Source of the DNA: Truepera sp.
GTDB taxonomy: Bacteria > Deinococcota > Deinococci > Deinococcales > Trueperaceae
Direction: 5' to 3'
NCBI GenBank assembly: GCA_965218435.1
Contig: CBDCKW010000009.1
Coordinates: forward strand, 3,880,607 to 3,944,606
Length of the DNA stretch: 64,000 bases
Part shown: positions 1 through 64,000 of the stretch, in pieces
Position numbering within the stretch: the stretch's first letter is position 1
How the letters are laid out: every line of letters begins with the position of its first letter
Translations under genes and position numbers: made by a program
Notes under the pieces: model-generated
The model's database searches: none
What the model was told of the DNA's origin: nothing
The model's input: the letters and a program-made list of their open reading frames with translations, nothing else

Positions 1-392
1 CTGTGAGGCAGGACAGCGACCAGCGCGACCTGCATGGGTTCTGTGAACAGACCCACACCCCGGTGCGCCATCGAGAGAATGGCGGATGGGTTCATGATAG
101 AGATATCGAGCGTGCGCTCAAAAACGCGGCGAATCGAGTCCGGATTATTCGCGCCGAAAAGACTGAAGCTGCCGAGTTCGTCACCTTGGCTTTGGAGCGC
201 GATGGTCGTCTCGCGGTACGGCCAATCCGCTTCGGTCATCATGTATGACACGGGCTCGAGCATGATTTTGGCGCGGATACCGAGGGGATCAACTGCGCCG
301 ACGGAGCTGACTGAAGGTACACCGCCGGGTTTCAGAGGCACCTCGGACTGCGTGCCGGATTGCGCGTCGGTTTTGGGTTTTTGGTCACTCAT
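1..392 (-). CDS. Partial gene running off the window start; possible TAXI/NMT1-like solute-binding protein
   Basis: Not in the ORF track. ATG at 392 overlaps the upstream stop (ATGA) and follows GGAGG. Open frame MSDQKPKTD...LDISIMNPSAILSMAHRGVGLF...VAVLPH; family call from weak resemblance only. Confidence 0.5.
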   Translation of the reverse strand, partial: MSDQKPKTDAQSGTQSEVPLKPGGVPSVSSVGAVDPLGIRAKIMLEPVSYMMTEADWPYRETTIALQSQGDELGSFSLFGANNPDSIRRVFERTLDISIMNPSAILSMAHRGVGLFTEPMQVALVAVLPH

Positions 393-817
393 CGTTTTTC
401 CTCCAAAGTGTTGGTTGTCAAACTACTGGTCATCTCTGAGTCTGCCTCGAGTTTGGCGAGTTCTTCGTGCATCACCATCCACCCGTTCGAGGCACGCGGC
501 CCGCCCACAGAGACGCTGAGCAGTGTGGCGAGCGCCTCGAGCTGTTGCCGGGTACAGCCGTGGCGAACAGCCCAGCGGGTGTGTGACCTGAGCTGCGGCT
601 CGGCACCGCCCTGAGTAATGAGTGCGGCGATAACGATGAAACTGCGGTCGCGCAGACTGAGTTCATCATCAACCCAGATGCCTGCGGCTGAGAAGATCAT
701 TTCGTCGCCGAAACGCTCGCCGACACGTTCGGTAAACCACGATGCGACCTCCTCACGCGGAATCTGAAACTGGCTTGCGTAGGCGTCTAAACCTTGTTCG
801 TAACGTTTGTTGTCCAC
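389..817 (-). CDS. Carboxymuconolactone decarboxylase (CMD/AhpD-like) family protein
   Basis: LSLRDRSFIVIAALITQG...QLRSHTRWAVRHGCTRQQL is the typical CMD pattern. GTG start at 817 after GGAGG is more likely than the track start at 886. Confidence 0.8.
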   Translation of the reverse strand: MDNKRYEQGLDAYASQFQIPREEVASWFTERVGERFGDEMIFSAAGIWVDDELSLRDRSFIVIAALITQGGAEPQLRSHTRWAVRHGCTRQQLEALATLLSVSVGGPRASNGWMVMHEELAKLEADSEMTSSLTTNTLEEKR

Positions 818-1219
818 TCCTAAGTCACCTCCAACTGACAGGCTATATTCTAGACTAGTGTATCCAAATATGTCAAGTGTATCCAATTAATAAGTTGTGA
901 AAACTTGCTATAGTGAGCTGCTAAGCTGTTTTAGAAAGTTGAGCCAAATCAGCAAAGTTAGGGTTGCCGTACTGTTTTTGGCAGGTTAAGTGGTGAGTCT
1001 CGTCGTTGGGAGCATGTCAAGTAAGTTGACATCAGTTCAAGGTTTGTCTCAGGGCTGGTAATTGCACCAGTGTTGCTGAAAGCCGGTTTTTAGGCTGAGG
1101 TGTGTAAGCTACCGAGCTAGAGGTGATGATTAACCGCAAAGTTGACCGGATGGCGGACAGGCCCAGAAGCGGCCAAGACCGGTAGGTGCTGCTTTAGGGC
1201 CAAGACAGGTGCTATTTTG

Positions 1220-1389
1220 TCAAAGACAGGGGTGCCAGCAGCGTTCCCTCAAGTTTAAGGCTCACGGCTATCTGCCTAAAAGCTACTTCGAGCGCGGCTT
1301 AGACGCTCTTCGCTCAGCTATCCTTACTGGTCACGCCTCAACTTATAGCAGCCTCCGAGATCGTCTCAATCTTTTGTCCCGGTAGTGAG
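1220..1389 (+). pseudogene. 3' remnant of an IS4-family-like transposase with its right terminal repeat
   Basis: Frame reads LKFKAHGYLPKSYFERGLDALRSAIL...LNLLS, resembling the KxHG..xSxFRxGLDxLR...LS C-terminus. Ends in TTGTCCCGGTAGTGAG (1374-1389). Confidence 0.6.
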
Positions 1390-1497
1390 GTACACCACCT
1401 TGAGCCAAAGTCGCCTTTGATAACGGCCTCTGTTAGTGACCAGTAAACCCCTTACACTGCCGAGCAACCGAGGCAGACAGCTCCTTATAAGCCTTCT

Positions 1498-1929
1498 CTA
1501 CTCAGGTTGAGACAATCTAAGCACCACCGGCACATTTTCTTTTTGGCTGCCTACTTGAAATGTAAAAACGGCGTTTTGCTGCGTAGTAAAACAAAACCCG
1601 CGGGCCAGCGAACAGAGCGAAAAGGTTGCCTCGAGGGGGGCCTGATACGTTCCCGGTTTCGTTCCTGCCGGTACGCTGAGCTGCCACGTTACAGGCTGCA
1701 AGGTGGTGTAGTAAATCTCCGGTTTGTCATGCCACGGTTCGCCGCTGACTTTGGCTTTAAGAATTGCGCGGTCAAAAGGATTACTCAGTTCTAAACGGGG
1801 TGGGTTCAGACGGCTGATCAAGATGCCCGGAGGCGTTTTGACGATGAGCTGTAGCGGCTCGAGTTCAAGTTTCTGCTGTGCGCTGCCTAAACTGCTCAGC
1901 ACTAAGATCAAGACCAACGCAAGCTTCAT
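1498..1929 (-). CDS. Secreted protein, DsbD N-terminal-domain-like (CX6C)
   Basis: Signal peptide MKLALVLILVLSSLGSA, beta-rich body, CSLARGFC cysteine pair; coupled to the redoxin gene. Confidence 0.6.
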   Translation of the reverse strand: MKLALVLILVLSSLGSAQQKLELEPLQLIVKTPPGILISRLNPPRLELSNPFDRAILKAKVSGEPWHDKPEIYYTTLQPVTWQLSVPAGTKPGTYQAPLEATFSLCSLARGFCFTTQQNAVFTFQVGSQKENVPVVLRLSQPE

Positions 1930-2489
1930 TTAGCTAAGGCGGCCTCGATAGCACGCTCTAAGGGTTTGATGCCAGCGGGGTAGACGCTCGAGATTTCTCC
2001 TTGCTGCACGCGTTTAACGACGCCTTGCCGGTCAACCAGGTAAAAACTCGGCCAGACACTGTTTTTGTACGCCCGCCAGGTCGCGGAATTGTTGTCTTGC
2101 ATGACCGGCCAGCTGACGCCCTCACGTATGAGCGCCTCTTGAACGTTTCCCAGCGGTTTATCCGACTCGAACTCGGGGGTGTGGACACCGACAATTTCAA
2201 ATCCTTGATCCTTAAACTGCTCGTACCACCCTTGTAAGGTTGGCAGGCTGCGGGTGCAGTTGTAACACGAATAGACCCAGACATTGACCAAAACGACTTT
2301 GCCGCGCAAATCGCCGATACTGAGCGGCTCAGAGTTGAGCCACTGCCCACCGGGGATAAACTCGGGCGCAGGTGTCCCTACTTTTTGGGCTATTCCAGGA
2401 GTAACCAGAGTAACCAACATGAAACTCACCAGCAAGGCTAAGGTGACAGCCCTTGCCCGTCCTTTGGCCCAACCGCTCGGTAACCTCAC
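1926..2489 (-). CDS. Exported redoxin/thioredoxin-fold protein (DipZ C-terminal/TlpA-like)
   Basis: WLNSEPL..LRGKVVLVNVWVYSCYNC..GVHTPEF..WPSFYLVD; N-terminal hydrophobic segment. Confidence 0.85.
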   Translation of the reverse strand: MRLPSGWAKGRARAVTLALLVSFMLVTLVTPGIAQKVGTPAPEFIPGGQWLNSEPLSIGDLRGKVVLVNVWVYSCYNCTRSLPTLQGWYEQFKDQGFEIVGVHTPEFESDKPLGNVQEALIREGVSWPVMQDNNSATWRAYKNSVWPSFYLVDRQGVVKRVQQGEISSVYPAGIKPLERAIEAALAK

Positions 2490-4088
2490 CTAAACCATCG
2501 CCTGTCGGTTGTCGAGACCGCTTGCGCCGCTCGGGTGCGGAGGCTGCTGTTCGGTAATTTGCTGGTCGCCGTTTTTGTCCGTACAGCGCACCGTAAAGGT
2601 ATGCTCACCTGAACTAAAGGGCCACTCGAAACGCCACAGTACCCAGGTGAGGTCTGAGACCGGTTTGCGCAGTTCGGCCTTCTGCCAGTCGCCGCCGTCT
2701 ACTTGCAATTCAACTTTTGAAACTCCCCGTGCGCCCGCGTAAGCGATCCCGCCGACGGGAATTTTTTCGTTGCTGCTAGCTGCGCCAGCGATCATCATAT
2801 TTGTCGCCACGGTGTCAATCACCGAGGTTTCTTTGACCCTCGCCTCGCGGTCCCACGACCGCACGACCCAGTAACCCGGTGCCCACGCGTCCACCGCTTC
2901 AACCGTCTCAATCCACTTGGGCTGCTTCATGCCGTAGTGGTCGGGGATAAAGATGCGGAGCGGAAAACCGTGTTGGATCTGGAGCGGCACCCCGTCCCAG
3001 GCGTAGTTGAGGGTGATCCGTTCGTCGTTACGGACGTCGTCTAACGCGACATATTCAAAAAAGCCGTCAGCCGAGCTGATCCGCAAATGCGTCGCGTTAT
3101 CTTCTAGCCCCCATTCGGGTAGCAGCTTTTGCAGCGGCACGCCCGTCCAGCGCGTCGTGCTGATCAGTTCACCGCCGACCGGGTTTGAAATACACGACAT
3201 GGTGATGAACTGATCTTTTGCGTCGTAAGCGCGGAGTTCTTGCAGGGTGTACTCTTTGGGCGTATTGACTAAACCCTCGACGCGCAGACGCCAGTCGGCC
3301 TCTTGGACCACGGGCGGTGCGAGGTTGATATCGATCCGGTAGTACTGCTCTAAAGGCGTGTATTCAGGGCGTGTCCCTTGCACGGCGGCGACCGCTGTAC
3401 CCGCATTGGGTAAGGGGTTATTGGCCGACCAACGCTGGCCTGCAGGGGCTTCGGCTGCAGCCTCGCTGGTCCGGCGACCGAGCGCCGCCCCGACACCTGC
3501 GCCTGCGACGGTAATGAGGGCTGCCGCGCTGCCGACGCGTACGATAAATTGCCGCCGGTTAAGCGGTTCGGCAACCGCTGCCGGGGTGACGACCCGGACG
3601 GTGCGGCGCTGCAGCCACGCCAGACCCAAACCCCAGACGAGCAAGGCCAGCAGCGTCCAGAGCCCGTCTATGAGTGTCGCCCCTTGCCGTGTTGCGCTGA
3701 TGGCACCCAAAATCACGCCCAGCACGAGGCCGTACCCGAGACCGGCACCCCAGCCCGAGCGCCGCCCACGGTAAACGGCAAAGTACACTGCCCCGCCGAT
3801 CATCGCCAAGATAACGGTCAGCCCTACCGCCATAAGCTGTTCGGCGAGTTTGGCGTTTTCTCTGACTGAGAGTCCAAGCGTGGTGAGTAGCCCGACCATG
3901 CTGTCAATCCCGGTCGTAATCACGCTGCCGGGCAGGGTGCGCGACACCAAATCGAATACGTCATAAGGGATAAAGGGCACGCCCACGGTAAGGTTGGCCA
4001 GATACAACAGGGCCAAAAGTGGCGCACTTAAAAGCAGGGCGAGGGACACGCCGCCGACAAGAGCGAGCCAGACATTAGGTTTTTTCAT
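2490..4088 (-). CDS. Molybdopterin-dependent oxidoreductase (sulfite oxidase family) with N-terminal membrane domain
   Basis: About four TM helices, internal twin-arginine motif NRRQFI, Mo-ligand Cys in TMSCISN, HGFPLR and GMKQPKW, C-terminal Ig-like dimerisation domain. Confidence 0.88.
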   Translation of the reverse strand: MKKPNVWLALVGGVSLALLLSAPLLALLYLANLTVGVPFIPYDVFDLVSRTLPGSVITTGIDSMVGLLTTLGLSVRENAKLAEQLMAVGLTVILAMIGGAVYFAVYRGRRSGWGAGLGYGLVLGVILGAISATRQGATLIDGLWTLLALLVWGLGLAWLQRRTVRVVTPAAVAEPLNRRQFIVRVGSAAALITVAGAGVGAALGRRTSEAAAEAPAGQRWSANNPLPNAGTAVAAVQGTRPEYTPLEQYYRIDINLAPPVVQEADWRLRVEGLVNTPKEYTLQELRAYDAKDQFITMSCISNPVGGELISTTRWTGVPLQKLLPEWGLEDNATHLRISSADGFFEYVALDDVRNDERITLNYAWDGVPLQIQHGFPLRIFIPDHYGMKQPKWIETVEAVDAWAPGYWVVRSWDREARVKETSVIDTVATNMMIAGAASSNEKIPVGGIAYAGARGVSKVELQVDGGDWQKAELRKPVSDLTWVLWRFEWPFSSGEHTFTVRCTDKNGDQQITEQQPPHPSGASGLDNRQAMV

Positions 4089-4217
4089 CTTTATCTCCTT
4101 AGCTACTTTCAGTCAAATAACGGTAGACCGGGTGAAGAGGTCATCTTATATAAAGAGGTCATTTCACCTGAGGTGTTCAGTAGGGGCTGTTAGACGAGGT
4201 AAGTACATAGATAGCTT

Positions 4218-4249
4218 AGTTTAGGCCAAATGTATCACGAAAGTATCAC
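4218..4249 (-). promoter_or_regulatory. Promoter with OmpR-type direct repeat for the oxidoreductase operon
   Basis: Minus strand GTGAT-N6-GTGAT-N10-TAAACT. Confidence 0.6.
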
Positions 4250-4345
4250 ACCTACCCTTGGGGGCGAGTGTGCGGTAGGGCAATGGTAGAGTTACAATGA
4301 CGTGGTGACAGCAGTGTAAGTTTGACCGCCTCAGCGTGTTTTATT

Positions 4346-4377
4346 GTGACGTTCTCGTGATGACTTTCTGCCACACT
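4346..4377 (+). promoter_or_regulatory. Autoregulatory promoter of the response regulator (leaderless)
   Basis: GTGAC-N6-GTGAT-N10-CACACT, then 6 nt to ATG 4384. Confidence 0.6.
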
Positions 4378-4383
4378 GAAGTA

Positions 4384-5124
4384 ATGACTGAGGCAACGAA
4401 ACACGGGGCGTTCCCCCCCCATATTCTCATCGTCGAGGATGACCCTGACATCGCGCATCTTATCGCGCTGCACTTAAGCGAAATCGGCTGCGTCGCCGAA
4501 ACGGTTTACGACGGTGAGAGCGGTTTCGAGCGCGCCCTTTCAGGTGACTACGACCTGATTGTTTTAGACGTGATGTTGCCCGGACTCAGCGGAACCGAAC
4601 TCTGTCAAAGGCTGCGGGTTAAAGCTAGTTCTGTATTTATCCTTATGCTCACCGCCCGCTCCGGCGAGTTTGACCGTGTGCTCGGCCTCGAGCTGGGCGC
4701 GGACGATTATCTGACCAAACCTTTTAGCTTCCGCGAACTTCAGGCTAGGGTCAAGGCTTTGCTGCGGCGCAAAACACAATTTGAAAACGTTCAACTTCAA
4801 CCGCAGGTTTTCCAAAGCGGCGACTTGACCGTAGATGTAGAGCAGCGGGTGGTCACCCTACGCGGGAGCGTCGTCGACCTCACGCTTAAAGAGTTCGACC
4901 TGCTCGTGCAGTTCGCGCGTCATCCGGGCCGGGTCTATACCCGCGCACAGCTCCTTGATCTGGTCTGGGGCTACGGTTACAGCGGGTTGGAACATACCGT
5001 CAACTCACATATCAACCGACTGCGCGGCAAGCTCGAGCACGATCCGGCCAGCCCCAAATATATCCAAACCGTCTGGGGTGTGGGTTACAGATTTGCGACC
5101 ATCTCAGCGGAGGCGGTCTCGTAG
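4384..5124 (+). CDS. OmpR/PhoB-family response regulator
   Basis: ILIVEDD, LDVMLP, GADDYLTKPF, C-terminal winged helix IQTVWGVGY. Confidence 0.95.
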   Translation: MTEATKHGAFPPHILIVEDDPDIAHLIALHLSEIGCVAETVYDGESGFERALSGDYDLIVLDVMLPGLSGTELCQRLRVKASSVFILMLTARSGEFDRVLGLELGADDYLTKPFSFRELQARVKALLRRKTQFENVQLQPQVFQSGDLTVDVEQRVVTLRGSVVDLTLKEFDLLVQFARHPGRVYTRAQLLDLVWGYGYSGLEHTVNSHINRLRGKLEHDPASPKYIQTVWGVGYRFATISAEAVS

Positions 5125-5127
5125 AAG

Positions 5128-6588
5128 ATGCTCAGGACCTTACACGGCAGGCTTTCGCTGGTGCTCTTGACGCTCTTTATCCCGCTGGGCGTCCTTTATG
5201 TGGGGTCAACCGTGGCGACGAGTCAGCGTTACGCGCAGGAGGTCAGCCAGCAGGTCAACAAAGACCTGGCCGCGCGTCTCGTCCGCACCCACGACCTGAT
5301 GGTGGGGGGTGGCGCGGACGCCACGCAGCTGAGCGCAGCTGTCAATTCACTTTCGGTGACCAACCCGGATGTGGACCTGTACGTGCTGAACACCGCGGGC
5401 AAAATTTTGCTGGCGTCGCTACCTGCCGGAAAGCTCGAGCAGCAGACCGTATCGCTGGGGCCTGTAGACGCCGTAATGCACGAGTCGGTCGCGTACCCGG
5501 TGCTGGGCGACAACCCGCGAGACCCGGGGCAGCCGAAGGTCTTTTCGGTCGCCGCTATTCCAGCGAAAGGACCACTCGAGGGCTACTTGTACATCGTACT
5601 AGCCGATGAAGTCCAAGATTCCGTCGCTTCGATGGTTGAGAGCAGCACCATTTTAAGGCTCAGCATTTGGGTTGGACTCGCCGGGCTTACCCTGGTTTTT
5701 TTAGCAGGTATTTTGATGTTTACACTTTTTACGCGCCGCTTAAAACGTCTGGCAACGATCATGATGGATTTTGAACGAAGAAACTTCGAAGGCGCTGCCC
5801 TTAAACCTGTTCTGACTACCCGCACCAGCGACGAGGTAGGAGACCTCAACCGCGTCTTTTACGGTATGGCGGCGCGGATCGCGGAGCAAGTCAGCCGCTT
5901 AAAAGAGAGTGACCGACTCCGCCGAGAGCTCGTGGCTAACGTCTCTCACGATCTGCGGACGCCTTTAACAGCGCTACAGGGCTATCTGGAAACACTCCAA
6001 CTCGAGACCTTGAGTGGGGCGGACAAACACCGTTACTTAAGCGTCGCGCTTAAACACAGCGAGCACTTAAATACCCTGGTTACGGAGCTTTTTGAGCTCG
6101 CTAAACTCGAGGCGAACGCCGCGCCGATTCATAACGAACGTTTTCCGCTAGCTGAACTTGTACAAGACGTGGTGCAGAAGTTCGGGCTGAGCGCCGAGAA
6201 AAAGGGCGTCACCTTAGTTGCCGACACCGAGGTGCGTCCGTCGGTCTATGCAGACGTGGGTTTTCTCGAGCGGGTACTGGAAAATTTGCTCGACAACGCC
6301 CTGCACTACACGCCCGCAGGAGGGACGGTAAGCGTCTCGTTAGGTGCCTCTGTCCAAGGTGTCAGGGTTGAGGTGACCGACACGGGTTCCGGTATCCCGC
6401 CTGCAGAACTGCCGCACGTTTTTGAGCGGTTTTACCGGGGCTCACGTGCAGGCGGGGAAAAAGGAAGCGGCGCGGGGCTTGGGCTGACCATCAGCCAGCG
6501 GATGTTGGAGCTTCACGGTACCCGGCTCGAGGTGGAGAGTCGCGTCGGCGTCGGGACGACCTTTAGTTTTAGCTTGCCGACAGCTTGA
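5128..6588 (+). CDS. HAMP-domain sensor histidine kinase
   Basis: Two TM helices, H-box SHDLRTPL, N-box NLLDNA, DTGSGI, GAGLGL. Confidence 0.95.
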   Translation: MLRTLHGRLSLVLLTLFIPLGVLYVGSTVATSQRYAQEVSQQVNKDLAARLVRTHDLMVGGGADATQLSAAVNSLSVTNPDVDLYVLNTAGKILLASLPAGKLEQQTVSLGPVDAVMHESVAYPVLGDNPRDPGQPKVFSVAAIPAKGPLEGYLYIVLADEVQDSVASMVESSTILRLSIWVGLAGLTLVFLAGILMFTLFTRRLKRLATIMMDFERRNFEGAALKPVLTTRTSDEVGDLNRVFYGMAARIAEQVSRLKESDRLRRELVANVSHDLRTPLTALQGYLETLQLETLSGADKHRYLSVALKHSEHLNTLVTELFELAKLEANAAPIHNERFPLAELVQDVVQKFGLSAEKKGVTLVADTEVRPSVYADVGFLERVLENLLDNALHYTPAGGTVSVSLGASVQGVRVEVTDTGSGIPPAELPHVFERFYRGSRAGGEKGSGAGLGLTISQRMLELHGTRLEVESRVGVGTTFSFSLPTA

Positions 6589-6655
6589 GACGAGGCTTTT
6601 GCTCGAGGGTCAGGGAGCGTAGCACCGGTACGCTGGTACCACTTAAAAAGGCGAC

Positions 6656-7915
6656 TCAGTCTATACGTTCCAAATTTTTAAGCGAAGGCTGCGAGTAAAA
6701 GATAGCCGTGACCACCAGGGTAAAAGCCGCGACGGTGATGAACATAAGACCTGTACCCCGACCCACTCCGACGCCGATAATCTGACCGAAACTCCCTGCA
6801 AGTAGACCACCCGGAAGCAGCAGCGGTTCAAAAACGCGGTCCGCCAAAGGGCCGGCCGCAAGGTAGCCGAGCGGCATCGCGGCCCCGCCGATAAACTGCG
6901 TCAGCGCGAACACCCGACCCTGCATCTGTGGCACTACGTTCCGCTGAAAGATGACGGCGGTATAGCCGTTGGTAAAGGGCAATGCAAAGTAAGCGCCGAA
7001 GATACCTACCCCGACGAGCCAAACCAGCGGCTTGAGCCCGATCAGAACTACAAAGGGGCAAAACAAGAACATAAAGCCGAACACCCCGTTGACCGGTCGC
7101 TCAGGGCCGCGCCAAGCCGTCATGATCAAACTACCGGTGAGCAACCCAAGACCGCCCATAGACAGCAAAACGCCGAGCGTGTCCGGCCCTATGAAGCTTA
7201 AAATAAGCGGTGTCATCAGCCCTAGCGCCACCGCACCCGTCAGATTGATCAGGCCGAAATAGAACATCAGCGTGAGCAGCCCCCTCCGTTCCCGCAGATA
7301 TTGAGCAGCGCTCGAGATAGCGCGCCAGGTACCCTCGCCCTCTGTTTGAATAACTTTCGGGGTAGGGATAGAGATGAAGAGTAGTGGGACAACAGCTACC
7401 AAGAAGCTCGCCATATCCATCAGCAGAACGGCTTGAAGTCCCGCCAGCACCACCAGCCACCCTCCTAAGAGCGGCGCGAGGAGCTGGGACAAGGCTTGTG
7501 ACAACCCCTGCAACCCGTTCGCCCTTCCTAGCTGCTCGTCTTTAACAAGCATGGTGATGGACGCGCCCAGAGCCGGTCCTTGAAACGTACCAAAGGCCGC
7601 GCTCACGCCCGCAGCCAGGTAGATATGCGGTACCTGCAACACCCCTTGCGTAAAGAGTAAATAAACGACCAAGGTACCTATACCTGCCCCCAAATCACCC
7701 AGCACGATAAGCTTGCGCCTGTCCCAGCGGTCGGCGACGACCCCGGCGACAGGCGAGAGCAAAACGCGGGGCAACGTCGTGGCCAGCAGAACCAAACTGA
7801 ACTGCGTCGCTGAGCCCGTCCGCTCAAAAACCCACACGCCTAGTGCAAACCCTGTTAAACCCGACCCCAAGGTAGAGACGAGCTGACCGAACCAGATGGG
7901 TAAAAACGCCCTCAT
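6656..7915 (-). CDS. MFS transporter (DHA3/macrolide-efflux-like)
   Basis: About 12 TM helices, GVVADRWDRRK, QGRVFA. Start set at MRAFLPIWFGQ. Confidence 0.9.
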   Translation of the reverse strand: MRAFLPIWFGQLVSTLGSGLTGFALGVWVFERTGSATQFSLVLLATTLPRVLLSPVAGVVADRWDRRKLIVLGDLGAGIGTLVVYLLFTQGVLQVPHIYLAAGVSAAFGTFQGPALGASITMLVKDEQLGRANGLQGLSQALSQLLAPLLGGWLVVLAGLQAVLLMDMASFLVAVVPLLFISIPTPKVIQTEGEGTWRAISSAAQYLRERRGLLTLMFYFGLINLTGAVALGLMTPLILSFIGPDTLGVLLSMGGLGLLTGSLIMTAWRGPERPVNGVFGFMFLFCPFVVLIGLKPLVWLVGVGIFGAYFALPFTNGYTAVIFQRNVVPQMQGRVFALTQFIGGAAMPLGYLAAGPLADRVFEPLLLPGGLLAGSFGQIIGVGVGRGTGLMFITVAAFTLVVTAIFYSQPSLKNLERID

Positions 7916-7959
7916 GACACACCTGCCTTCAAAGTCAGAATGAAGGTAGACTTGTTCAG

Positions 7960-8628
7960 ATGGAACACGAAAATCTGAACAAGGTTTGGGCTGAAGTCCA
8001 CACGGCGGCGGCAGCGCGGGCACTTATCGACCCCAAGAAACGCCGTTACTTGGAGCCGTTTATAGGTCGGGAGCGCACGGCGAGTGAAGTAGCCAAAATG
8101 TTGGGTATAAAGTTGACGGCGATGCTGTACCAACTAGAACAGCTTAAAGCTCTGGGGCTGCTCCAGGTGACGCGGCAGCAGGCACGGCGGGGGCGACCTA
8201 TAAAGCTCTACCGCGCCACTGCCGACAAGTTCTTCGTACCTTTTGAAGTGACCCGGGCCGAGTCGCTCACTACTTTGCTGGCAGAACTCGAGGCCGACTT
8301 TCAGCGTTACTTCGTCCAAAACTTGGCGTGGGCGGGGCTCGAGTTAGCAGAAAACTGGGGCTTCACCATCTACCGTAACGAGGAGGGCTCGGTTGTTCAG
8401 GACTTGGTTCCACGCGAAGGAGGCAGTGGAAACGCCCTACCTTTGCTACTGAGGAACAGTTCGCCTGCGCTCTGGGCGAGTTCGTCCTTTTTGAAGCTGG
8501 ATTTTGGGACGGCCAAAGCGTTACAGCGAGATATCGACAAGCTGCTGAATGGCTACCGAACAAAGCAAGTACAGGGAGAACAAACTTATCTCGTAAAGTT
8601 TGGGCTGACCCCTCTTGAAGCGAAATGA
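7960..8628 (+). CDS. ArsR-like helix-turn-helix protein, divergent from the MFS gene
   Basis: TASEVAKMLG...LYQLEQLKALGLL...RRGRPIKLYRA; TAGACT 7 nt before ATG (leaderless). Confidence 0.8.
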   Translation: MEHENLNKVWAEVHTAAAARALIDPKKRRYLEPFIGRERTASEVAKMLGIKLTAMLYQLEQLKALGLLQVTRQQARRGRPIKLYRATADKFFVPFEVTRAESLTTLLAELEADFQRYFVQNLAWAGLELAENWGFTIYRNEEGSVVQDLVPREGGSGNALPLLLRNSSPALWASSSFLKLDFGTAKALQRDIDKLLNGYRTKQVQGEQTYLVKFGLTPLEAK

Positions 8629-8750
8629 GCAAGCTCTGTGTGGCACAGTGAATCTTTTAAGTCCAGCAAGTAGAACCTTGAAGTCTGAACTATAGCTAGC
8701 CGTTCTAAAAGCCTGATCTGCGTACTTGGCAACGTGTGCCATGGTCACGC

Positions 8751-8804
8751 GTGATAAAACCGTGACCTTTTTGCGAGGAAATTGTGATCTTTGCTCTCTA
8801 TTCT
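8751..8804 (+). promoter_or_regulatory. Four 11-bp-phased direct repeats plus -10 box
   Basis: GTGAT 8751, GTGAC 8762, GCGAG 8773, GTGAT 8784, then N10 and TATTCT. Confidence 0.6.
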
Positions 8805-8936
8805 TCTACCTGAAGGTATTGCAAACCCCGGAGAACCACTTCGCCCCGGTAAGCGCGCCGGTGAAGTCGTCTCGGGGTCGCCGCGTACCCTCACGCCCGT
8901 CACGTTGTCCCGACTGACGGCCTTAAGGAGACGTTT

Positions 8937-10112
8937 ATGACCGTAAACCGTGTTTTAGCCCTTGGTACGCTGACGCTTCTGAGCTTCGGCGCTCCGGCTG
9001 CCGCGCAAGACAATGCGCCCGCGCCGCCCTCTATCGGCGCGGATATTCCCACAACTTACTTCGGCCCGATGCCTTCAGGCGCGGCGCTCGACCCACGCGA
9101 CAAGGCGCTCGTCGGCCCGGTACCGCTACTCCGGGCGGCTACCCTCGACCTCGAAGCGGGTACCATGACGTTGCCTCTATACCGTGGTCAGATGAAAGAC
9201 GGCACGCCGGTATGGTATATCCTAACCGATACCACCGACAAAGCCAACGCTGACGCGCTGGGTCTCAACCACTCGGGCAAGTTGACCTACGCGGACGTCC
9301 CCGGCGCGACCCGCGTCGCAACCCTGGGCAACGACCTCAGCTTGACCTTTGAAGCAGGTACCGTCGACTTTGCGCCCGAACGGGTCCTCTTGCCCGGTCC
9401 GGTAGAAGCGCCGTTTCCACCTTCGGTAGCCGAACCCGGGTCGGTCGGGGACGAGGCGTACAGCCCCCTCGTCCGTATTCAAAATGCAGGCAACCACATC
9501 TATAACGCGCCCGTCCTCGCGTACGGGGTCGAGGCCAACGCGATCAACTTTTGCGACGGCAACCCAGACTACAGCTTGGTTCACGACAAGGTTCTAAAAA
9601 TCTGCCCTGCCGACATGACCGTTACGTTGCAACTGGTTCCCGGCTTTTCGTTCGCGCGTCCCATTATGTACGTCAGCTTCGACGCTTCGGACCCTATGGC
9701 AGCGGTGCTTGAAAAGGCGACCTACGCGCCTGCATTAGCTAACATCAAAGTCGGTTTCGACGATGGGGCCTTTAGTGCCGTCGAACGTCTGTTCGCCACC
9801 ATCAACGGTCCGACCGGCGCGGACAACCCGCAACGCCAAGGACTTAACAGTTTGCTGTTGGGGGAGGGTAACGGCCCGCTTAACCTATTCGGCGGCGTAC
9901 CGACCATCGCGCTCGACTACAGCCCGCTGTGGGACATGAACCTGGGTGAGTGGACCCAAGAGGCCATTGACAACGGCTACCGCTCGCGGATGATTGACGA
10001 GTTTCAGTATCTGGGTATGGCCGAGCAGGGCTGGATCACCGGGCCGGAGGGTAAACCGTTCGGCTCGAGCGGGATCATCATCAACTGTCCGGTTGTCTTT
10101 AGATTTCTCTAG
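8937..10112 (+). CDS. Secreted hypothetical protein
   Basis: AAGGAG RBS, Sec signal ending AAA-Q, 391-aa ORF with internal YSPL repeats; no function recognised. Confidence 0.8.
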   Translation: MTVNRVLALGTLTLLSFGAPAAAQDNAPAPPSIGADIPTTYFGPMPSGAALDPRDKALVGPVPLLRAATLDLEAGTMTLPLYRGQMKDGTPVWYILTDTTDKANADALGLNHSGKLTYADVPGATRVATLGNDLSLTFEAGTVDFAPERVLLPGPVEAPFPPSVAEPGSVGDEAYSPLVRIQNAGNHIYNAPVLAYGVEANAINFCDGNPDYSLVHDKVLKICPADMTVTLQLVPGFSFARPIMYVSFDASDPMAAVLEKATYAPALANIKVGFDDGAFSAVERLFATINGPTGADNPQRQGLNSLLLGEGNGPLNLFGGVPTIALDYSPLWDMNLGEWTQEAIDNGYRSRMIDEFQYLGMAEQGWITGPEGKPFGSSGIIINCPVVFRFL

Positions 10113-10278
10113 GTTGAAAAGGCGTTGGTAGGTGAGTGCCAGCGCCTTCATTTTTTACCTTGCCGACCCTATAGCAGGCAACACCCCGGTTTGAGCCAGT
10201 TCAAGTAAATAAAGCATAGTTCGGCACGCACATTTTGATGACAGCTGCGAGAACCTAACTCAGTAATTATAAAAACCG

Positions 10279-11370
10279 CTATGGTACGCGCTCTGCCGTT
10301 AGTACAGCTTTCAACGCTCCGCTGACCTCGCCCACCTGCTCGTCGCGTAAGTTCGGGTAGATCGGAAGCGCCAACAGTTCGCTTGCCGCCGCTCTCGCAT
10401 TGGCGCAGTCGCCGTGCGCTTTGCCCTTTAAGGGCGGCAGGTCGGGGAGCGCGTAGGGATAGTACGCCCTGGCCTCAACGCCCCGTTCGTTAAGACGCGC
10501 CATCGCATCGTCACGTTCACGCACGCGTATGACGTAAAGGTGATAGACCCCACCTGGCTGCGGAACCTTGACCGGCAGGTCAGCTAACAGCGTGTCGTAG
10601 CACCGGGCCAGTTCGCGGCGGCGATCGTTCCACGCGTCTAAATAGGGCAGTTTGACGCTTAAGACGGCGGCTTGCAGGGCGTCGAGCCTCGAGGTGTACC
10701 CCACCGCCTCATGGTAGTAAGGGCGCGTCGTCCCGTGAACGCGCAGCAGCCTCACCTGTTCGGCTACGTGAGCGTGCGGCGTCGTGACGAGGCCGCCGTC
10801 ACCGGCTGCGCCCAGGTTTTTAGTTGGATAAAACGAGTAACAGCAGGCGTCGCTCCAGCTGCCGACCGGTTTACCGTCCAAGGTTGCGCCGACGGCTTGC
10901 GCCGCGTCTTCGACGACCTTAAGATCATACTTTCGGGCAAGTTCAGCCAGCGCGGGTATATCGGCGGGCAGGCCGTAGAGATGCACCGGCAAGAGGGCTT
11001 TCGTGCGCGGCGTCAGCGCGGCCTCAGCAGCTTCGGCGGACAAGGTGAACGTACCAGGGTCAACGTCTACTAGCACTGGTTCTGCGCCGACCAAGAGCAC
11101 CGCTTCGGCCGAGGCGTAAAACGACAACGCCGGGACGATCACCTCGTCACCGGGGCCGATACCCAGCGCACGGAGTGCAAGCACCAGCGCGTCCGTGCCC
11201 GACCCGACGCCGACTGCGTGAGCCGAATTCGTATAGGCGGCAAACTCCGCTTCAAACCGGGCGACCCGCTCGCCCAAGACGAACTGACCGGTGCGGAGGG
11301 TGTCTAAGACAGTGGCCTCGAGCTTTTCCTGGACCTCAACCGGCAGCGCAAGGTCAAACAGCCGAATCAT
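10279..11370 (-). CDS. DegT/DnrJ/EryC1/StrS family PLP aminotransferase
   Basis: SGTDAL, VHLYG, VEDAAQA, SFYPTKNLGAAGDGG. Confidence 0.93.
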   Translation of the reverse strand: MIRLFDLALPVEVQEKLEATVLDTLRTGQFVLGERVARFEAEFAAYTNSAHAVGVGSGTDALVLALRALGIGPGDEVIVPALSFYASAEAVLLVGAEPVLVDVDPGTFTLSAEAAEAALTPRTKALLPVHLYGLPADIPALAELARKYDLKVVEDAAQAVGATLDGKPVGSWSDACCYSFYPTKNLGAAGDGGLVTTPHAHVAEQVRLLRVHGTTRPYYHEAVGYTSRLDALQAAVLSVKLPYLDAWNDRRRELARCYDTLLADLPVKVPQPGGVYHLYVIRVRERDDAMARLNERGVEARAYYPYALPDLPPLKGKAHGDCANARAAASELLALPIYPNLRDEQVGEVSGALKAVLTAERVP

Positions 11371-12248
11371 GAACCCCGGCCGCCTCGCCGCCGCGTCGCG
11401 GCGATGACCGTATTTTGCATCAGCATCGCCACCGTCATCGGTCCGACGCCGCCCGGAACCGGCGTCAAGTAACCGGCGACCTCGGTCACGTCAGCTGCAA
11501 CGTCGCCGCGCAAGGCCCAACCGGATTTTTTACCGGCGTCCTCTACACGAGTGATGCCCACATCGAGCACGACAGCGCCGGGTTTAACCATCTCCGGCGT
11601 AATCAAACCCACTCGCCCGACGGCTGCGACTAAGATGTCGGCTTCGGCGGTTAGCGCAGCGAGATCGCGCGTCTTCGAGTGCGCCACCGTCACCGTCGCG
11701 TCCCGCTGCAAAAAGAGCGCCGCTGCCGGTTTGCCCACCAGCGATGAGCGCCCCACGATCACAACTCGTTTGCCCGCTATCTTCAACTTGTAAAAGTCCA
11801 TGATCCGGATGAGCCCTGCCGGAGTACACGGCACGAGGGCGCGGCCCCCGTTCCAGAGCCGCCCGACGTTGACCGGATGAAAGCCGTCTACGTCTTTGGC
11901 CGGGTTGATCGCCTCTTGCACCACGCGAATATCGAGGTGCGGCGGCAAGGGGTCTTGCACCAAAATACCGTCAACCTCGGGGTCGTCGTTTAGCTCCCTC
12001 ACACGCGCGAGCAGGTCGTTTTGTGCGGTCATCTCGTCTAAGACGACAACTTGTGACCTGAGCCCAAGCTGTGTCGCGGCGCGGTCTTTACCGCGCACAT
12101 ACGCTACACTCGCCGGGTCTTCACCGACGCGAACTACGACGAGCTGCGGCGCGAAGGGGAGCGTCTGCAGCGTCTCTTTAAGTTCAGCGGTGACGCTTGC
12201 CGCGACCTCTTTACCGTCTAAACGCTCAGCTATATTCTTTTCAGGCAC
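11367..12248 (-). CDS. folD: Bifunctional methylenetetrahydrofolate dehydrogenase/cyclohydrolase
   Basis: YVRGK, KDVDGFHP, PCTPAG, TPVPGGVGPMT. Confidence 0.97.
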   Translation of the reverse strand: MPEKNIAERLDGKEVAASVTAELKETLQTLPFAPQLVVVRVGEDPASVAYVRGKDRAATQLGLRSQVVVLDEMTAQNDLLARVRELNDDPEVDGILVQDPLPPHLDIRVVQEAINPAKDVDGFHPVNVGRLWNGGRALVPCTPAGLIRIMDFYKLKIAGKRVVIVGRSSLVGKPAAALFLQRDATVTVAHSKTRDLAALTAEADILVAAVGRVGLITPEMVKPGAVVLDVGITRVEDAGKKSGWALRGDVAADVTEVAGYLTPVPGGVGPMTVAMLMQNTVIAATRRRGGRGS

Positions 12249-12249
12249 G

Positions 12250-12720
12250 CTAACCCTCCGTTACCGATTCGGGATTGTAAACACCTTCACGGTGCAGCTT
12301 CGCCAACACGCCGTTGACAAAACGCCCCGATTCTTCGCCGCCGTAGCGTTTGGCAATCCGCACGGCAACTTCGAACGTGACTTCGGGCGGCAGGTCTTCA
12401 TAGGTCATTTCAGTGAGGGCCAGCCGCAGCACGGCGAGGTCGGTTTGCGACATCTGCGAGAAGGTCCACCCCTCGAGCCCCCGCGCCAACCTTCCGTCAA
12501 GCTCGGCTTGGTGTTCGGCGAACGTCCGCACCAGCCGGTCGGCAAAGGCTGCGCCGTCGGCGTCCAAGCCTTCACCGTAAACTTCGGCAGCTTCGCCGGG
12601 GGTCTGTTCGGTCAGGTCGTCGCGGATACTCTGCCACACGTCTAACAGTGGTTCGTCGCCCCGTTCAGCTTGAAACAGGGCGCGAAACGCCAGCTCTCTG
12701 GCTCGCCGTCTAGAGGCCAT
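12250..12720 (-). CDS. nusB: Transcription antitermination factor NusB
   Basis: RRRARELAFRALF, DLAVLRLA, FVNGVL. Confidence 0.96.
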   Translation of the reverse strand: MASRRRARELAFRALFQAERGDEPLLDVWQSIRDDLTEQTPGEAAEVYGEGLDADGAAFADRLVRTFAEHQAELDGRLARGLEGWTFSQMSQTDLAVLRLALTEMTYEDLPPEVTFEVAVRIAKRYGGEESGRFVNGVLAKLHREGVYNPESVTEG

Positions 12721-12872
12721 AATTAGCAGGTATACCCTGGGGGCATACCCTTAGGGGGCACAGGCATGTCATCTGGTCGGTAAGGCCCTCCGTCATTATT
12801 CTGCTGACCCACATACACGTTCTAGAATATTGCCTGTATTGGTCTGAAAAAATGCTACTACATTCACTTGGT

Positions 12873-14210
12873 TTATCCCTGCATTCGTTTGGCGATAAAG
12901 GTGGTGTACACGGCCCCGCGCTGATAAAAGGCGTTGTCGAGGACGCGCAGGTGAAAGGGAATGGTGGTTTTGATACCTTCCAATACAGTTTCAGTCAAGG
13001 CGCGTTTCATCCGGGCAATGGCCTCTTCACGGGTCGGAGCCCAGGCGATGATCTTGGCCACCAGCGAGTCATAGTTGGGCGGAATCCGGTAACCTGAATA
13101 GACGTGCGAATCTACCCGGATGCCGGGGCCACCAGGCCAGTGTACGTCGGTTACGGTACCCGCTGAAGGCCGAAAATCGTGGTCGGGGTCTTCGGCATTG
13201 ACGCGCACTTCGATGGCGTGACCGGAAACCTGCACCTCATCTTGAGCGAGCGACAACCCCTGCCCCGCCGCCACGCGAAACTGTTCGTGAACCAAGTCAA
13301 AACGCGTGACCATCTCGGTGACAGGATGCTCGACCTGAATCCGGGTATTCATCTCGGAAAAATAAAATGAGCCGTCCCGGTCAACCAAAAACTCGCAGGT
13401 GCCGGCACCCCGGTAGTTGATGTGTTTGGCTAGGCGGACGGCGGCGTCGGCAATCTCGAGCCTTAACCCTTCATCCAAGGTGCTGGGGGCTTCTTCTAAA
13501 AGTTTCTGGTACCGCCTTTGAATCGAACAGTCGCGGTCGAAAAAATGAATGGCGTTGCCCTCACCGTCGCCAAAGACCTGAATCTCGACGTGGCGCGGCT
13601 CTTCTAAAAATTTCTCCATATACATCTCGCCGTTGCCGAAGGCTGCTTTTGCCTCTTCTTGCGCGTTGGTCAGGTTGCGCTGCAACTCGTCTTCAGCGCG
13701 GACGATCCGCATCCCGCGCCCGCCACCCCCGGCAGACGCTTTTAAGATCATCGGGTAGCCAATCTGTAAGGCAAAGTCCCTGGCTTCCTCAAACGATGCC
13801 AATGCGCCCGACCCCGGTACGACCGGGACGCTGCTCTCTTGCGCCACCCGGCGGGCGCTCGCCTTATCACCGATCGCGCGGATATTCCCCGGACGGGGGC
13901 CGATAAAGGTAATGCCGTGCTCTTCGCACTTTTGGGCAAATTCAGCGTTTTCGCTCAGGAAGCCGTAGCCGGGATGAATCGCCTCTGCGCCGGTGACGAG
14001 CGCCGCTGAGAGCAGGTTGCGTACATTCAAATACGACCCTGAAGACGCCGCCGGACCGACACAGATAGACTCATCGGCTAACAAGACCGGCAGCGAATTC
14101 TCATCGGCTTCCGAATACGCTTGCACCGCCGTCACACCGAGTTCGCGGGCCGCGCGGAGGACACGCAGGGCGATCTCGCCACGGTTGGCGATCAGAATTT
14201 TCTTAAACAT
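12873..14210 (-). CDS. accC: Acetyl-CoA carboxylase biotin carboxylase
   Basis: KILIANRGEIA, HPGYGFLSEN, GGGGRGM, EMNTRIQVEH. Confidence 0.97.
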   Translation of the reverse strand: MFKKILIANRGEIALRVLRAARELGVTAVQAYSEADENSLPVLLADESICVGPAASSGSYLNVRNLLSAALVTGAEAIHPGYGFLSENAEFAQKCEEHGITFIGPRPGNIRAIGDKASARRVAQESSVPVVPGSGALASFEEARDFALQIGYPMILKASAGGGGRGMRIVRAEDELQRNLTNAQEEAKAAFGNGEMYMEKFLEEPRHVEIQVFGDGEGNAIHFFDRDCSIQRRYQKLLEEAPSTLDEGLRLEIADAAVRLAKHINYRGAGTCEFLVDRDGSFYFSEMNTRIQVEHPVTEMVTRFDLVHEQFRVAAGQGLSLAQDEVQVSGHAIEVRVNAEDPDHDFRPSAGTVTDVHWPGGPGIRVDSHVYSGYRIPPNYDSLVAKIIAWAPTREEAIARMKRALTETVLEGIKTTIPFHLRVLDNAFYQRGAVYTTFIAKRMQG

Positions 14211-14305
14211 GTGAGACAGTCAGAATCCAGTAGTCAGCATTCAGTTGGGCTTGTACTGAACACTGACTACCGACTACTGACGCCTTTGTTAGTCGTTTCA
14301 TCACT

Positions 14306-14797
14306 TCAACCCGGCTCAATCCGAAACAAAGTCTGCCCGTACTCGACCGGCTCTTCGTTTTCGACCAAAATCTCGCGTACAGTGCCCGAAACCTCGGCTT
14401 CAATCTCGTTCATTAGCTTCATCGCCTCGATAATGCACAAGACCGTTCCGGCCTGCACCTTATCGCCAACCTTGACAAAATTGGGCACGTCGGGGCTCGG
14501 CGCAGCGTAGAGCGTGCCGACAATCGGGGCGGTGATCTCGAGCAAATTGCTCTTGTCCTCTTTGGGAGCTTCAGCGGTAGGCGCAGTGGGTGACGCAGCT
14601 TGTGCGGCTCCCGGTTGAGGGATCGGCGTCGGTGTAGGGTCGGGCGCGGCAGCTTGAGTTTGCGGCGCTGGGGCGGGCGCACTAGGCTCACCACCCCGTC
14701 GCACGCTCAGCTTGTAGTCGCTGGTCTCAAGCACGAGTTCAGTAATCCCCGACTCTTTGACGGACTCGAGCACCCGTTTTAACTCTTTGGCGTCCAT
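14306..14797 (-). CDS. accB: Biotin carboxyl carrier protein
   Basis: EAMKLMNEI biotinylation motif, Pro/Ala linker. Confidence 0.97.
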
Positions 14798-14801
14798 GCG
14801 T

Positions 14802-15359
14802 TTAGGCGCGGCCTAGATAGTCACCGGTCCGCGTGTCCACCCGGATGGTTTCGCCCTGGTCGATAAAGAGCGGCACGGCGACGGTCGCGCCGGTCTCCAA
14901 CACAGCTGGTTTTGAGCCGCCCGACACCGTGTCGCCTTTGACGCCGGGGTCGGTCCGGGTGATGGTCAGCGCCACGACGTTGGGCAAGGTGACCTTGAGC
15001 GCCTTGTCCTGAAAATAATCTACGGTCACCTCCATCGACTCTTTTAAGAACTTGACCGGCGTGCCGATCTGCTGGGCCGTCAGGGTCGGCTGGTCGAAGG
15101 TTTCGGTATCCATAAAGGTGTACACGTCGCCGTCGGTATAGAGGTACTGCATCGTGCGGTAGTCGATAAAGATGTCTTGCAGTTTTTCACCCGAGTTAAA
15201 GGTGCGCTCGACGATCGAGCCGGTTTCCATATTGCGAAACTTGGTCACGACTTTCGCCCCGCCGCGTCCCATTTTCAGGTGCGAATACTCTAAGCACTCC
15301 CAGAGCCCGCCGTCCATCTCAACTTTGGTGCCGTTACGCAGTTCGGTTACACTAATCAT
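14802..15359 (-). CDS. efp: Elongation factor P
   Basis: KMGRGGA loop (Arg type), [15 protein letters not shown]. Confidence 0.97.
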
Positions 15360-15515
15360 GATTCCTCCGTTGCTTTACAGATCATTTTTACCTTTGGTCG
15401 CTACCTGGTCCGGGTGAGGGGCGTACACCCCGCTGCAGGGTGACTGCGCCGCCAAACGCTATCAAATTAGTTTAACACCCGCGTCAATTACGCTGCTCTA
15501 AGGCTGCGCTACAGC

Positions 15516-16424
15516 CTAAAGGTCTAAAAACGTACCGTTTAAGCCGGATTCGGCGACGTAACCGGCGAGTTCAGCGGGGCTTAAAAGTTTCCCCCCGGTG
15601 ACGGCGATAAAGGCGGCCTCGAGCACATTTGTTGCCACGCTGCGGCCACTCAACCGGGGCGTTGTCGTCGCTAAGAGTGCTGCCCCACGCTGCTGTAGAA
15701 GTTGGGTGTCGTCTTGCGTCGTTGTGTTCGTTAAGATAATTTTACCGTCCAAACGCTCCGGCAAATAGCGGCGGATAAAATGCCAATCCCCGGCAATCAC
15801 GTCAGCCTCGCCGTAAACCTTTTTGTAAAAAGGGCTTAGCGTTTTGCCCTGGTTTTGTGCGTCTCCGGTGGGGTAGAGCAGGCTGATAGGCAGTTTTGTA
15901 ATCACCGGCAAAAGTGCTGCTGCCAGCACCCGCAACTGACGCACGCCGTAGATGAGTTTAGGAATACCGAGCGCAAACGCCAAATCACCAAAACTTACGT
16001 TTGCGCCGGTTTGAGTCAAAGCCTCCGCCATCCCGAAACGGTCTACGGCTGAAACCATCAGTACCCTTTTTCCCGAAAGCGGTACCCGGCAGTTCAGTTC
16101 TTGCACCACGCGGCGCTCGAGGCTCCCCTTAAGCCCTGCCCCACAGACAACCGGTGTCGTCTTCGCCTGCGCCGCGAGCCGCGCCGCCTGCCGGAGCGTA
16201 TAGCGCCTCTCACCCACGTAAAAATAAAGGTCTAACCCGCCCAGCCCGATGGCGTCTATCAGCCCGTGAACGCCCGCGTCAAGCTCATGAATGAGCGCCG
16301 CCGCCCGCTTGACGTTACCGTCTGTCCCGAGCCGCCGCACCGAGACTTCTTGACCTAAAAGGATGAGCGTTTCTGCAAAGTCACGTTTGGAAGAGCCTAG
16401 CGAGACGCTGACAACGTGTTTCAC
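15516..16424 (-). CDS. Conserved hypothetical protein (often labelled quinate 5-dehydrogenase-like)
   Basis: VVSVSLGSSKRD..GTDG..DAIGLGG; leaderless TAGACT-N7-GTG. Confidence 0.7.
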   Translation of the reverse strand: MKHVVSVSLGSSKRDFAETLILLGQEVSVRRLGTDGNVKRAAALIHELDAGVHGLIDAIGLGGLDLYFYVGERRYTLRQAARLAAQAKTTPVVCGAGLKGSLERRVVQELNCRVPLSGKRVLMVSAVDRFGMAEALTQTGANVSFGDLAFALGIPKLIYGVRQLRVLAAALLPVITKLPISLLYPTGDAQNQGKTLSPFYKKVYGEADVIAGDWHFIRRYLPERLDGKIILTNTTTQDDTQLLQQRGAALLATTTPRLSGRSVATNVLEAAFIAVTGGKLLSPAELAGYVAESGLNGTFLDL

Positions 16425-16584
16425 GGCCCTGAGTCTACCCTAATGTCCGAACAAGCGATAGTTTTGAGGTTGGCCTAAAGCTTAAGTAAGAGCGTGTAGC
16501 AACCAAAGGTTTTTAAGCGGTGTTATTCGGAGCTCGAGTCACGCAGTCGCATCTTTATCGTGAAGCATTCTGGGAAGGAGTGTC

Positions 16585-17580
16585 TCATAATTGAAACAAC
16601 ACCTCTGATGGCCGCCATCCCACAGCGTACTCGTCAGCTCTTCGCAACCACTCAGCTATTCGGTACTCCGGGGGCACAGACTTTTCCCAGTATTCCACAA
16701 ACAGCTCATCGTCCATGCGCTGCGCCGCGTCTAGCATTTCTTGTTCGATGTCCATAACCGAGCGCATGATGTAGATTCCGCCGCGCGTCTGGTCAGAACG
16801 CATAGCTACACTTCCCGCAGAGAACAAATCACGCGCCTGATGGCACAGTACCCCGTGATAGGTGAGCATAAAAAGTACCACGTCATCGTACTTATCCCGT
16901 TGCCTACTACCTTTAAGAATCTCAGGACATAACAAGACGCCCTCAGCCCTCAGCTTTCTTTTTTCTCCGATTGGCAGCTTGGTATAGAGGCGTGCTTGAA
17001 TGGGCAGCGTGTGTTCTTGTTCCTCACTATCCTCTAGCCACCAAAGACGTTCACCGGGTTTGAGACGGCCCCGTGCGTAATTCCGGATATGACCCATCTT
17101 TTCGTGGATAGAGAGTTTACGGAACTCGTTGTAATCAATCCCGAATTTTGCGAAGAGCGGCTCTTTTGCGCCTATCTCCAACTCAAAACGCGGCACATGG
17201 CTCGTTCTGACATGCATAACGCTATTTTCGTATTCATCCCAGCGTACTTCTGGGGTTCCTCCCATCTTGCCAAAAACCACATATACATACTTAACGTTGT
17301 CATCACGGCGAGATTCCAAAACGCTGTTTGCAACAGAGCGCCAAGCGTCCTTCGTCGTATGTTTGACCTCAACGCCGTACTCGCCCATCGAAATATCAGG
17401 GAAAGCGTGTGGGTGAGGGTCGTAATCAACCTCTATACCGTGAGGCTTGACGTAGATTTCTAAAAAATGCCTAACCCGGTTTTCAAATCCTTTTGAGTCC
17501 TCATAGGGTGATACAAGAGCCTCGTTTGTCAGATCACTACAAACTTGCGTCAGAATTGCTTCGAATTTCGTTTTCTCCAT
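16585..17580 (-). CDS. Putative Type II restriction endonuclease
   Basis: FPDI...GVEVK PD-(D/E)xK motif; overlaps a C5 methyltransferase; lower GC by eye. Confidence 0.75.
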   Translation of the reverse strand: MEKTKFEAILTQVCSDLTNEALVSPYEDSKGFENRVRHFLEIYVKPHGIEVDYDPHPHAFPDISMGEYGVEVKHTTKDAWRSVANSVLESRRDDNVKYVYVVFGKMGGTPEVRWDEYENSVMHVRTSHVPRFELEIGAKEPLFAKFGIDYNEFRKLSIHEKMGHIRNYARGRLKPGERLWWLEDSEEQEHTLPIQARLYTKLPIGEKRKLRAEGVLLCPEILKGSRQRDKYDDVVLFMLTYHGVLCHQARDLFSAGSVAMRSDQTRGGIYIMRSVMDIEQEMLDAAQRMDDELFVEYWEKSVPPEYRIAEWLRRADEYAVGWRPSEVLFQL

Positions 17581-18667
17581 TAAGGCAGTTTGACACAGCT
17601 CGAGCTATATGCCACGCCAAAACCGGAGGGACAGCGTTCCCGATCTGCCTCTCAGATTCTCTTAGAGCAGCCTTAAAGATGAAGTCATCCGGAAAAGATT
17701 GAATTCTTGCGGCTTCTCGCATTGACATCCTCCGCAACAATTTATAGTGAAAATGCGAGTTTCCATGCCACTCAGCGCGCACGGTATAACCGGGTCGTGA
17801 AGCTACAAGCTTTCTGTTGCCCTGATCGGGCGACACGGCGGCCAAACTCCAAACATGGTTGTTCTCGGGATTTCGCTCCCATCCCTCTAGGTCGCCTATA
17901 GCCTCTTCCGCAGTAATCCAAGATTCTTGACCCAGTGCCGGTACTGGTTTTTCAAAAGGTTTGACGCTAGGAAGACGGCCAACAATAAATACGCGCTCTC
18001 TAGTCTGCGGCACCTCGTAATTAGCAGCGTTGTATAGCGAATGGGTAACGTTGTAACCAAGAGCCGCGAAATCCTCGGTTATTTGGTTGAACGATTCAGT
18101 ATGGTTGCCGTGGGTAAGTGCTCTAACGTTCTCGACGACAAAAACGCTGGGACGGACACGCTTAACCGCCTCAACCATCGCTCTATAGAGGCCGCTACGC
18201 AAACCTTGAATACCTGCGCCTTTGCCATTTACAGAAATGTCCTGACAAGGAAACCCGCCGATAACCAAATCTGCGCTTTCAGGTAGGGAATGCAGATACT
18301 CCCACACGTCGCCCTCGTGAATACCTTCGTCAAGATTAGCTCTATAAGTAGCGCACGCCTTTGCGTTCAGTTCGTTTGCCCAGACGATTTTGTATGGGTT
18401 CTGCTCATAATGTCTTCCGAGAAAGGTAAAATTGCCGCGAAAACCCAAATCCATCCCACCGGCACCAGAAAACATTGACACTACGGTAAATATCTTCTGC
18501 GGCTCATGGGTTTGTGTGGCGTTTAGAGGTGTTTGTTGACTCGAGCTATCGTTTAAGGTTTCGAAAAGTGGCCCACTGTAGGCGCTGTGGGGTCGCTCCT
18601 GCACCTCATCCACTTCCAACAAAGCCGCTTCCGAGCGTCGTTTTGAGTTCGTCATGTCGCTTTGCAT
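17537..18667 (-). CDS. DNA (cytosine-5) methyltransferase
   Basis: FSGAGG, GGFPCQ, ENV, QTRERV, QIGNAVPP. Confidence 0.95.
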   Translation of the reverse strand: MQSDMTNSKRRSEAALLEVDEVQERPHSAYSGPLFETLNDSSSQQTPLNATQTHEPQKIFTVVSMFSGAGGMDLGFRGNFTFLGRHYEQNPYKIVWANELNAKACATYRANLDEGIHEGDVWEYLHSLPESADLVIGGFPCQDISVNGKGAGIQGLRSGLYRAMVEAVKRVRPSVFVVENVRALTHGNHTESFNQITEDFAALGYNVTHSLYNAANYEVPQTRERVFIVGRLPSVKPFEKPVPALGQESWITAEEAIGDLEGWERNPENNHVWSLAAVSPDQGNRKLVASRPGYTVRAEWHGNSHFHYKLLRRMSMREAARIQSFPDDFIFKAALRESERQIGNAVPPVLAWHIARAVSNCLNGENEIRSNSDASL

Positions 18668-18718
18668 CCCCTAGTTTGTATCATGACAGCCAGCTTAACA
18701 CAATAACTTACGCTAGCG

Positions 18719-18916
18719 TTAGCTTTTACTTGGGGGTCTGCCTGTTTTCTTTCTCGGCTTATCCGCAAAGGCTTCTACGTCTTCACGGACAAAGAGATGG
18801 TCACGTCCGCGCTTGTGCGATTTAAGCCTCTCAGAGTTAGCGAGCTGCCTTACTCGAGCTTCTGAAACTCGCAACAGAGCCGCTACTTCTTTTGTAGTCA
18901 GATACTCATCGCTCAC
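18719..18916 (-). CDS. Small excisionase-like HTH DNA-binding protein
   Basis: YLTTKEVAALLRVSEARVRQL; perfect TATAAT 7 nt before GTG 18916; C-terminal TGRP. Confidence 0.8.
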   Translation of the reverse strand: MSDEYLTTKEVAALLRVSEARVRQLANSERLKSHKRGRDHLFVREDVEAFADKPRKKTGRPPSKS

Positions 18917-19032
18917 TACATCAATTATAGAGGTTGAGTTCATACTGACTATGGGTAGGTTCTGGGAGCTGCTCTGCGCCTGAGGATTTTTGTATGTGGT
19001 CAAGATGGCTGATCGAAACGATAGAATAGAAA

Positions 19033-19133
19033 AGCCCCGCCAGTATTCAGCGGCACCTGACGATCACCCCTTATGGCTGCTTCTTCCGACCTGACCAGGT
19101 TCGAGGGTCGCCACCGCGCTGAGCCGACGGAGC
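19033..19133 (-). ncRNA. ffs: Signal recognition particle RNA (4.5S)
   Basis: Minus strand has GGTCAGGTCGGAAGAAGCAGCC (helix 8 with GGAA loop) inside a long hairpin with complementary ends. Confidence 0.93.
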
Positions 19134-19299
19134 GAACCGTAGGTTAGCACAGCAAAGTAGACCGCTGCAAATCTAGGTGACGCCAACACACAAAACTTTT
19201 ACGGGGCAAAAAGCGGCTTGCGTGTATGGACCGCAAAGCCTTGAGTCGCTACTTCGGAAAACCGAGCCTACGTGAAAAGCTTACGGGCGACGCGGCTGA

Positions 19300-19480
19300 T
19301 GGCGGTAGTCAGGGATTGGCCGTAACCCTGCAGACGCCCGCCACAGCTGCACCGTGCTCTATGTGCCGCGCGAGTTTTCGCGTCCGCTACCCGAGACAGT
19401 GACTTTGGGGACCGACTCGTCGGCTTTTGGATGCCGGTGACGGCACCATCACGCTCGCCTGTCCCGCAAACGAAGCACTC
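19300..19480 (+). pseudogene. Possible degraded GNAT acetyltransferase fragment
   Basis: Pieces QLHRALCAARVFASA..DRLVGF and GDGTITLA in different frames, with stops. Confidence 0.25.
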
Positions 19481-19547
19481 TCGGCCCGGTCGCTGAGCTT
19501 GCCTAATACTTTGCGGACGCCCCGAGCAAGCTGCTAGGCTGGCCCGT

Positions 19548-20411
19548 ATGACTTTAGCCACCGCGTTTGACGTGACGAAAAAAGCACTCCAAGGGTTTGG
19601 CAAACACGAGATGACGACCTACGCGGCGGCCTTGTCGTATCAAGTCTTTTTCTCTCTCTTTCCGTTTCTCATCTTTTTGATCTCACTGCTCGGTTTTTTA
19701 GGGATTCCTGAGTTTTTTAGCTGGTTGCAGCAGCAGGTAACAAACATCGTTCCGGCTCAAGCCGCGCAACAGGTCAATACAGTCATCAGTCAGTTACAGC
19801 AGCCGCAGGGCGGTCTGCTCTCGTTTGGGATTGTCTTGGCGCTCTGGTCGGCTTCGGCGGCGGTGCGGGCGGTGATGAACGCCATCAACACCGCCTACGA
19901 GGTCAAAGAGGGACGTCCGACGTGGAAACTCTACTCTTTGTCGCTGCTGTACACGCTCGGGCTGGCGCTGCTTTTAATCCTTTCCGCCGCGCTGATGATT
20001 CTAGGGCCGCAAGCGGTCACGTGGCTGGGCGTACGACTCGGACTCGGCGGTGTGGTCGTCACCTTATGGAACATCTTGCGTTTGCCACTTCTAATTCTGC
20101 TCCTGACGCTGAGTGTCGCGCTTATCTACTATTTTACGCCCGACGTGCAGCAGCGGTTTCGGCTGATTACGCCCGGTACGGTGGTGGCGGTGGTCGTTTG
20201 GCTGTTAGCGTCGCTCGGGTTTAGCCTCTACGTGCAAAACTTCGCCAACTACAACGCGACCTACGGCAGTTTGGGGGCGATTATCATCTTGCTCTTTTAC
20301 TTTTACCTCTCGGCGGCCATTTTGCTCTTCGGCGCGGAGTTAAACGCGGTGCTCGAGGACCGCCGCACCGACGGCAAAAACCTGGGCGAAAAAACGTTGC
20401 CGAACGCATGA
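19548..20411 (+). CDS. YihY/virulence factor BrkB family membrane protein
   Basis: AAALSYQVFFSLFPFL, NYNATYGSLG, GAELNA. Confidence 0.93.
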   Translation: MTLATAFDVTKKALQGFGKHEMTTYAAALSYQVFFSLFPFLIFLISLLGFLGIPEFFSWLQQQVTNIVPAQAAQQVNTVISQLQQPQGGLLSFGIVLALWSASAAVRAVMNAINTAYEVKEGRPTWKLYSLSLLYTLGLALLLILSAALMILGPQAVTWLGVRLGLGGVVVTLWNILRLPLLILLLTLSVALIYYFTPDVQQRFRLITPGTVVAVVVWLLASLGFSLYVQNFANYNATYGSLGAIIILLFYFYLSAAILLFGAELNAVLEDRRTDGKNLGEKTLPNA

Positions 20412-20899
20412 CGAGTCTGGTAAACGGTATCATCATCGTTTTGGGTGCGCCTAACGACGCCTCGGGGAACTTGTCGAGCATCGCCGTAGAAAGGTGTCTG
20501 GAAGCCGCCGCAGTTTATCGGCGTCAGACCGGATTTAGGGTCTTACCAACGGGCGGGTTTGGCGACTTTAACCCAGCAAACAAGCCGCACGCACACTACA
20601 CCCGCAGCTTTTTGTTGGCGCTGGGCGTCTCTGCCGAGGATATTTTAGAACCTGCACTAAGTCGGTTTACGCTCGAGGACGCTACCCTTTCTCAACCTGT
20701 CGTGGTTCAGCATAGCGTCAAAGACCTTATCGTTGTGACCTCGGACTTTCACCGTAAAAGAGTTGAGCTGATTTTTAGGCGAACGTTTGCGGGCTACAAT
20801 TTGTCGTTTAAAGGTAGCAAAACAAACTTGCCCCGAACAGAACTCAGCGCCCTACTTCACCATGAAGAAAAAGCTATCGCCCGGTTAGAGTGCCGCTGA
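20408..20899 (+). CDS. YdcF/DUF218 family protein
   Basis: IIVLG, PTGG, SRFTLEDA, VVTSDFH. Confidence 0.85.
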   Translation: MTSLVNGIIIVLGAPNDASGNLSSIAVERCLEAAAVYRRQTGFRVLPTGGFGDFNPANKPHAHYTRSFLLALGVSAEDILEPALSRFTLEDATLSQPVVVQHSVKDLIVVTSDFHRKRVELIFRRTFAGYNLSFKGSKTNLPRTELSALLHHEEKAIARLECR

Positions 20900-21262
20900 G
20901 GTCTCTTTCTCTAAAGTTTACACTGCTGCAACGCGTGGTTCAGCCCGCCCACCCGGTACCAGTGGTAGCCGTGTGCCCCTGGTACAATCCGGTGAACGTC
21001 CCCTTGCCTCGCTCGGCTCAGTTAAGTTGACCAATACTTCACTCCCCGGCCCGTCTAGTTTGAAATCAAGCTCGAGCGGTTCCCCTGCAAAGTTGTGCAA
21101 AGTAATTGGGGCGTTCAAGGTCTCCAAGTCGAGGCTGTAAGTCACGGCGTTTTTGTACCGGAGGTCTCGGGTCATGAGGTATTCGTTTCGGGTTGTACCT
21201 TTTGACTTGGGGTTCGCTACCTTTTTGGAGAGGGCAGGCTGATATATCCGCTTTGGTAAAAG

Positions 21263-22219
21263 CTAACGTATTAGGCGGCCTTGATCCCCCCCAAGTAGCT
21301 GCTCCAATTCTGTTCTCGAGGTACTCACCATATCGCCGTGCTGGGAGAGTGCCAGAGCTGCTAACACGGTGCCGCGTCTCATCCCCTCAACAATATCCCC
21401 GTCTAAAAAACCGTCGATCACGCCCGCCGTAAACGCGTCGCCTGCGCCGAGGCGGTCTATGATCTCAGCAGCCCCGGCGCTGACTTGAATCAGCTCTCCG
21501 CCAACCAGCGTCGCTGAACCCGCGCCCGAACGGGTGAGCACCACGTGCGCCGCGCCCGAGAGGTCGTGTAGCTGCTGCAGCGTAGCCTTGGGGGAGCCTG
21601 AAATACCGAACACTGTATGTGCGTCACCCTCACCGCAGATGAGAATGTCAACATTTTTTAAGACAGGCGTCAGTTTTTCCCTGGCAGTTTCCGCCGACCA
21701 GAGTTTGCTGCGGTAGTTCACATCGAAGCTCGTCGTGATATCTTTGTCTCTCGCCTGTTCACAAGCCTCTTGCACAACGTCGTAACAGCCCTGACTCAGC
21801 GCCGCCGTAATACCCGTCAGGTGAAGCACGCGGGTATCGAGGAGATAGTTCCAGTCCACGTCTTTGGGGGTCAAGGTGCTGACGGCGGCGTCGGCCCGGT
21901 CGTAAATCACGTGAACGGCGCGCGGCGGGGCGGCAAACTCTACATAATAGGTGCCTACCCTGCCCGCTTTAAGCACCACGGCGCGGCTGTCAATGCGGGC
22001 CGCCGCCAGTTCGCGCAAGATAAACCCGCCCAGGTCATCCTCCGGTAAGGCGCTCACCCAGCCGCAACTCCGACCGAGCGCGCTCAGCGCCCCCAACACG
22101 TTGGTCTCAGCGCCCCCGGCGTGAACATCTAGTTGCTGCATTTTGGTCAAGCGGTGTCCGGGGGGCGTGCTCAGGCGGAGCATCGTTTCACCAAAGGCTG
22201 TCACTTCAAAGCTGGGCAC
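21263..22219 (-). CDS. kdgK: PfkB-family sugar kinase (2-keto-3-deoxygluconate kinase-like)
   Basis: GGAETNV, FDVNYRSKLW, DRLGAGDAF; coupled to a KDPG aldolase. Confidence 0.85.
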   Translation of the reverse strand: MPSFEVTAFGETMLRLSTPPGHRLTKMQQLDVHAGGAETNVLGALSALGRSCGWVSALPEDDLGGFILRELAAARIDSRAVVLKAGRVGTYYVEFAAPPRAVHVIYDRADAAVSTLTPKDVDWNYLLDTRVLHLTGITAALSQGCYDVVQEACEQARDKDITTSFDVNYRSKLWSAETAREKLTPVLKNVDILICGEGDAHTVFGISGSPKATLQQLHDLSGAAHVVLTRSGAGSATLVGGELIQVSAGAAEIIDRLGAGDAFTAGVIDGFLDGDIVEGMRRGTVLAALALSQHGDMVSTSRTELEQLLGGDQGRLIR

Positions 22220-22886
22220 TGGAAACCTGGGTGCCGGGAACTTGGGTACCGGCCCTCGCTTCTGCGAGTGTACGAGTCAGCACCGTAGCGCGTCCCTTCA
22301 GCGCGCCCAGCTCTTCGGGCGTGATGGCGACGTTTTGGACGAGCGCACTCCCGACGCCGAACGCAACTGCTCCGGCCCGGTGAAAGTCGGTGATGGTTTT
22401 AGCGGTGACGCCGCCTGTAGGGATAAAGTCAATGTGCTCCAAGGGTGCCCGCAGAGCTTTGAGATAAGCGGGACCGCCTGTGTCGGCAGGAAAGAGCTTA
22501 ACTGTGCTGCAGCCTGCCGCAAACGCCGCTTGCGCTTCAGAAGCCGTAAAGACACCCGGCAGGAGTAGCACATTTTGCTGCGCCGCCACCCTTACTGAAG
22601 GCAGGTCTAAGCAGGGCGCGATTAAAAATGACGCGCCCGCGTCTACCGCTTTTGTCACGTCCTCAGCTGCCCTAACGGTGCCCGCGCCGACGAGTAGGTC
22701 AGGGCCGAACTGACGCTGCAACTCGGGGATGGCCGTGAGTGCGTGGGCGCTGTTGAGCGTTACCTCGGCAATTCTGACGCCGCCCGCGAGCAGAGCTTCG
22801 GCAAGCTGCAGGGTCTCTTTGACGCTAAACGTGCCCCGAATGATGCTGATCAGCCCGTCTTCGTAGAGTTGGTGTTTGACTTGCAT
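22206..22886 (-). CDS. eda: KDPG/KHG aldolase
   Basis: EVTLNS, GAGTV, VKLFPA, PTGGV. Start set at MQVKHQ. Confidence 0.9.
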   Translation of the reverse strand: MQVKHQLYEDGLISIIRGTFSVKETLQLAEALLAGGVRIAEVTLNSAHALTAIPELQRQFGPDLLVGAGTVRAAEDVTKAVDAGASFLIAPCLDLPSVRVAAQQNVLLLPGVFTASEAQAAFAAGCSTVKLFPADTGGPAYLKALRAPLEHIDFIPTGGVTAKTITDFHRAGAVAFGVGSALVQNVAITPEELGALKGRATVLTRTLAEARAGTQVPGTQVSSAQL

Positions 22887-23081
22887 CTGTACTCCGTTCT
22901 CAAACTTGTCTGAACGCTGGGCCTCGAGCTTGCCCAGAATCACGATCACATCACCTGCGGCAACGCGTCTGCGCATAACGCTAGGTTCTATGTTTCGAGG
23001 CTCTTTATCCGGTTCTTTGTCTTTTCACTGTACGGTTATCATAAACTCCTTACAACCTGAAGGCAAAGCAGTACACGCTAA

Positions 23082-23112
23082 AAGTGCAGCCCCAAGTATT
23101 CGGGCTGCACTT
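23082..23112 (-). terminator. Hairpin terminator downstream of tRNA-Lys
   Basis: AAGTGCAGCCC...GGGCTGCACTT. Confidence 0.7.
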
Positions 23113-23138
23113 AATTTGTACCTCTCTAACCGTTTCCT

Positions 23139-23214
<76 letters not shown>

Positions 23215-23277
23215 AAGGCTTACAGCTTACTGTTTGTGCCTCCGGTCGAGTGTCGGCTGCAGTCCGGTATTAGGGTT

Positions 23278-24846
23278 TTACAGCTCGAGCCGCCGCTCAG
23301 TCGTCCGCTCTAACAAATACGCGTCATGAGAGACCAGCAGAAGCGTGCCGGGAAAGTCTGTTAGGGCGGCCTCGAGCATCTCTACACTGACGTAGTCTAA
23401 GTGCGTCGTCGGTTCGTCTAAGACAAGCACGTTGGGACGCGCCAAGATAAGCTGCGCGAGCCGAACTTTGCGTTTTTGCCCCTCGCTGAGCGCCGCTAAA
23501 GGTTGCGCGAACGCTTCGCCGGAGACGCCGAGTGCGCCCAACAAGATGCGGGCAGGGGGTCCGTCAGCCTCGGTAAACTGAGTTCTTAGAGGTTCGGCGT
23601 CGTGGGCGCTGTCGTAGCGTTGCGGCAAATAGCCGATCACTGCGTCCTTATCCCAAGTGACGCGACCTGTGCTCTCTAAACCTAAAAGCGTACGCAGCAA
23701 GGTCGTTTTGCCTGCGCCGTTGGCCCCGGCTAGCGCCCACCGTTCGCCGTACGCCAAGTTGAGCGAAACTTTCTTGTTAAGAACAGATACGTCCTCAACG
23801 CTCAAGCACACCCCGGCGGGTAGCTCAGGCGGTTCAAACGCCACCGCGTAACGTTTTTCAACCCACGGTTTGCTCTCTTCGAGGTCTTCAATCCGCCCCT
23901 GCAACCGCGCTTTGGCCTGCAGCCCGCGCCGCATCAAGCGGGCCGCTCTCGCTCCGACAAATCCTTTATCAACCGGCCCTTCGGATTTGACCCGAGACTT
24001 TTCTTTTTCTTTACGTGCGCCCCACACCTTATAGGTGCGCTCCTGCTCTTTGAGTCCTACAATCTCGCGCTTTAACTTGTCACTTTTTTTGACCTTTGCC
24101 GCGTACTCGGTTTCTTTTTGTGCCCAAAAGCTCGAGTAATTGCCCCGGTAGCGCCTCAAGGTGCCGCGTTCCAGCTCGAGCACACCGTCTACCGTCTCGT
24201 CTAAAAACCGCCGGTCGTGCGAGACGATCAGGCACGCAGCTTCCGTCTCCCGGATTTTGCGGGTCAGATACGCCGTGGCGCGTTCGTCGAGATAATTGGT
24301 CGGTTCGTCGAGCAGATAAAGTGCTTGCGGGCGGGCCAACGCTGCGGCGAGGCGCAGAAGCCGCCGTTCACCCCCGGAAAGCTCAGACAGCGGGCGTTCT
24401 AAGAGGTCGGGAGCGTAACCGAGTGCGCCGAGTTCAGCTTGCAGGGACGCCTCCAAGTCGTACCCGCCCAGTTCAGCAAAGTCGGTGAGCAGTTCGGCGT
24501 AACGGAGCGGGTCGGGAACCCCGGCGGCCTCGAGCCGGGACAGCTCTACCCGTAGTGGCCCGAGGTCGGGATAAGTTGCTAAAGCGGCGTCTAAAACGGT
24601 TTGCCGACCCGTCAGCGCGTCCTCTTGCTGCAGGTAAAGTGATTCGGCGTGCGCAGTCAGCTGTCCGGTTTGTAGAGGTAGGGTGCCGGATAAAAGCTCC
24701 AATAAGGTGGTTTTACCCGAGCCGTTGACGCCTAAAAGCGCCACGTGGTCGCCCGCGTAAAGGGTCAGCTCGAGCCCTACAAACAGCGGCTCGGGTTGCG
24801 CGGGGTAGCGGTAAGCAAGGCCGGAAGCCTGGAGGATCAGAGACAC
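23278..24846 (-). CDS. ABC-F family ATPase (ribosomal protection-like)
   Basis: Two NBDs (GVNGSGKT/LSGGE/LDEPTN and GANGAGKT/LSEGQ/LDEPTT), no TM, long basic linker; GTG 24846 after GGAAGAGG. Confidence 0.9.
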   Translation of the reverse strand: MSLILQASGLAYRYPAQPEPLFVGLELTLYAGDHVALLGVNGSGKTTLLELLSGTLPLQTGQLTAHAESLYLQQEDALTGRQTVLDAALATYPDLGPLRVELSRLEAAGVPDPLRYAELLTDFAELGGYDLEASLQAELGALGYAPDLLERPLSELSGGERRLLRLAAALARPQALYLLDEPTNYLDERATAYLTRKIRETEAACLIVSHDRRFLDETVDGVLELERGTLRRYRGNYSSFWAQKETEYAAKVKKSDKLKREIVGLKEQERTYKVWGARKEKEKSRVKSEGPVDKGFVGARAARLMRRGLQAKARLQGRIEDLEESKPWVEKRYAVAFEPPELPAGVCLSVEDVSVLNKKVSLNLAYGERWALAGANGAGKTTLLRTLLGLESTGRVTWDKDAVIGYLPQRYDSAHDAEPLRTQFTEADGPPARILLGALGVSGEAFAQPLAALSEGQKRKVRLAQLILARPNVLVLDEPTTHLDYVSVEMLEAALTDFPGTLLLVSHDAYLLERTTERRLEL

Positions 24847-24966
24847 AAAAAACCTCTTCCATACACAAGAAAACGGTGCTTGCATTTGCAGCAAGCCGGG
24901 ACTATCTGGGTAGGAAAAGGTTAGTCGCGCATAAAAGCCGAACGGGTCGGCGGGGTCAGTATAGCA
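24847..24966 (-). promoter_or_regulatory. ABC-F 5' leader: extended -10, mini-ORF MRD*, hairpin
   Basis: TG-C-TATACT (24966-24958), ATG CGC GAC TAA (24932-24921), GCTTGC...GCAAGC stem followed by a T-rich stretch. Confidence 0.5.
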
Positions 24967-25087
24967 AATTTGTCGGCCGTAACGTATTGACAGCCGCTTT
25001 TATCTTTGTCTTCTGAGCCGTAAGGAACGTTATAGCTCCTAAACTACCGACTTCTAAATCCTCTATTCTGCATTCTTACTTCTTCTA

Positions 25088-25227
25088 TAAATGTTCTGCG
25101 TAATAAGCCCACAAAGTATGTTTTACAGCGTGCTGAACAGCAAAAATTTGCTTGTGAGGCTCGAGGGGTTAGCTGTCTTGTCCTGAACGAAGATAGCCGT
25201 TTTTCTCACTATTTCGCAGAAGATTTA
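25088..25227. mobile_element. 140-bp MITE with termini of the IS5-like element at 42578-43629
   Basis: TAAATGTTCTGCGTAATA ... TATTTCGCAGAAGATTTA match TAAATCATCTGCGAAATA at 15/18 and 17/18. Confidence 0.75.
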
Positions 25228-25275
25228 ATGTGACCCATTGCAAACGCTACCAACTAGAACAGCGGCGGCACCTAG

Positions 25276-26428
25276 CAGGGCTTACGCATGTAGAGACAGT
25301 GTCCTAGCATAAGGGATGGTTGAAGAAGAGCTACCAAAGTTACTAGCACATTTTACTGTTGTGCCTAATCCAAGAGCGCATAACGTTTGCCATAAGCTTG
25401 AAGACATCTTGGTCATTGCTATCTGCGCGGTTATCTGCGGTGCCGACTCGTTTACCGAGGTTGAACAGTACGCTCAGGGCAACCGAGCATGGCTAAAGAC
25501 CTTTTTAGAACTCTCTAATGGCGTTCCGAGTCATGACACCTTTAGACGGGCGTTTATGCTGCTCGACGCTCAAGCATGGCAAGGTGTGTTTTTCAATTGG
25601 ACGCGCAAGCTGGCGCTGGCAGAAACGACGAGTCCAACAGAAGTGCGAGCGGTAGGCGGTAAATGGTCACGTTCAAGTGGCTTACATTTCCCGAAGGACC
25701 GAGCGAAGCGTACGGTAAGCGTCTGGGCAAGTGAGCAGCACGTGGTCTTAGCCTAACAGCAAGTAGCTGACAAAACCAATGAAATCACAGTTATGCCTGA
25801 GCTTTTAGAAGTCCTCGACCTTGCTGGTACCACTGTGACCATAGACGCTGCTGGCACGCAAAAGCAGATTGCCTGGGTGATTCGGGAACATCATGCCGAC
25901 TCTGTGCTGGCACTTAAAGCCAATCACAAGCACCTGTTCGACGATGTTCAGTGGTTGTTTGCCCAGCATAGCGACCTACCGCACTGGTCTACCAGCAGCA
26001 AGGGTCATGGACGTACAGAGACCAGAGACACGTGGCTACTTACTGATCTTAGCTTCTTGGAAAACGTTGCCGCTTGGCGTGACCTTGCAGGGGTTGCACG
26101 CATCAGGAGTACACGGGAGATTAGAGGAGAAGTTACTGTGCATGACCGTTATCTTACCAGTTTGACCGACGCTGAAACCCTCGCTTATGCGGTGCGTTCA
26201 CATTGGGGCATTGAAAACAGTCTGCACTGGACTCTCGACGTCGCGTTTAGCGAAGACTAGAGCAGAGCTAGAACCCAGCACGCCCAAGCAAACCTCGTCA
26301 CCCTACGGCATCTGGCCTTGAATCAACTTAAACAAGAAAAAACCTTGAAAGCCAGCGTTAAAGCTAAACGCATGAGAGCAGGTTGGGATGACGACTATTT
26401 GCTTAAAGTTCTATATGCGTAAGCCCTG
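25276..26428 (+). mobile_element. ISAs1-family insertion sequence
   Basis: 19-bp TIRs CAGGGCTTACGCAT(G/A)TAGA; 10-bp target duplication C(G/A)GCACCTAG at 25266-25275 and 26429-26438. Confidence 0.92.
25316..26422 (+). pseudogene. ISAs1 transposase pseudogene
   Basis: PSHDTF, NEIT, TIDAAG, HWGIENSLHW motifs in one frame; in-frame stops at 25754 (TAA) and 26258 (TAG). Confidence 0.92.
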
Positions 26429-26434
26429 CAGCAC

Positions 26435-26740
26435 CTAGTATTCCGGCGGCACATAGACGTTGAGTGTCTCGAGCGGTCCCTCGCCGGTATTACGGATTTC
26501 GTGGGTTTCACCTGCTTCGATCACGGTAAGCGAGTGCGGTTTAAGTTCTGCGTGCTGACCGGCAACCGTGGCCTCACCGGAGCCGGAAACGACAAACAGC
26601 CACTGGGCGCTGCTTTCGTGAACGTTGTCGTCACCGCCGACGGTTTCACCTGGAGCGAGGGTCATCACAGCGACTTGAGCGTATTCGGTAGCTAGGCACA
26701 CTTTGAAAGCATAGTTGAACTCGAGCTGGGTCTGTTTCAT
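26435..26740 (-). CDS. Cupin domain protein
   Basis: H..S.QWLFVVSGSG..IEAGETHEIRNTG; leaderless TACACT-N6-ATG. Confidence 0.9.
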   Translation of the reverse strand: MKQTQLEFNYAFKVCLATEYAQVAVMTLAPGETVGGDDNVHESSAQWLFVVSGSGEATVAGQHAELKPHSLTVIEAGETHEIRNTGEGPLETLNVYVPPEY

Positions 26741-26924
26741 CCCTTTAGTGTAAGGGCTCGGTTCGGTCTAGGTTTAGAGCATAAATTACCCAAATCAGCT
26801 GTACAAAGCTACCCAAGTGCTTAAAAGTTGTTAACTTAACACTGCTGGCAAAAGCTAATTTTTTCACGCGAGTAGGGCCGAAAACTTCACGTTCGGTGTG
26901 TTTTGTAGGCTCTAAAGTAGCGTC

Positions 26925-27074
26925 ATGACGCTCCTCCCAGATGTGCCTGTGGTCGTGGTCATCGTTCACGTCGCTGCGCTCGCCGCGCTCCTGACCCACG
27001 CAGTTGTAACGAGTTGGCAGCGCCTCACGCTGCTCCGGCAAAACGGTACGGATTCGCAAGATTCTCTGAAGTAG
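26925..27074 (+). CDS. Small 49-aa single-pass membrane protein (not in ORF track)
   Basis: MTLLPDVPVVVVIVHVAALAALLTHAVVTSWQRLTLLRQNGTDSQDSLK; TAAAGT-N6-ATG. Confidence 0.5.
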   Translation: MTLLPDVPVVVVIVHVAALAALLTHAVVTSWQRLTLLRQNGTDSQDSLK

Positions 27075-27113
27075 CGTGACAAGCTTACAAAGCCGGCTCA
27101 GACCTACACTATG

Positions 27114-27146
27114 AAAAGCGCCCCGGTTACGAGCGGGACGCTTTTT
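27114..27146. terminator. Bidirectional hairpin terminator
   Basis: AAAAGCGCCCCG...CGGGACGCTTTTT between the small ORF and the tRNA-Gln pair. Confidence 0.7.
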
Positions 27147-27173
27147 AACTTGCCGTGCTAGACGACCCTGTTG

Positions 27174-27247
27174 TGGCTGGGGCGTAGGGACTCGAACCCC
27201 AATTAACGGAACCAAAATCCGCGGTCCTGCCGTTAGACGACGCCCCA
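27174..27247 (-). tRNA. tRNA-Gln (TTG)
   Basis: TGGGGCGTCGTCTAACGG...GGATT-TTG-GTTCC...GTTCGA...GCCA. Confidence 0.96.
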
Positions 27248-27260
27248 ATGGGGTTTGGGC

Positions 27261-27334
27261 TGGCTGGGGTGTAGGGACTCGAACCCCAATTGACGGAACC
27301 AGAATCCGCAGTCCTGCCGTTAGACGACACCCCA
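27261..27334 (-). tRNA. tRNA-Gln (CTG)
   Basis: TGGGGTGTCGTCTAACGG...GGATT-CTG-GTTCC...GCCA. Confidence 0.96.
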
Positions 27335-27375
27335 CCAAACGCAAAGGTTATCTTATAAAGCTTGGTCTAAGGCTG

Positions 27376-28071
27376 TCAACTCTGTTCGACGTCAAGCACG
27401 ACTTTGACGTTGCCCTTACGTGTCTCGCCCTGCACTTCTAAAACTGAAAAACGCCCCAGCCCTTCGGCGTACACCTCGTCACCGAGGGCGGCGCTGCTCG
27501 ACTTTCCGGCGGGGCGACCGTTCAGTGAGACGCGGCCCCCGGCGATCCCTTTGGCAAAGTAGGCCCTCGATACCCGAAACGCCTTTGCGCCCAGCACGTC
27601 AACCCTAAGAGACGGCACGATGACCTGTTGCTGGCGCTCCCGCCCCCGGGCGAGCCTCGAGAGCTCGACCTCTTGCACCGTAACGGGCCTTCCGCCGACG
27701 TGGGTGAGCTTTAACGCTGCAGCTTTAGCCCCAGGTAAAACGACGACGCTGAGGCCGTCTTGATGCGGCAGCACGTCGCCAATCTGGTCTTTGTCTACCT
27801 CGGCCGCCCGAAGCGCCGCGAGCAGGTCGCCTTCGCTCGGTGCGCCGTTTACATAAAGTGCCGCAAGAGGCGTCGTCGCCCCCGGAATGTGCTCCGGGTA
27901 AGCGGTCAGCACGCGCCTTTGGGCTCCGGTGACGCCGCCCTCGGCTTGGCTGTTGACCCCGGCGTCTCGCAGCCGTGCCCCGAGTTGCGCGGCGGCGTCA
28001 GGGTCTAAAAAGGTCGTGTGCGCGACGCGGCCCCCGCGCACGGCGGCTTGTAAACGTTCAAAGTCCGTCAC
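27376..28071 (-). CDS. YlmH/Sll1252-like S4 RNA-binding protein
   Basis: TFLDP, IGDV, SLRVDVLGAKAFRVSR, GETRKG. Confidence 0.88.
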   Translation of the reverse strand: MTDFERLQAAVRGGRVAHTTFLDPDAAAQLGARLRDAGVNSQAEGGVTGAQRRVLTAYPEHIPGATTPLAALYVNGAPSEGDLLAALRAAEVDKDQIGDVLPHQDGLSVVVLPGAKAAALKLTHVGGRPVTVQEVELSRLARGRERQQQVIVPSLRVDVLGAKAFRVSRAYFAKGIAGGRVSLNGRPAGKSSSAALGDEVYAEGLGRFSVLEVQGETRKGNVKVVLDVEQS

Positions 28072-28727
28072 GCGCCTTCGCCCGTATCTTTATCGTCATA
28101 ACGGATGTCTTTGACCTCGAGCCCCGCTTCTTTAAGCCGCTCGGGAAACTCCGCTGACCCGTCACCGATAACACGCAGTACGAGTTCGCGGTGACTGCCC
28201 GCCTGCACCCCGGCGGTGACGACTGCGATGATGTTCGACGGCGTAGCCGCGCTCGCCGCCCGCGCCAACACCCCCGGTTCATCGGGCAAACTCACTGTGA
28301 CGCGGGTGCCGCCCTCGCGCAGCCCCAACATCGCTACAAACGCCCGGAGCAGGTCGGTAATCGTAAGCATCCCGGTAAGCTTGCCCCCGTCAACGACCGG
28401 CAACCCCGAAATCTTGTGCTCTTCCATCAATAAGGACGCCTGCTCTACGGGGTCGTGAGGGGAAACTGTCACGACCGGTTTGGTCATCACCTCACGGACG
28501 ACGAGCTTGCTGAGCAGGTAGTTGAGTTCGTAAACCGACAGGGTATTGGCCGACGACGGCGTGGCGTTTTTGAGGTCGCGGTCGGTCACAATACCGACCA
28601 AGCGGTTCCCGTCTACGACCGGCAAGCGGCGATACCCGCCTTTACGCAAGAGCTGCATCGCCTCCATCACCGGGGTTTTGCTGCTGACGCTTTGCGGCGT
28701 CGGGGTCATCCACTGGGCTACGAGCAT
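28068..28727 (-). CDS. CBS-pair plus ACT domain protein (AcuB-like)
   Basis: RRLPVVD..GIVTDRDL, ISGLPVVD, DEPGVLA. Confidence 0.9.
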   Translation of the reverse strand: MLVAQWMTPTPQSVSSKTPVMEAMQLLRKGGYRRLPVVDGNRLVGIVTDRDLKNATPSSANTLSVYELNYLLSKLVVREVMTKPVVTVSPHDPVEQASLLMEEHKISGLPVVDGGKLTGMLTITDLLRAFVAMLGLREGGTRVTVSLPDEPGVLARAASAATPSNIIAVVTAGVQAGSHRELVLRVIGDGSAEFPERLKEAGLEVKDIRYDDKDTGEGA

Positions 28728-28871
28728 AAGGTTGCTTTCATAAGGTTACTTGCATAGGGTCACTCGAGCTGTTATAGGTAGGGTCATAAACGTCCAATTC
28801 TACCGAATAACGTCTCCGGCGTGGGCGGTTGGCGATTGCGTCTCTCTATGCATAAGGGTAAGAATGACCGG

Positions 28872-29990
28872 GTGAGCAGACGTATTACAGTTTTAGGTTC
28901 AACCGGGTCTATCGGGACGCAGGCGCTCGAGGTCGCACAGTGGCGCGGGTTTGAGGTCGTCGGGCTGGCCGCAGGAAAAAATGTCGAGGTTTTGCTGGGG
29001 CAAGTCCGCACCTTTAGGCCGCAGCTCGTCTCGTGCGACGCCGAGGTCGCTGAACAGGTTCGCGCCGGTCTCCCGGCAGGAACGAAGCTCGTCACCGACG
29101 CGGCGGAAGTGGCTGCCCTAGACGCTGATACGGTGGTGAGCGCCATCCCAGGGTTTGCCGGACTGGAGCCGACACTCGCGGCACTCCGGGCGGGTCGGCA
29201 CGTCGCCTTAGCCAACAAAGAAGCGATGGTCGTCGCAGGGCCGCTCGTCTGGGAGGTCGCTAGAACCCACGGCGCAGAGCTTACGCCGGTGGACTCGGAA
29301 CTCTCAGCACTCTTTCAGTGTCTACAAGGTGAACCGCGTGAAGGGGTCGCGGCGCTCGTTTTAACCGCGTCGGGTGGCCCCTTTCGCCTCGGCCCCGAAG
29401 ACCTCTCTAGCGTTACGCCCGAACAGGCGCTCCAACACCCCAACTGGGCGATGGGGCCGAAAGTCACGATAGACTCGGCGACGCTGTTTAACAAAGGGCT
29501 CGAGGTTTTAGAGTCGCACTTCTTCTTCGAGTTGCCCTTAGCGCAGATTGAAGTTGTCATCCACCCGCAATCTTTGGTTCACAGCCTGGTGCGGTTTAAG
29601 GACGGTAACCTCAAGGCGCAGATTGGCCCGCACGATATGCGGCTCCCGCTTCAGGTGGCGCTCACCGTCCCTGAACGCGCTAAGACGCCACTCGAGCCCC
29701 TGCTCTTAACCGGCACCTGGGAGTTTTTTGCGCCGGACCTCGCGCGGTTTCCGAGTCTCGAGCTGGCCTACGAAGCCGGGCGGCTCGGCGGTACAGCTCC
29801 GGCGGTGCTGAACGCTGCGGATGAGGTGGCAGTAGACGCGTTTATGGCGGGACGGATTGGCTTTATGGATATTCCGAGGGCGCTCGAGTACGCCCTTGAG
29901 CACGCCCCACGCGCCAGCCTCAGTTGGGACGCGATCCCCGACGCCGACGCCGACGCTCGCCGTGTGGTGAGAGAACGGTTTAGGTTGTAA
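28872..29990 (+). CDS. dxr: 1-deoxy-D-xylulose 5-phosphate reductoisomerase
   Basis: [37 protein letters not shown]. Confidence 0.96.
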
Positions 29991-30117
29991 GCACTATAAG
30001 TTGTAAGCACCATATCTGACAGGCTTTTTGGCATTCAGCTGGCATACTTATAGCTATGAAACTTACACGTTCGGTTACTATCTCGCTCGAGATTTCAGCG
30101 ACTCGGCAGATTCACCT

Positions 30118-31212
30118 ATGCTGACGGCGATCGTCTTTCTACTGATCCTGACTGTTTCAGTAGTGATTCATGAACTGGCCCACTACTTTAACGCTCGCAG
30201 CGTCGGGGTACCGGTCCGCGCTTTTAGCGTCGGCATGGGGCCGGTGCTTTTGCGCAAACAGTGGCGCGGTACCGAGTGGCGGTTGTCACTCTTACCGCTC
30301 GGCGGCTACGTTGACCTGCAGGGTCTGACACCCGAAGAGGCCGAAGACGGCACTATGCGCTACCCGGATACGGGTTTTATGCAGAAAAACTTTTGGCAAA
30401 AAGCGTGGGTGCTCGTCGGCGGCGTGATTGCCAACTTTATCTTGGCGGTGCTGCTGCTCTCCTCGGTTATTACCGCTGATCCCAACTTGCCTGTTCGCAG
30501 CGCGATTACCGGCGAGACGCCGCCGACTTCCGGCGCTGTGTTTGAACGGATCATACCCGGTAGCGCCGCCCAGCGTTTCGGCCTTCAACCCGGCGATGAA
30601 GTCGTACAACTGAACGGCCTCAGAAACCCCAATGTCGCCCAAGTACAAGACGTTATCCGTAACGCCACCAAGCTCAACTTAGTCGTCAAGCGAGGAGACG
30701 AGCAGGTGCGCGTTACTAAGCCGTGGCCCCCCGAAGACGGTAGCGAAGTCCCTCAGTTGGGTGTAGGGATTGCGCCGGTCAGCGTCGGCAGCTTGCCGCC
30801 TGTCGCTTTCGGCACGGCGCTCGTCCAAACGACCTCGTTTTTAGTCCGGGTCGTGCCTGAGTCGGTCGGTGGCTTTGTCCGTGGGTTCGGCGAGACCTTT
30901 GTCGGTCAGCGGAGTGCGGAGGTCGTAGGGCCGGTCGGCATGGTCGGGCTGGCGGGGCAGGCGACGCAGGGCGGGTGGCTCTCTATCCTGACGTTTGCGG
31001 GCTTGATCAACTTTTCGCTCACTATTTTTAACCTGTTGCCGATTCCCGGTCTCGATGGGGGCCGTATCTTGCTCGCGGCAGTTGCGGCGGTGCGGGGTAG
31101 GCCGTTCAAACCAGGACAAGAGGAGTTTGTCAACTTTTTAGGCATCGCTATCTTGATGCTTTTCGTGGTGCTTGTGAGCTTTGGCGAAGTGGGCGATTTG
31201 CTGCGCCGTTAG
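30118..31212 (+). CDS. rseP: RseP-like M50 intramembrane metalloprotease with PDZ domain
   Basis: HELAH, PLGGYV, NLLPIPGLDGG; follows dxr. Confidence 0.9.
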   Translation: MLTAIVFLLILTVSVVIHELAHYFNARSVGVPVRAFSVGMGPVLLRKQWRGTEWRLSLLPLGGYVDLQGLTPEEAEDGTMRYPDTGFMQKNFWQKAWVLVGGVIANFILAVLLLSSVITADPNLPVRSAITGETPPTSGAVFERIIPGSAAQRFGLQPGDEVVQLNGLRNPNVAQVQDVIRNATKLNLVVKRGDEQVRVTKPWPPEDGSEVPQLGVGIAPVSVGSLPPVAFGTALVQTTSFLVRVVPESVGGFVRGFGETFVGQRSAEVVGPVGMVGLAGQATQGGWLSILTFAGLINFSLTIFNLLPIPGLDGGRILLAAVAAVRGRPFKPGQEEFVNFLGIAILMLFVVLVSFGEVGDLLRR

Positions 31213-31237
31213 GGTACGCTCAGGGTAAACTTGACAG

Positions 31238-31879
31238 ATGCTCACGTGCGCTGTTCTTGTCCCCGCCTATAACGAAGCGGCCCACGTTGCACGCGTGATC
31301 GGGGTAGCACGGGCCGCCGCACTGGGGCCGGTTTGGGTGATTGATGACGGCTCGAGCGACGCTACCATCCAAGCCGCCCAAGCTGCCGGAGCCGAGGTTT
31401 TACAGCTGCCGGACAATCGGGGCAAAGGGGGCGCGGTCTTCGCCGGGGCCGCGCACGTAGATACCGACGTGGTGGTTCTGCTAGACGCTGACCTCTTGGG
31501 TCTGACCCCGAACCATATCCAAAAACTGGCTGAACCGGTGCTCTCAAGCACCGCCACGATGACACGTGGAATGTTCTCCGGCGGGCGCTGGCGCACCACG
31601 GCGGCGCAGCACCTGACGCCGCAGCTCAACGGGCAGCGGGCCATCCTTCGCAGCAAGCTCTTAGAAGTCGCGGGTCTCGCTGATAGCCGTTACGGAATTG
31701 AGATTGCCATTACCGAACACGCCAAACGTGCGGGCTGGCCGGTGTGCGACGTACCGCTGTACGGCGTCTCACAGGTCATGAAAGAAGAAAAACGCGGCTT
31801 TTGGGTGGGTTTGGGCGTCCGCCTTAAGATGTACCGGGAGATTTTTCGTGAGCTGTTCCGGGGTTGGGCGAGGCGTTAG
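31238..31879 (+). CDS. Glycosyltransferase family 2
   Basis: VPAYNE, DDGSSD, NRGKG, DAD; leaderless TAAACT-N6-ATG. Confidence 0.9.
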   Translation: MLTCAVLVPAYNEAAHVARVIGVARAAALGPVWVIDDGSSDATIQAAQAAGAEVLQLPDNRGKGGAVFAGAAHVDTDVVVLLDADLLGLTPNHIQKLAEPVLSSTATMTRGMFSGGRWRTTAAQHLTPQLNGQRAILRSKLLEVAGLADSRYGIEIAITEHAKRAGWPVCDVPLYGVSQVMKEEKRGFWVGLGVRLKMYREIFRELFRGWARR

Positions 31880-31953
31880 CCGGTTTTTAGCTGACGTGCG
31901 CAAGGCACCTCACGGCTGAAAGTTTACTGGTTTCTCGAGGAAGGGGCACACAG

Positions 31954-32820
31954 ATGATTCACCGGTTCCAGGTCGGCAATCGCTGCATGGTCCTCAGTGA
32001 CGGGCAGATGCGGCCACCTTGGGAACCGGCGTGGGACGTGTTCTTTGGTGCCGATACCGGCGTTTCTGACGAGGCGTTGGCCCAAGCCGTTGCTGAGGAA
32101 GGACAACACCGCAGCAGCGTCGCCCTCGGCTACAACTGCCTCTACGTTGAGACTGACAACGGCGCGGTGCTGCTAGATACTGGGCTAGGTCAAAACTTCT
32201 TGGGCTACGGCCCGGAGCTTGGCGCTCAGGTCGGGAACTTGGGTGACACGCTAACCCTTGCCGGGGTCCGCAGGCAGGACGTTGCAACAGTCATCCTGAC
32301 GCACCTGCACCAAGATCATGTCCGCGGAACCATCACCTCGGGCAGGCTGACGTTTCCCAACGCGGAGCATATCGTTACCACCGCCGAGGCGACCTTTTGG
32401 GAAAACATCGGAGAACGTGCGGACCTCGCCGACCACATTGGGGTTGCGGGTGCTGCCCTGGAGATCATTGGGGATCAACTCGAGCGAGTCGAGTACGGCA
32501 CCGAAATCCTTCCCGGCATTCGTACGGTTGCTGCCGCCGGACATACGCCGGGGCACATGGCCGTCATGCTCGGCTCAGAGGGAGAACAACTGCTCTACCT
32601 AGGTGATACTTTTTACGACCCCATCCAGCTGCGCCGACCGGCGTGGTGGACGCGCTACGACCTAGAGCCGCACCAAGCGGTCGCCAGCCGCCGCGAGTTG
32701 GCGGCTTGGGCAGCTGACCAAAACTTGCTCGTCCACGCTTATCATCTGCCGTTTCCGGGTTTGGGGCGGATTAACCGGCTCGGGGGAGCCTTCGAGTGGC
32801 AGGATAGCCGTGGCGCATAA
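31954..32820 (+). CDS. MBL-fold metallo-hydrolase
   Basis: THLHQDH, GHTPGH, GD, HLPFPG. Confidence 0.9.
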   Translation: MIHRFQVGNRCMVLSDGQMRPPWEPAWDVFFGADTGVSDEALAQAVAEEGQHRSSVALGYNCLYVETDNGAVLLDTGLGQNFLGYGPELGAQVGNLGDTLTLAGVRRQDVATVILTHLHQDHVRGTITSGRLTFPNAEHIVTTAEATFWENIGERADLADHIGVAGAALEIIGDQLERVEYGTEILPGIRTVAAAGHTPGHMAVMLGSEGEQLLYLGDTFYDPIQLRRPAWWTRYDLEPHQAVASRRELAAWAADQNLLVHAYHLPFPGLGRINRLGGAFEWQDSRGA

Positions 32821-33042
32821 GGTTGAGCGTTTAGCCGAGTGGCGTCCCGCTTTCTCGAGTAACGCTCCCCGGTAACCAGGGTTTTACCGGGATACGGACC
32901 CGACATAAAGGTTGGCGTGGCGGATAGACCCATTTTTGCAGTGATATAGCCTAGATGAGGCAAGAGCAAGTTTGAATCTCTATGCCTGACGGTGGCTCTC
33001 TAAACTTTACTGTTGCAAATAATGGTCGCGCTTAGCTAATGA

Positions 33043-33972
33043 CTATTTGAGGGCCTCGAGCCGCTCTCTAAGCTGCGCTGTTCGTATTTGGGTAAGGGTC
33101 GTCATGCATCCGTCACGTACCATCGGCTCTGCTTGCCCACCCTCAAAAAACTCCGCAGCTTCAAATAAACACTCCGTTTCCCGAAAGGCGAGCCAGTGAC
33201 GCTGCGCTACACCAAGTCGCTCCTTTTGTTTCGGCCGGACTTGCTGGAGGAGTGCGCAGTAAACCGTTTTCATTTTGACGTCAGCCTCATTTTGCTCTTT
33301 AGCTGCACACGTATTGAGGACAAGCTGGTTGGTTGCTCCCGCACAGGGGTCTGAAGCTGACTTACTGCTAAGCTTCCAGGCGGCGTCTCCCTCGCTCAAC
33401 CATGCGCTGTTAGTAGTGCGCTCCAGCACAGCCGGGTTGTCACAGTCACGGGGCAGGTCAGCGGGCCAAGTCGCCTCATCACCCAGCGACCACCACACCT
33501 GAACCTCTTTGAGTCTGCCCCCTAAAACACGGTACTCGCGCCGCGTGACCTCAGCTGCGTTTTCATAAATCCAGGCCAGGATTTGCGGCGGGCCGTCCGG
33601 CTGGGGGCAGACCTGAACACTGTCGTAACCGACAAACATCTCACCGGCGCTCGTAAAGGTGTGGTCGGTACGCGCGAGAAACACCTCGAATGAACACTCG
33701 GCGTGAACGCCGCAAAAGGCTCCGAACGCATAGTCACGGCTGCCGTCTCCGTCAAAGTCGGCGCTGAGGCGGTAAATGTCTGTCGCACCTTCGCCGTTGC
33801 CCCACCGCTCCGGTGAGACGGCGTAGTGGGGTTGCGCGTAAGTGCCTGTCACTGTGAGCGCCGTTAAAAGGAGCAAAACGAGTTGGTAAAATCTCGTTGC
33901 CGGTTTTGCAGCCGTATGGGGCAAGTTGCGCTTTGGTATCAGACATCGGCAAGCTAAAAAGGACACAATCAA
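33043..33972 (-). CDS. Secreted protein with C-terminal LprI/DUF1311 domain
   Basis: C..ATNQ..LNTC...QRHWLAFRETEC...C...RTAQL; N-terminal DFDGDG repeat and hydrophobic signal; start uncertain. Confidence 0.75.
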   Translation of the reverse strand: MIVSFLACRCLIPKRNLPHTAAKPATRFYQLVLLLLTALTVTGTYAQPHYAVSPERWGNGEGATDIYRLSADFDGDGSRDYAFGAFCGVHAECSFEVFLARTDHTFTSAGEMFVGYDSVQVCPQPDGPPQILAWIYENAAEVTRREYRVLGGRLKEVQVWWSLGDEATWPADLPRDCDNPAVLERTTNSAWLSEGDAAWKLSSKSASDPCAGATNQLVLNTCAAKEQNEADVKMKTVYCALLQQVRPKQKERLGVAQRHWLAFRETECLFEAAEFFEGGQAEPMVRDGCMTTLTQIRTAQLRERLEALK

Positions 33973-34448
33973 CCAGCCTGTTGCCGTATCAGGTTCTCTA
34001 GCTGAAACGCGTGGCGGATGGGGTGCATGACGGCGTGCTCTAACATCGCGTCAATCCAGTAGGGCATCCCAGGGGTGTAAAGCTCAGGGGGCGGCTCGAG
34101 CCTCTCATCTGAAACTTCGGCCAGGGGCAACCGCCAGCGTGCCAAGACGTGCCTCAGGTACTCATCCGCTTCCGTTTCGATAGTGTCAACTTTCGGCACC
34201 GGTTTAATCTCGGGGTCGGGCAGCCCTAAGTTTTTGCACATCCCAACCATGTAACTTCCAGCTGAGCGCAAAACATGCTGGAGCAACGTTTCTAAAGAGC
34301 GGTAGTGTTTATCGTCTGTTTCGGGAAGGTGAACGTCGGCTGCTTTGGCCTGCTTCCAGATCGCCACGCACTGCCGCAGGTGCTTTTCATGCAGTAACAC
34401 CAAGGCTCTTGCGCCTCGAGATTTGTAATCGCTGAGTTCTTCGGGCAT
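33969..34448 (-). CDS. DinB-like hypothetical protein
   Basis: LLQHV ... MLEHAVMHPIRH His pattern of DinB four-helix bundles. Confidence 0.6.
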   Translation of the reverse strand: MPEELSDYKSRGARALVLLHEKHLRQCVAIWKQAKAADVHLPETDDKHYRSLETLLQHVLRSAGSYMVGMCKNLGLPDPEIKPVPKVDTIETEADEYLRHVLARWRLPLAEVSDERLEPPPELYTPGMPYWIDAMLEHAVMHPIRHAFQLENLIRQQAG

Positions 34449-34541
34449 ATTACCTCCTATCTAAAAGCTCTCGCTTGACGGGCCTGCTGCCCACGACTTT
34501 CTGTATGTTCTGATAAAGTGCCTTAGAACTCGAGTATAGCG

Positions 34542-35282
34542 ATGTCAACCGACGACCTGCTGACCTATCTTTTTAACGGGCAACCGCACCTACTCTTTTC
34601 GCCGTTGGCGACGTGGCTGGCGTCCTCACGCCGGTTCCGCGAGTTCGTCACCACCTTCCGAGCCAAAATCCGTAAAAAACTGCGCAGCACGCAAGACAAA
34701 GAAAGTTTATACGACCTGCATTTTGAATTAGGGACGGCCTATCTGCTCGTTCGGGAACGAGCTTTGAGTTTGGTCTACGAACCGCAGTGCGGCGGGGAAC
34801 GGTGTCCTGACTTCTCGGTAACTACGACCAGCTTGACCTTGATGCTCGAGGTCACCAGGCAGCGGCCAAGCTCAGATATCGCATCAACGCTGACCCAAAA
34901 GCACCTGCCGCCGCATGTGGCTGAACGCCTCACCCAAACGGTTTGTGGCAAACTCGGCCAACTATCAAAGCTGCACAGCAACGTCCTCGTCGTCGGCCTC
35001 GACGCTGGTCTTGACGCTATGTGTTCCGCTCACGACCTCAGCGCCCTGATGCTCAGGCTCAAGCAGCGCGTGGAGCGTGGCGGTCCGAGCTTGGTGCAGC
35101 GGTATGGGTTTCGGGACCGGGCCGACTTCTTCGGGCATTACGGGCGGCTAAGTGAAGTTCTTGTGCGTAGACCGCACGTTGACACCGGAGAGATTATTGA
35201 ATGGCTCAATCCAGAGGCAAAACGTCCTTTACCTGCCAAGGTGCGGACAGTGCTGCTTCGCAGCCACACATCACAGCACTAG
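34542..35282 (+). CDS. Hypothetical protein with possible PD-(D/E)xK fold
   Basis: 246-aa ORF; YEP..RCPDFSV..LMLEVTR. Confidence 0.6.
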   Translation: MSTDDLLTYLFNGQPHLLFSPLATWLASSRRFREFVTTFRAKIRKKLRSTQDKESLYDLHFELGTAYLLVRERALSLVYEPQCGGERCPDFSVTTTSLTLMLEVTRQRPSSDIASTLTQKHLPPHVAERLTQTVCGKLGQLSKLHSNVLVVGLDAGLDAMCSAHDLSALMLRLKQRVERGGPSLVQRYGFRDRADFFGHYGRLSEVLVRRPHVDTGEIIEWLNPEAKRPLPAKVRTVLLRSHTSQH

Positions 35283-35315
35283 CGTGAACCGTTTAGAAGC
35301 TGAAAGCCTGCAGGC

Positions 35316-36431
35316 TCACAGCTCGAGCATGTCCGGCCTCATCTTGCCGCCGACCTCCACGCTCGGCCAGTCGGGGTCATGGGTTAAGACCTCGAGCGTG
35401 TCGCCTTGTAAAAACATTGTATCTTCAACCTTGAGCCCGGTGACTGACGGGTTCCAGGCGTAGGCGCTGCCCTCGACTAACATCTTGTCGCCGCCCGCTT
35501 GTAAAATCCAGTCGCGCGTCTCGTAGCCGCACGCGCCGCCCTGATGGTGCTTGGCCCACGCGTCTGTAAAGCCTTCACGCTCATACGCGCGCTGCATCTC
35601 TAAAAAGAGTTCGCGGGTCAAGACGCCGTGTTGGGTGTATTCAAATAGGGTGCGCTCGACCTCCAAAAGACCCATGTAGGCGGCCCTAGCGTCATCAGTC
35701 AGTGCCTTCGCTGAAACAAGGCGCGTCAGATTGGCGTACAGCCCGCCACGCCGCGCACAGGTCACGACCATCACCCGGTCGTGAAACATATTCTCTGTGG
35801 GCTGTGGGTGTTTGTAGCGTTGCAGCCGCTCGTCAGCAGCGACTAAAATCAGTGCGGGCTGCATCCCCCGCTCACGCAGCGCGTAGGCGGTGCGGGCGGC
35901 AATCTCGTGTTCGCTCAGGCCCGGTGTCAGGGTCTTGAGGGTTTCAGTCAACGCTTGTGCGGCGTCTCGGCCCAGAGCGCGGTAACGCGCCACTTCGCTC
36001 TCCGTGAGCGGCACGCGGAGTGGCCAGAAATCTCTGAGAGTAACTTCGGCAACGCCTGTAAGCGCCGGAGTGTCAGCGATGACCTTGCCCGCGTCCAAAA
36101 GCTCTTTTAACAGCAACGTTTTGGCGTCGGGCTCAAACCACGGATAGTAAAGCGTGTCCACGCCGGGGGGAAAGGCTTCGCGCTCGAGCCTGTCCCGTTC
36201 AACTTCTGAGAGCAGCACCACGATCTGTTTTTGGGTAACGACCGCCTCGGCGACGGGCGCATCGACAAATGAGACGAGCGCGTCGCCGCCGCACAAGAGC
36301 CACGCCAGGTTACCTAATTTGCCCAGATGCACCGCTGAGGCGTTGTTCGCCGCCATCATCTTGCGCAGGCGTATAAGTTTGGTCCCTAATTCAGCCTTTA
36401 CACCTTCAGCGTTGTTATCCAGATCAGACAT
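35316..36431 (-). CDS. M24 family (Xaa-Pro) peptidase
   Basis: HHQGG..GY, WNPS, KVEDT. Confidence 0.85.
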   Translation of the reverse strand: MSDLDNNAEGVKAELGTKLIRLRKMMAANNASAVHLGKLGNLAWLLCGGDALVSFVDAPVAEAVVTQKQIVVLLSEVERDRLEREAFPPGVDTLYYPWFEPDAKTLLLKELLDAGKVIADTPALTGVAEVTLRDFWPLRVPLTESEVARYRALGRDAAQALTETLKTLTPGLSEHEIAARTAYALRERGMQPALILVAADERLQRYKHPQPTENMFHDRVMVVTCARRGGLYANLTRLVSAKALTDDARAAYMGLLEVERTLFEYTQHGVLTRELFLEMQRAYEREGFTDAWAKHHQGGACGYETRDWILQAGGDKMLVEGSAYAWNPSVTGLKVEDTMFLQGDTLEVLTHDPDWPSVEVGGKMRPDMLEL

Positions 36432-36432
36432 C

Positions 36433-37110
36433 TTAAACCTCGGTTTCTGCGGTCTCTTTGAGCTGAGTTTCGGTCATCATATCGCCGTCGTCATCTAACG
36501 GTGGAAAAGATTGACCCAACTCCCTTAACTGCGCGGCTTGGTGTGGATGTAGATATTCAAATACCCGGCGCTGCCGTTCGGTTTCGCTCAGCTGAGGCGT
36601 GTCGTAAAGGCCAGCCCCCAACCTCTGCCTTTGCGCTTCAAACAAAATGACTGCCGCTGCCACCGACACATTTAAGGACTGCACCATTCCCAACATCGGG
36701 ATGACGATGTGCGCGTGGGCCAGCTCTGCCGCCTCATCCGAGACGCCGTGTTTTTCGTTGCCCAGTAAGATACAGGTCGGTTTGGTGTAGTCCACCGCGC
36801 GGTAATCTTGCGCCTGGTCTGAGAAATGCGCCGCCAAAAGCTGCACCTCACCGAGCGCAGCTTTCGCCTCCGCGAGCGACGTATGAACCCGAAGCTCAAC
36901 CCATTTGTCGGCACTTGCGCTCGTCTCGTTATAGGTCGGGACGCCGCCGGTCGGGTTGACCGCGTGAACCGTGCCGATACCCACCGCGTCACAACTTCTT
37001 AAAATAGCCGACAAGTTGTGCGGTTTATGCACGTTTTCGGCTAGCACGCTCAGGTTGCTCTGGCGCTTCTCTAACATCGTCCAAATCTTTTGATAGCGTC
37101 TTTTCGTCAC
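36433..37110 (-). CDS. trmH: tRNA (guanosine(18)-2'-O)-methyltransferase
   Basis: HKPHNLSAILRSCDAVG, GNEKHGVS, IPMLGMVQSLNVSVA. Start set at leaderless TATGCT-N7-GTG. Confidence 0.93.
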   Translation of the reverse strand: MTKRRYQKIWTMLEKRQSNLSVLAENVHKPHNLSAILRSCDAVGIGTVHAVNPTGGVPTYNETSASADKWVELRVHTSLAEAKAALGEVQLLAAHFSDQAQDYRAVDYTKPTCILLGNEKHGVSDEAAELAHAHIVIPMLGMVQSLNVSVAAAVILFEAQRQRLGAGLYDTPQLSETERQRRVFEYLHPHQAAQLRELGQSFPPLDDDGDMMTETQLKETAETEV

Positions 37111-37203
37111 GCGCTCCAGCATACGCCGCGCCGTGTCTAGAATCTTGCTGCCGCTCGTGCTTGACACGCGCTAAAGCCGCCCGGTATCATCAGCGTTGCA
37201 CTT

Positions 37204-37291
37204 GCCGAGGTGGCGGAATAGGTAGACGCGCCAGCTTGAGGGGCTGGTCTCCGTTACGGAGGTAGGGGTTCAAGTCCCCTCCTCGGCACCA
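37204..37291 (+). tRNA. tRNA-Leu (GAG)
   Basis: GCCGAGGTGGCGGAATAGG...CCAGCTT-GAG-GGGCTGG, long variable arm, CCA end. Confidence 0.96.
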
Positions 37292-37303
37292 CTAAGAAAT
37301 GTT

Positions 37304-37336
37304 TGAGCTGACCTTCGGGCCAGCTTTCTTTTTTTA
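37304..37336 (+). terminator. Intrinsic terminator after tRNA-Leu
   Basis: AGCTGACC-TTCG-GGCCAGCT followed by a T tract. Confidence 0.75.
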
Positions 37337-37449
37337 GCACGGTTTCCGTAAAACGTTGCTTCTTAGACTTGCTTTTATGGCCGATCTCGTTGCGGCAAAA
37401 CTTTGAGTCTTGCCTCGAGCCCTCCCGTAAAAGTCTCGAGGCCCTAACT

Positions 37450-38763
37450 TTACGCGTATATATCGTCCCGTGACGGCGGTATCTCCACCCTGCCCATCGC
37501 GTCGGGTTTGGCAAGCAGCGCCTGGTGCAGCGCCACGTGGCCGTAAGCAAACTGCAAGGCGGCGGCGCTCAGGTGAAAACGCCGGAGGCGGGCGAGTTCG
37601 GTGCCGACTTCAGCGACCATCGCGTCCCAGTTGGTGTCCAGGTTTTGTGCCCAGAACCGCAACGTTTTGGCGTAATGCTCGCGCAAATCTTCAACGTCGC
37701 GGACTTCAAAGCCGGTCTCTTCGGCGGTTTTTAGCGTCTGCCAGATAGGGATGATCTCGCCGTCGGGGAAAATGTAGCGTTCAGAGAGTTCACCGGAAAT
37801 GACCGTCGTCGGGATGTCTTGCGCCCTCGAGCCCTGCGAAATTGCGTGGTTCATCATCAGGCCGCCCGGTTTCAGGTGGTCAAAGGCCGTTTTGAAATAT
37901 TCCGGAAGCTGGTCGCCGCCGACATGCTCGGACATGCCGACGCTGACAATCTTGTCGAAGTCGCCCTCAATGTCGCGGTAGTGACGCAGCTCGAGCCCAA
38001 TCTTGTCACTCAGCCCCGCTTGTTCGACGCGGTTTCGTCCTTCGTTAAGTTGCTTTTGTGAGAGCGTCACCCCAACGACCTCTACGCCGTAGTTTTGCGC
38101 GGCGTAGATCGCCAACCCGCCCCAACCACAGCCGATGTCGAGCAACCGTTCCCCGGGTGTTAAGCGGAGTTTGCGGCAGATCAGCTCGAGCTTAGCGGTT
38201 TGCGCGTCGGCTAGGGTCTCGTCCCCGTGCGGAAAGTAGGCGCACGAATAGACGAGCCGAGGGTCTAAGAGCAGTTCGTAAAAGCGGTTCGAGATGTCGT
38301 AGTGGTGCTGTACAGCCTGCTGATCTCGTTCTTTGCTGTGTTTGCGCCCGCGCAGTACCGTCCCGAGTGGCAGCGAACTGAGACCCGCGTGACGGCGCAA
38401 GCTCGCCGCGCCCTGCGCCAGCTGTGCCCAATCTAAGGGCGAAAGCCTGAGGCCAAAGGTTTCAATCACCTCGAAGACGGCCTCGTGGTCGCCTTCAATA
38501 TCTATATCGCCGCGAATGTACGCTTCCCCGGCGGCGAGGTCTAAGGGGGGCTCGAGCACGCGTCCCAACGTGTCGCTGCCCTGAATGACCAGTGTGGCTT
38601 TGGGCGGCTCGGTACTGCTCGGCAACACCGTCCCGTCCCAGAGGCGCACTGCGAAGGGGCGCTCTTCCGGGAGCAGCTTTCCGAGTAGACTCAGCGTGAC
38701 AGCCTTGACATCAGCTTCTTTAGCGGCTTCTTTGGTCTCTTTGTCTCGAGTTTTGCCCCACAT
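37450..38763 (-). CDS. cfa: Cyclopropane-fatty-acyl-phospholipid synthase family methyltransferase
   Basis: HHYD, YSCAYF, LDIGCGWG, EHVG, YIFPDG. Confidence 0.9.
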   Translation of the reverse strand: MWGKTRDKETKEAAKEADVKAVTLSLLGKLLPEERPFAVRLWDGTVLPSSTEPPKATLVIQGSDTLGRVLEPPLDLAAGEAYIRGDIDIEGDHEAVFEVIETFGLRLSPLDWAQLAQGAASLRRHAGLSSLPLGTVLRGRKHSKERDQQAVQHHYDISNRFYELLLDPRLVYSCAYFPHGDETLADAQTAKLELICRKLRLTPGERLLDIGCGWGGLAIYAAQNYGVEVVGVTLSQKQLNEGRNRVEQAGLSDKIGLELRHYRDIEGDFDKIVSVGMSEHVGGDQLPEYFKTAFDHLKPGGLMMNHAISQGSRAQDIPTTVISGELSERYIFPDGEIIPIWQTLKTAEETGFEVRDVEDLREHYAKTLRFWAQNLDTNWDAMVAEVGTELARLRRFHLSAAALQFAYGHVALHQALLAKPDAMGRVEIPPSRDDIYA

Positions 38764-38850
38764 GATTTTACCCCCTCAGAGCGGCCTTACTGCTGCGATG
38801 GTTGCATAAAAATAACGACCGGAAATGTCGCGTCAATACGGTGTCGTGCG

Positions 38851-39759
38851 CTACACCCCGGCAGCGAGCATCTCCACGTCTTGGCGCAACGTCAGCAGCG
38901 CCACGTCTTTAAGTTTAGCCTCGAGCATCAGATCATACGGTTTATCGCCGCCGAAGCCGCCCAAAAATTGTTCGACTTGCCTAAAGTCTACCGGTTCAAT
39001 CAGGTCGGCGTGCGCGGTGCCGAGCCCCCGCGCCGATGAGAGGTGAAACTTCGGGACGCGTTCGCCCCAGGTCTTCACAACGTGCGGCAAGAACGCCTCT
39101 AAACCGGTCTCCCACGTTTCAACGGTCGGGTTGAGTTTGTGATGCCAGAAGTCGAAAATCATCGGGATACCAAGCTGCTGGCAAAGCCCTAAAACCTCGC
39201 CCGCCGTAAAAATGCGGTCGTCATTTTCCAAAGTCAACCGGTTTTGCGCCTTAGGGGAGAGCTGCGTAAAGTTTACGGCGAAGCGTGTGAGCGCCGCCGC
39301 CTTGTCGCCGTAAGCGCCGCCGACGTGCAGCGTCATGGTGCCCTGAGTAGGGTCTACGGCTTCTAAAAAACTGGCGTGATACTCGAGCTCCCTAACGGCT
39401 TTTTGCACCACTTCAGGCTGAGGAGAGTTCAGTACCGTGTACTGGCCGGGATGCATCGAAAGCCGCAGGTTGTGCTCAGCGACAAAATCACGAATTCCGG
39501 CAAGTTCAGCGGCAAACTCGGTGCGCCAGTCAAGCGTAAACGCTTCGTGCGAGGCGAGCGGAATCACTGACGAGGCGATACGGAAAAAATGGATACCCTG
39601 CGCCAAGTTCCACCGTAAGACGTTTAGCAGCGTCGTCAGATTTTCAGCGATGACTTCAGCGGCCCTGGCCTCGGTCAAATTGGCGAGCCGGAGGGTGCGG
39701 CCTGTGGTGCAAGAGAGCGTAACGTTGGTGCAGGCGTAGCCCAGGTGTCTCAGTTTCAT
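38851..39759 (-). CDS. uvsE: UV damage endonuclease
   Basis: LGYAC, RLSMHPGQY, HVGG, LENDD, FDFWHH, AHAD, EAKLKD. Confidence 0.94.
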   Translation of the reverse strand: MKLRHLGYACTNVTLSCTTGRTLRLANLTEARAAEVIAENLTTLLNVLRWNLAQGIHFFRIASSVIPLASHEAFTLDWRTEFAAELAGIRDFVAEHNLRLSMHPGQYTVLNSPQPEVVQKAVRELEYHASFLEAVDPTQGTMTLHVGGAYGDKAAALTRFAVNFTQLSPKAQNRLTLENDDRIFTAGEVLGLCQQLGIPMIFDFWHHKLNPTVETWETGLEAFLPHVVKTWGERVPKFHLSSARGLGTAHADLIEPVDFRQVEQFLGGFGGDKPYDLMLEAKLKDVALLTLRQDVEMLAAGV

Positions 39760-39946
39760 AGGTACCTCAGTTTCATACTGCGTTTTACCGTGAGCGGAGT
39801 AGGGATGCGCGGGGCCTCGCCACAAACCTGAACGCTGATGCCTGAACGCTAAAAATGTCTGTCAAGAACTGCAAATAGCGCCTTGACACCTTGTTGGCCG
39901 CTACTCCCAGCTTTAAGGTGTAAGTCTATTAGAGAGGATTTATACC

Positions 39947-40513
39947 ATGAGCCGAGCAGACACGGACGACCGCCAGCCACCGAGCCAAGTCAGCGACGAG
40001 GCCGACGAAAATCAGCTCGAGATGGCCCACGCCGAAGGCGACGCCTATCAAAAGTCGCTCGAGTATATGGTCAACGACGTGGCCGATACCGGCGGTACAC
40101 AGCGGGCGGGCGACTATCTCGTCGGGTTCGCGCAGGAGCGGGCTGAAGGGATGTACGAGCTTCAGGGTGAAGGGCAGCTCGAGTGGGTTCCTGCCGGGGA
40201 CGAAAATTGTCACCTCGAGGTTTCCGTAGCTGACGGGGCTGACGGCCGCTTCATTCCCTACCTCAAGATTTCCGCGACGCTGACGCCTGAGACTGGCGAG
40301 ACGGTCGGGCCGACTGAAATCCCCTTTTTGTGGCATCCGGGCGTGTACCACTACGGCAAAAACCTCAAAGTTCCCGGCGACGGACGTTACACGTTGCAGC
40401 TGCGGATCGACCCGCCGACGTTTATGCGGCACGACAAGGTGAACGGTCAGCGTTACGCCGAAACCGTCCAAGTCACCTTTGAAGATGTTGAGGTTAAAAC
40501 GGGTAAAGAGTAA
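39947..40513 (+). CDS. Tpd/P19-like Fe2+ transport family protein
   Basis: HLEV..DG..GRFIPYL..HYGKN..GDGRY..PPTFMRH. Confidence 0.75.
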   Translation: MSRADTDDRQPPSQVSDEADENQLEMAHAEGDAYQKSLEYMVNDVADTGGTQRAGDYLVGFAQERAEGMYELQGEGQLEWVPAGDENCHLEVSVADGADGRFIPYLKISATLTPETGETVGPTEIPFLWHPGVYHYGKNLKVPGDGRYTLQLRIDPPTFMRHDKVNGQRYAETVQVTFEDVEVKTGKE

Positions 40514-40585
40514 ACGGGAAAACGTAAACGGGCGCTTAAGGACGGCGTAGGCGTTTTATCACGGCCGAAGTGATAGGCTCGAGGG

Positions 40586-42124
40586 GTGCCGTTCCCTTTC
40601 AAAACCTACCGCAAGGGTCAGTTAGGGGCCATCCAAGCGGCCCGTGCTGCCTTCAAGTCGGGCAAACGGTTTGTCGTCATCGAAGCGCCGACGGGTTCGG
40701 GTAAATCGGCCATCGCCGTCACACTCGCCCGTGAAGCGGGCAGCGCGTATGTGCTGACCGCGCAAAAACTTCTGCAAGACCAGTACGGGCGCGATTTTCC
40801 CGATTTGGCCCTGATGAAAGGTCGCGCGAACTACCGCTGTTTGGTCACTCCGACGCACGCCGCCGCTGCGCCGTGTATCACCGGGCGCAAGTTTCCCGAG
40901 TGCGACGACTGCCCGTATTTTTGCGCCAAAGACGAGGCGATGGCGGCGAACAGCGCCCTGATGAACTACGCGTATTACCTGACCGAACTCAACTATCAGG
41001 GTGGGTTTGGGCCGCGTGAATTGCTTGTCCTAGACGAAGCGCACAACGCCGAAGGTGCGCTGATGGGTTTTGTCGAGGTGACGCTTTCGGACGTGCAACT
41101 CCGGCGTGTGGGTATCAGCGAGATGATTCCGACGGCGTTTGACAATTTGGAGTATTTTGACTTTGCCGAAGATATGGTACCACTTTTAACCAAACGCCGC
41201 CGTGAGTTGGAGGCGCAGCTCAAAGGGGCTAAACTGCCGGAAGGGGTGGCGCTCGAGCTGCTCGCCCACAAACAGTGGTTGGACACGCAGCTCTCACGGT
41301 TGGAACTCCTTAACTACAGCCGCGACGAAGAAAATGTCGAATGGGTTGTTGAACGCAGCAGCGGCGCAGACGGGCAGCGCGTGACCTTCAAGCCCGTCAA
41401 GGTCGCCGCGTTTGCCGAACAGCTGATGTTCCGTTTTGGCGAACGGGTGTTGATGCTCTCGGCGACGATTTTAGACCCGCCGACGTACTTGCGGAGTCTC
41501 GGCATCGAACCTGAAGACGCCGAAGTGATTGCGGTGGCCTCCGAGTTTCCGCCGGAAAACCGCCCCATCTATCCCAAAAACACCGCCCGCCTGACCCGTC
41601 ATTATATGGAGCGCGACCTCCCCAAACTGATCGCTGAAATATCTGATCTGATGGAGTCGCACCCGGACGATAAGGGCCTGATTCACACGCACACCTACAA
41701 GATTGCAGCGTATATCGCCAAGCATCTGCCGAAACGTCACGCGGCGCGGCTGGTCACACATTACGGCGCGGACGGGCGTGAAATGGCTTTAGAACAGCAC
41801 CTTAAAAGCCCGAAACCAACCGTACTCTTAACGCCTAGCATGACCGAAGGCATCGACCTCCCCGGCGACCTGTCGCGCTGGCAAGTGATTTGCAAACTGC
41901 CGTATCCCTACCTGGGCGACCCGCAGATTGCGCGGCGGCGCGACCTCGACCCGACTTGGTACGACTGGCGTACCTGCCTGACGGTTGTGCAAGCTTACGG
42001 CAGAAGCGTGCGGAGCGCCGACGATTTTGCGGTGACGTATGTTCTGGACGCCGACTTTAAGGCGTTTTTGAAACGGCAGCGGGGGCGGCTGCCGGGATGG
42101 TTCTTGGAAGCCGTGCAAGAGTGA
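40586..42124 (+). CDS. DinG/Rad3(XPD)-like ATP-dependent DNA helicase
   Basis: APTGSGKS, four-Cys cluster region, DEAH, EGIDLPGD, QAYGRSVR. Confidence 0.9.
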   Translation: MPFPFKTYRKGQLGAIQAARAAFKSGKRFVVIEAPTGSGKSAIAVTLAREAGSAYVLTAQKLLQDQYGRDFPDLALMKGRANYRCLVTPTHAAAAPCITGRKFPECDDCPYFCAKDEAMAANSALMNYAYYLTELNYQGGFGPRELLVLDEAHNAEGALMGFVEVTLSDVQLRRVGISEMIPTAFDNLEYFDFAEDMVPLLTKRRRELEAQLKGAKLPEGVALELLAHKQWLDTQLSRLELLNYSRDEENVEWVVERSSGADGQRVTFKPVKVAAFAEQLMFRFGERVLMLSATILDPPTYLRSLGIEPEDAEVIAVASEFPPENRPIYPKNTARLTRHYMERDLPKLIAEISDLMESHPDDKGLIHTHTYKIAAYIAKHLPKRHAARLVTHYGADGREMALEQHLKSPKPTVLLTPSMTEGIDLPGDLSRWQVICKLPYPYLGDPQIARRRDLDPTWYDWRTCLTVVQAYGRSVRSADDFAVTYVLDADFKAFLKRQRGRLPGWFLEAVQE

Positions 42125-42577
42125 TTCAGAGGGTCTCGAGCCCCAAAATTAGATTCGAGACCGACTTTTCAACCTCCTTTGTTTTCGCCTCCAAGTGCTT
42201 ACGCTCTAAAGCGATTTCTGCGCGGCGCTGCTCGAGTTCAGCTACAAGCTTTTGCTGAACCGCCAGAGGTGGAACGGGAAGAGGAAGCTCTCTTAAGTCA
42301 TTACTATTAATAGAGGCCAGATTCGTCGTAAACTTAGCACACGCCCTAAAGTAGCTACGTGCTGGTGGCGTGAGCATATACTCTAGAACAAACTGCGGTG
42401 AAGCCAAACTCGTATCAACTCGAGCTTTAAGAATATGGTTCTGATGTACACAGTCGAAGATTTCTTCGTTCCAAATAGCTGGTCTACCAACTAGTTCGGC
42501 ACTATTGCCTTCGCAAACAAGTAGGTCATGCTTTTGCAACCTAAATGCACCCATGGCGTCATCAGAAACGTTGATGT

Positions 42578-43629
42578 ATTAAATCATCTGCGAAATAAGT
42601 ACACGATCAGAATAAAGTAGCTAGGCTTAGAGAAAGGGTTTAAGTCGGCTTACCAAGCCAGAGCATCTAACTTTCTGAAGTTATGAAGCCCCGCGATAGC
42701 TAAGAAAGTGTCATCATAAACAGCTTTTGGGCCTCGGTAGATACCCGCTAAGAGCTTAAAGCGTTTCAAGTGAGCCAGTGTGTGCTCGACAGGAAAACGC
42801 AGGCTGTTTTGAACTTTGTTGAGGCATTTCTGGATGAAGTCCAGGGGTTTGTTTCTTCTAGCTTTGCTGGGCTGATGGAAGGTTCTATGGGGAAAATCCT
42901 TATCAATACCGTCATATCCTTTGTCCACTCGGACCTCGGTAGCCGTAGGTAAAGCTCGTAACACCCCGGTACCTCTAAGGACGTTGACGTCGCTGAATTT
43001 GCCTGGTAAAGAACGTGTCACATGAAGGATAAGCTTTGTGTTGGTGGCAGTGATTTGGGTCTTGAGCGTATGTCGCTTTTTCTTACCTGAATACTTGTCT
43101 CTGCGTTCTTGCTTGTCTTTGGGTTTCTGGATTTCTTGCTCGGTAGCATCAACCAAGACTTCCTTGAACTCAGGATGCTGCTCAAGCAGTTCTTCTAGGC
43201 TTGCGATACGCTTTCTTTTAGCTTGACCAAAAAGAACTGTCTCGTGCGCTGGTAAGGGGAGAACCTCAAGTAGTACAGGTCGAAGTTTGCTGATCAAACG
43301 GCTGACGTTACTATCATCCAAGTTGAATAAGTAGCCTAGTAGCAGCTGGGTCAGGTACAAACGGTAATACAGCAGCACCCCTAAAACCTGATCCTCTACC
43401 CCTAGTTCTGCCTTGCGTCCCCCGCCTACTGCACGTTGACGTAATTTGCCCTGGGTGCCTTTTGGTTCGGCAAGGCGTACTTCGACCGCTTTACTAAGCA
43501 ACTTGAACTGCTCGACGCTTAAACCTGTGAAGTTATACAGATGCTTGGGCTTTCTCTTTAAGCGGCTCGCTTTCATCCTGCTAGTTTAGTCCTTTGACTC
43601 CTTCGGCGCTATTTCGCAGATGATTTAAT
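42578..43629 (-). mobile_element. IS5-like insertion sequence
   Basis: Perfect 20-bp inverted repeat ATTAAATCATCTGCGAAATA at both ends. Confidence 0.9.
42650..43576 (-). CDS. Transposase (HTH plus DDE_Tnp_4-type, IS5/ISL2-like)
   Basis: VDATEQ..YSGKKKRHTLK..D..VDKGY..R.PVEH..LKRF; intact frame. Confidence 0.9.
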   Translation of the reverse strand: MKASRLKRKPKHLYNFTGLSVEQFKLLSKAVEVRLAEPKGTQGKLRQRAVGGGRKAELGVEDQVLGVLLYYRLYLTQLLLGYLFNLDDSNVSRLISKLRPVLLEVLPLPAHETVLFGQAKRKRIASLEELLEQHPEFKEVLVDATEQEIQKPKDKQERRDKYSGKKKRHTLKTQITATNTKLILHVTRSLPGKFSDVNVLRGTGVLRALPTATEVRVDKGYDGIDKDFPHRTFHQPSKARRNKPLDFIQKCLNKVQNSLRFPVEHTLAHLKRFKLLAGIYRGPKAVYDDTFLAIAGLHNFRKLDALAW

Positions 43630-44574
43630 TGATTTCCGATAGGTCTAGAAGCCCGCTCTGGACGTTTGCAACTCTGAGATATGGCCGAGCTTTATCTCTA
43701 GGTCTGTTCTGCGGACTTTTCTGAATTCCATAAGAAATACTTGCAACTTCTCCAAGAGAACGCACCGGAAAATGCGACTTATAAACATCCGAAGCGCCTG
43801 TCGAAACACGAGCCAGATAGTTGACGCTCCAACGCTCTAAGTCTTTCCATTCAAGAGCAAATGCCTTTGGCAGTATCCGCTCAACGTCGCGTATAGGAAT
43901 TCCAAGCTGTGAAAGCAAATACTGAGGAGTTAGCGCCTCCAAGTCTGTTAACCGTGCAGTTGCGTCCGCAATCTCCCGCTGCGCCTGCTGCCACTTGTCT
44001 ACGATAGCCTGTTGGATATGCAGCGGCGGCAGAGGAACATCCATACTCTCGATTTGCTCAGGCTGGACTCTCTTGCGTCCACTCGCACCGCTAATCATGC
44101 TGTTGATGGCTCTCCGAAAGTAAGCGGTGCGGAAGAGCAGTTGAACGTACTGTGTCACGGCGACATCCGCATGAACTTTATAGACGGGGTACTCGCTGCT
44201 TACTGCGGCCTCGGGTATGTCATCCGGGACGATGCCAATAGCACCATTGCGAACATCAATTTTGGAATAGAGGATGTCACCGGCCTCAGCTTGAAAAAGT
44301 TTTCCCTTAAACTGCTTTTTGCCCCGCAAGTCTCGAGGCGCTACGCTGCCGTCAAAGTGCAGCGTCAAGAGTTGAAGAGACTCGAGCGAAAGCGTCTTTC
44401 TACTTACTTCGGTTTGCTTCCGCCGTAAAGCTGCAGACAAGGGTTTGATGTACGCTTTGGGCCAGTGCCAAGCAACGCTAAAAAATGATGAAGGGCTCCA
44501 AAAGTCTAAATCTTTGAACCAAACCCCAAACGCTTTGGGAGAAGCTTTTGCTGCTAGTGCTGTTTGCACTGCTG

Positions 44575-46899
44575 TCACTGGGCGGCCCCCAACATAAATG
44601 CGGCAGCGTCTTTTTTGAACTGCTGATAGAGCGCCAAGCACGTGGTTTCCGGGGTAACGCCTTCCGGTAACTCGGTAGTTTCGTTGCTGTAAAGCTCATT
44701 CTGGTCGGCTTCACCGGTTGCAGTGATGCCTACCTTGTCGGCTTCGTAGAGAAACACGGGATAGGCAAAACGCTCCCTTAGAAGTGCTCTGGTTTCCTGC
44801 TTTTTCTGCTCGTCCATACGCCGCTGATACTCGAGCAACTCTCTTTGCGTGTCTTTGCGCCTTGTTTGTTCAGCAAGGATGAGGGTCTCGAGGCTCTGTA
44901 CCTCTACTTCATCCGGCGCTTCGGTTTTGCGCAATTTTCTCAGCTTGGTTTGTGCCTGAGTTGCGGCGGTTTTAGCTGTTTGACTGAGGGTTTCTAACCG
45001 TGCGGTTTCTTTAGCTATTTCAGGAGCATATTTGGCCTCGACTTCTGCTCTGGCAGCCTCACGTTTGGCTTCAAAATCAGCCTTTTGCTCTTCGGTAAAC
45101 TTCTGTAAAAAGAGCAGCGAGGCTTTGACGGTTGCACCTGATGCGTAAAACGTCTCTTGCGGCAAGCTGACCACGGTCTGAATATAGGCGCGGTCTTCGC
45201 AAAACTCGCGTACATAGGCAAGGCTTGGGTTATTAAAGATACCTTCAGGCAGCACGATACCTAAGCGCCCGCCGGGTTTGAGCAGGTCTAAACAGCGTTC
45301 GATAAAGAGAATTTCGGTTTTGATTTTGCTTTTTTCACCTTTGGGCAGCGCGAAGAGGCTCGAGATAGGTTTGCCTTCTTGGGCGCGTACCCGCCTCTGC
45401 GCTTCTTCGTAAAGCGCACCGTAGTCACGTCGGTAGCGGGCCTCGGTCTCTTCGTCAACCGGCGGCAGGTGAACCACATCGGACGCTTCAACACTGGCCC
45501 CAAAAGGTGGGTTGGTCAAGATAATGTCGAAGCGTCCCTCAAAGATACCGTTGACGTTCAAAAAGCCGTCGTGGTGATGGACGCCGCCATGTCCGTCGCC
45601 GTGCATAATCATGTTCATCTTGCTGGTTCTCGCCATGCGTTCGTTCGCGTCGGTGCCGTAAATGCAGCGGTTGGCAAGCGTCCAGAGTTTTGAGCCCTTG
45701 ATGCTCTGGTCAAGCGTTTTCTGAAGCTCTTTATACCGCGCATCAAGCTGTGCAGCTTTCTCTTCTTCGGTAAACAAGGTGTTAGTTTCGACCTCAGCCT
45801 TATAGCTTTGATACTCCTTATCAGCCTCGGCTAAGATTTGCTGCCGCACAATCTCAAAAAAGCGTATGAGGAAGCCGCCCGAGCCGCTAGCCGGGTCGCA
45901 AATTACATCTTTCTCTTTGGGCTCAACCATCCGAATCATAAACTCTACGATGCTCCGGGGCGTAAAAAACTGCCCGATTTCACCCCGAAAGGTGCGGCCT
46001 AAAAACTTCTCGAATGCAATGCCTTTAACGTCTTCGCTGGTTTCAGAGAGGTCGTAACGCTCGAGTTCCTTAACAATTTCACGGACGGTATTGAACTTGA
46101 GGCTGATGGTTTCGTCAAGGTCGAAAATCTTGTCAGCTTTATACTCTTTCTTGGTTTGCTTAAAAAGGTCGTCAACAGGGTCGTCCACGTAAACTTTTTG
46201 TTTGTCTAAAAAAGCTGCCGTAAAAAGATTTTCTCTTACACGCCCTGCTCTAAGACGCCTTTCGTGAGTTACTTTGACAAACAAAATCTTGGCAATTTCA
46301 TCAAAAGCTGCTGCCGGGTCGAGCTTTTCACGGTTACGGATGATGTTGTGACATTTATGCAAAAGGTCGGCGAACTCGTTTTCCTTAAAGACCTTGAGTT
46401 TTTTGAGGAGCGTGTCAATCTCTTTGTCGCTGTCATCTGCGTGAGGGATGTCGCTTATTTCCTCGAGTGACTTGGGCATTCTTTCGTGCAGCACACGCCA
46501 GTATTTGGTTTCGCTGTTGTTATGCGTCACCAAAAAACGCGCGTTGGTATAGCGTGCATAGTTGTCGCCCTGCCAGTAGTCCTCTTGGGTGATGGTGACG
46601 TTATCGGATTTGCACTCAACGGCTATGAGCGGGCTTTTATTGTCCAATTTGTCTTGTGGCGTGCGCCAGACGAGAAAGTCTGCTCGAGCGTTACCCGTAC
46701 CGCGCCCGGTTGTATTCAGCTCTTCAGCAATCTGCTTGAGGGAAAAGCCGTATTCGTTGACGAGCATTAAAAGATACTCTTGCCTTACGCGCTCTTCGGG
46801 CTGTTCCTCTAACCATATTTCTCTGACATGGCTCCATATCTTGCTGCCCTGACGTTTTAGCGCGAGGCGAGTTTGAGATGTTTCGGACGTTGTGGTCAT
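44575..46899 (-). CDS. Fused restriction nuclease/N6-adenine DNA methyltransferase (Type IIG/IIB-like)
   Basis: N-terminal PEERVRQ..ADF..VECK nuclease; GQFFTPR, DPASGSGGF, NPPF. Confidence 0.9.
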   Translation of the reverse strand: MTTTSETSQTRLALKRQGSKIWSHVREIWLEEQPEERVRQEYLLMLVNEYGFSLKQIAEELNTTGRGTGNARADFLVWRTPQDKLDNKSPLIAVECKSDNVTITQEDYWQGDNYARYTNARFLVTHNNSETKYWRVLHERMPKSLEEISDIPHADDSDKEIDTLLKKLKVFKENEFADLLHKCHNIIRNREKLDPAAAFDEIAKILFVKVTHERRLRAGRVRENLFTAAFLDKQKVYVDDPVDDLFKQTKKEYKADKIFDLDETISLKFNTVREIVKELERYDLSETSEDVKGIAFEKFLGRTFRGEIGQFFTPRSIVEFMIRMVEPKEKDVICDPASGSGGFLIRFFEIVRQQILAEADKEYQSYKAEVETNTLFTEEEKAAQLDARYKELQKTLDQSIKGSKLWTLANRCIYGTDANERMARTSKMNMIMHGDGHGGVHHHDGFLNVNGIFEGRFDIILTNPPFGASVEASDVVHLPPVDEETEARYRRDYGALYEEAQRRVRAQEGKPISSLFALPKGEKSKIKTEILFIERCLDLLKPGGRLGIVLPEGIFNNPSLAYVREFCEDRAYIQTVVSLPQETFYASGATVKASLLFLQKFTEEQKADFEAKREAARAEVEAKYAPEIAKETARLETLSQTAKTAATQAQTKLRKLRKTEAPDEVEVQSLETLILAEQTRRKDTQRELLEYQRRMDEQKKQETRALLRERFAYPVFLYEADKVGITATGEADQNELYSNETTELPEGVTPETTCLALYQQFKKDAAAFMLGAAQ

Positions 46900-46988
46900 A
46901 GGGTTAAAATACCAATCTTAACGCCTTGAAGCCCCGAATTGGGTTAAACCCTTTTGTGAGGACAGCAATAATTGGTGGAGGGTCTACT

Positions 46989-47423
46989 TTGAATGTCCAG
47001 TTTATTGAAAACGACCCAGCGCTGACCGGGGAGGCCCTTAACGCGCTCTATACCGCTGTTGGCTGGAACGATGACGAAATGCGCACGCCGGAGAAAACGC
47101 AGCTGGTGCTGGAACGTGCCGCCTGTTTTGTCGCAGCTTGGGACGGCGAAACACTCGTTGGGTTTGGCCGCCTCTTCGCTGACGTGTACTGGGCACAAAT
47201 CTTGGATGTGATGACCCGGCCCGAGTACCGCCGCCGCGGAGTTGCTAAAGAGATTGTCTTGAGGCTCATCACCTACGCTGAAAAGGAGCAGCTGAGTCTG
47301 ATGCTGATCGCTGCGGGTGGGCTCGAGCGTTTGTACCGACAGTTCGGCTTTGCAGAGGCCGACCCCGCCACCGACGTGCTGATGTACCGGCCGTTACCGC
47401 AACCCGGCGAAGATTCAGGGTGA
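46989..47423 (+). CDS. GNAT N-acetyltransferase
   Basis: LVGFGR, PEYRRRGVA, LYRQFGF; TTG after GGAGG. Confidence 0.88.
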   Translation: MNVQFIENDPALTGEALNALYTAVGWNDDEMRTPEKTQLVLERAACFVAAWDGETLVGFGRLFADVYWAQILDVMTRPEYRRRGVAKEIVLRLITYAEKEQLSLMLIAAGGLERLYRQFGFAEADPATDVLMYRPLPQPGEDSG

Positions 47424-47505
47424 GCCAGGGTCACCTAACCCATCCTATCAAAGACGCCACGCGGCAAACGCCGTAAAAGTGGACACAGCAAAAGTAGACA
47501 CAGTA

Positions 47506-47531
47506 AAAGAGTCCCTGTACAGGGACTCTTT
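47506..47531. terminator. Bidirectional terminator ending the hydrolase cluster
   Basis: Perfect palindrome AAAGAGTCCCTGTACAGGGACTCTTT between convergent genes. Confidence 0.75.
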
Positions 47532-47594
47532 CGGCACTGAATCTAAAAGCTAGAGTTGAAAGAAAACTATCTAAAAACGGGTCCCTGCCAGATT

Positions 47595-49670
47595 TTACGG
47601 GTAACTGACGACGTTTCTTGGCGTCGTATTTCCCGCCGGGTTCGGTACCGCTCCGCCGGTGTTGTTGACGACATTCAAGATCGTTCCAACATCTCCTAGC
47701 GACACGGTTAAGACGCTGCGTAGGCGCACGCCGGGGGTATTGGGCACCTCAAAACCGCGCGAGGCGACGATATTCGGGTCGGAGAAAAAGACGCAGTACG
47801 CGCCGCCGCCGTAAAGTTCATGGTTGCGCACGTTGTCGGCGACTTTGTACGACGCCCACCCTTGACCCGTCGGACTCTGCCAAGCCGCTTGCGAGGGCGG
47901 GTCGTAGGGCATCTCGTTTTGGAAGAAGATCGTCTTACCGTTTTCGCCGTTCCAGATGACCTGATACTTTTGGTAGTGCTCGACGAACAGACCGGTCGCC
48001 AGCACATCGTCGCCATTGACGATCACGCCGCTAGCGGCGGTATTTTGGTTCCAACCGATCCCCGCGCCGTGGTCACCGCGCCACGCCCAGATATGGTCAA
48101 TCACGGTGTCGTCACTGTTGACGACCAAACTGACGGCAGATTTGCCCGCACGGGGGCCGCCGATACGGAAGTAGACGTCTTGGATGACGATAGGGTTGGC
48201 GGCGTGGCCTCGGCTCGAGCCCGCTTCGCCAACCGTAAGCAAAACGGGGCTGTTGACCGGTCCGGCGTCGAAGAGAATCCCGGCGACGATAACCCCGTCT
48301 ACATCGGCGACGCTCATCGCGTTGACGCCGTTTTCCGGTACCAGCGTCGGATAGCCGAGGCCGTAGATGACCGTGTTGGGCCGCGTGACCTTTAAGGTTT
48401 CGCTGAGCCGGTACACGCCGGGCGTAAAGAACAAGTTGAGACCTTGGGCCAGAGCCGCGTTGAGCGTTGCGGTACCGTCGCTCGGTTTGGCAACGTAAAA
48501 GTTTCTGAGCGGAACGGAAGTGCCCGGGGTATTGGGCCAGGTTGCGCCTCTCGAGTTTCTCTGTAACGCCGGGACAAACACGCTGTAGTTGCCCGCGCCA
48601 TCGATGTAAAGGTAGGGTTTTTCGCGCGTGACCGGGGTGGTATCTAACGTCGTGTGCGGTGGGTTCGGGAACGCCTGCGGCGGCGCACCCTGCACGCCTG
48701 AAAAGACCATGTTCCAGACGCCGCCGTCCCACCCTCTACCGAAGCTGCTGTTCCGGGTGTACCACTGCTGCTGCGAGCCCGAGCCGATACCCCCGTCTAT
48801 TCGGGCGTCAGCCAGATACCCCCCACTCGCGTAGCCCTGCCCAAAATCCTGATTCGACGGGGCCATCGTGAAATTACCCTTGATGTGAACGCGGCGCATG
48901 GGCGCGGCTTGCGATACTGCCCAGCGCGTGGTGCCGCCTTCGGGCGCGACCGAGAGGTTTTCTGCTGAGCGCCAAAAGTTTTGCGTGGCGTTTTTTTCGT
49001 CGCCTAAGTTCCAGCCGCTGTCTACGTTGATATTGCGGGTGATCGTGACGTCGTCGGGGTTTTTACCTAGACCCGCAACCGTCGTATAAAAACCCAGGTT
49101 GGCAAACACGTTGTAGCTACCGGGTTTGAACAAAAAGGTGTCGCGCTGACTGCCGAACTGCGCGGTAGAGCTGAGGAGCAGCCGGTTAAAAGCCGCGTCG
49201 AGGTCGCGCTGAATCACCGAGTCGGGGGTGCTGTCGTCGTAGATTTTGACGTTCGGGCCGAAGTCGGGGCGGTCGGAAGTCGGCAGGTTCGTCGTGGGGT
49301 TGCCGGTGCGTGTTACCCGAACAGAGCTCACGAGATCGTTGAAGTTGTTGTCTACCAAACAGCTGTCATCCCCGGTTAACGTAAGGCTGCGCCCCTGATA
49401 ATTCGCGTCGAGAAAGAGTTCGACTTGGTAGCCGTCGGCGACCCGGACGGAAGAAACGTTGTCGTTGGGCATTCCGAGGGCGATAAGGTCGTTGTAGTTG
49501 TAATCCCCTGCGTCTAAACTCACACTCTTCCCGCTAAATGAACAGTCCAGATATAGTTTTACGTCACCGACAGCAGTTGCGTCTAGGAGCTGGTTACTCT
49601 TTTCGGGGGTGCTACACGCACCCAGTAACAGGGTCAACCCAACGAGCAGGGCAAAAAGTTTTTGGGACAT
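47595..49670 (-). CDS. Lipoprotein: beta/gamma-crystallin domain plus GH55-like exo-beta-1,3-glucanase
   Basis: Lipobox LLGAC; NDNVSS/NDLVSS; ATQNFWRSAEN, WAVSQAAP, SQQQW, FQNEMPYDPP. Confidence 0.85.
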   Translation of the reverse strand: MSQKLFALLVGLTLLLGACSTPEKSNQLLDATAVGDVKLYLDCSFSGKSVSLDAGDYNYNDLIALGMPNDNVSSVRVADGYQVELFLDANYQGRSLTLTGDDSCLVDNNFNDLVSSVRVTRTGNPTTNLPTSDRPDFGPNVKIYDDSTPDSVIQRDLDAAFNRLLLSSTAQFGSQRDTFLFKPGSYNVFANLGFYTTVAGLGKNPDDVTITRNINVDSGWNLGDEKNATQNFWRSAENLSVAPEGGTTRWAVSQAAPMRRVHIKGNFTMAPSNQDFGQGYASGGYLADARIDGGIGSGSQQQWYTRNSSFGRGWDGGVWNMVFSGVQGAPPQAFPNPPHTTLDTTPVTREKPYLYIDGAGNYSVFVPALQRNSRGATWPNTPGTSVPLRNFYVAKPSDGTATLNAALAQGLNLFFTPGVYRLSETLKVTRPNTVIYGLGYPTLVPENGVNAMSVADVDGVIVAGILFDAGPVNSPVLLTVGEAGSSRGHAANPIVIQDVYFRIGGPRAGKSAVSLVVNSDDTVIDHIWAWRGDHGAGIGWNQNTAASGVIVNGDDVLATGLFVEHYQKYQVIWNGENGKTIFFQNEMPYDPPSQAAWQSPTGQGWASYKVADNVRNHELYGGGAYCVFFSDPNIVASRGFEVPNTPGVRLRSVLTVSLGDVGTILNVVNNTGGAVPNPAGNTTPRNVVSYP

Positions 49671-49795
49671 TAGGTATCCTTTCGTAAATGAAGTTTGGAA
49701 CGGGACTCGAGCGGCGCTTTAGGCGTTCTAAAATGCCGCCCCAGTGGCTTTCAAAGTTTTCTCTACAGGATTAAGTCGCCTCAGAAATGACAGTT

Positions 49796-51547
49796 TTACC
49801 AGCCGACGATCACATCTACCTGGCGCGGATTAGGGTTCTGTAGCAAGGTGCTCTTCTCAAATACGTCGTCGTAAGCGAAACCGTAAGCTTTGCCGTCAAG
49901 GCTGCGGTCGTGCCAGAACTTGGCGTAAAAGTTCGCCGGGGCGTTGCGGTAATAGAGGCTATCGTCGGCCCAGCGGCTGGGGTCTACGTCGATCACCACG
50001 TGGCGGTTGATAGCGGCGGCGAGCTGCGCCTCGACGACCTTCTCGAGGTCACTCCCGCGAGCAAACGCGCCGCTGGCCTCGAACACTTCGATGCTGCTCG
50101 GTTTGTTGACCACCAGACCCGCTGGCCCCCCATCTCTGGCGAATACGAAATTATCCCCCTGCACGCGGCCTCTAAAGGTACCCGCCTGATTCGTCAGCAC
50201 CAGGTCACGGCCCCGGTAGGTGTCCCAAATCTGATTGATGTAGGGGTTAAAGTAGCCCGCTTGTGAACGTCCGGCGGCGAACTCTCCGGCTTTAGGTGCG
50301 ACGATGCGGTAGGGCCGCCGGACCAAGGAGCGGAACTCGGCTTGTGGCAAGTTGGCGAAGTCGTTAAAAATCTGTGCGCGGGAGACGTTTTCACCCAGAG
50401 TGCGGTCAAAACCGTCGTTGGAGACGAGGCGGAGCCGCGTGGGAAAGCCAAACTGGTCAACGCGGGTCGTGTTCCCGAAAAACCCGATGTCGTTATAGGT
50501 GAATTCGCCGAAATCGAACACCACGTCTTGGTTGGGGTCTGAGGGGTTGTTGATGTCGGGTCCGGCAAACCCGACGCCGCCCGGTACCCCTAAAACCTCG
50601 AGAAACATCGGCGAACCGACGCTCAAAAAGATGCGGGCACCGTACATCTTAGGCAAGGTAAAGGTGCCGACGTCGCTCACGCGGTTAAAGTAATTCGCGT
50701 AGTTTTTGCCATTCTTGCTGAGGTGACCCGGCGCGGTGTTGTCTCCCGGCGACGCAGCCACCAAGTTGCCGCTGCGGTTGAGGTACGAGAGCGCGTTGTT
50801 CGCCGGATTATAGCCGAGGATGGCCCAGTACACCTGAGCATCCGGGTAAGCTCCGTTCGTCTGGTTGAGGACCCGAAAATTGATCCGCCCGGCCGGGGCT
50901 GGCGGCAAGATGACGCCACCGCCGTTACCGCCGCCGGTGCCGGTGCCAGTGGCCCACGGATCGTAGATATTCCAGCTGGCGTCTTGGTCGAAGCTGTTGG
51001 GCGTATCACTTTTTAGCGGTCCACCTCTTTGGGCCAACCACACCTCAGCGTTAAAGTGCCGCAGATAACGGCCGGGAAAGTTCTTCGATTCAAACGAGAT
51101 ACCCGTACCCGAAAGTCCGTCGCGCCCGCACCAGGTGGCGTCTCGCTTAAATAAATCGCTGTTGTCGTTACGGTCTAAGCGGACCCGCGAAGCCTGATGT
51201 CGTAAAAACGAACCGGGATAGTTGAGCGACTCTAAAGAGTAGCAGCTCGAGTCGGCCAATCCGGGGACGACCTTCCAGGTGGCATCTTGTTTGAGCAGGT
51301 CGGCGCTGCCCGAATTCACAATTTCAGTAAAGCCCAAGCCGCCCGCGTGCCGGAGGAAGCGGTTCGTCAAACCGGGAGTCGTCACCTGAAACGACTGATA
51401 CTGACCCACGCGCGGCGTTACCGCTTGAGGGGTGAGGGTCGGTGCGTCTAAACCGCAGGCGCTCAGGATCAGACCGAGCAGTACCAGCAAAACTGTTTTG
51501 ATACCTAAGTTTTTCGCTGTCAGGGTTGTAGCACGTCTTCGGTTCAT
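49796..51547 (-). CDS. Lipoprotein: AbfB/CBM42-like trefoil plus GH64 beta-1,3-glucanase
   Basis: Lipobox ILSAC; SLESLNYPGSFLRH/DATW repeats; EFTYN..NTTRVDQF, AYGFAYDDV. Confidence 0.87.
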   Translation of the reverse strand: MNRRRATTLTAKNLGIKTVLLVLLGLILSACGLDAPTLTPQAVTPRVGQYQSFQVTTPGLTNRFLRHAGGLGFTEIVNSGSADLLKQDATWKVVPGLADSSCYSLESLNYPGSFLRHQASRVRLDRNDNSDLFKRDATWCGRDGLSGTGISFESKNFPGRYLRHFNAEVWLAQRGGPLKSDTPNSFDQDASWNIYDPWATGTGTGGGNGGGVILPPAPAGRINFRVLNQTNGAYPDAQVYWAILGYNPANNALSYLNRSGNLVAASPGDNTAPGHLSKNGKNYANYFNRVSDVGTFTLPKMYGARIFLSVGSPMFLEVLGVPGGVGFAGPDINNPSDPNQDVVFDFGEFTYNDIGFFGNTTRVDQFGFPTRLRLVSNDGFDRTLGENVSRAQIFNDFANLPQAEFRSLVRRPYRIVAPKAGEFAAGRSQAGYFNPYINQIWDTYRGRDLVLTNQAGTFRGRVQGDNFVFARDGGPAGLVVNKPSSIEVFEASGAFARGSDLEKVVEAQLAAAINRHVVIDVDPSRWADDSLYYRNAPANFYAKFWHDRSLDGKAYGFAYDDVFEKSTLLQNPNPRQVDVIVGW

Positions 51548-51596
51548 AACGTCCTTTCTTTATTGGGGCTTAGGGAATCTTCTACTGATCTAAGCT

Positions 51597-53057
51597 CTAG
51601 TCCGTTACCAGCGGGTCGAGCTGTTTAGCAAACGGATAGCCGTCACGGGCGTCCCAATCGAGCCGCCAGTCAAACACCCCTTTGACCTGCGGGTAGCGGG
51701 CCTCGAGCTTCTTAAAGGTGTCAACGACTGAGTCAATTTTCCAGTAGTTATTGAGTTCGTTGTTGACGCCGAAACCGACTACTACGTTCTGTGGCCCCAT
51801 TAAAGCCATCCAGATTTTAATGTTTTCTAACAAGTAAGCGGGGTCTGAAAGGTCGGGGCCGTCGTAGTACTGCGGCGCACAGTAGTCGAGCGCACCGGCG
51901 TCCAACATAGCTTTACAAAACTGCTGGTCGCGTTTATTCCACGGTGCGGGCGGCGCGGTGATTAAAAAGCCGGGATAACGGCGCTTAAGTTCTTTGGCAA
52001 CCCAGATCATTTCAGGCGTATTGGGGTCGGCTTCGGCCTCGAAGGTATTAAAGTCCAGGCCGTCAAAGCCGCCCCACGCGTTGTAAAACTTCACGACGCT
52101 GTTCACGAAGTTTTGCGACACGTTGCGGTCGGTAAAGCGGACCGCTTGCCCCGCCCCACCTGCTGAAAGGATAAACTTGCGCCCCTGCCGACGGGAGAGC
52201 TGCATATCTGCGGCCCAGTTGGTCCAGGCACCGTTTCCATCGGGGGGCGCGGCAAACTTCAGCGTACCGGCAGGCTCGCCCCCGGCTTGGGTAGCCGAAA
52301 ACAGATAGATCAGGTTGTAATTGGGGTCAATGTCTTTAAGGCGTGGGACGCTCCCGGCAAAGGTCGCGTAATAGGCGGCGACGACCTTATTCCCATTTCC
52401 GCTAGGGGGCGTGGGCGGTTGCGGGGCCTCACAGGTGGTGGGTTGCCAGTACCAAGTGCTGATCGTCGGGTCGGTTTCGTCGGTGCCTCCAGCGACGACG
52501 TTGACGACCTTGTAGTAGCGTCCGTTAGCCGGATAGAGCGCAACGTCGCCGAGCTGATAGTTCGTCCCGGGCGTCCAGGTCAGGGCGTGACAAGTATTGG
52601 CGCTCGCCGTGCGCGTGACCCGCACCGAGCTCACGAGATCGTTGAAGTTGTTATCTATCAAACAGCTGTCATCCCCGGTTAACGTGAGGCTGCGGCCCTG
52701 ATAATTCGCGTCGAGAAAGAGTTCGACTTGGTAGCCGTCGGCGACCCGGACGGAAGAAACGTTGTCGTTGGGCATTCCGAGGGCGATAAGGTCGTTGTAG
52801 TTGTAATTACCTGCGCCCAACTGAACGCTCTCACCTGAGAAATTGCAGTCCAGATAGAGCACAACCGCACCGGTAGCTGCACTGACGAGTTGCGGCGGCG
52901 CGGCAGCGGGCGTGGTGACTACGTTACACGCGCTGAGGAGAAAGAGTAGCCCTGCTGCGAGTAGGGTAACGAGGGCAGGTTTAGAACGGCGCTGGTTGCG
53001 CTGCGTCGCTGGTAAAAACTCTGCGAGGGGTGACGGAAGGTTGGGTCGGTCTTTCAT
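51597..53057 (-). CDS. Lipoprotein: crystallin domain, CBM5/12-like domain and atypical GH18 domain
   Basis: Lipobox LLSAC; WTPGTNYQLGD; YNLIYLF, LSAGGAG, FDGLDFNTFE, APQYYD. Confidence 0.75.
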   Translation of the reverse strand: MKDRPNLPSPLAEFLPATQRNQRRSKPALVTLLAAGLLFLLSACNVVTTPAAAPPQLVSAATGAVVLYLDCNFSGESVQLGAGNYNYNDLIALGMPNDNVSSVRVADGYQVELFLDANYQGRSLTLTGDDSCLIDNNFNDLVSSVRVTRTASANTCHALTWTPGTNYQLGDVALYPANGRYYKVVNVVAGGTDETDPTISTWYWQPTTCEAPQPPTPPSGNGNKVVAAYYATFAGSVPRLKDIDPNYNLIYLFSATQAGGEPAGTLKFAAPPDGNGAWTNWAADMQLSRRQGRKFILSAGGAGQAVRFTDRNVSQNFVNSVVKFYNAWGGFDGLDFNTFEAEADPNTPEMIWVAKELKRRYPGFLITAPPAPWNKRDQQFCKAMLDAGALDYCAPQYYDGPDLSDPAYLLENIKIWMALMGPQNVVVGFGVNNELNNYWKIDSVVDTFKKLEARYPQVKGVFDWRLDWDARDGYPFAKQLDPLVTD

Positions 53058-53144
53058 AATAGTTCACCTCGGAGGGTGCTGCTAAAATTACCGGTTGCTC
53101 GGCGGCTGAGTACGTACTCAGCCGTTAATTAGACCCTCGAGGGG

Positions 53145-54932
53145 TTACTTCAGCGCGTTATAGATCGTTTTGCTGAGCGTCGCATTCCGATCTTCGCCGT
53201 CCATTGACCAGGCCATCGAGCCGCCCAAGCCCCGCTGCTTGATGTAGTTCATCTTGATGGTTAAGACTTCAGGATCGTCGTAGCTCCAGAACTCGTTACC
53301 GTCAAACTTCCACATTTGCTTGGTGACACTGCTGCGGTAGACGGACCCGGGTTTGTTAACGAGTACGTTGTAGTTGTCAATCCCCGCTTCGTACTCACCT
53401 TGAGGGATACCGCTCGCACTCTGGTAAAGGCCGTTGTTGGCGCTCCCGACGCCGCGCCAGCCGCGCCCGTAGTACGGTACGCCGACGACGAGTTTTTGTG
53501 CCGGTGCGCCTGCGCGTAAGTAGGTATTGACGGCGGTGTCTACGCTCCAGGTTTTTTCTTCGGCACCGCCGGGGCTCGCCGGGTCGGTATAGAGGTTCGA
53601 GTGAAAATTGGTCGGGCCAGTGGTCGCCCAACCGCCCCGGAAGTCGTAGGTCATTACGTTCATCAGGTCGAGCGAACGGGCGATGTTGGTGACCTCGAGC
53701 TTCCCGATTTTCGACGTTGCGGCGGGCAGCGCCGCAGTCAGGAGTTTGCCGCTCCCGGTTGCATCAAGTTGACGGCGAAACTCTTCTAACAAAAGCGTAA
53801 AGTTGCGCGTGTCTTCAGCCTGGACGATGTTCCCGGTGTTGCCTTCACTGCCGGGGTACTCCCAATCGATGTCGATGCCGTCAAACACGCCCAGCGCACT
53901 GCCGGGGCCACCCGCGCCGTCAGCTACCGGCAAGTTCCCTTTGATATAGATGTCTACACAGCTGCTGACGAACTTTTTACGGGCCGCGTCGGTTAAGGCC
54001 ACGTCGCTGAAGTTTTTGCTCCACGTCCAGCCACCGAGTGAAATAAGGACTCTGAGCCCCGGATACTTGGCTTTAAGTTCTTTAAGCTGATTGAAGTTAC
54101 CCTTGAGCTTTTGATCCCACACGTCAGCCACGCCGTCTACACTCTCACTACCGGTAAACGCCTTGCCGTAGTCGGCAAACGAATCGCTGATCCCCGGCGC
54201 GGTCACAGTACAGGTTCCTTCGGGCGTGATGCCGCCGAAGGCGTAGTTAAGGTGCGTCAGCGTCGCGGCTGCGCCGCTCCGGTCCATATCGGCGAGTCTG
54301 AAGTTACGCGTGTAGATGCCCCACTGCACAAAGTAACCGACGCGTTTGTAGCCGCCGGTGTTCGGGGGCGGTGGGGTGACGGTAGCCTTGGCGATCTTGA
54401 ACGACGAGGCTTTGTCGTTAAAGTCGGCGGGTAAAGCCGGAGTATCGGCGGAGAAGGTCTTAGCCGCGCCGCCGTAGTTGATGTCATCAAAAAGCTGAAC
54501 CTGATAGCCGCTCTGAACCTTGACCGAACTGATGCGGTCGTTCCACGCGGAGCCGACCCACGAGCTGTCGGCGTCGGCGCAGAACGACGCGCCGCCGTAG
54601 TTGCCGTTTTCAAAAAAGCACGCGGTCCCGCTGGCTGGTGGGGGTGGCGGCGTGGTGCCGCCACTACACCCGTCAGTTACTTTCGTCCACGGTTGACCGC
54701 TTCCTTCAGGGCCGCTATTTGTCGCCGGATTGTTGCCCTGCGTCCACCAGTTCGCCTTATAGGTCACGCCGTTATAGACGACCGTGTCGCCAGCGGTATA
54801 AGCGGTAGTTGCGTTCCAGGCTACGCAGCTGACTGCCTGCGTCCCGACCTCGGCGGCGGGTTCAGGGAGCTTAGAGGTGTTGCAGCTCGCAAGCAGCAGC
54901 GCGAGTCCGGCGATTTTCCACATTCCGTTCAT
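53145..54932 (-). CDS. Lipoprotein chitinase: CBM5/12, crystallin domain and GH18
   Basis: Lipobox LLASC; AWNATTAY..YKANWWTQG; SLGGWTWS, FDGIDIDWEYP, MTYDF. Confidence 0.93.
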   Translation of the reverse strand: MNGMWKIAGLALLLASCNTSKLPEPAAEVGTQAVSCVAWNATTAYTAGDTVVYNGVTYKANWWTQGNNPATNSGPEGSGQPWTKVTDGCSGGTTPPPPPASGTACFFENGNYGGASFCADADSSWVGSAWNDRISSVKVQSGYQVQLFDDINYGGAAKTFSADTPALPADFNDKASSFKIAKATVTPPPPNTGGYKRVGYFVQWGIYTRNFRLADMDRSGAAATLTHLNYAFGGITPEGTCTVTAPGISDSFADYGKAFTGSESVDGVADVWDQKLKGNFNQLKELKAKYPGLRVLISLGGWTWSKNFSDVALTDAARKKFVSSCVDIYIKGNLPVADGAGGPGSALGVFDGIDIDWEYPGSEGNTGNIVQAEDTRNFTLLLEEFRRQLDATGSGKLLTAALPAATSKIGKLEVTNIARSLDLMNVMTYDFRGGWATTGPTNFHSNLYTDPASPGGAEEKTWSVDTAVNTYLRAGAPAQKLVVGVPYYGRGWRGVGSANNGLYQSASGIPQGEYEAGIDNYNVLVNKPGSVYRSSVTKQMWKFDGNEFWSYDDPEVLTIKMNYIKQRGLGGSMAWSMDGEDRNATLSKTIYNALK

Positions 54933-54992
54933 CTTTTCTCCTTTGACTGTTGGTTCTACCCTGTAGCGCAAAACTAAAGCTAGCCAACAGCG

Positions 54993-56447
54993 TTAGTAGG
55001 CTACAAACTCAACTCGGCCGAGCGATACGCCGTCGTTATTCGCGCGGATGGTTAGGGTCTGAGTGCCTGCGCCGATACCGGCAAAATCAACGTTGACAGT
55101 CTGTCCCCGGTCAAACGAAAGAGGGATGGTGCGTCCGGCAAACCCAACCGTAATTGAGCGGCTATCCGAGCTACTGTTACTCGTAACCTTAAGCCGCAGA
55201 TTGGCTGAGCGCGTGACGTTGACGCTCCAGCTTTTCGTGGCACCGTTGCCGATCCCGCCGACGCTACTACTCACTACGCCGGGAGCGTTGACGCTGCCGG
55301 ACGGTGCCCCGGTATTGTTGATAATCTTAAATGACGACACTCGGTCGTTAAAGCCAAAGTCGACGAATGAGCCGTAATCACCGTTAAGGGCGTAACCCTG
55401 GCCACCAAAGTTAATGTCATCAAACACCTGGACTTGGTAGCCGCTTTTGACCTTAACCGAGCTGATCCGGTCGTTCCAAGCGTTGCCTACCCAGCTACTA
55501 TCGCCGTCGGCGCAAAACGAAGCACCACGGTACTGGGTATCTTCGTAAAAACACACGTTTCCACCGCTGCCGCCGGGCCTGCCATAAATTGCGGCGATGG
55601 CGTTCAGGTCACCTTGGGTAAAGCCGTTGATCTCATCGTTGCCGACGCGTTCGGGCGGAAAGCCGTTTTTAGGGACATAATCCCAGCGGCCGTTTACAAA
55701 GTAGTTACGGTAGTGCATCATCGACTGAAAGTCGTACGGGCCGATCGGGGTGCCCGCCGAGCCGTAGTCGATTGCGTTTTGACTGCCGCCCGCGTTGACC
55801 ACAACCCACTGGTCGCGGTCTTGTCGCACCTGTTCGTGGGCCAGCCCGACCGCGTGCCCCAGTTCGTGACGGGCTGGGTTGACGCCGCAGCCATTTCCAA
55901 GCGACAACTCTTGTCTACCGCCGATTCTGCCGATATACGACCAGCAGCCATTTTTAGAGACGACGCTGACATAATCGGCTTGACTCGTCCGGGGCACGAA
56001 ACGGACGACGGTTTTGGCGTCGTAGTCGGTTTTGGCCTTCAAGAAGGCGTCACGGTCAACTTGCGTTGCGCCGGGGTCGAAAACGTAAGGGATGACCGCG
56101 CCCGGCCACTTTTGACCGGTCGCATTGACGATACCCGAGCCTTGGGGGGCAAGCGCATTGCTGTCAAGTCGCCGTAAAACCTGTTTGTCCGGTGCAATAA
56201 GGGTTTGCCCCTCGAGCCGAGCAATTGCAACATCCCCGACAAAAGCGTGATCGCCTTTAAGCACCGCAGTTACGGGTTGCTTAAAGCCTAAGAGTCTGGC
56301 CTTAAACTCCTGACCTTGAGGGTGCTGTGAGGCGTAGAGTAGGTCACTCTTAGCAGTGACAGGCGCAGTACTGTCTCTGTCTAAACTGCTACAAGCTGCC
56401 AATAGTACTAGTAGTCCGGCCATAGCAAATGAAAAGCTCTTCATCAT
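54993..56447 (-). CDS. Lipoprotein: astacin (M12A) metalloprotease, crystallin domain and C-terminal beta-sandwich
   Basis: Lipobox LLAAC; GCWSYIG, HELGHAVGLAHEQVRQDRD, Met-turn SMMHY. Confidence 0.9.
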   Translation of the reverse strand: MMKSFSFAMAGLLVLLAACSSLDRDSTAPVTAKSDLLYASQHPQGQEFKARLLGFKQPVTAVLKGDHAFVGDVAIARLEGQTLIAPDKQVLRRLDSNALAPQGSGIVNATGQKWPGAVIPYVFDPGATQVDRDAFLKAKTDYDAKTVVRFVPRTSQADYVSVVSKNGCWSYIGRIGGRQELSLGNGCGVNPARHELGHAVGLAHEQVRQDRDQWVVVNAGGSQNAIDYGSAGTPIGPYDFQSMMHYRNYFVNGRWDYVPKNGFPPERVGNDEINGFTQGDLNAIAAIYGRPGGSGGNVCFYEDTQYRGASFCADGDSSWVGNAWNDRISSVKVKSGYQVQVFDDINFGGQGYALNGDYGSFVDFGFNDRVSSFKIINNTGAPSGSVNAPGVVSSSVGGIGNGATKSWSVNVTRSANLRLKVTSNSSSDSRSITVGFAGRTIPLSFDRGQTVNVDFAGIGAGTQTLTIRANNDGVSLGRVEFVAY

Positions 56448-56558
56448 TTTCGCTTTTTCTCCTTGTGGGCTCGGTCATAAAATAGTTTCGCCAGGGGAGT
56501 AAGCCCGTGTTGAGTCCGTTTCAAACGCGGCTCCTCGTTTCCCCAGGTGATGCGGACG

Positions 56559-56597
56559 CCTAAGAGACCATTTCCGACCAAGGTTGGGTCTCTTAGG
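56559..56597. repeat. Intergenic inverted repeat
   Basis: CCTAAGAGACC...GGTCTCTTAGG between the GH81 and astacin genes. Confidence 0.6.
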
Positions 56598-56684
56598 TAC
56601 TAGGGCGTTCGGTCCTAGTTCTCTCAGGGTTGTCCGTTACATAACGCCTCCTTCAAGGTGTGGCGGCTACCGTTAAAACCGCCC

Positions 56685-59546
56685 TTAGAACGTGACGAAT
56701 TCAACCTTGCCGAGCGAAACGCCGTCGTTATCAGCGCGGATACTTAAGGTTTGGCTGCCCGCCCCAATCCCCGGAAAATCTATGTTGAGAGTCTGGCCCG
56801 CGTCGTACGAGAGCGGAATGGTGCGCCCGGTGAAGCTCACCGTAAGCGAGCGGCTGTTTAAGGTGCCCGCAGCGGTAACTTTGAGGCGTAAGTTAGCTGC
56901 CCTGGTCACGTTAAGTTGCCAGGTTTTGCTCGAGCCGTTCGCTACTGCGCCCGCATTTTCCGTTACGACGCCCGGAACGTTGACGCTGCCCGCAGGCGGG
57001 GGCGTGCTGAGCTGAGAAATCTTAAACGATGAGGCTTGATCGTTGAAGTCGGGCAGTGACGCAGCGTCGCCGGTCAATGTCTTGCTCGAGCCGCCGTAGT
57101 TGCTGTCCCAGTAGAGCTGGACTTGATAACCGGATTTAACCTTAACTGAGCTGATACGGTCGTTCCAGGCGCTGCCGACCCAGCTGCTGCTGGCGTCGGC
57201 GCAAAACGACGCGCCCTGGTAGTTGTTGTGTTCAAAAAAGCACGCGACGCCGCTCGGGGCCGGGGGTGGCGGTGTGGTCCCGCCTCCACTACCGCGTGAC
57301 GTAGCGAGGGAACGCGCTGGGACGTCTAAGCGGCCACCGTCTGAATAGGTTACGGTCGTTGCAGCGTTGCCGGGGTTATACGCCACGTAGGTACGCGCGG
57401 TCCCTTTGTCAAAGGCGACGGCTGTGGGAGAGCTCGAGGTCAACCCAAAAACCGGACGCCCCAGCGCGTTGAGGTTGTGAATCCAGTGATAGGTAAACGC
57501 TTTAGACTGCCCCTCTTCGGGGGTGTACCCCGGATTGGCGTCAAACCTCGAGATCGCTGCGGCCGGGTCCGTAAGCGCCAGATAGCTCCACCAGATATCT
57601 TGCCAGACCCCCGGTTCGCCACCTTTTTCGCTGATCATGTGGTTCCAGTTCGTCTTGATGTAATCGGGGCGGCTGCCCAGATATATCGAACCGGGTTGAA
57701 TCGGTAAGAGGTTGATGCCCTGAATCTTTTCAGGTTCGGCGGTAAACCACGTCGAGTACGACCCCCCGTCGCCCCAGTTCATCCCGACGGCCGGGTGCCG
57801 AAAGTCGCTCGGGTAGACGGCGTCATCAACGTCAAACCAGTACTGCTCGATGGCGCTGACTTCGGTGGCGTAGAGGTACTCGCCCAGGTCGCGGATGCCA
57901 GCGTCGCCAATCGCTGCGCCCCAGAGCACGACGCCGGTCGCAAAGTTGATGGCTTCAGATGACGATTCGTTGTTGTTGCCCGCCGCAAACCCGGCGTGAC
58001 CCGACGCCCACGAGTGTCCGGCGTAGGGGTCGAAGTTGCGGAGTTTGGGGAAGCGGCTGTCCTGACCGGGGTTGGCGGCGTCAAAAATTAGGTCGTTGAT
58101 CTGGTTTTTCCATTGCTGTGCCCAATCGGGGTCGTACACTGAAATGGCGGCGGCGGCCTGCACGAAGTAGCCGTAGTGAAAGTGATGATCGTTGAGTTCA
58201 GTATCCGAGCCATACGAAGCCGGGTAGCCGATCAGCGTACCCCACACGTCGTCGTAAGCGAAGTATTGTGGGCCGCCCGGGGTGAGCCACGCCTCGAGCG
58301 ACGCTTTCATATTGTTCAAAAAGGCGTCTCTAGCCCCCGTGTTGCCGAGCTGAGCCGCGATATGCGCTAAATCTCCGGCGCGGCCTAAACTTTTACCGAC
58401 CCAGTAGGTATCGTTCCCGGTGATGCCCGGTTTCGCCGCCGCTTCGTTCACATAGCCCGCCAAGCGGTTGCGGTCATAAGTCCCGAGGTCGGGCAAGGTC
58501 GGCAAGACGCCGCTGAATTTAAGACTGGTCGAAAAGCTGTTGCCGTTCAAAACTTTCATGGTGCTGCGGGCCGAATTGTAGGTGTAGCCGGTCAGCGCCG
58601 CGCTGCTGTTTAACCACTGATGCCGGTACAAAGCCATCAAGGGCCGCGTTTCCGCCCCCTCTTTGACTTGCGTCGTCGCCGTGTAGGTTGTGGTGATATT
58701 GCCGTTATCCACACGGTACGTGACTTTGGTATCGGTGACGAACGCAAAGGCGTGCTGCGCGAACTCGTTTAAGGTTGAACCGTTCCGGTCGGGCAGCGCC
58801 GCGACGGAGAAGTAATCTTTGCCGCCTAGGTTCGAGCGGAGCGTATTGCCGCTGATACTCCAACTCGAGCCCGCCGGGGCAAAGAGCCCGTAGTCGCGAC
58901 CGCGAATCGAGACGCCGACGACGTTGCCGTTATTTGCCCACACGTCCGGCGCACCGTTAAAGGTGACCTGCGCGTCGCCGCCGGTTTTGGTCGCGTACAC
59001 GTACGGTAGGCCGTGGCCGAAGGTGGCCCGCAGGCTCGAGCCCCCGCCACTCCAGTAAGCGCTGACGGTCCAGTCGCTGTATCCGTCTAACTTCGCGTCC
59101 GGTGAGCTGAGCCCGGCGACGCCGAGCGTAAAGTCTTTGGTGTAGGTATATTCGTATTTGCGCTGATCCGGGGTAATCACATACGTTTTCGGATACGAGA
59201 CGCCCAAACCGCCCGCTTCGGCTTGCATCGCCAAAGGGTGCGCGTGCATGGTTGTGCTGTAGGGGTTATCTGGGTAACGCTGAAAGACGAGCGACGACCA
59301 CCAGTCGTTCGTCGGAGTGGGGCCACGGACGTTCGCGGTTCGCTTCGGCGCAACCGGTGTGCCGACGTTGTTCTCCGGGCCTCTGGCACCGGGGGGCAAG
59401 GCGCTGGTGACAAGTTCGGGCTCGGCGGGTGCGCTGTTATCCCCCAACTGCGTACAAGACGTGATACCGAGTAGGAGCAGCGCCCCTAACCCGGCGGCGC
59501 GGAGTCCTGTTCGTCTGCTTTTGCTCAAGTACTTTGGTAGATTCAT
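56685..59546 (-). CDS. Lipoprotein: GH81 endo-beta-1,3-glucanase, crystallin domain and C-terminal beta-sandwich
   Basis: Lipobox-like ITSC; PTNDWWSS, LNDHHFHYGY, GHSWASG, ESSSEA. Start MNLPKY after GAGG. Confidence 0.92.
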   Translation of the reverse strand: MNLPKYLSKSRRTGLRAAGLGALLLLGITSCTQLGDNSAPAEPELVTSALPPGARGPENNVGTPVAPKRTANVRGPTPTNDWWSSLVFQRYPDNPYSTTMHAHPLAMQAEAGGLGVSYPKTYVITPDQRKYEYTYTKDFTLGVAGLSSPDAKLDGYSDWTVSAYWSGGGSSLRATFGHGLPYVYATKTGGDAQVTFNGAPDVWANNGNVVGVSIRGRDYGLFAPAGSSWSISGNTLRSNLGGKDYFSVAALPDRNGSTLNEFAQHAFAFVTDTKVTYRVDNGNITTTYTATTQVKEGAETRPLMALYRHQWLNSSAALTGYTYNSARSTMKVLNGNSFSTSLKFSGVLPTLPDLGTYDRNRLAGYVNEAAAKPGITGNDTYWVGKSLGRAGDLAHIAAQLGNTGARDAFLNNMKASLEAWLTPGGPQYFAYDDVWGTLIGYPASYGSDTELNDHHFHYGYFVQAAAAISVYDPDWAQQWKNQINDLIFDAANPGQDSRFPKLRNFDPYAGHSWASGHAGFAAGNNNESSSEAINFATGVVLWGAAIGDAGIRDLGEYLYATEVSAIEQYWFDVDDAVYPSDFRHPAVGMNWGDGGSYSTWFTAEPEKIQGINLLPIQPGSIYLGSRPDYIKTNWNHMISEKGGEPGVWQDIWWSYLALTDPAAAISRFDANPGYTPEEGQSKAFTYHWIHNLNALGRPVFGLTSSSPTAVAFDKGTARTYVAYNPGNAATTVTYSDGGRLDVPARSLATSRGSGGGTTPPPPAPSGVACFFEHNNYQGASFCADASSSWVGSAWNDRISSVKVKSGYQVQLYWDSNYGGSSKTLTGDAASLPDFNDQASSFKISQLSTPPPAGSVNVPGVVTENAGAVANGSSKTWQLNVTRAANLRLKVTAAGTLNSRSLTVSFTGRTIPLSYDAGQTLNIDFPGIGAGSQTLSIRADNDGVSLGKVEFVTF

Positions 59547-59658
59547 AGCTTCCTCTTTTCTTAGTTGGCTGCCGGGGTAGACGGTGGAGGCGTAGACGTT
59601 ACGGAAACGACAGTTAAGGGATTTCGGCATTTGAGGTCGAGGTCTTGACCTCTAAGCG

Positions 59659-60690
59659 TTATCCGGGTAAGCCGGGGCCTCTTTTGACCGGCGCAGTAGA
59701 GCCCCGCACGACGAGCGTCGTCGGCAGGCTGATACGGGGGACGGCGGCTTCGCTCCCTTTAAGGAGTGAGAGTAAAACCCGGGTTGCGGCTGCGCCCATG
59801 TCGGCGAGCGGTTGGCGGACGGTGGTCAGCGGCGGATAGACCTGCGCGGCAGACGGAATGTCGTCAAAACCGACGACCGATACGTCGGCGGGGACGCGCA
59901 AACCGAGTTCGTGCGCCGCCGCTACCGCCCCGAACGCCGACACGTCGTTGGCAGCAAAAAGTGCGGTTGGGCGCTCAGGTAAGCGCAGAAGTTCGGTTGC
60001 GGCCTGAAAACTGCGGGGTTGATAAAAGTCGCCGGGCCGGACGAGCGCCTCGTCAAAAGGCAGACCTGCGGCTTGCAACCCCTCGCGGTAACCGCGCAAG
60101 CGCTCAGCGGCCGCGCCGGTCGCCGGGTCGCCGGTTACGAACCCGATACGGCGGTGACCGAGTTCGGCGAGGTGCGCGACCGCGCTGCGCGCACCTCCGA
60201 GATTGTCGGTGCCGACCGTCGGCAAGCGGGTGTTTGCGCCGCGGTGGTCAACAATGACGACCGGTAAAGTAAGTTGCTCGAGCATCGCTAGGTGATACTC
60301 AATCGTTTTTGGCAGCACCGTCAACAGCCCGTCGGCCAGCCCTCCGGCAGCGAGGCCGAAGAGCCGTTTGCGTTCGCGTTCCGGGTCGCGGTGCGTCGTA
60401 TAGAGCAGCAGGTCGTACCCGGAATGCTCGAGCGCGTCCCCTACGCCGCGGACAATCTCACCGACATATTCGGTGCCGATGTCGGGGACCAACATCCCGA
60501 GCACCTGCGTTTGGCCTCCCGCCAAGCGTTTGGCCTGTACGTTGGCCACATAGCCGAGGCTCTGCGCCACAGCCTGCACCCGTTCCCGGGTACGTTCAGA
60601 AACACCTGACTGATTGTTGAGCGCCCTCGAGACCGTCATCGCCGAAACCTCTGCTAAACGTGCAATATCGTGAATCGTAGGTACAGAGAT
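59659..60690 (-). CDS. LacI-family transcriptional regulator
   Basis: In-frame upstream sequence completes the HTH ([22 protein letters not shown]); [17 protein letters not shown]. Probable non-canonical ATC start. Confidence 0.9.
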
Positions 60691-60718
60691 AGCTACGTTC
60701 CCCCCTTCTTGTTTGTTC

Positions 60719-60758
60719 GTTAGCGGTAACTTTAGCGGTAACGCTCTCTTTTTGTCAA
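60719..60758 (-). promoter_or_regulatory. sigma70 promoter overlapped by tandem LacI-type operators
   Basis: TTGACA-N18-TAAAGT; GTTAGCGGTAAC and TTTAGCGGTAAC at 60719-60742. Confidence 0.7.
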
Positions 60759-60838
60759 GCTGCCAATCACGTGATTGGTACAGTAGAAACCTCCCGAGAG
60801 CGGGCGTTTCGGCACAAAAAACTGTTTACTACACGTTT

Positions 60839-61047
60839 TTTAGTACACGACAAAAAATAGTTTTACAAGTTTGGGACGGGCTATTGATCCCTCTGAAAAG
60901 TAGCGTTTATGTCCCCAGAGACTGCTGTCTAGGACGATGTTCAAAGGGGTTTACCCGGTCATGCTCATACAGACAAACATCCTCTTCTTGGGCTTACACA
61001 ACAATCACGTTCTGGACAAGGTTGCTGAAGAATTGTCGTGTACTCAG
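60839..61047 (-). mobile_element. About 209-bp internally deleted IS4-like element (MITE)
   Basis: Inverted AGTACACGACAA/TTGTCGTGTACT; direct repeat ACACGTTT(T) at 60831 and 61048; minus-strand end reads FLSCT. Confidence 0.7.
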
Positions 61048-61377
61048 ACACGTTTTAAGGTGAGCTGCTAGCTCAGGGGCTGGGGGACACCTTAGCAGTG
61101 TAGAAGGGAGCCTATCCAAAACTTATACAAGTGAGACCTGTACAAGCTGAAACCAGGTTGTGTTGATGGTTGCTCTTATTATGCTTTAAGTACGTGAGAG
61201 ACTTTGTCTGGCGTGCCTTGAACGGGGAGCTCGAGCACCGTCCGGGAGGGCATTCAGGCCGTCTTCACCGCCTCTTGGCGGCTAAAGGTCAGACCAAATA
61301 GGCGAGATAAAAACTCAGCTGTGACAATTCTTATAGTTTTGCTGCAGTGAGCTGAGAAGGGTTGAGTGAGTACCCCG

Positions 61378-62553
61378 CTAAAAATAGTCCGAACTCGGCA
61401 TGAACGGGATACGGCCGTTGCCGAGCGAAGCCAGCGTTGCTGCTACCTCGGCGTCACCTTCTGGTTGTCCGGCTGGTTGTCCGGCTAGTTGTCCGGCCCG
61501 CCGCGCCGCTGTGCTCGAGAGTGCGCCGCTGATAAGTTGCGTCAGCGTCCCGACGGCGAGGCTCAGCGCGGGCGGCTTGCGTGAAGGGGTTACGGCGCTT
61601 CCGGTCGGGGCAAGCGTGACGTCCCACACGCCGTCGTTCCAAGCGCAAAAGGGGTCGGTGACGTGCAGCGTAAACTCTTTTTCAGTAGGGTAGGTCAGAG
61701 GCTCTAAGGCGGCTCGCAAGTCAACAATCCGCGCTTGCAACCCAGGCAGTTCGTTGGTGTGCCGAGTTTGCAGGTCGAACGCTAAAGGTTCATCGTTGGG
61801 CAAATGCAAGCTGATAAGCTCGGTCTGACCGTAAAACGAACCGAGAAAGCGGAAGAGTTCGGCGCGTCCGGCAGGCGTAGCGAAGGCGTAATCGTGGACG
61901 ATGAGGGTTTGAGTGCTTTTAGTCTGCTCGAGTTCCAGCACAGCATAGGCAGCTTGCAGCACGTAGCAAAAGCGGTTGCCGGTACGCAAAATCCGCTCCC
62001 AGGTCGGGCGCGCGGTGGGGTCTCTTGTGAGGGTAAAGGAATAGCTTTGCGCCCAGGCGTGGTAAAGGGGTGCTAAAACGCTTTTGGCGTCGCCGGTCAA
62101 CCGTTCGGCGGCCGGTGCCGGGCCGGAAAAGAGGGTTTCAGTGGGAAAGGTAACTTCAGAACCGGTCAGGACCGACGCGAACCCGTAACGCGCGTAAAAG
62201 CTGGGGTCAAAGGGATACTCGAGCGCCCACCCCACCCCGCCTTGGTGCAGCTTTTCTAAAATGTCCCGGAGCAACTCCCGAACAAAGCCGCGCCGCCGCG
62301 TCTCGGGGGCGCTCAGCACACTTGCCAAACCGCCGACCTGGACGCGCCGACCGGCCAAAAACATCTCAAAGGGATAACACACAGCGGCGCTGGTGAGTTT
62401 GCCGTCTAAAAAATGTCCGTGGGTGTAAGCGAGCCGAGCCGCGTGCCGCGCCCGCACCGCCGGGTCGGAAAAGTCCGAACGGTCTAAAAAGCTGACCTGC
62501 CGCAGCGCAAAAAGTGCGTCTAAATCGCTTTCGGTCAGCCCTCGGACGTTCAC
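61378..62553 (-). CDS. Eis-like GNAT acetyltransferase with SCP2-like C-terminal domain
   Basis: ASVLSAPETRRRG, YPF..FYARYGF, RIVDL, DPFCAWNDG. Confidence 0.88.
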   Translation of the reverse strand: MNVRGLTESDLDALFALRQVSFLDRSDFSDPAVRARHAARLAYTHGHFLDGKLTSAAVCYPFEMFLAGRRVQVGGLASVLSAPETRRRGFVRELLRDILEKLHQGGVGWALEYPFDPSFYARYGFASVLTGSEVTFPTETLFSGPAPAAERLTGDAKSVLAPLYHAWAQSYSFTLTRDPTARPTWERILRTGNRFCYVLQAAYAVLELEQTKSTQTLIVHDYAFATPAGRAELFRFLGSFYGQTELISLHLPNDEPLAFDLQTRHTNELPGLQARIVDLRAALEPLTYPTEKEFTLHVTDPFCAWNDGVWDVTLAPTGSAVTPSRKPPALSLAVGTLTQLISGALSSTAARRAGQLAGQPAGQPEGDAEVAATLASLGNGRIPFMPSSDYF

Positions 62554-63011
62554 GTATCGGAAAAGGGCAGATACATCGGCCGTTCGACGCTGGTGCGTAA
62601 GACCATCGTCGTTTCGGTGCGTTCGACGCCCTCTAAGACCCAGAGCCGGTCTAAAAATGCGTCGAGTGCTTCAGGTGTCCCGACCCGGACTTTAGCGATG
62701 TAGCCGTAAGGCCCGGCGACCGCGTGCAGCTCTTCGATTTCGGGCATCGCGCGGAGGTTTTCGACTAGGTTCGCGCCCGGATTACGCGGTTGCGGCGCAA
62801 TCGAAACGAACGCGCAGATGCCGAGCCCCAAGGCTTCGGGATGAAAGGTGGCCGCGTAGCCGGAGATCACGCCGCTCTGCTCGAGCTTGCGAATCCGCTC
62901 CCCGACCGCTGGCGCTGACAGCCCCACCTCTTTGGCCAAGGCCGCGTGCGACGCGCGTCCCTGTTCACGTAAAACTTCTAAAATGCGCCGGTCAACCGCG
63001 TCAAAATTCAC
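62550..63011 (-). CDS. Lrp/AsnC-family transcriptional regulator
   Basis: DAVDRRIL, VGLSAPAVGERIRKLE..GVISGY; leaderless TATGAT-N6-GTG. Confidence 0.93.
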   Translation of the reverse strand: MNFDAVDRRILEVLREQGRASHAALAKEVGLSAPAVGERIRKLEQSGVISGYAATFHPEALGLGICAFVSIAPQPRNPGANLVENLRAMPEIEELHAVAGPYGYIAKVRVGTPEALDAFLDRLWVLEGVERTETTMVLRTSVERPMYLPFSDT

Positions 63012-63188
63012 GCGGCTATCATAACAGCTTGGCTGCTGGGGCGCGGCTGACGTATTTTTTGAAGTTGGTAAAAATGCTCAAGAAGCGAGAACACAGCATA
63101 TAGAACACAGAAGGGAGAAAAGCCTTTTCAATCTGACTTCTTTTTACGTTTCAGCGTCCTCAACCAGCTTTTCCGGGATGACCATTTT

Positions 63189-64000
63189 TTAGACTGCTTC
63201 TTCGGGCTTCGCAGCCCCAACGATCCGGTTACGCCCCCCTTTTTTGGCGCGGTAGAGCGCCTCGTCTGCGCGTTTAAGGAGTGCCGCGCGGCCGTGCGCG
63301 TGTTCGGGGTAGGTCGCTACGCCCATAGAAACCGTAATACTGCCGAGTCCGACCCCGTGATCTGTGAGCGACAACAGCGAGACGGCTTTGCGCAGCGATT
63401 CGGCGCGGACGAGCGCGTCCTCGGCGCTGAGCCCCGGCTGCAACAGTAAAAACTCCTCGCCTCCAAAGCGGCACGCCACGTCGCCCGCACGGATATGGGT
63501 TTGCACGAGGTTACCGAGTGCCCGGAGTACGGCGTCACCGGCGTCGTGGCCGTGCAGGTCGTTGTAACGCTTGAAATGGTCCACATCAAACATCACCGCG
63601 CTGATGGGCTCGCCCCGGCGGGTGGCGCGGTGCAGCTCGAGGTCTAAAGTCTCTTCTAAATGCCGCCGGTTAAAGAGCCCGGTGAGCGGATCGCGGATAG
63701 ACTGTTGCAACAGGCTCTCGCGGAGCCGCAGGTTTGAGAGGGCGAGCGCGAGCTGTTCGGTCACGGTTTCAACAAACCGCTCGGTTGCTCCGGAGGGCGT
63801 CGCAGCAGGATCGTCGCTATAAAGGTACAAAACGCCCAAGGGCTCACCTTGCGTGATGAGCGGTGTGCAGAGGCTTTGACTCGGGGCCGGCGTCGGCGCG
63901 TGCTGGCAGACGACCCCGTGTGCGCCGCTGACAAGCTGCGTTTTGCCCCGGCGGAGCGCCCAACAGTCCGCCGGGGTATAGACCCGGTCGCCTACTTCTT
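63189..64000 (-). CDS. GAF-GGDEF diguanylate cyclase (5' end outside window)
   Basis: DPLTGLFNRR, DVDHFK, I-site RAGD, GGEEF; frame continues upstream (CWALRRG..C.H..LCTPL). Confidence 0.93.
   Translation of the reverse strand, partial: EVGDRVYTPADCWALRRGKTQLVSGAHGVVCQHAPTPAPSQSLCTPLITQGEPLGVLYLYSDDPAATPSGATERFVETVTEQLALALSNLRLRESLLQQSIRDPLTGLFNRRHLEETLDLELHRATRRGEPISAVMFDVDHFKRYNDLHGHDAGDAVLRALGNLVQTHIRAGDVACRFGGEEFLLLQPGLSAEDALVRAESLRKAVSLLSLTDHGVGLGSITVSMGVATYPEHAHGRAALLKRADEALYRAKKGGRNRIVGAAKPEEAV

Follow-up and report, generated by a model that had tools for sequence, protein, structure and literature searches.

Five of the six lipoprotein enzymes encoded in one gene cluster of a Truepera sp. 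genome carry a small beta/gamma-crystallin domain of the Ca2+ type, which most likely helps its enzymes to stick to or survive on a wall rather than to assemble into a complex. We tentatively read this domain as a Ca2+-braced tethering module.

A cluster of six lipid-anchored enzymes

The cluster lies in a stretch of 64,000 nucleotides that was analysed as a whole (the window), and it consists of a gene for a LacI-family regulator followed by six large open reading frames (ORFs) arranged head to tail, all on the minus strand and all six with a lipobox. Crystallin domains, of two subtypes called A and B here, are found on the lipoprotein GH81, astacin, GH55 and two GH18 enzymes, whereas the GH64 enzyme has an AbfB trefoil instead. 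The features are the following.

60718..60758, minus strand: sigma-70-like promoter that precedes the regulator gene and has two tandem 12-mers resembling LacI-type operators (best of 3 sites)
59659..60696, minus strand: LacI-family regulator at the head of the cluster (the ORF caller starts it at 60639; the HTH extends upstream in frame)
56685..59630, minus strand: GH81 endo-beta-1,3-glucanase lipoprotein with a lipobox, built as GH81 - crystallin A - 101-aa jelly roll (PF17652, E 2e-65)
57015-57245, minus strand: subtype A crystallin on GH81, after the catalytic part
56688-56990, minus strand: 101-aa jelly roll on GH81 (no Pfam family; model pLDDT 81)
54993..56447, minus strand: astacin (M12A) zinc protease lipoprotein, built as astacin - crystallin A - 101-aa jelly roll (PF01400, E 2e-33)
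55320-55556, minus strand: subtype A crystallin on the astacin, after the protease
54996-55298, minus strand: second copy of the 101-aa jelly roll, on the astacin
53145..54971, minus strand: GH18a chitinase lipoprotein, built as CBM5/12 - crystallin A - GH18 (DxDxE intact; Pfam)
54390-54623, minus strand: subtype A crystallin on GH18a, between the CBM5/12 and the barrel
51597..53057, minus strand: GH18b chitinase-like lipoprotein, built as crystallin B - CBM5/12-like segment - divergent GH18 barrel
52614-52865, minus strand: subtype B (flavollin-like) crystallin on GH18b, N-terminal (3hzb, E 3e-16)
49796..51547, minus strand: GH64 beta-1,3-glucanase lipoprotein with an AbfB beta-trefoil and without a crystallin (PF16483, PF05270; 5h4e, E 4e-94)
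47595..49670, minus strand: GH55 exo-beta-1,3-glucanase lipoprotein, built as crystallin B - GH55 (4pew, E 1e-196)
49311-49562, minus strand: subtype B crystallin on GH55, N-terminal (3hzb, E 2e-16)

The HExxHxxGxxH motif and the Met-turn of the astacin are intact, and 4pew, the match of the GH55 enzyme, is presumably itself a GH55 structure. No Pfam GH18 match was found for GH18b, which is matched by the PDB chitinases 4tx8, 5kz6 and 3n11 (E 7e-15 to 1e-11); its catalytic motif is atypical, with Asn-Thr-Phe-Glu replacing the DxE spacing, and is kept in another genome (G002) and in a paralog that is 93% identical and lies on contig C5 of the source genome (G000; 335708-337123). A partial third copy, 89% identical, lies on contig C9 of the same genome (166575-167192). 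Near the C5 paralog, a GH30 protein with a CBM6 and two CBM32 (L018:2357-5140) is possibly a beta-1,6-glucanase. No NCBIfam family was over its cut-off for any of the six enzymes.

Beta-1,3-glucan (the substrate of families GH81, GH64 and GH55), chitin (that of the two GH18 proteins) and protein (that of the astacin) are the main parts of the fungal wall. We infer that this wall is the target of the cluster, which the six lipid-anchored secreted enzymes would digest together, and the cluster hints that some Truepera-like bacteria feed on fungal walls. Homologs close to the enzymes carry the label Truepera.

The tandem 12-mers upstream of the regulator gene would act as operators, and similar boxes precede the corresponding gene in G002 and in a third genome, G005; the promoter and terminator scans were at chance level, with 3 promoter sites compared to 3.7 in shuffled sequences. 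At the beginning of the LacI gene (60694-60696, minus strand), the window reads GTA, whereas in G002 and G005 a GTG follows a ribosome-binding site at this place, and starting at the next ATG would cost the HTH its first helix; production of the repressor may be poor, or translation may use an unusual start. G005 has a related LacI cluster, in which the module sits on an astacin and, as subtype B, on an alpha-1,3-glucanase, a GH19, a PL14 and a GH16-GH55 protein. Downstream of the window cluster, a low-GC stretch (42650-46899, minus strand) encodes a type I-like restriction-modification fusion (HSDR_N plus N6 methylase), a specificity subunit and then a DDE transposase. Two contig sets cover 30 of 30 bins; they may be the source sample, and this coverage has no bearing on expression.

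Two subtypes of Ca2+-type crystallin domain

Each of the five domains, which are 77-84 aa long, contains two N/D-N/D-x-x-S/T-S motifs (10/10 motifs in 5/5 domains), described as the canonical Ca2+ motif of microbial crystallins in the accessible text of PMC8639718, together with a Y/FxxxxF/YxG hairpin in each Greek key (5/5 aligned domains). An earlier note made from this DNA had named these ten motifs and drawn the limits of the domains, which hold to within about 8 nt; its division into two subtypes, each with a conserved Cys pair, is also borne out, since identity is 92% between the two B copies, 64-77% among the three A copies and 36-40% between A and B, and since the Cys pairs lie at different places (C2/C15 in A, C7/C68 in B). 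As it had also described, the domains behave as a mobile module in the usual position of a CBM, at N-terminal, internal or C-terminal places on unrelated catalytic folds. They sit behind Pro/Gly/Thr linkers.

The crystallin fold was matched for both subtypes: Foldseek and VIA searches with a model of subtype A (pLDDT 95) gave clostrillin, flavollin and Protein S as top matches (Z about 15), and the two-Greek-key fold of subtype B was assigned via its sequence match to 3hzb (E 2e-16). The Pfam family PF00030 (Crystall, gathering threshold 25 bits) was exceeded by three of the five proteins, with GH18a (22.3) and GH81 (23.1) below it. When stop-to-stop ORFs of at least 300 aa were scanned across the genome (n=2137), a motif pair with crystallin spacing was found in only six, namely these five and the GH18b paralog on C5, despite 52 single motif matches in all, so that the pairing is not due to chance; a profile made from the five domains recovered the same six ORFs at E 5e-28 or better, the next ORF being at E 3.3. 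By fold, motifs and hairpins, the five domains are thus Ca2+-type crystallins, as the note had proposed, and they would be loaded with Ca2+ and closed by disulfides.

A different family name came out of Pfam for part of them: Inhibitor_I36 (PF03995) was over its cut-off for all five domains and ranked first for the three A copies, which, together with the fusion of one third of subtype A domains to zinc peptidases, would fit an SMPI-type protease inhibitor or shield that protects the enzymes from the co-secreted astacin, or restrains it. We regard this as highly improbable, since by structure and by sequence the domain is best matched by Ca2+-type crystallins and since most carriers are glycanases that have no protease encoded beside them. 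The Inhibitor_I36 model is moreover not specific, as ordinary crystallin repeat proteins also match it, and SMPI was absent among the best 50 structural matches listed for the subtype A model.

A second common module had been overlooked in the earlier note: GH81 and the astacin end in a C-terminal domain of 101 aa with 67/101 identical residues. VIA matched it at Z 11.7-10 to a GH115 domain, CBM6, CBM35 and CBM36, and the atlas search led to CBM6/35. Relatives were found on 19 proteins, with GH81, astacin, GH16 and subtilase among the carriers, and this jelly roll is itself a candidate for a new CBM.

Natural exchanges, spread and partners of the domain

Homologs of the window proteins were found to differ at the place of the crystallin. 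Between GH81 and the jelly roll, where the window protein has its crystallin, homologs have an AbfB (3), an Fn3 (2) or nothing (2), and the catalytic part of those with an empty slot is up to 86% identical. The GH55 enzyme encoded beside a GH128 is CBM32-CBM32-GH55 in the source genome and CBM32-crystallin-GH55 in Deinococcus rufus, and the GH18a ortholog of G005 is without a crystallin. The domain is thus dispensable and exchangeable with both binding and spacer domains. The two subtypes also replace each other: GH18b carries B in the window and A in G002, and GH55 carries B in the window and A in other genomes. The subtypes therefore appear to do one job, and, since B replaces A yet lacks the Trp described below, what they have in common is the Ca2+ motifs and the core. 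The CBM32-CBM32-GH55 protein of the source genome belongs to a second beta-glucan cluster on contig C9 (L100:945-6833), which encodes CBM32-CBM32-GH55, GH128-CBM32 and CBM32-DUF1996 proteins opposite a ROK regulator.

These exchanges bear on the other proposal of the earlier note, a Ca2+-dependent docking module that builds a cellulosome-like complex. As in a cellulosome, a Ca2+-binding module is reused, dockerin-like, on five co-encoded enzymes; it comes in two subtypes, and crystallin domains are known to pair. Unlike in a cellulosome, no cohesin, dockerin or scaffoldin was found: the genome had no match to PF00963 or PF00404 (0/1, with controls positive in 2/14), the cluster encodes no non-catalytic repeat protein, and each of the six enzymes has a lipobox of its own and would be anchored individually. 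Subtypes A and B are not plug and socket, because either takes the place of the other on GH18b and GH55 orthologs, most carrier loci (69/80) have no second gene of the reference set within 8 kb, and the other repeated module is the CBM-like jelly roll, present on few proteins (19 matches). Altogether, we consider docking improbable; a prediction of the complex of subtype A, subtype B and Ca2+ (score 0.00) bears neither way.

Secreted proteins of bacteria often bear crystallin domains (8921 clusters at E 0.001), and the representative search, dominated by tandem-repeat crystallin proteins, was used as a background set only. From 1048 domain matches, 631 had at least 70 of 79 columns filled and 499 remained after dereplication at 80%; subtype A was then delimited as 53 domains by binning on identity outside the loop and the cysteines. 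Judged by their sequences, these domains form a conserved clade across Deinococcota, Pseudomonadota and Myxococcota, with hosts among the Deinococcota, the Sphaerotilaceae and the Lysobacteraceae and in one myxobacterium. Their tree (53 domains, 79 columns) is poorly resolved, with support for 11 of 50 branches, and we therefore name no donor. The module itself was found in 4/41 and 4/128 genomes searched, with the source genome counted, and in 3/127 other genomes searched within the family.

Partners of subtype A are almost exclusively glucanases, chitinases, chitosanases and zinc peptidases. With a reference set made of families already met in the analysis, BLAST assigned 51 of the 53 domains, 33 of them to GH18/19/46/55/64/81 proteins (31 with purely glycoside hydrolase carriers and 2 on a single astacin-GH18 fusion) and 18 to zinc peptidases only (M66-like, astacin and BSP); one of the two unassigned carriers is a CBM5/12-GH18 protein according to Pfam. 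Among the 33 copies borne by glycoside hydrolases, 21 are also accompanied by a CBM56 or a jelly roll. Loci of M66-type carriers had no glycoside hydrolase of the reference set within 8 kb (0/22), and one of them (L044) has a GH18-looking neighbour. The Sphaerotilaceae loci L020, L021, L029 and others encode M66-like HExxH lipoproteins of about 680 aa with an N-terminal subtype A crystallin, and a plasmid search with the M66 domain returned one record only. Outside its LacI cluster, G005 has peptidases with two or three tandem copies, the triple set being on one HExxH protein.

Both Ca2+ motifs are intact in 52/53 subtype A domains. The pair C2 and C15 is present in 53/53, compared to 79/378 distant crystallins, and a Trp in the first loop, W22, in 47/53 (aromatic in 50/53), compared to 24/378; these counts are not independent events, as the 53 domains are kin, and they come from queries that held the scored residues and, for the genome scan, from a pattern covering columns 27-35. 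Neither the neighbour of W22 nor the corresponding column in the second Greek key is conserved (aromatic in 0/53). In subtype B, the Trp is absent and no conserved aromatic is a candidate for the surface.

A proposed tether, a rival stabiliser and the relatives of the domain

As a tether, the crystallin would be a small accessory domain, loaded with Ca2+, braced by its disulfide and mobile, acting in cis on its own enzyme; it would raise the residence of that enzyme on the wall as a second binding module of low specificity beside the usual CBM. Binding would take place via the region of the Ca2+ sites and, in subtype A, also via the Trp of the first loop, which would be exposed at the surface for glycan binding. 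A tether fits the free placement on unrelated folds, which a specific allosteric contact would not easily do, and the three tandem copies on the HExxH protein of G005 are avidity-like. We also counted in its favour the slot exchanges with AbfB and CBM32, the narrow spectrum of partners and the conservation of W22, as well as the recurrence of crystallin-peptidase fusions in other phyla, in contexts of chitin or fungal walls, as far as the accessible parts of the articles cited below describe them. A wall-binding role thus gains circumstantial support. Against it, we counted the GH81 slots that hold Fn3 or nothing together with the G005 GH18a ortholog that has no crystallin, the lack of a Trp or surface aromatic in subtype B, and the absence of reference-set glycanases beside M66-type carriers. 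The crystallin is not needed as a CBM either, because a recognised or likely CBM is usually present (the 21/33 above).

The close rival of the tether is a Ca2+-dependent stabiliser, rigid spacer or modulator of activity, in which two Ca2+ ions would harden the protein and the domain would keep CBM and catalytic domain apart, without contact to the substrate, and we give it a substantial, somewhat lower probability. It would account for the Ca2+ motifs being intact in nearly all subtype A domains and in all five window domains, for the frequent position of the crystallin between a CBM and a catalytic domain, for a slot that Fn3 or nothing can occupy as well, and for the interchange of A and B, though their common features are the Ca2+ motifs and core alone. 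Ca2+ stabilises microbial crystallins according to the accessible text of PMC8639718, and the sole experiment on record, cited in PMC8394091, is a more than 2-fold Ca2+ activation of a crystallin-GH64 protein; this activation would also fit Ca2+-dependent binding of the substrate. A stabiliser explains less well the triple tandem copies, the restriction of carriers to wall-type hydrolases and peptidases, and the conservation of W22 and S13 beyond the needs of distant crystallins, and a spacer less well the terminal crystallins (GH55, GH18b and the astacins of G005 and of myxobacteria), which space nothing except from the lipid anchor.

The activated protein, from C. beijerinckii, is reportedly the glucanallin of Krishnan et al. 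(2019), and we take 5h4e, the top match of the window GH64, to be its domain. Glucanallin likewise has a Ca2+-type crystallin on a secreted beta-1,3-glucanase, whereas in the window the GH64 enzyme is without one and five other enzymes carry it. Its gain in activity was seen in 1 mM Ca2+, as cited in PMC8394091. The earlier note had called the module unrecognised, which was overstated: the accessible texts place crystallins on a bacterial GH64 (PMC8394091), on a putative peptidase of a fungal cell wall utilisation locus in Chitinophaga pinensis (PMC10449523) and on a chitin-induced secreted protein of Andreprevotia (PMC8802321). Like the cluster, the C. pinensis locus is directed against chitin and beta-glucan from one place, as far as that text goes; it is a Bacteroidota PUL under ECF-sigma control, whereas the window cluster belongs to the Deinococcota, is headed by a LacI gene and encodes lipoproteins, five of them with the module, but no transporter. 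In the literature searched, largely open-access listings and passages, we found no polysaccharide-binding test of a crystallin with Ca2+ motifs, and neither subtype A as a clade nor a mycolytic cluster of Deinococcota. The parts consulted of 10.1101/127746, PMC11218486, PMC9325726 and PMC3551895 had little bearing.

The X409 domain of StcE and the M1M2 domains of RbmC (Pfam Crystall_4) resemble subtype A in having a crystallin fold, in being mobile and in occurring on M66 peptidases and even on a GH18. X409 aligned with the subtype A model at Z 9.4 (9gsm_B, rmsd 2.2, 75 aligned residues), and its invariant Cys pair in strands 1-2 (95/95) aligns with C2/C15. It differs in having no Ca2+ motifs, 15% identity and mucin O-glycan clusters as ligands. 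According to the available text of PMC12518865, X409 binds glycans via its b2-b3 loop, its b4-b5 loop and an Arg of b6; by strand order, these elements would correspond in subtype A to the W22 loop, the second hairpin with Ca2+ site 2, and a strand with a Ca2+ ligand and K75. Aligning the sequences gave no significant link (hhalign probability 0.1-3.5%), with Y828 one residue off W22, and PF17945 (Crystall_4) had no match among the cluster proteins at E 0.01. By sequence comparison, the cluster crystallin is not a member of X409, and it is not a dockerin either. An equation of X409 W854 and Y859 with conserved hairpin aromatics was dropped after alignments, and a correspondence at the level of loops alone is claimed. 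The likeness to X409, with the mucin binding of RbmC crystallin domains described in the accessible text of PMC10102183, was counted for a tether; the non-significant sequence link and the lack of Ca2+ motifs in X409 were counted against it.

A more specific reading, which we hold to be rather doubtful, is that subtype A is an unclassified Ca2+-dependent CBM family for a glycan of the fungal wall, a calcium-retaining cousin of X409 spread among Deinococcota, Pseudomonadota and Myxococcota. It would bind through the Trp of the loop together with the second hairpin and Ca2+ site 2, and would direct glucanases, chitinases and zinc peptidases to fungi; crystallin A would then mark M66-like peptidases and Truepera as mycolytic. 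Binding, if shown, would establish a new CBM family and provide a marker of mycolytic enzymes, and a negative result would mean a Ca2+ stabiliser. The cluster is a ready test set, with two subtypes, five unrelated catalytic domains and orthologs whose slot holds AbfB, CBM32, Fn3 or nothing.

The nearest solved relative of subtype B is flavollin of Flavobacterium johnsoniae (3hzb), with the same Cys positions, deposited as 'Carbohydrate binding protein', a name that is the depositor's label. A fungal GH29 with a crystallin is also on record (4ni3, a structural match). Clostrillin, the top structural match of subtype A (3snz, Z 15.1, rmsd 1.3), has a Trp-Val-Gly loop in the second Greek key, whereas subtype A has its Trp loop in the first, plus the C2/C15 pair. 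A lipoprotein crystallin on a 165-kb contig of G005 (L102:4160-5440) has a Trp-Val-Gly loop in the second Greek key, as clostrillin does.

Follow-up and report, generated by a model that had tools for sequence, protein, structure and literature searches.

The window analysed here, a stretch of 64,000 nt from the genome of Truepera sp. (G000), contains a candidate locus for the degradation of fungal cell walls. It consists of seven co-oriented genes on the minus strand, extending from 47595 to about 60696 (Table 1). A gene for a LacI-family repressor is followed by those for a GH81 enzyme, an M12A astacin, a GH18 enzyme, an atypical GH18 enzyme, a GH64 enzyme and a GH55 enzyme (g1 to g6), and the series ends at a terminator-like hairpin. 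The first-pass annotation had described lacI and six genes in the same orientation, and the ORF map bears this out. Its statement that the cluster is free of transporters also holds, as all seven genes could be assigned and none codes for one. The GC3 of the cluster (0.63-0.73) falls inside the genome range (0.67 +/- 0.07), and no compositional mark of recent import was seen.

Table 1. Features of the Truepera locus, with positions counted from the first nucleotide of the window.
Feature	Position	Strand	Basis
Sigma-70-type promoter: TTGACA, 18 nt, TAAAGT	60729..60758	-	10/12 match
Tandem 12-bp near-palindromic operator pair, putative LacI site	60731-60742, 60719-60730	-	overlaps -10 box
LacI-family repressor	59659..60696	-	PF00356 and PF13377 over cut-off; start by alignment with orthologues
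g1 lipoprotein: GH81 endo-beta-1,3-glucanase, crystallin, C-terminal CBM6/35-like	56685..59546	-	PF17652 E 2e-65
Intergenic element, 237 nt	56448..56684	-	SD and ATG-TAA 56637-56654; 11-bp stem 56559-56597; conserved downstream blocks
g2 lipoprotein: M12A (astacin) zinc protease with propeptide, crystallin, CBM6/35-like	54993..56447	-	PF01400 E 2e-33
g3 lipoprotein: CBM5/12, crystallin, canonical GH18 chitinase	53145..54932	-	PF00704 E 3.5e-80, PF02839
g4 lipoprotein: crystallin, small chitin-binding-like module, divergent GH18-fold domain	51597..53057	-	homology
g5 lipoprotein: AbfB/CBM42 beta-trefoil, GH64 endo-beta-1,3-glucanase, without crystallin	49796..51547	-	PF16483 E 2e-83 (281 bits), PF05270 E 2e-48
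g6 lipoprotein: crystallin, GH55 exo-beta-1,3-glucanase	47595..49670	-	PDB 4PEW E 1e-196
Intrinsic terminator-like hairpin	47505..47531	-	12-bp stem, U tail

Family and motif tests support the proposed enzyme assignments for five of the six hydrolases, the exception being g4. Pfam models for GH81C, Astacin, GH18 with CBM5/12 and GH64 with AbfB are matched over their cut-offs. The product of g1, the start of which was picked by its ribosome-binding site, matches PDB 6FOP (E 1e-186). Its motifs NDHHFHYG and NNNESSSE align with 6FOP and 5T49, and we take the Asp of the former and the Glu of the latter (NNxESSSE) to be catalytic. The C-terminal domain of g1, modelled with a pLDDT of 72, has its top Foldseek matches among proteins bearing CBM6 or CBM35 (TM about 0.6), and the atlas agrees weakly; the same domain is present in g2. 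In g3, the chitinase motif DxxDxDxE is intact (DGIDIDWE at 351) and chitinase B (PDB 1KFW) is matched with E 7e-100.

The motifs of the astacin g2 are also intact (HELGHAVGLAH at 194, Met-turn SMMHY at 242; astacin 1AST, E 8e-30). An NCBIfam match to LegP was rejected, being weak (113 bits, with a cut-off of 300) and reflecting the astacin fold only. The closest named homologues are myxobacterial (Cystobacter fuscus, 65%; Stigmatella aurantiaca, 64%), and homologues bear crystallin, AbfB or ricin modules. In the M12A tree, the myxobacterial sequences group together (100/98) inside an unresolved clade that also holds those from Truepera, and for this reason no direction of transfer is claimed.

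The product of g4 has no Pfam GH18 match, and the canonical DxxDxDxE is replaced by DGLDFNTFE (DxxDxNxxE). It is related to 4TX8 and Bacillus ChiA (E 1e-11 to 1e-15; E 2e-21 in a profile search) and has 275 homologues, many of them from Sorangium, Chitiniphilus and Andreprevotia. Among the 120 homologues listed, the one-residue shift of the motif is general, with Asp at the Asn position in 13, Gln for Glu in 10, and one sequence unmatched. The single-sequence fold of the catalytic domain has a pLDDT of 44. By homology g4 is GH18-like, while its activity as a chitinase is uncertain.

The best solved match of g5 is PDB 5H4E (E 4e-94). Its residues Glu348 and Asp364 are spaced 16 apart, as is the catalytic pair Glu153/Asp169 that the cited section gives for the GH64 enzyme GluY (PMC8394091). 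The match of g6 to 4PEW covers residues 135-691, and E586 within FQNEMPY aligns with a Glu that is Ala in the sequence of the 4PEX group. We assume that 4PEW, which is entitled just 'putative secreted protein', is a GH55 enzyme and that this Glu is catalytic; on this assumption, the last gene codes for GH55, as had been claimed.

In all six hydrolases the hydrophobic leader ends in a lipobox Cys (ITSC31, LAAC19, LASC17, LSAC44, LSAC31 and LGAC19), which confirms the earlier observation by motif scan, not by SignalP. Other genes of G000 have a lipobox too: 139 of its 4589 ORFs were flagged in a crude scan, among them all four enzymes that make up a second glucanase cluster. One secretin is encoded in the genome, and the HPI protein of D. 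radiodurans is described in the cited section as a predicted surface lipoprotein (PMC10120038). The leaders of g1 and g5 are twin-arginine-like, a character that is not kept in g1 of the congener G002.

A crystallin domain had been attributed to all six enzymes. It is found in g1, g2, g3, g4 and g6, while g5 has AbfB/CBM42 instead. The domains match 3HZB, clostrillin and Protein S. Each of the five carries two copies of (N/D)(N/D)xxS(S/T), which at two per domain is the signature of Ca2+-binding beta/gamma-crystallins; g5 has none. When the whole genome is searched with a profile of these copies, 6 of 4589 ORFs are picked out, namely the five and one paralogue on contig C5. Modules shared between the genes are 75-85% identical at the DNA level.

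The ATG ORF of lacI (60639) misses the beginning of the HTH. At 60694-60696, where both orthologues have a GTG start, G000 has GTA, which may impair LacI synthesis. The region is covered by contigs from three runs of one study, probably of the source sample, and no change of this codon occurs among the rows listed, which leave out 468 others. A promoter scan yielded 3 sites, with 4.7 expected by chance, and the promoter call is supported by the -35 hexamer being kept at the same place in two congeners (G002, G005) and in a copy on C5. The tandem operator is likewise conserved in G002, in G005 and at C5:337391 of G000. With a matrix from G002 and G005 alone, the window site ranks first in the genome, its score of 31.1 comparing with maxima of 17.6-22.9 in 20 hexamer shuffles. 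From this conservation, we infer that the tandem operator is the binding site of LacI.

The C5 site, with a score of 22.0, does not rise above the null range (0.1 expected per shuffle); we accept it solely because 55 nt are homologous to the promoter in the window (84%, E 4e-11). It precedes a stray crystallin-GH18 paralogue, and the lacI copy there is decayed. The second-best tandem site, C9:94008 (26.7, above all 20 null maxima), was rejected. It lies inside a gene for a sugar-binding protein, where the peptide repeat FTGVFTGN accounts for it, and in G005 and G004 the site has decayed at synonymous positions. Scans with a single site gave 154 matches and are not interpretable. None of the genome-wide operator scans confirmed an operator ahead of importer genes.

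The gaps within the cluster measure 49-237 nt, with hairpins, so that the six genes are only putatively co-transcribed. The 237-nt element between g1 and g2 is homologous to G005 L021:3093-3254 (nhmmer E 5e-8); it has one convincing match among the 127 other genomes of the family and no match in Rfam. Sites of the SD-ATG-stop type are without genome-wide enrichment (6/648). The claim that a terminator closes the cluster agrees with the downstream hairpin (z -2.7; 2 of 200 shuffles as stable), which is absent from the list of a consensus terminator scan.

Orthologues of LacI, 83% (G002) and 79% identical, occur in 2 of the 127 other family genomes (3 of 128 with G000). In G002 and G005 this LacI and its operator stand at the head of enzyme sets that are shuffled in other ways, and the flanking genes differ too. 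The G005 cluster adds GH87 (5ZRU, E 1e-58), GH19, GH16, PL14 and a GH2 enzyme with the beta-D-galactofuranosidase 9J6N as best solved match (E 8e-189). A genome of the Deinococcaceae (G245) carries two copies of a parallel cluster of nine lipoprotein genes, with the order GH18, M12A, MGH1-like, GH18, GH2, GH19, GH16, GH87, GH64. Of the 364 phylum genomes, just 2 give strong GH87 matches, in each case within such a cluster, and six others give weak ones. Several fusions occur, namely GH81-crystallin-GH18 (G002), M12A-crystallin-GH18 (P0005) and GH16-GH55 (G005).

M12A proteases of the g2 type (E<1e-40) are encoded in 8 of 364 genomes, all of them among the 10 with GH64, a count in which kin are not independent. 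The M12A gene stands alone in G225, G258, G259, G260, one of the G245 copies and two metagenome contigs. Across families the enzymes are 70-87% identical, compared with 66% for AccC, and this suggests their horizontal exchange between families. With no match to GH87 or GH16 in G000 itself, its repertoire (beta-1,3-glucan, chitin, protein) identifies the target less clearly than the repertoires of its relatives do.

The absence of a transporter had been taken to fit an attack on fungi or antagonism, or else uptake encoded elsewhere. While the absence stands, the argument for attack is weakened by G002, where a sugar ABC importer and a GH3 gene immediately precede the lacI orthologue. This link is one of adjacency only, because a terminator-like hairpin separates importer and GH3 from lacI and because neither has a close match in G000 or G005 (best 37-42%). 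Neither G000 nor G005 yielded a dedicated importer. On C5, G000 has only a broken 67-codon GH3 fragment; also present in G000 are nagA, two GH3 genes and a GH20-like gene next to an ABC importer. More distant LacIs often lie beside GH1, GH3, GH16 or GH30 genes (16 of 32 loci, in a count that covers 32 of 80 loci with limited reference domains and no control set of other LacIs).

On balance, we favour the reading that this is a LacI-controlled locus by which fungal cell walls are digested as food. LacI would occupy the tandem operator over its own promoter and be released by a breakdown product of beta-glucan, probably a laminari-oligosaccharide. The six lipoproteins would then be exported and stay tethered through their lipid, either to the envelope or to vesicles. 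The astacin would open the coat of wall protein, GH81 and GH64 would cut insoluble beta-1,3-glucan internally, GH55 would trim the ends to glucose, and chitin would be cut by g3 and perhaps g4. The crystallin, CBM5/12, CBM42 and CBM6/35-like modules, apparently swapped freely between catalytic domains, would hold the enzymes to the wall, and the products would be taken up via ABC importers encoded elsewhere. The earlier proposal of a fungal wall as target, in preference to laminarin, gains from the sister and Deinococcaceae clusters, which add alpha-1,3-glucanase, galactofuranosidase-like GH2, GH19 and GH16, and from the glucanase-chitinase and protease-chitinase fusions. Fungal biomass that is dead or moribund would probably be the main substrate, and live walls might be weakened to some extent. 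What speaks for feeding rather than attack is the importer and GH3 found next to lacI in one congener; the analogous locus of Chitinophaga pinensis is, in the cited part of that work, up-regulated on fungal necromass (PMC11497827).

If the tethered enzymes instead lysed living hyphae or yeasts on contact, with the protease stripping the glycoprotein coat and exposing the glucan, the locus would serve active mycophagy or antagonism, which we regard as rather unlikely. The lack of a dedicated importer in G000 and G005 would fit, as would the module-bearing M12A homologues, the nearest named ones being from myxobacteria, which are predators. The layout also mirrors Cellulosimicrobium, where GH64 with a beta-trefoil lectin domain and protease act jointly on viable yeast (PMC1458353), and Candida is inhibited by a GH64 enzyme that has a ricin-like domain (PMC8394091), as far as the cited sections describe. 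However, LacI control and the adjoining uptake and glucosidase genes follow a catabolic logic, no toxin, contact apparatus or biosynthetic gene was found in the locus by ORF map and Pfam, and identical enzymes would serve for necromass. A bolder version, speculative and somewhat harder to credit, is that contact-feeding mycophages in a few Truepera and Deinococcus lineages trade a mobile, lipid-anchored wall-lysing kit, also with myxobacteria. The crystallin, with the CBM6/35-like domain, would then be an unrecognised calcium-dependent fungal-wall-binding module that aims all enzymes, among them the protease, at living hyphae.

A system that is not directed at fungi might scavenge beta-1,3-glucan and chitin wherever they occur, be it in algal storage glucan, lichen, callose or arthropod cuticle. 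In favour of this are the common occurrence of GH55 (66 of 364 phylum genomes) and of GH18 matches (34 of 128 family genomes), the presence of GH81 within ordinary sugar-uptake loci of G001 and G028 as well, and the lack of GH87 in G000. Yet the alpha-1,3-glucanase and galactofuranosidase-like genes of the sister clusters and the glucanase-chitinase fusions fit a substrate with both polymers, and GH64 and GH81 recognise triple-helical glucan according to the cited section (PMC8949617), which leaves such scavenging improbable. That the six genes were acquired and are expressed separately, with no single regulon, is very improbable. Gene order, content and flanks do differ among G000, G002 and G005, and there are internal hairpins, but in three genomes the genes share one orientation and follow a single conserved promoter and operator, their shared modules are closely similar in DNA, and the operator is kept ahead of the stray C5 paralogue though the lacI copy there has decayed.

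The Deinococcota are known for work on stress resistance, not for eating fungi, and a locus for the digestion of fungal walls would bear on the question of who recycles fungal biomass. It raises biochemical questions on the binding of crystallin domains to fungal wall polymers, on the role of the DxxDxNxxE subfamily of GH18, and on the substrate of a lectin-targeted astacin. The enzyme set could serve as a wall-lysing cocktail.

Parts of the arrangement have counterparts elsewhere. In 'glucanallin' of Clostridium beijerinckii, the catalytic domain of which is presumably PDB 5H4E, GH64 is reportedly joined to a Ca2+-binding crystallin domain, whereas in Truepera crystallin occurs on every enzyme but GH64. 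Streptomyces JHA19 ORF1110, a GH2 galactofuranosidase with AbfB/CBM42, is closely related to the GH2-AbfB proteins encoded in the G005 and G245 clusters. Binding of Galf by this CBM42 is a proposal in the cited section, and the AbfB domain of g5 would be suited because of it; ORF1110 is a single enzyme, while in g5 AbfB is attached to a glucanase (PMC11627007). The yeast-lytic systems of Cellulosimicrobium cellulans and Rarobacter share with Truepera a GH64 with beta-trefoil domain, a module-bearing protease, and the combination of glucanase, protease and chitinase. These enzymes are freely secreted and carry CBM13, Rarobacter Protease I is a serine protease, and the passages cited do not describe a single operon. 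Lysis of viable cells is shown for them and would be conjecture for the Truepera set (PMC1458353, PMC8394091).

The nearest known system is the fungal cell wall utilisation locus (FCWUL) of C. pinensis. It, too, unites more than one GH18 chitinase (CBM5) with a beta-1,3-glucanase and with a putative peptidase, itself annotated with a beta/gamma-crystallin domain; induction by beta-1,3-glucan is proposed, and the binding modules are aimed at the bulk wall (PMC10449523). Unlike FCWUL, the Truepera locus has no SusC/SusD pair among its seven assigned genes. Its regulator is LacI rather than a membrane-spanning ECF sigma/anti-sigma system, GH81, GH64 and GH55 stand in place of GH16, and an astacin in place of a lysyl endopeptidase. 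Lipobox leaders contrast with SpI and T9SS, crystallin is found on five of six enzymes, and the host belongs to the Deinococcota, not the Bacteroidota. The titles and abstract openings of the literature searched describe no comparable locus in Truepera or Deinococcus, and the list of syntenic loci in the FCWUL paper may bear on the novelty of this one. The Truepera locus presents itself as a compact counterpart of FCWUL outside the Bacteroidota, with a defined predicted operator.

Behind a lacI gene, six co-oriented hydrolase genes (g1-g6) with one lipobox cysteine each are closed by a terminator-like hairpin, as read in the first-pass annotation. Its claim that all six carry crystallin domains holds for five, with two calcium-type motifs apiece, and fails for g5, which has AbfB and GH64 instead. 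Beyond these copies, one further crystallin ORF occurs among the 4589 ORFs of the genome (G000, taken as Truepera, phylum Deinococcota; 4.8 Mb, 57% GC). The families proposed for g1, g2, g3, g5 and g6 were recovered by Pfam or structure matches, and their catalytic motifs are intact. The exception is g4, which lacks a Pfam GH18 match and reads DGLDFNTFE where GH18 has DxxDxDxE. Judging by a survey of 120 among the 275 homologues detected, its GH18 subfamily generally has this shift. The subfamily shows DxxDx[N/D]xx[E/Q], is common in Sorangium and chitinolytic betaproteobacteria, and has no close member among solved structures.

Features of the cluster and of related loci (coordinates without prefix are positions in the window, which is G000 C9:3880607-3944606)
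Feature	Location	Strand	Assignment
Cluster, seven genes	~60696 to 47595	minus	
lacI		minus	Pfam LacI
g1		minus	Pfam GH81, crystallin
g2		minus	Pfam astacin (M12A), crystallin
g3		minus	Pfam CBM5/12, crystallin, GH18
g4	51597-53057 (GH18-subfamily part, 51597-52400)	minus	Pfam crystallin only; among small GH18s by solved structures 4TX8 and Bacillus ChiA
g5		minus	Pfam AbfB, GH64
g6		minus	Pfam crystallin, beta-helix; solved structure 4PEW (E 1e-196), which we take to be GH55
Tails of g1, g2	56685-56993, 54993-55300		
lacI start position	60694-60696		GTA
MITE-like repeat	~60840-61050		~210 nt
Intergenic element	56448-56684; L021:3093-3254 (G005)		
Similar SD + ATG-TAG	L021:17837		
Lower-depth contigs, runs X1, X2	47400-61300		
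Restriction-modification genes	42126-46899		include HSDR_N + N6 methylase fusion
DDE transposase	42650-43576		
Partner region	C5:314152-337445 (L029, L242)		
ROK locus	C9:2527608-2537444 (L028)		
G005 crystallin lipoproteins	L019:8642-10543, L020:8234-9625		

Since enzymes for insoluble walls must act outside the cell, it is reasonable to expect g1-g6 on the surface or on vesicles. Many ORFs of this genome have a lipobox (139 of 4589 in a crude scan, which missed g3), and one secretin is encoded. Excerpts of PMC10120038 provide a precedent for a surface lipoprotein in D. radiodurans. A C-terminal domain of about 100 residues, common to g1 and g2, has no Pfam match; it is a predicted beta-sandwich with CBM6/CBM35 as closest families. 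Some GH16 and GH81 lipoproteins elsewhere carry it as well, and the g1 and g2 tails share 50-57% identity with those of GH16-CBM56 lipoproteins encoded on metagenome contigs of low GC (L170-L174). We consider this unnamed CBM6/35-like domain a candidate for a new beta-glucan-binding module.

In the congener G005, the same LacI is followed by an AbfB fragment, GH18, GH87, M12A, GH18, GH19, GH2-AbfB, GH64, PL14 and a GH16-GH55 fusion; the GH87 matches alpha-1,3-glucanases and the GH2 is best matched by a beta-D-galactofuranosidase. A second congener, G002, has an ABC importer with GH3, lacI, a GH81-crystallin-GH18 fusion and CBM32-crystallin-GH18, after which its contig stops. The Deinococcaceae genome G245 carries two copies of a nine-gene lipoprotein cluster, with no LacI adjoining, in which AbfB replaces crystallin on every enzyme. 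Among 364 genomes of the phylum, strong GH87 matches occur in two (G005 and G245), GH64 in ten and the M12A type in eight, all within those ten; these genomes are akin, three being of one genus, and the counts are not independent. The M12A gene is solitary in five cases. GH55 is much commoner (66 genomes).

The walls of filamentous fungi are well known to contain chitin, beta-1,3-glucan, alpha-1,3-glucan and galactofuranose together. Because the relatives' enzymes cover all four, we favour the fungal-wall target proposed initially, with the GH87 and the galactofuranosidase-like GH2 carrying the argument; g1-g6 themselves, a subset of this repertoire, are less diagnostic. Laminarin or insect cuticle would not be expected to require such a set. 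Outside its cluster, G005 encodes more crystallin lipoproteins; one of them has three copies of the crystallin domain, another a BSP-type peptidase domain. Lower-depth contigs in two sequencing runs, probably of the source sample, suggest that it holds other strains with rearranged cluster versions.

Cluster domains of G000 and G005 are mostly 65-81% identical (AccC 96%), while GH64, GH87, GH18 and GH19 domains of Truepera and G245 are 70-87% identical (AccC 66%), AccC being a single housekeeping gene and a thin control. Added to a scattered occurrence and to flanking genes that differ, these identities indicate, at the level of sequence comparison, that cluster enzymes have been exchanged horizontally. 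The g2 protease falls in a compact clade whose members are lipoprotein astacins tailed by crystallin, AbfB or ricin modules; Cystobacter and Stigmatella proteins (64-65% identity) are among them.

The missing transporter had been taken as a hint of attack. Nothing in G000 indeed closely matches the importer of G002, but in G002 importer and glucosidase adjoin lacI, which argues against lysis of live fungi as the main role. We regard that role as rather unlikely, even though the layout of glucanases plus a targeted protease resembles live-yeast-lysing systems, as excerpted from PMC1458353 and PMC8394091; feeding, mostly on dead walls, is the reading towards which we lean. The three next-closest LacIs of the family (49-50%) have ABC and GH1 neighbours, and more distant ones have GH1, GH3, GH16 or GH30 neighbours at 16 of 32 loci examined, an uncontrolled count. 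Besides nagA and two GH3, G000 has a GH20-like gene beside an ABC importer, and its sugar permeases are numerous; GH1 and GH16 gave no match in this genome.

The GH20-like gene lies on contig C5 with GntR, the importer, a broken GH3 fragment, a GH30-CBM6-CBM32 lipoprotein adjoining a ROK, and a crystallin-GH18 paralogue, and this region is a candidate partner for uptake and beta-1,6-glucan. Elsewhere, a ROK regulator is divergent from four CBM32-bearing lipoproteins (GH55, PF11790/GH128-type, DUF1996 and GH2-barrel-like), probably another beta-glucan locus; in G245, too, GH55 adjoins a GH128-type gene.

Of the 127 further genomes in the family, two (G002 and G005) have a close LacI orthologue. 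In all three genomes a tandem pair of 12-bp near-palindromes lies across the -10 box, and a matrix built solely on G002 and G005 puts the site in the window at the top of G000, with a score clearly higher than in any of 20 shuffled genomes. Upstream of the C5 paralogue stand a second copy of the promoter and the conserved operator and then the decayed 5′ end of a lacI; this suggests one repressor over a small regulon, with LacI presumably binding these operators. Where both orthologues start with GTG, the G000 lacI has GTA, with an in-frame ATC two codons on, and owing to this its repressor may be poorly translated.

The MITE-like repeat immediately upstream of the promoter has at least 11 other copies on C9 (81-89% identity; 12 of 18 BLAST matches listed). 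A conserved intergenic element without Rfam match contains SD plus ATG-TAA and an 11-bp stem, the loop of which is inverted between the two species (G000 and G005). Beside the cluster, a DDE transposase apparently splits a specificity-like gene of the restriction-modification set.

In summary, the cluster appears to be a real locus for fungal-wall digestion, putatively regulated and horizontally shuffled, in a phylum where it is unexpected. Among the titles and abstract openings searched, none describes such a locus for Deinococcota; the comparison also drew on PMC11627007, PMC8802321, PMC9609564 and PMC8949617. Unlike a Bacteroidota PUL, it has no SusC/D and a different regulator, and we do not class it as one. 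By analogy, it may work like the fungal cell wall utilisation locus of Chitinophaga pinensis. There, chitinases and a beta-1,3-glucanase are encoded together with a peptidase annotated with a crystallin domain (PMC10449523), and the locus is expressed during growth on necromass (PMC11497827).
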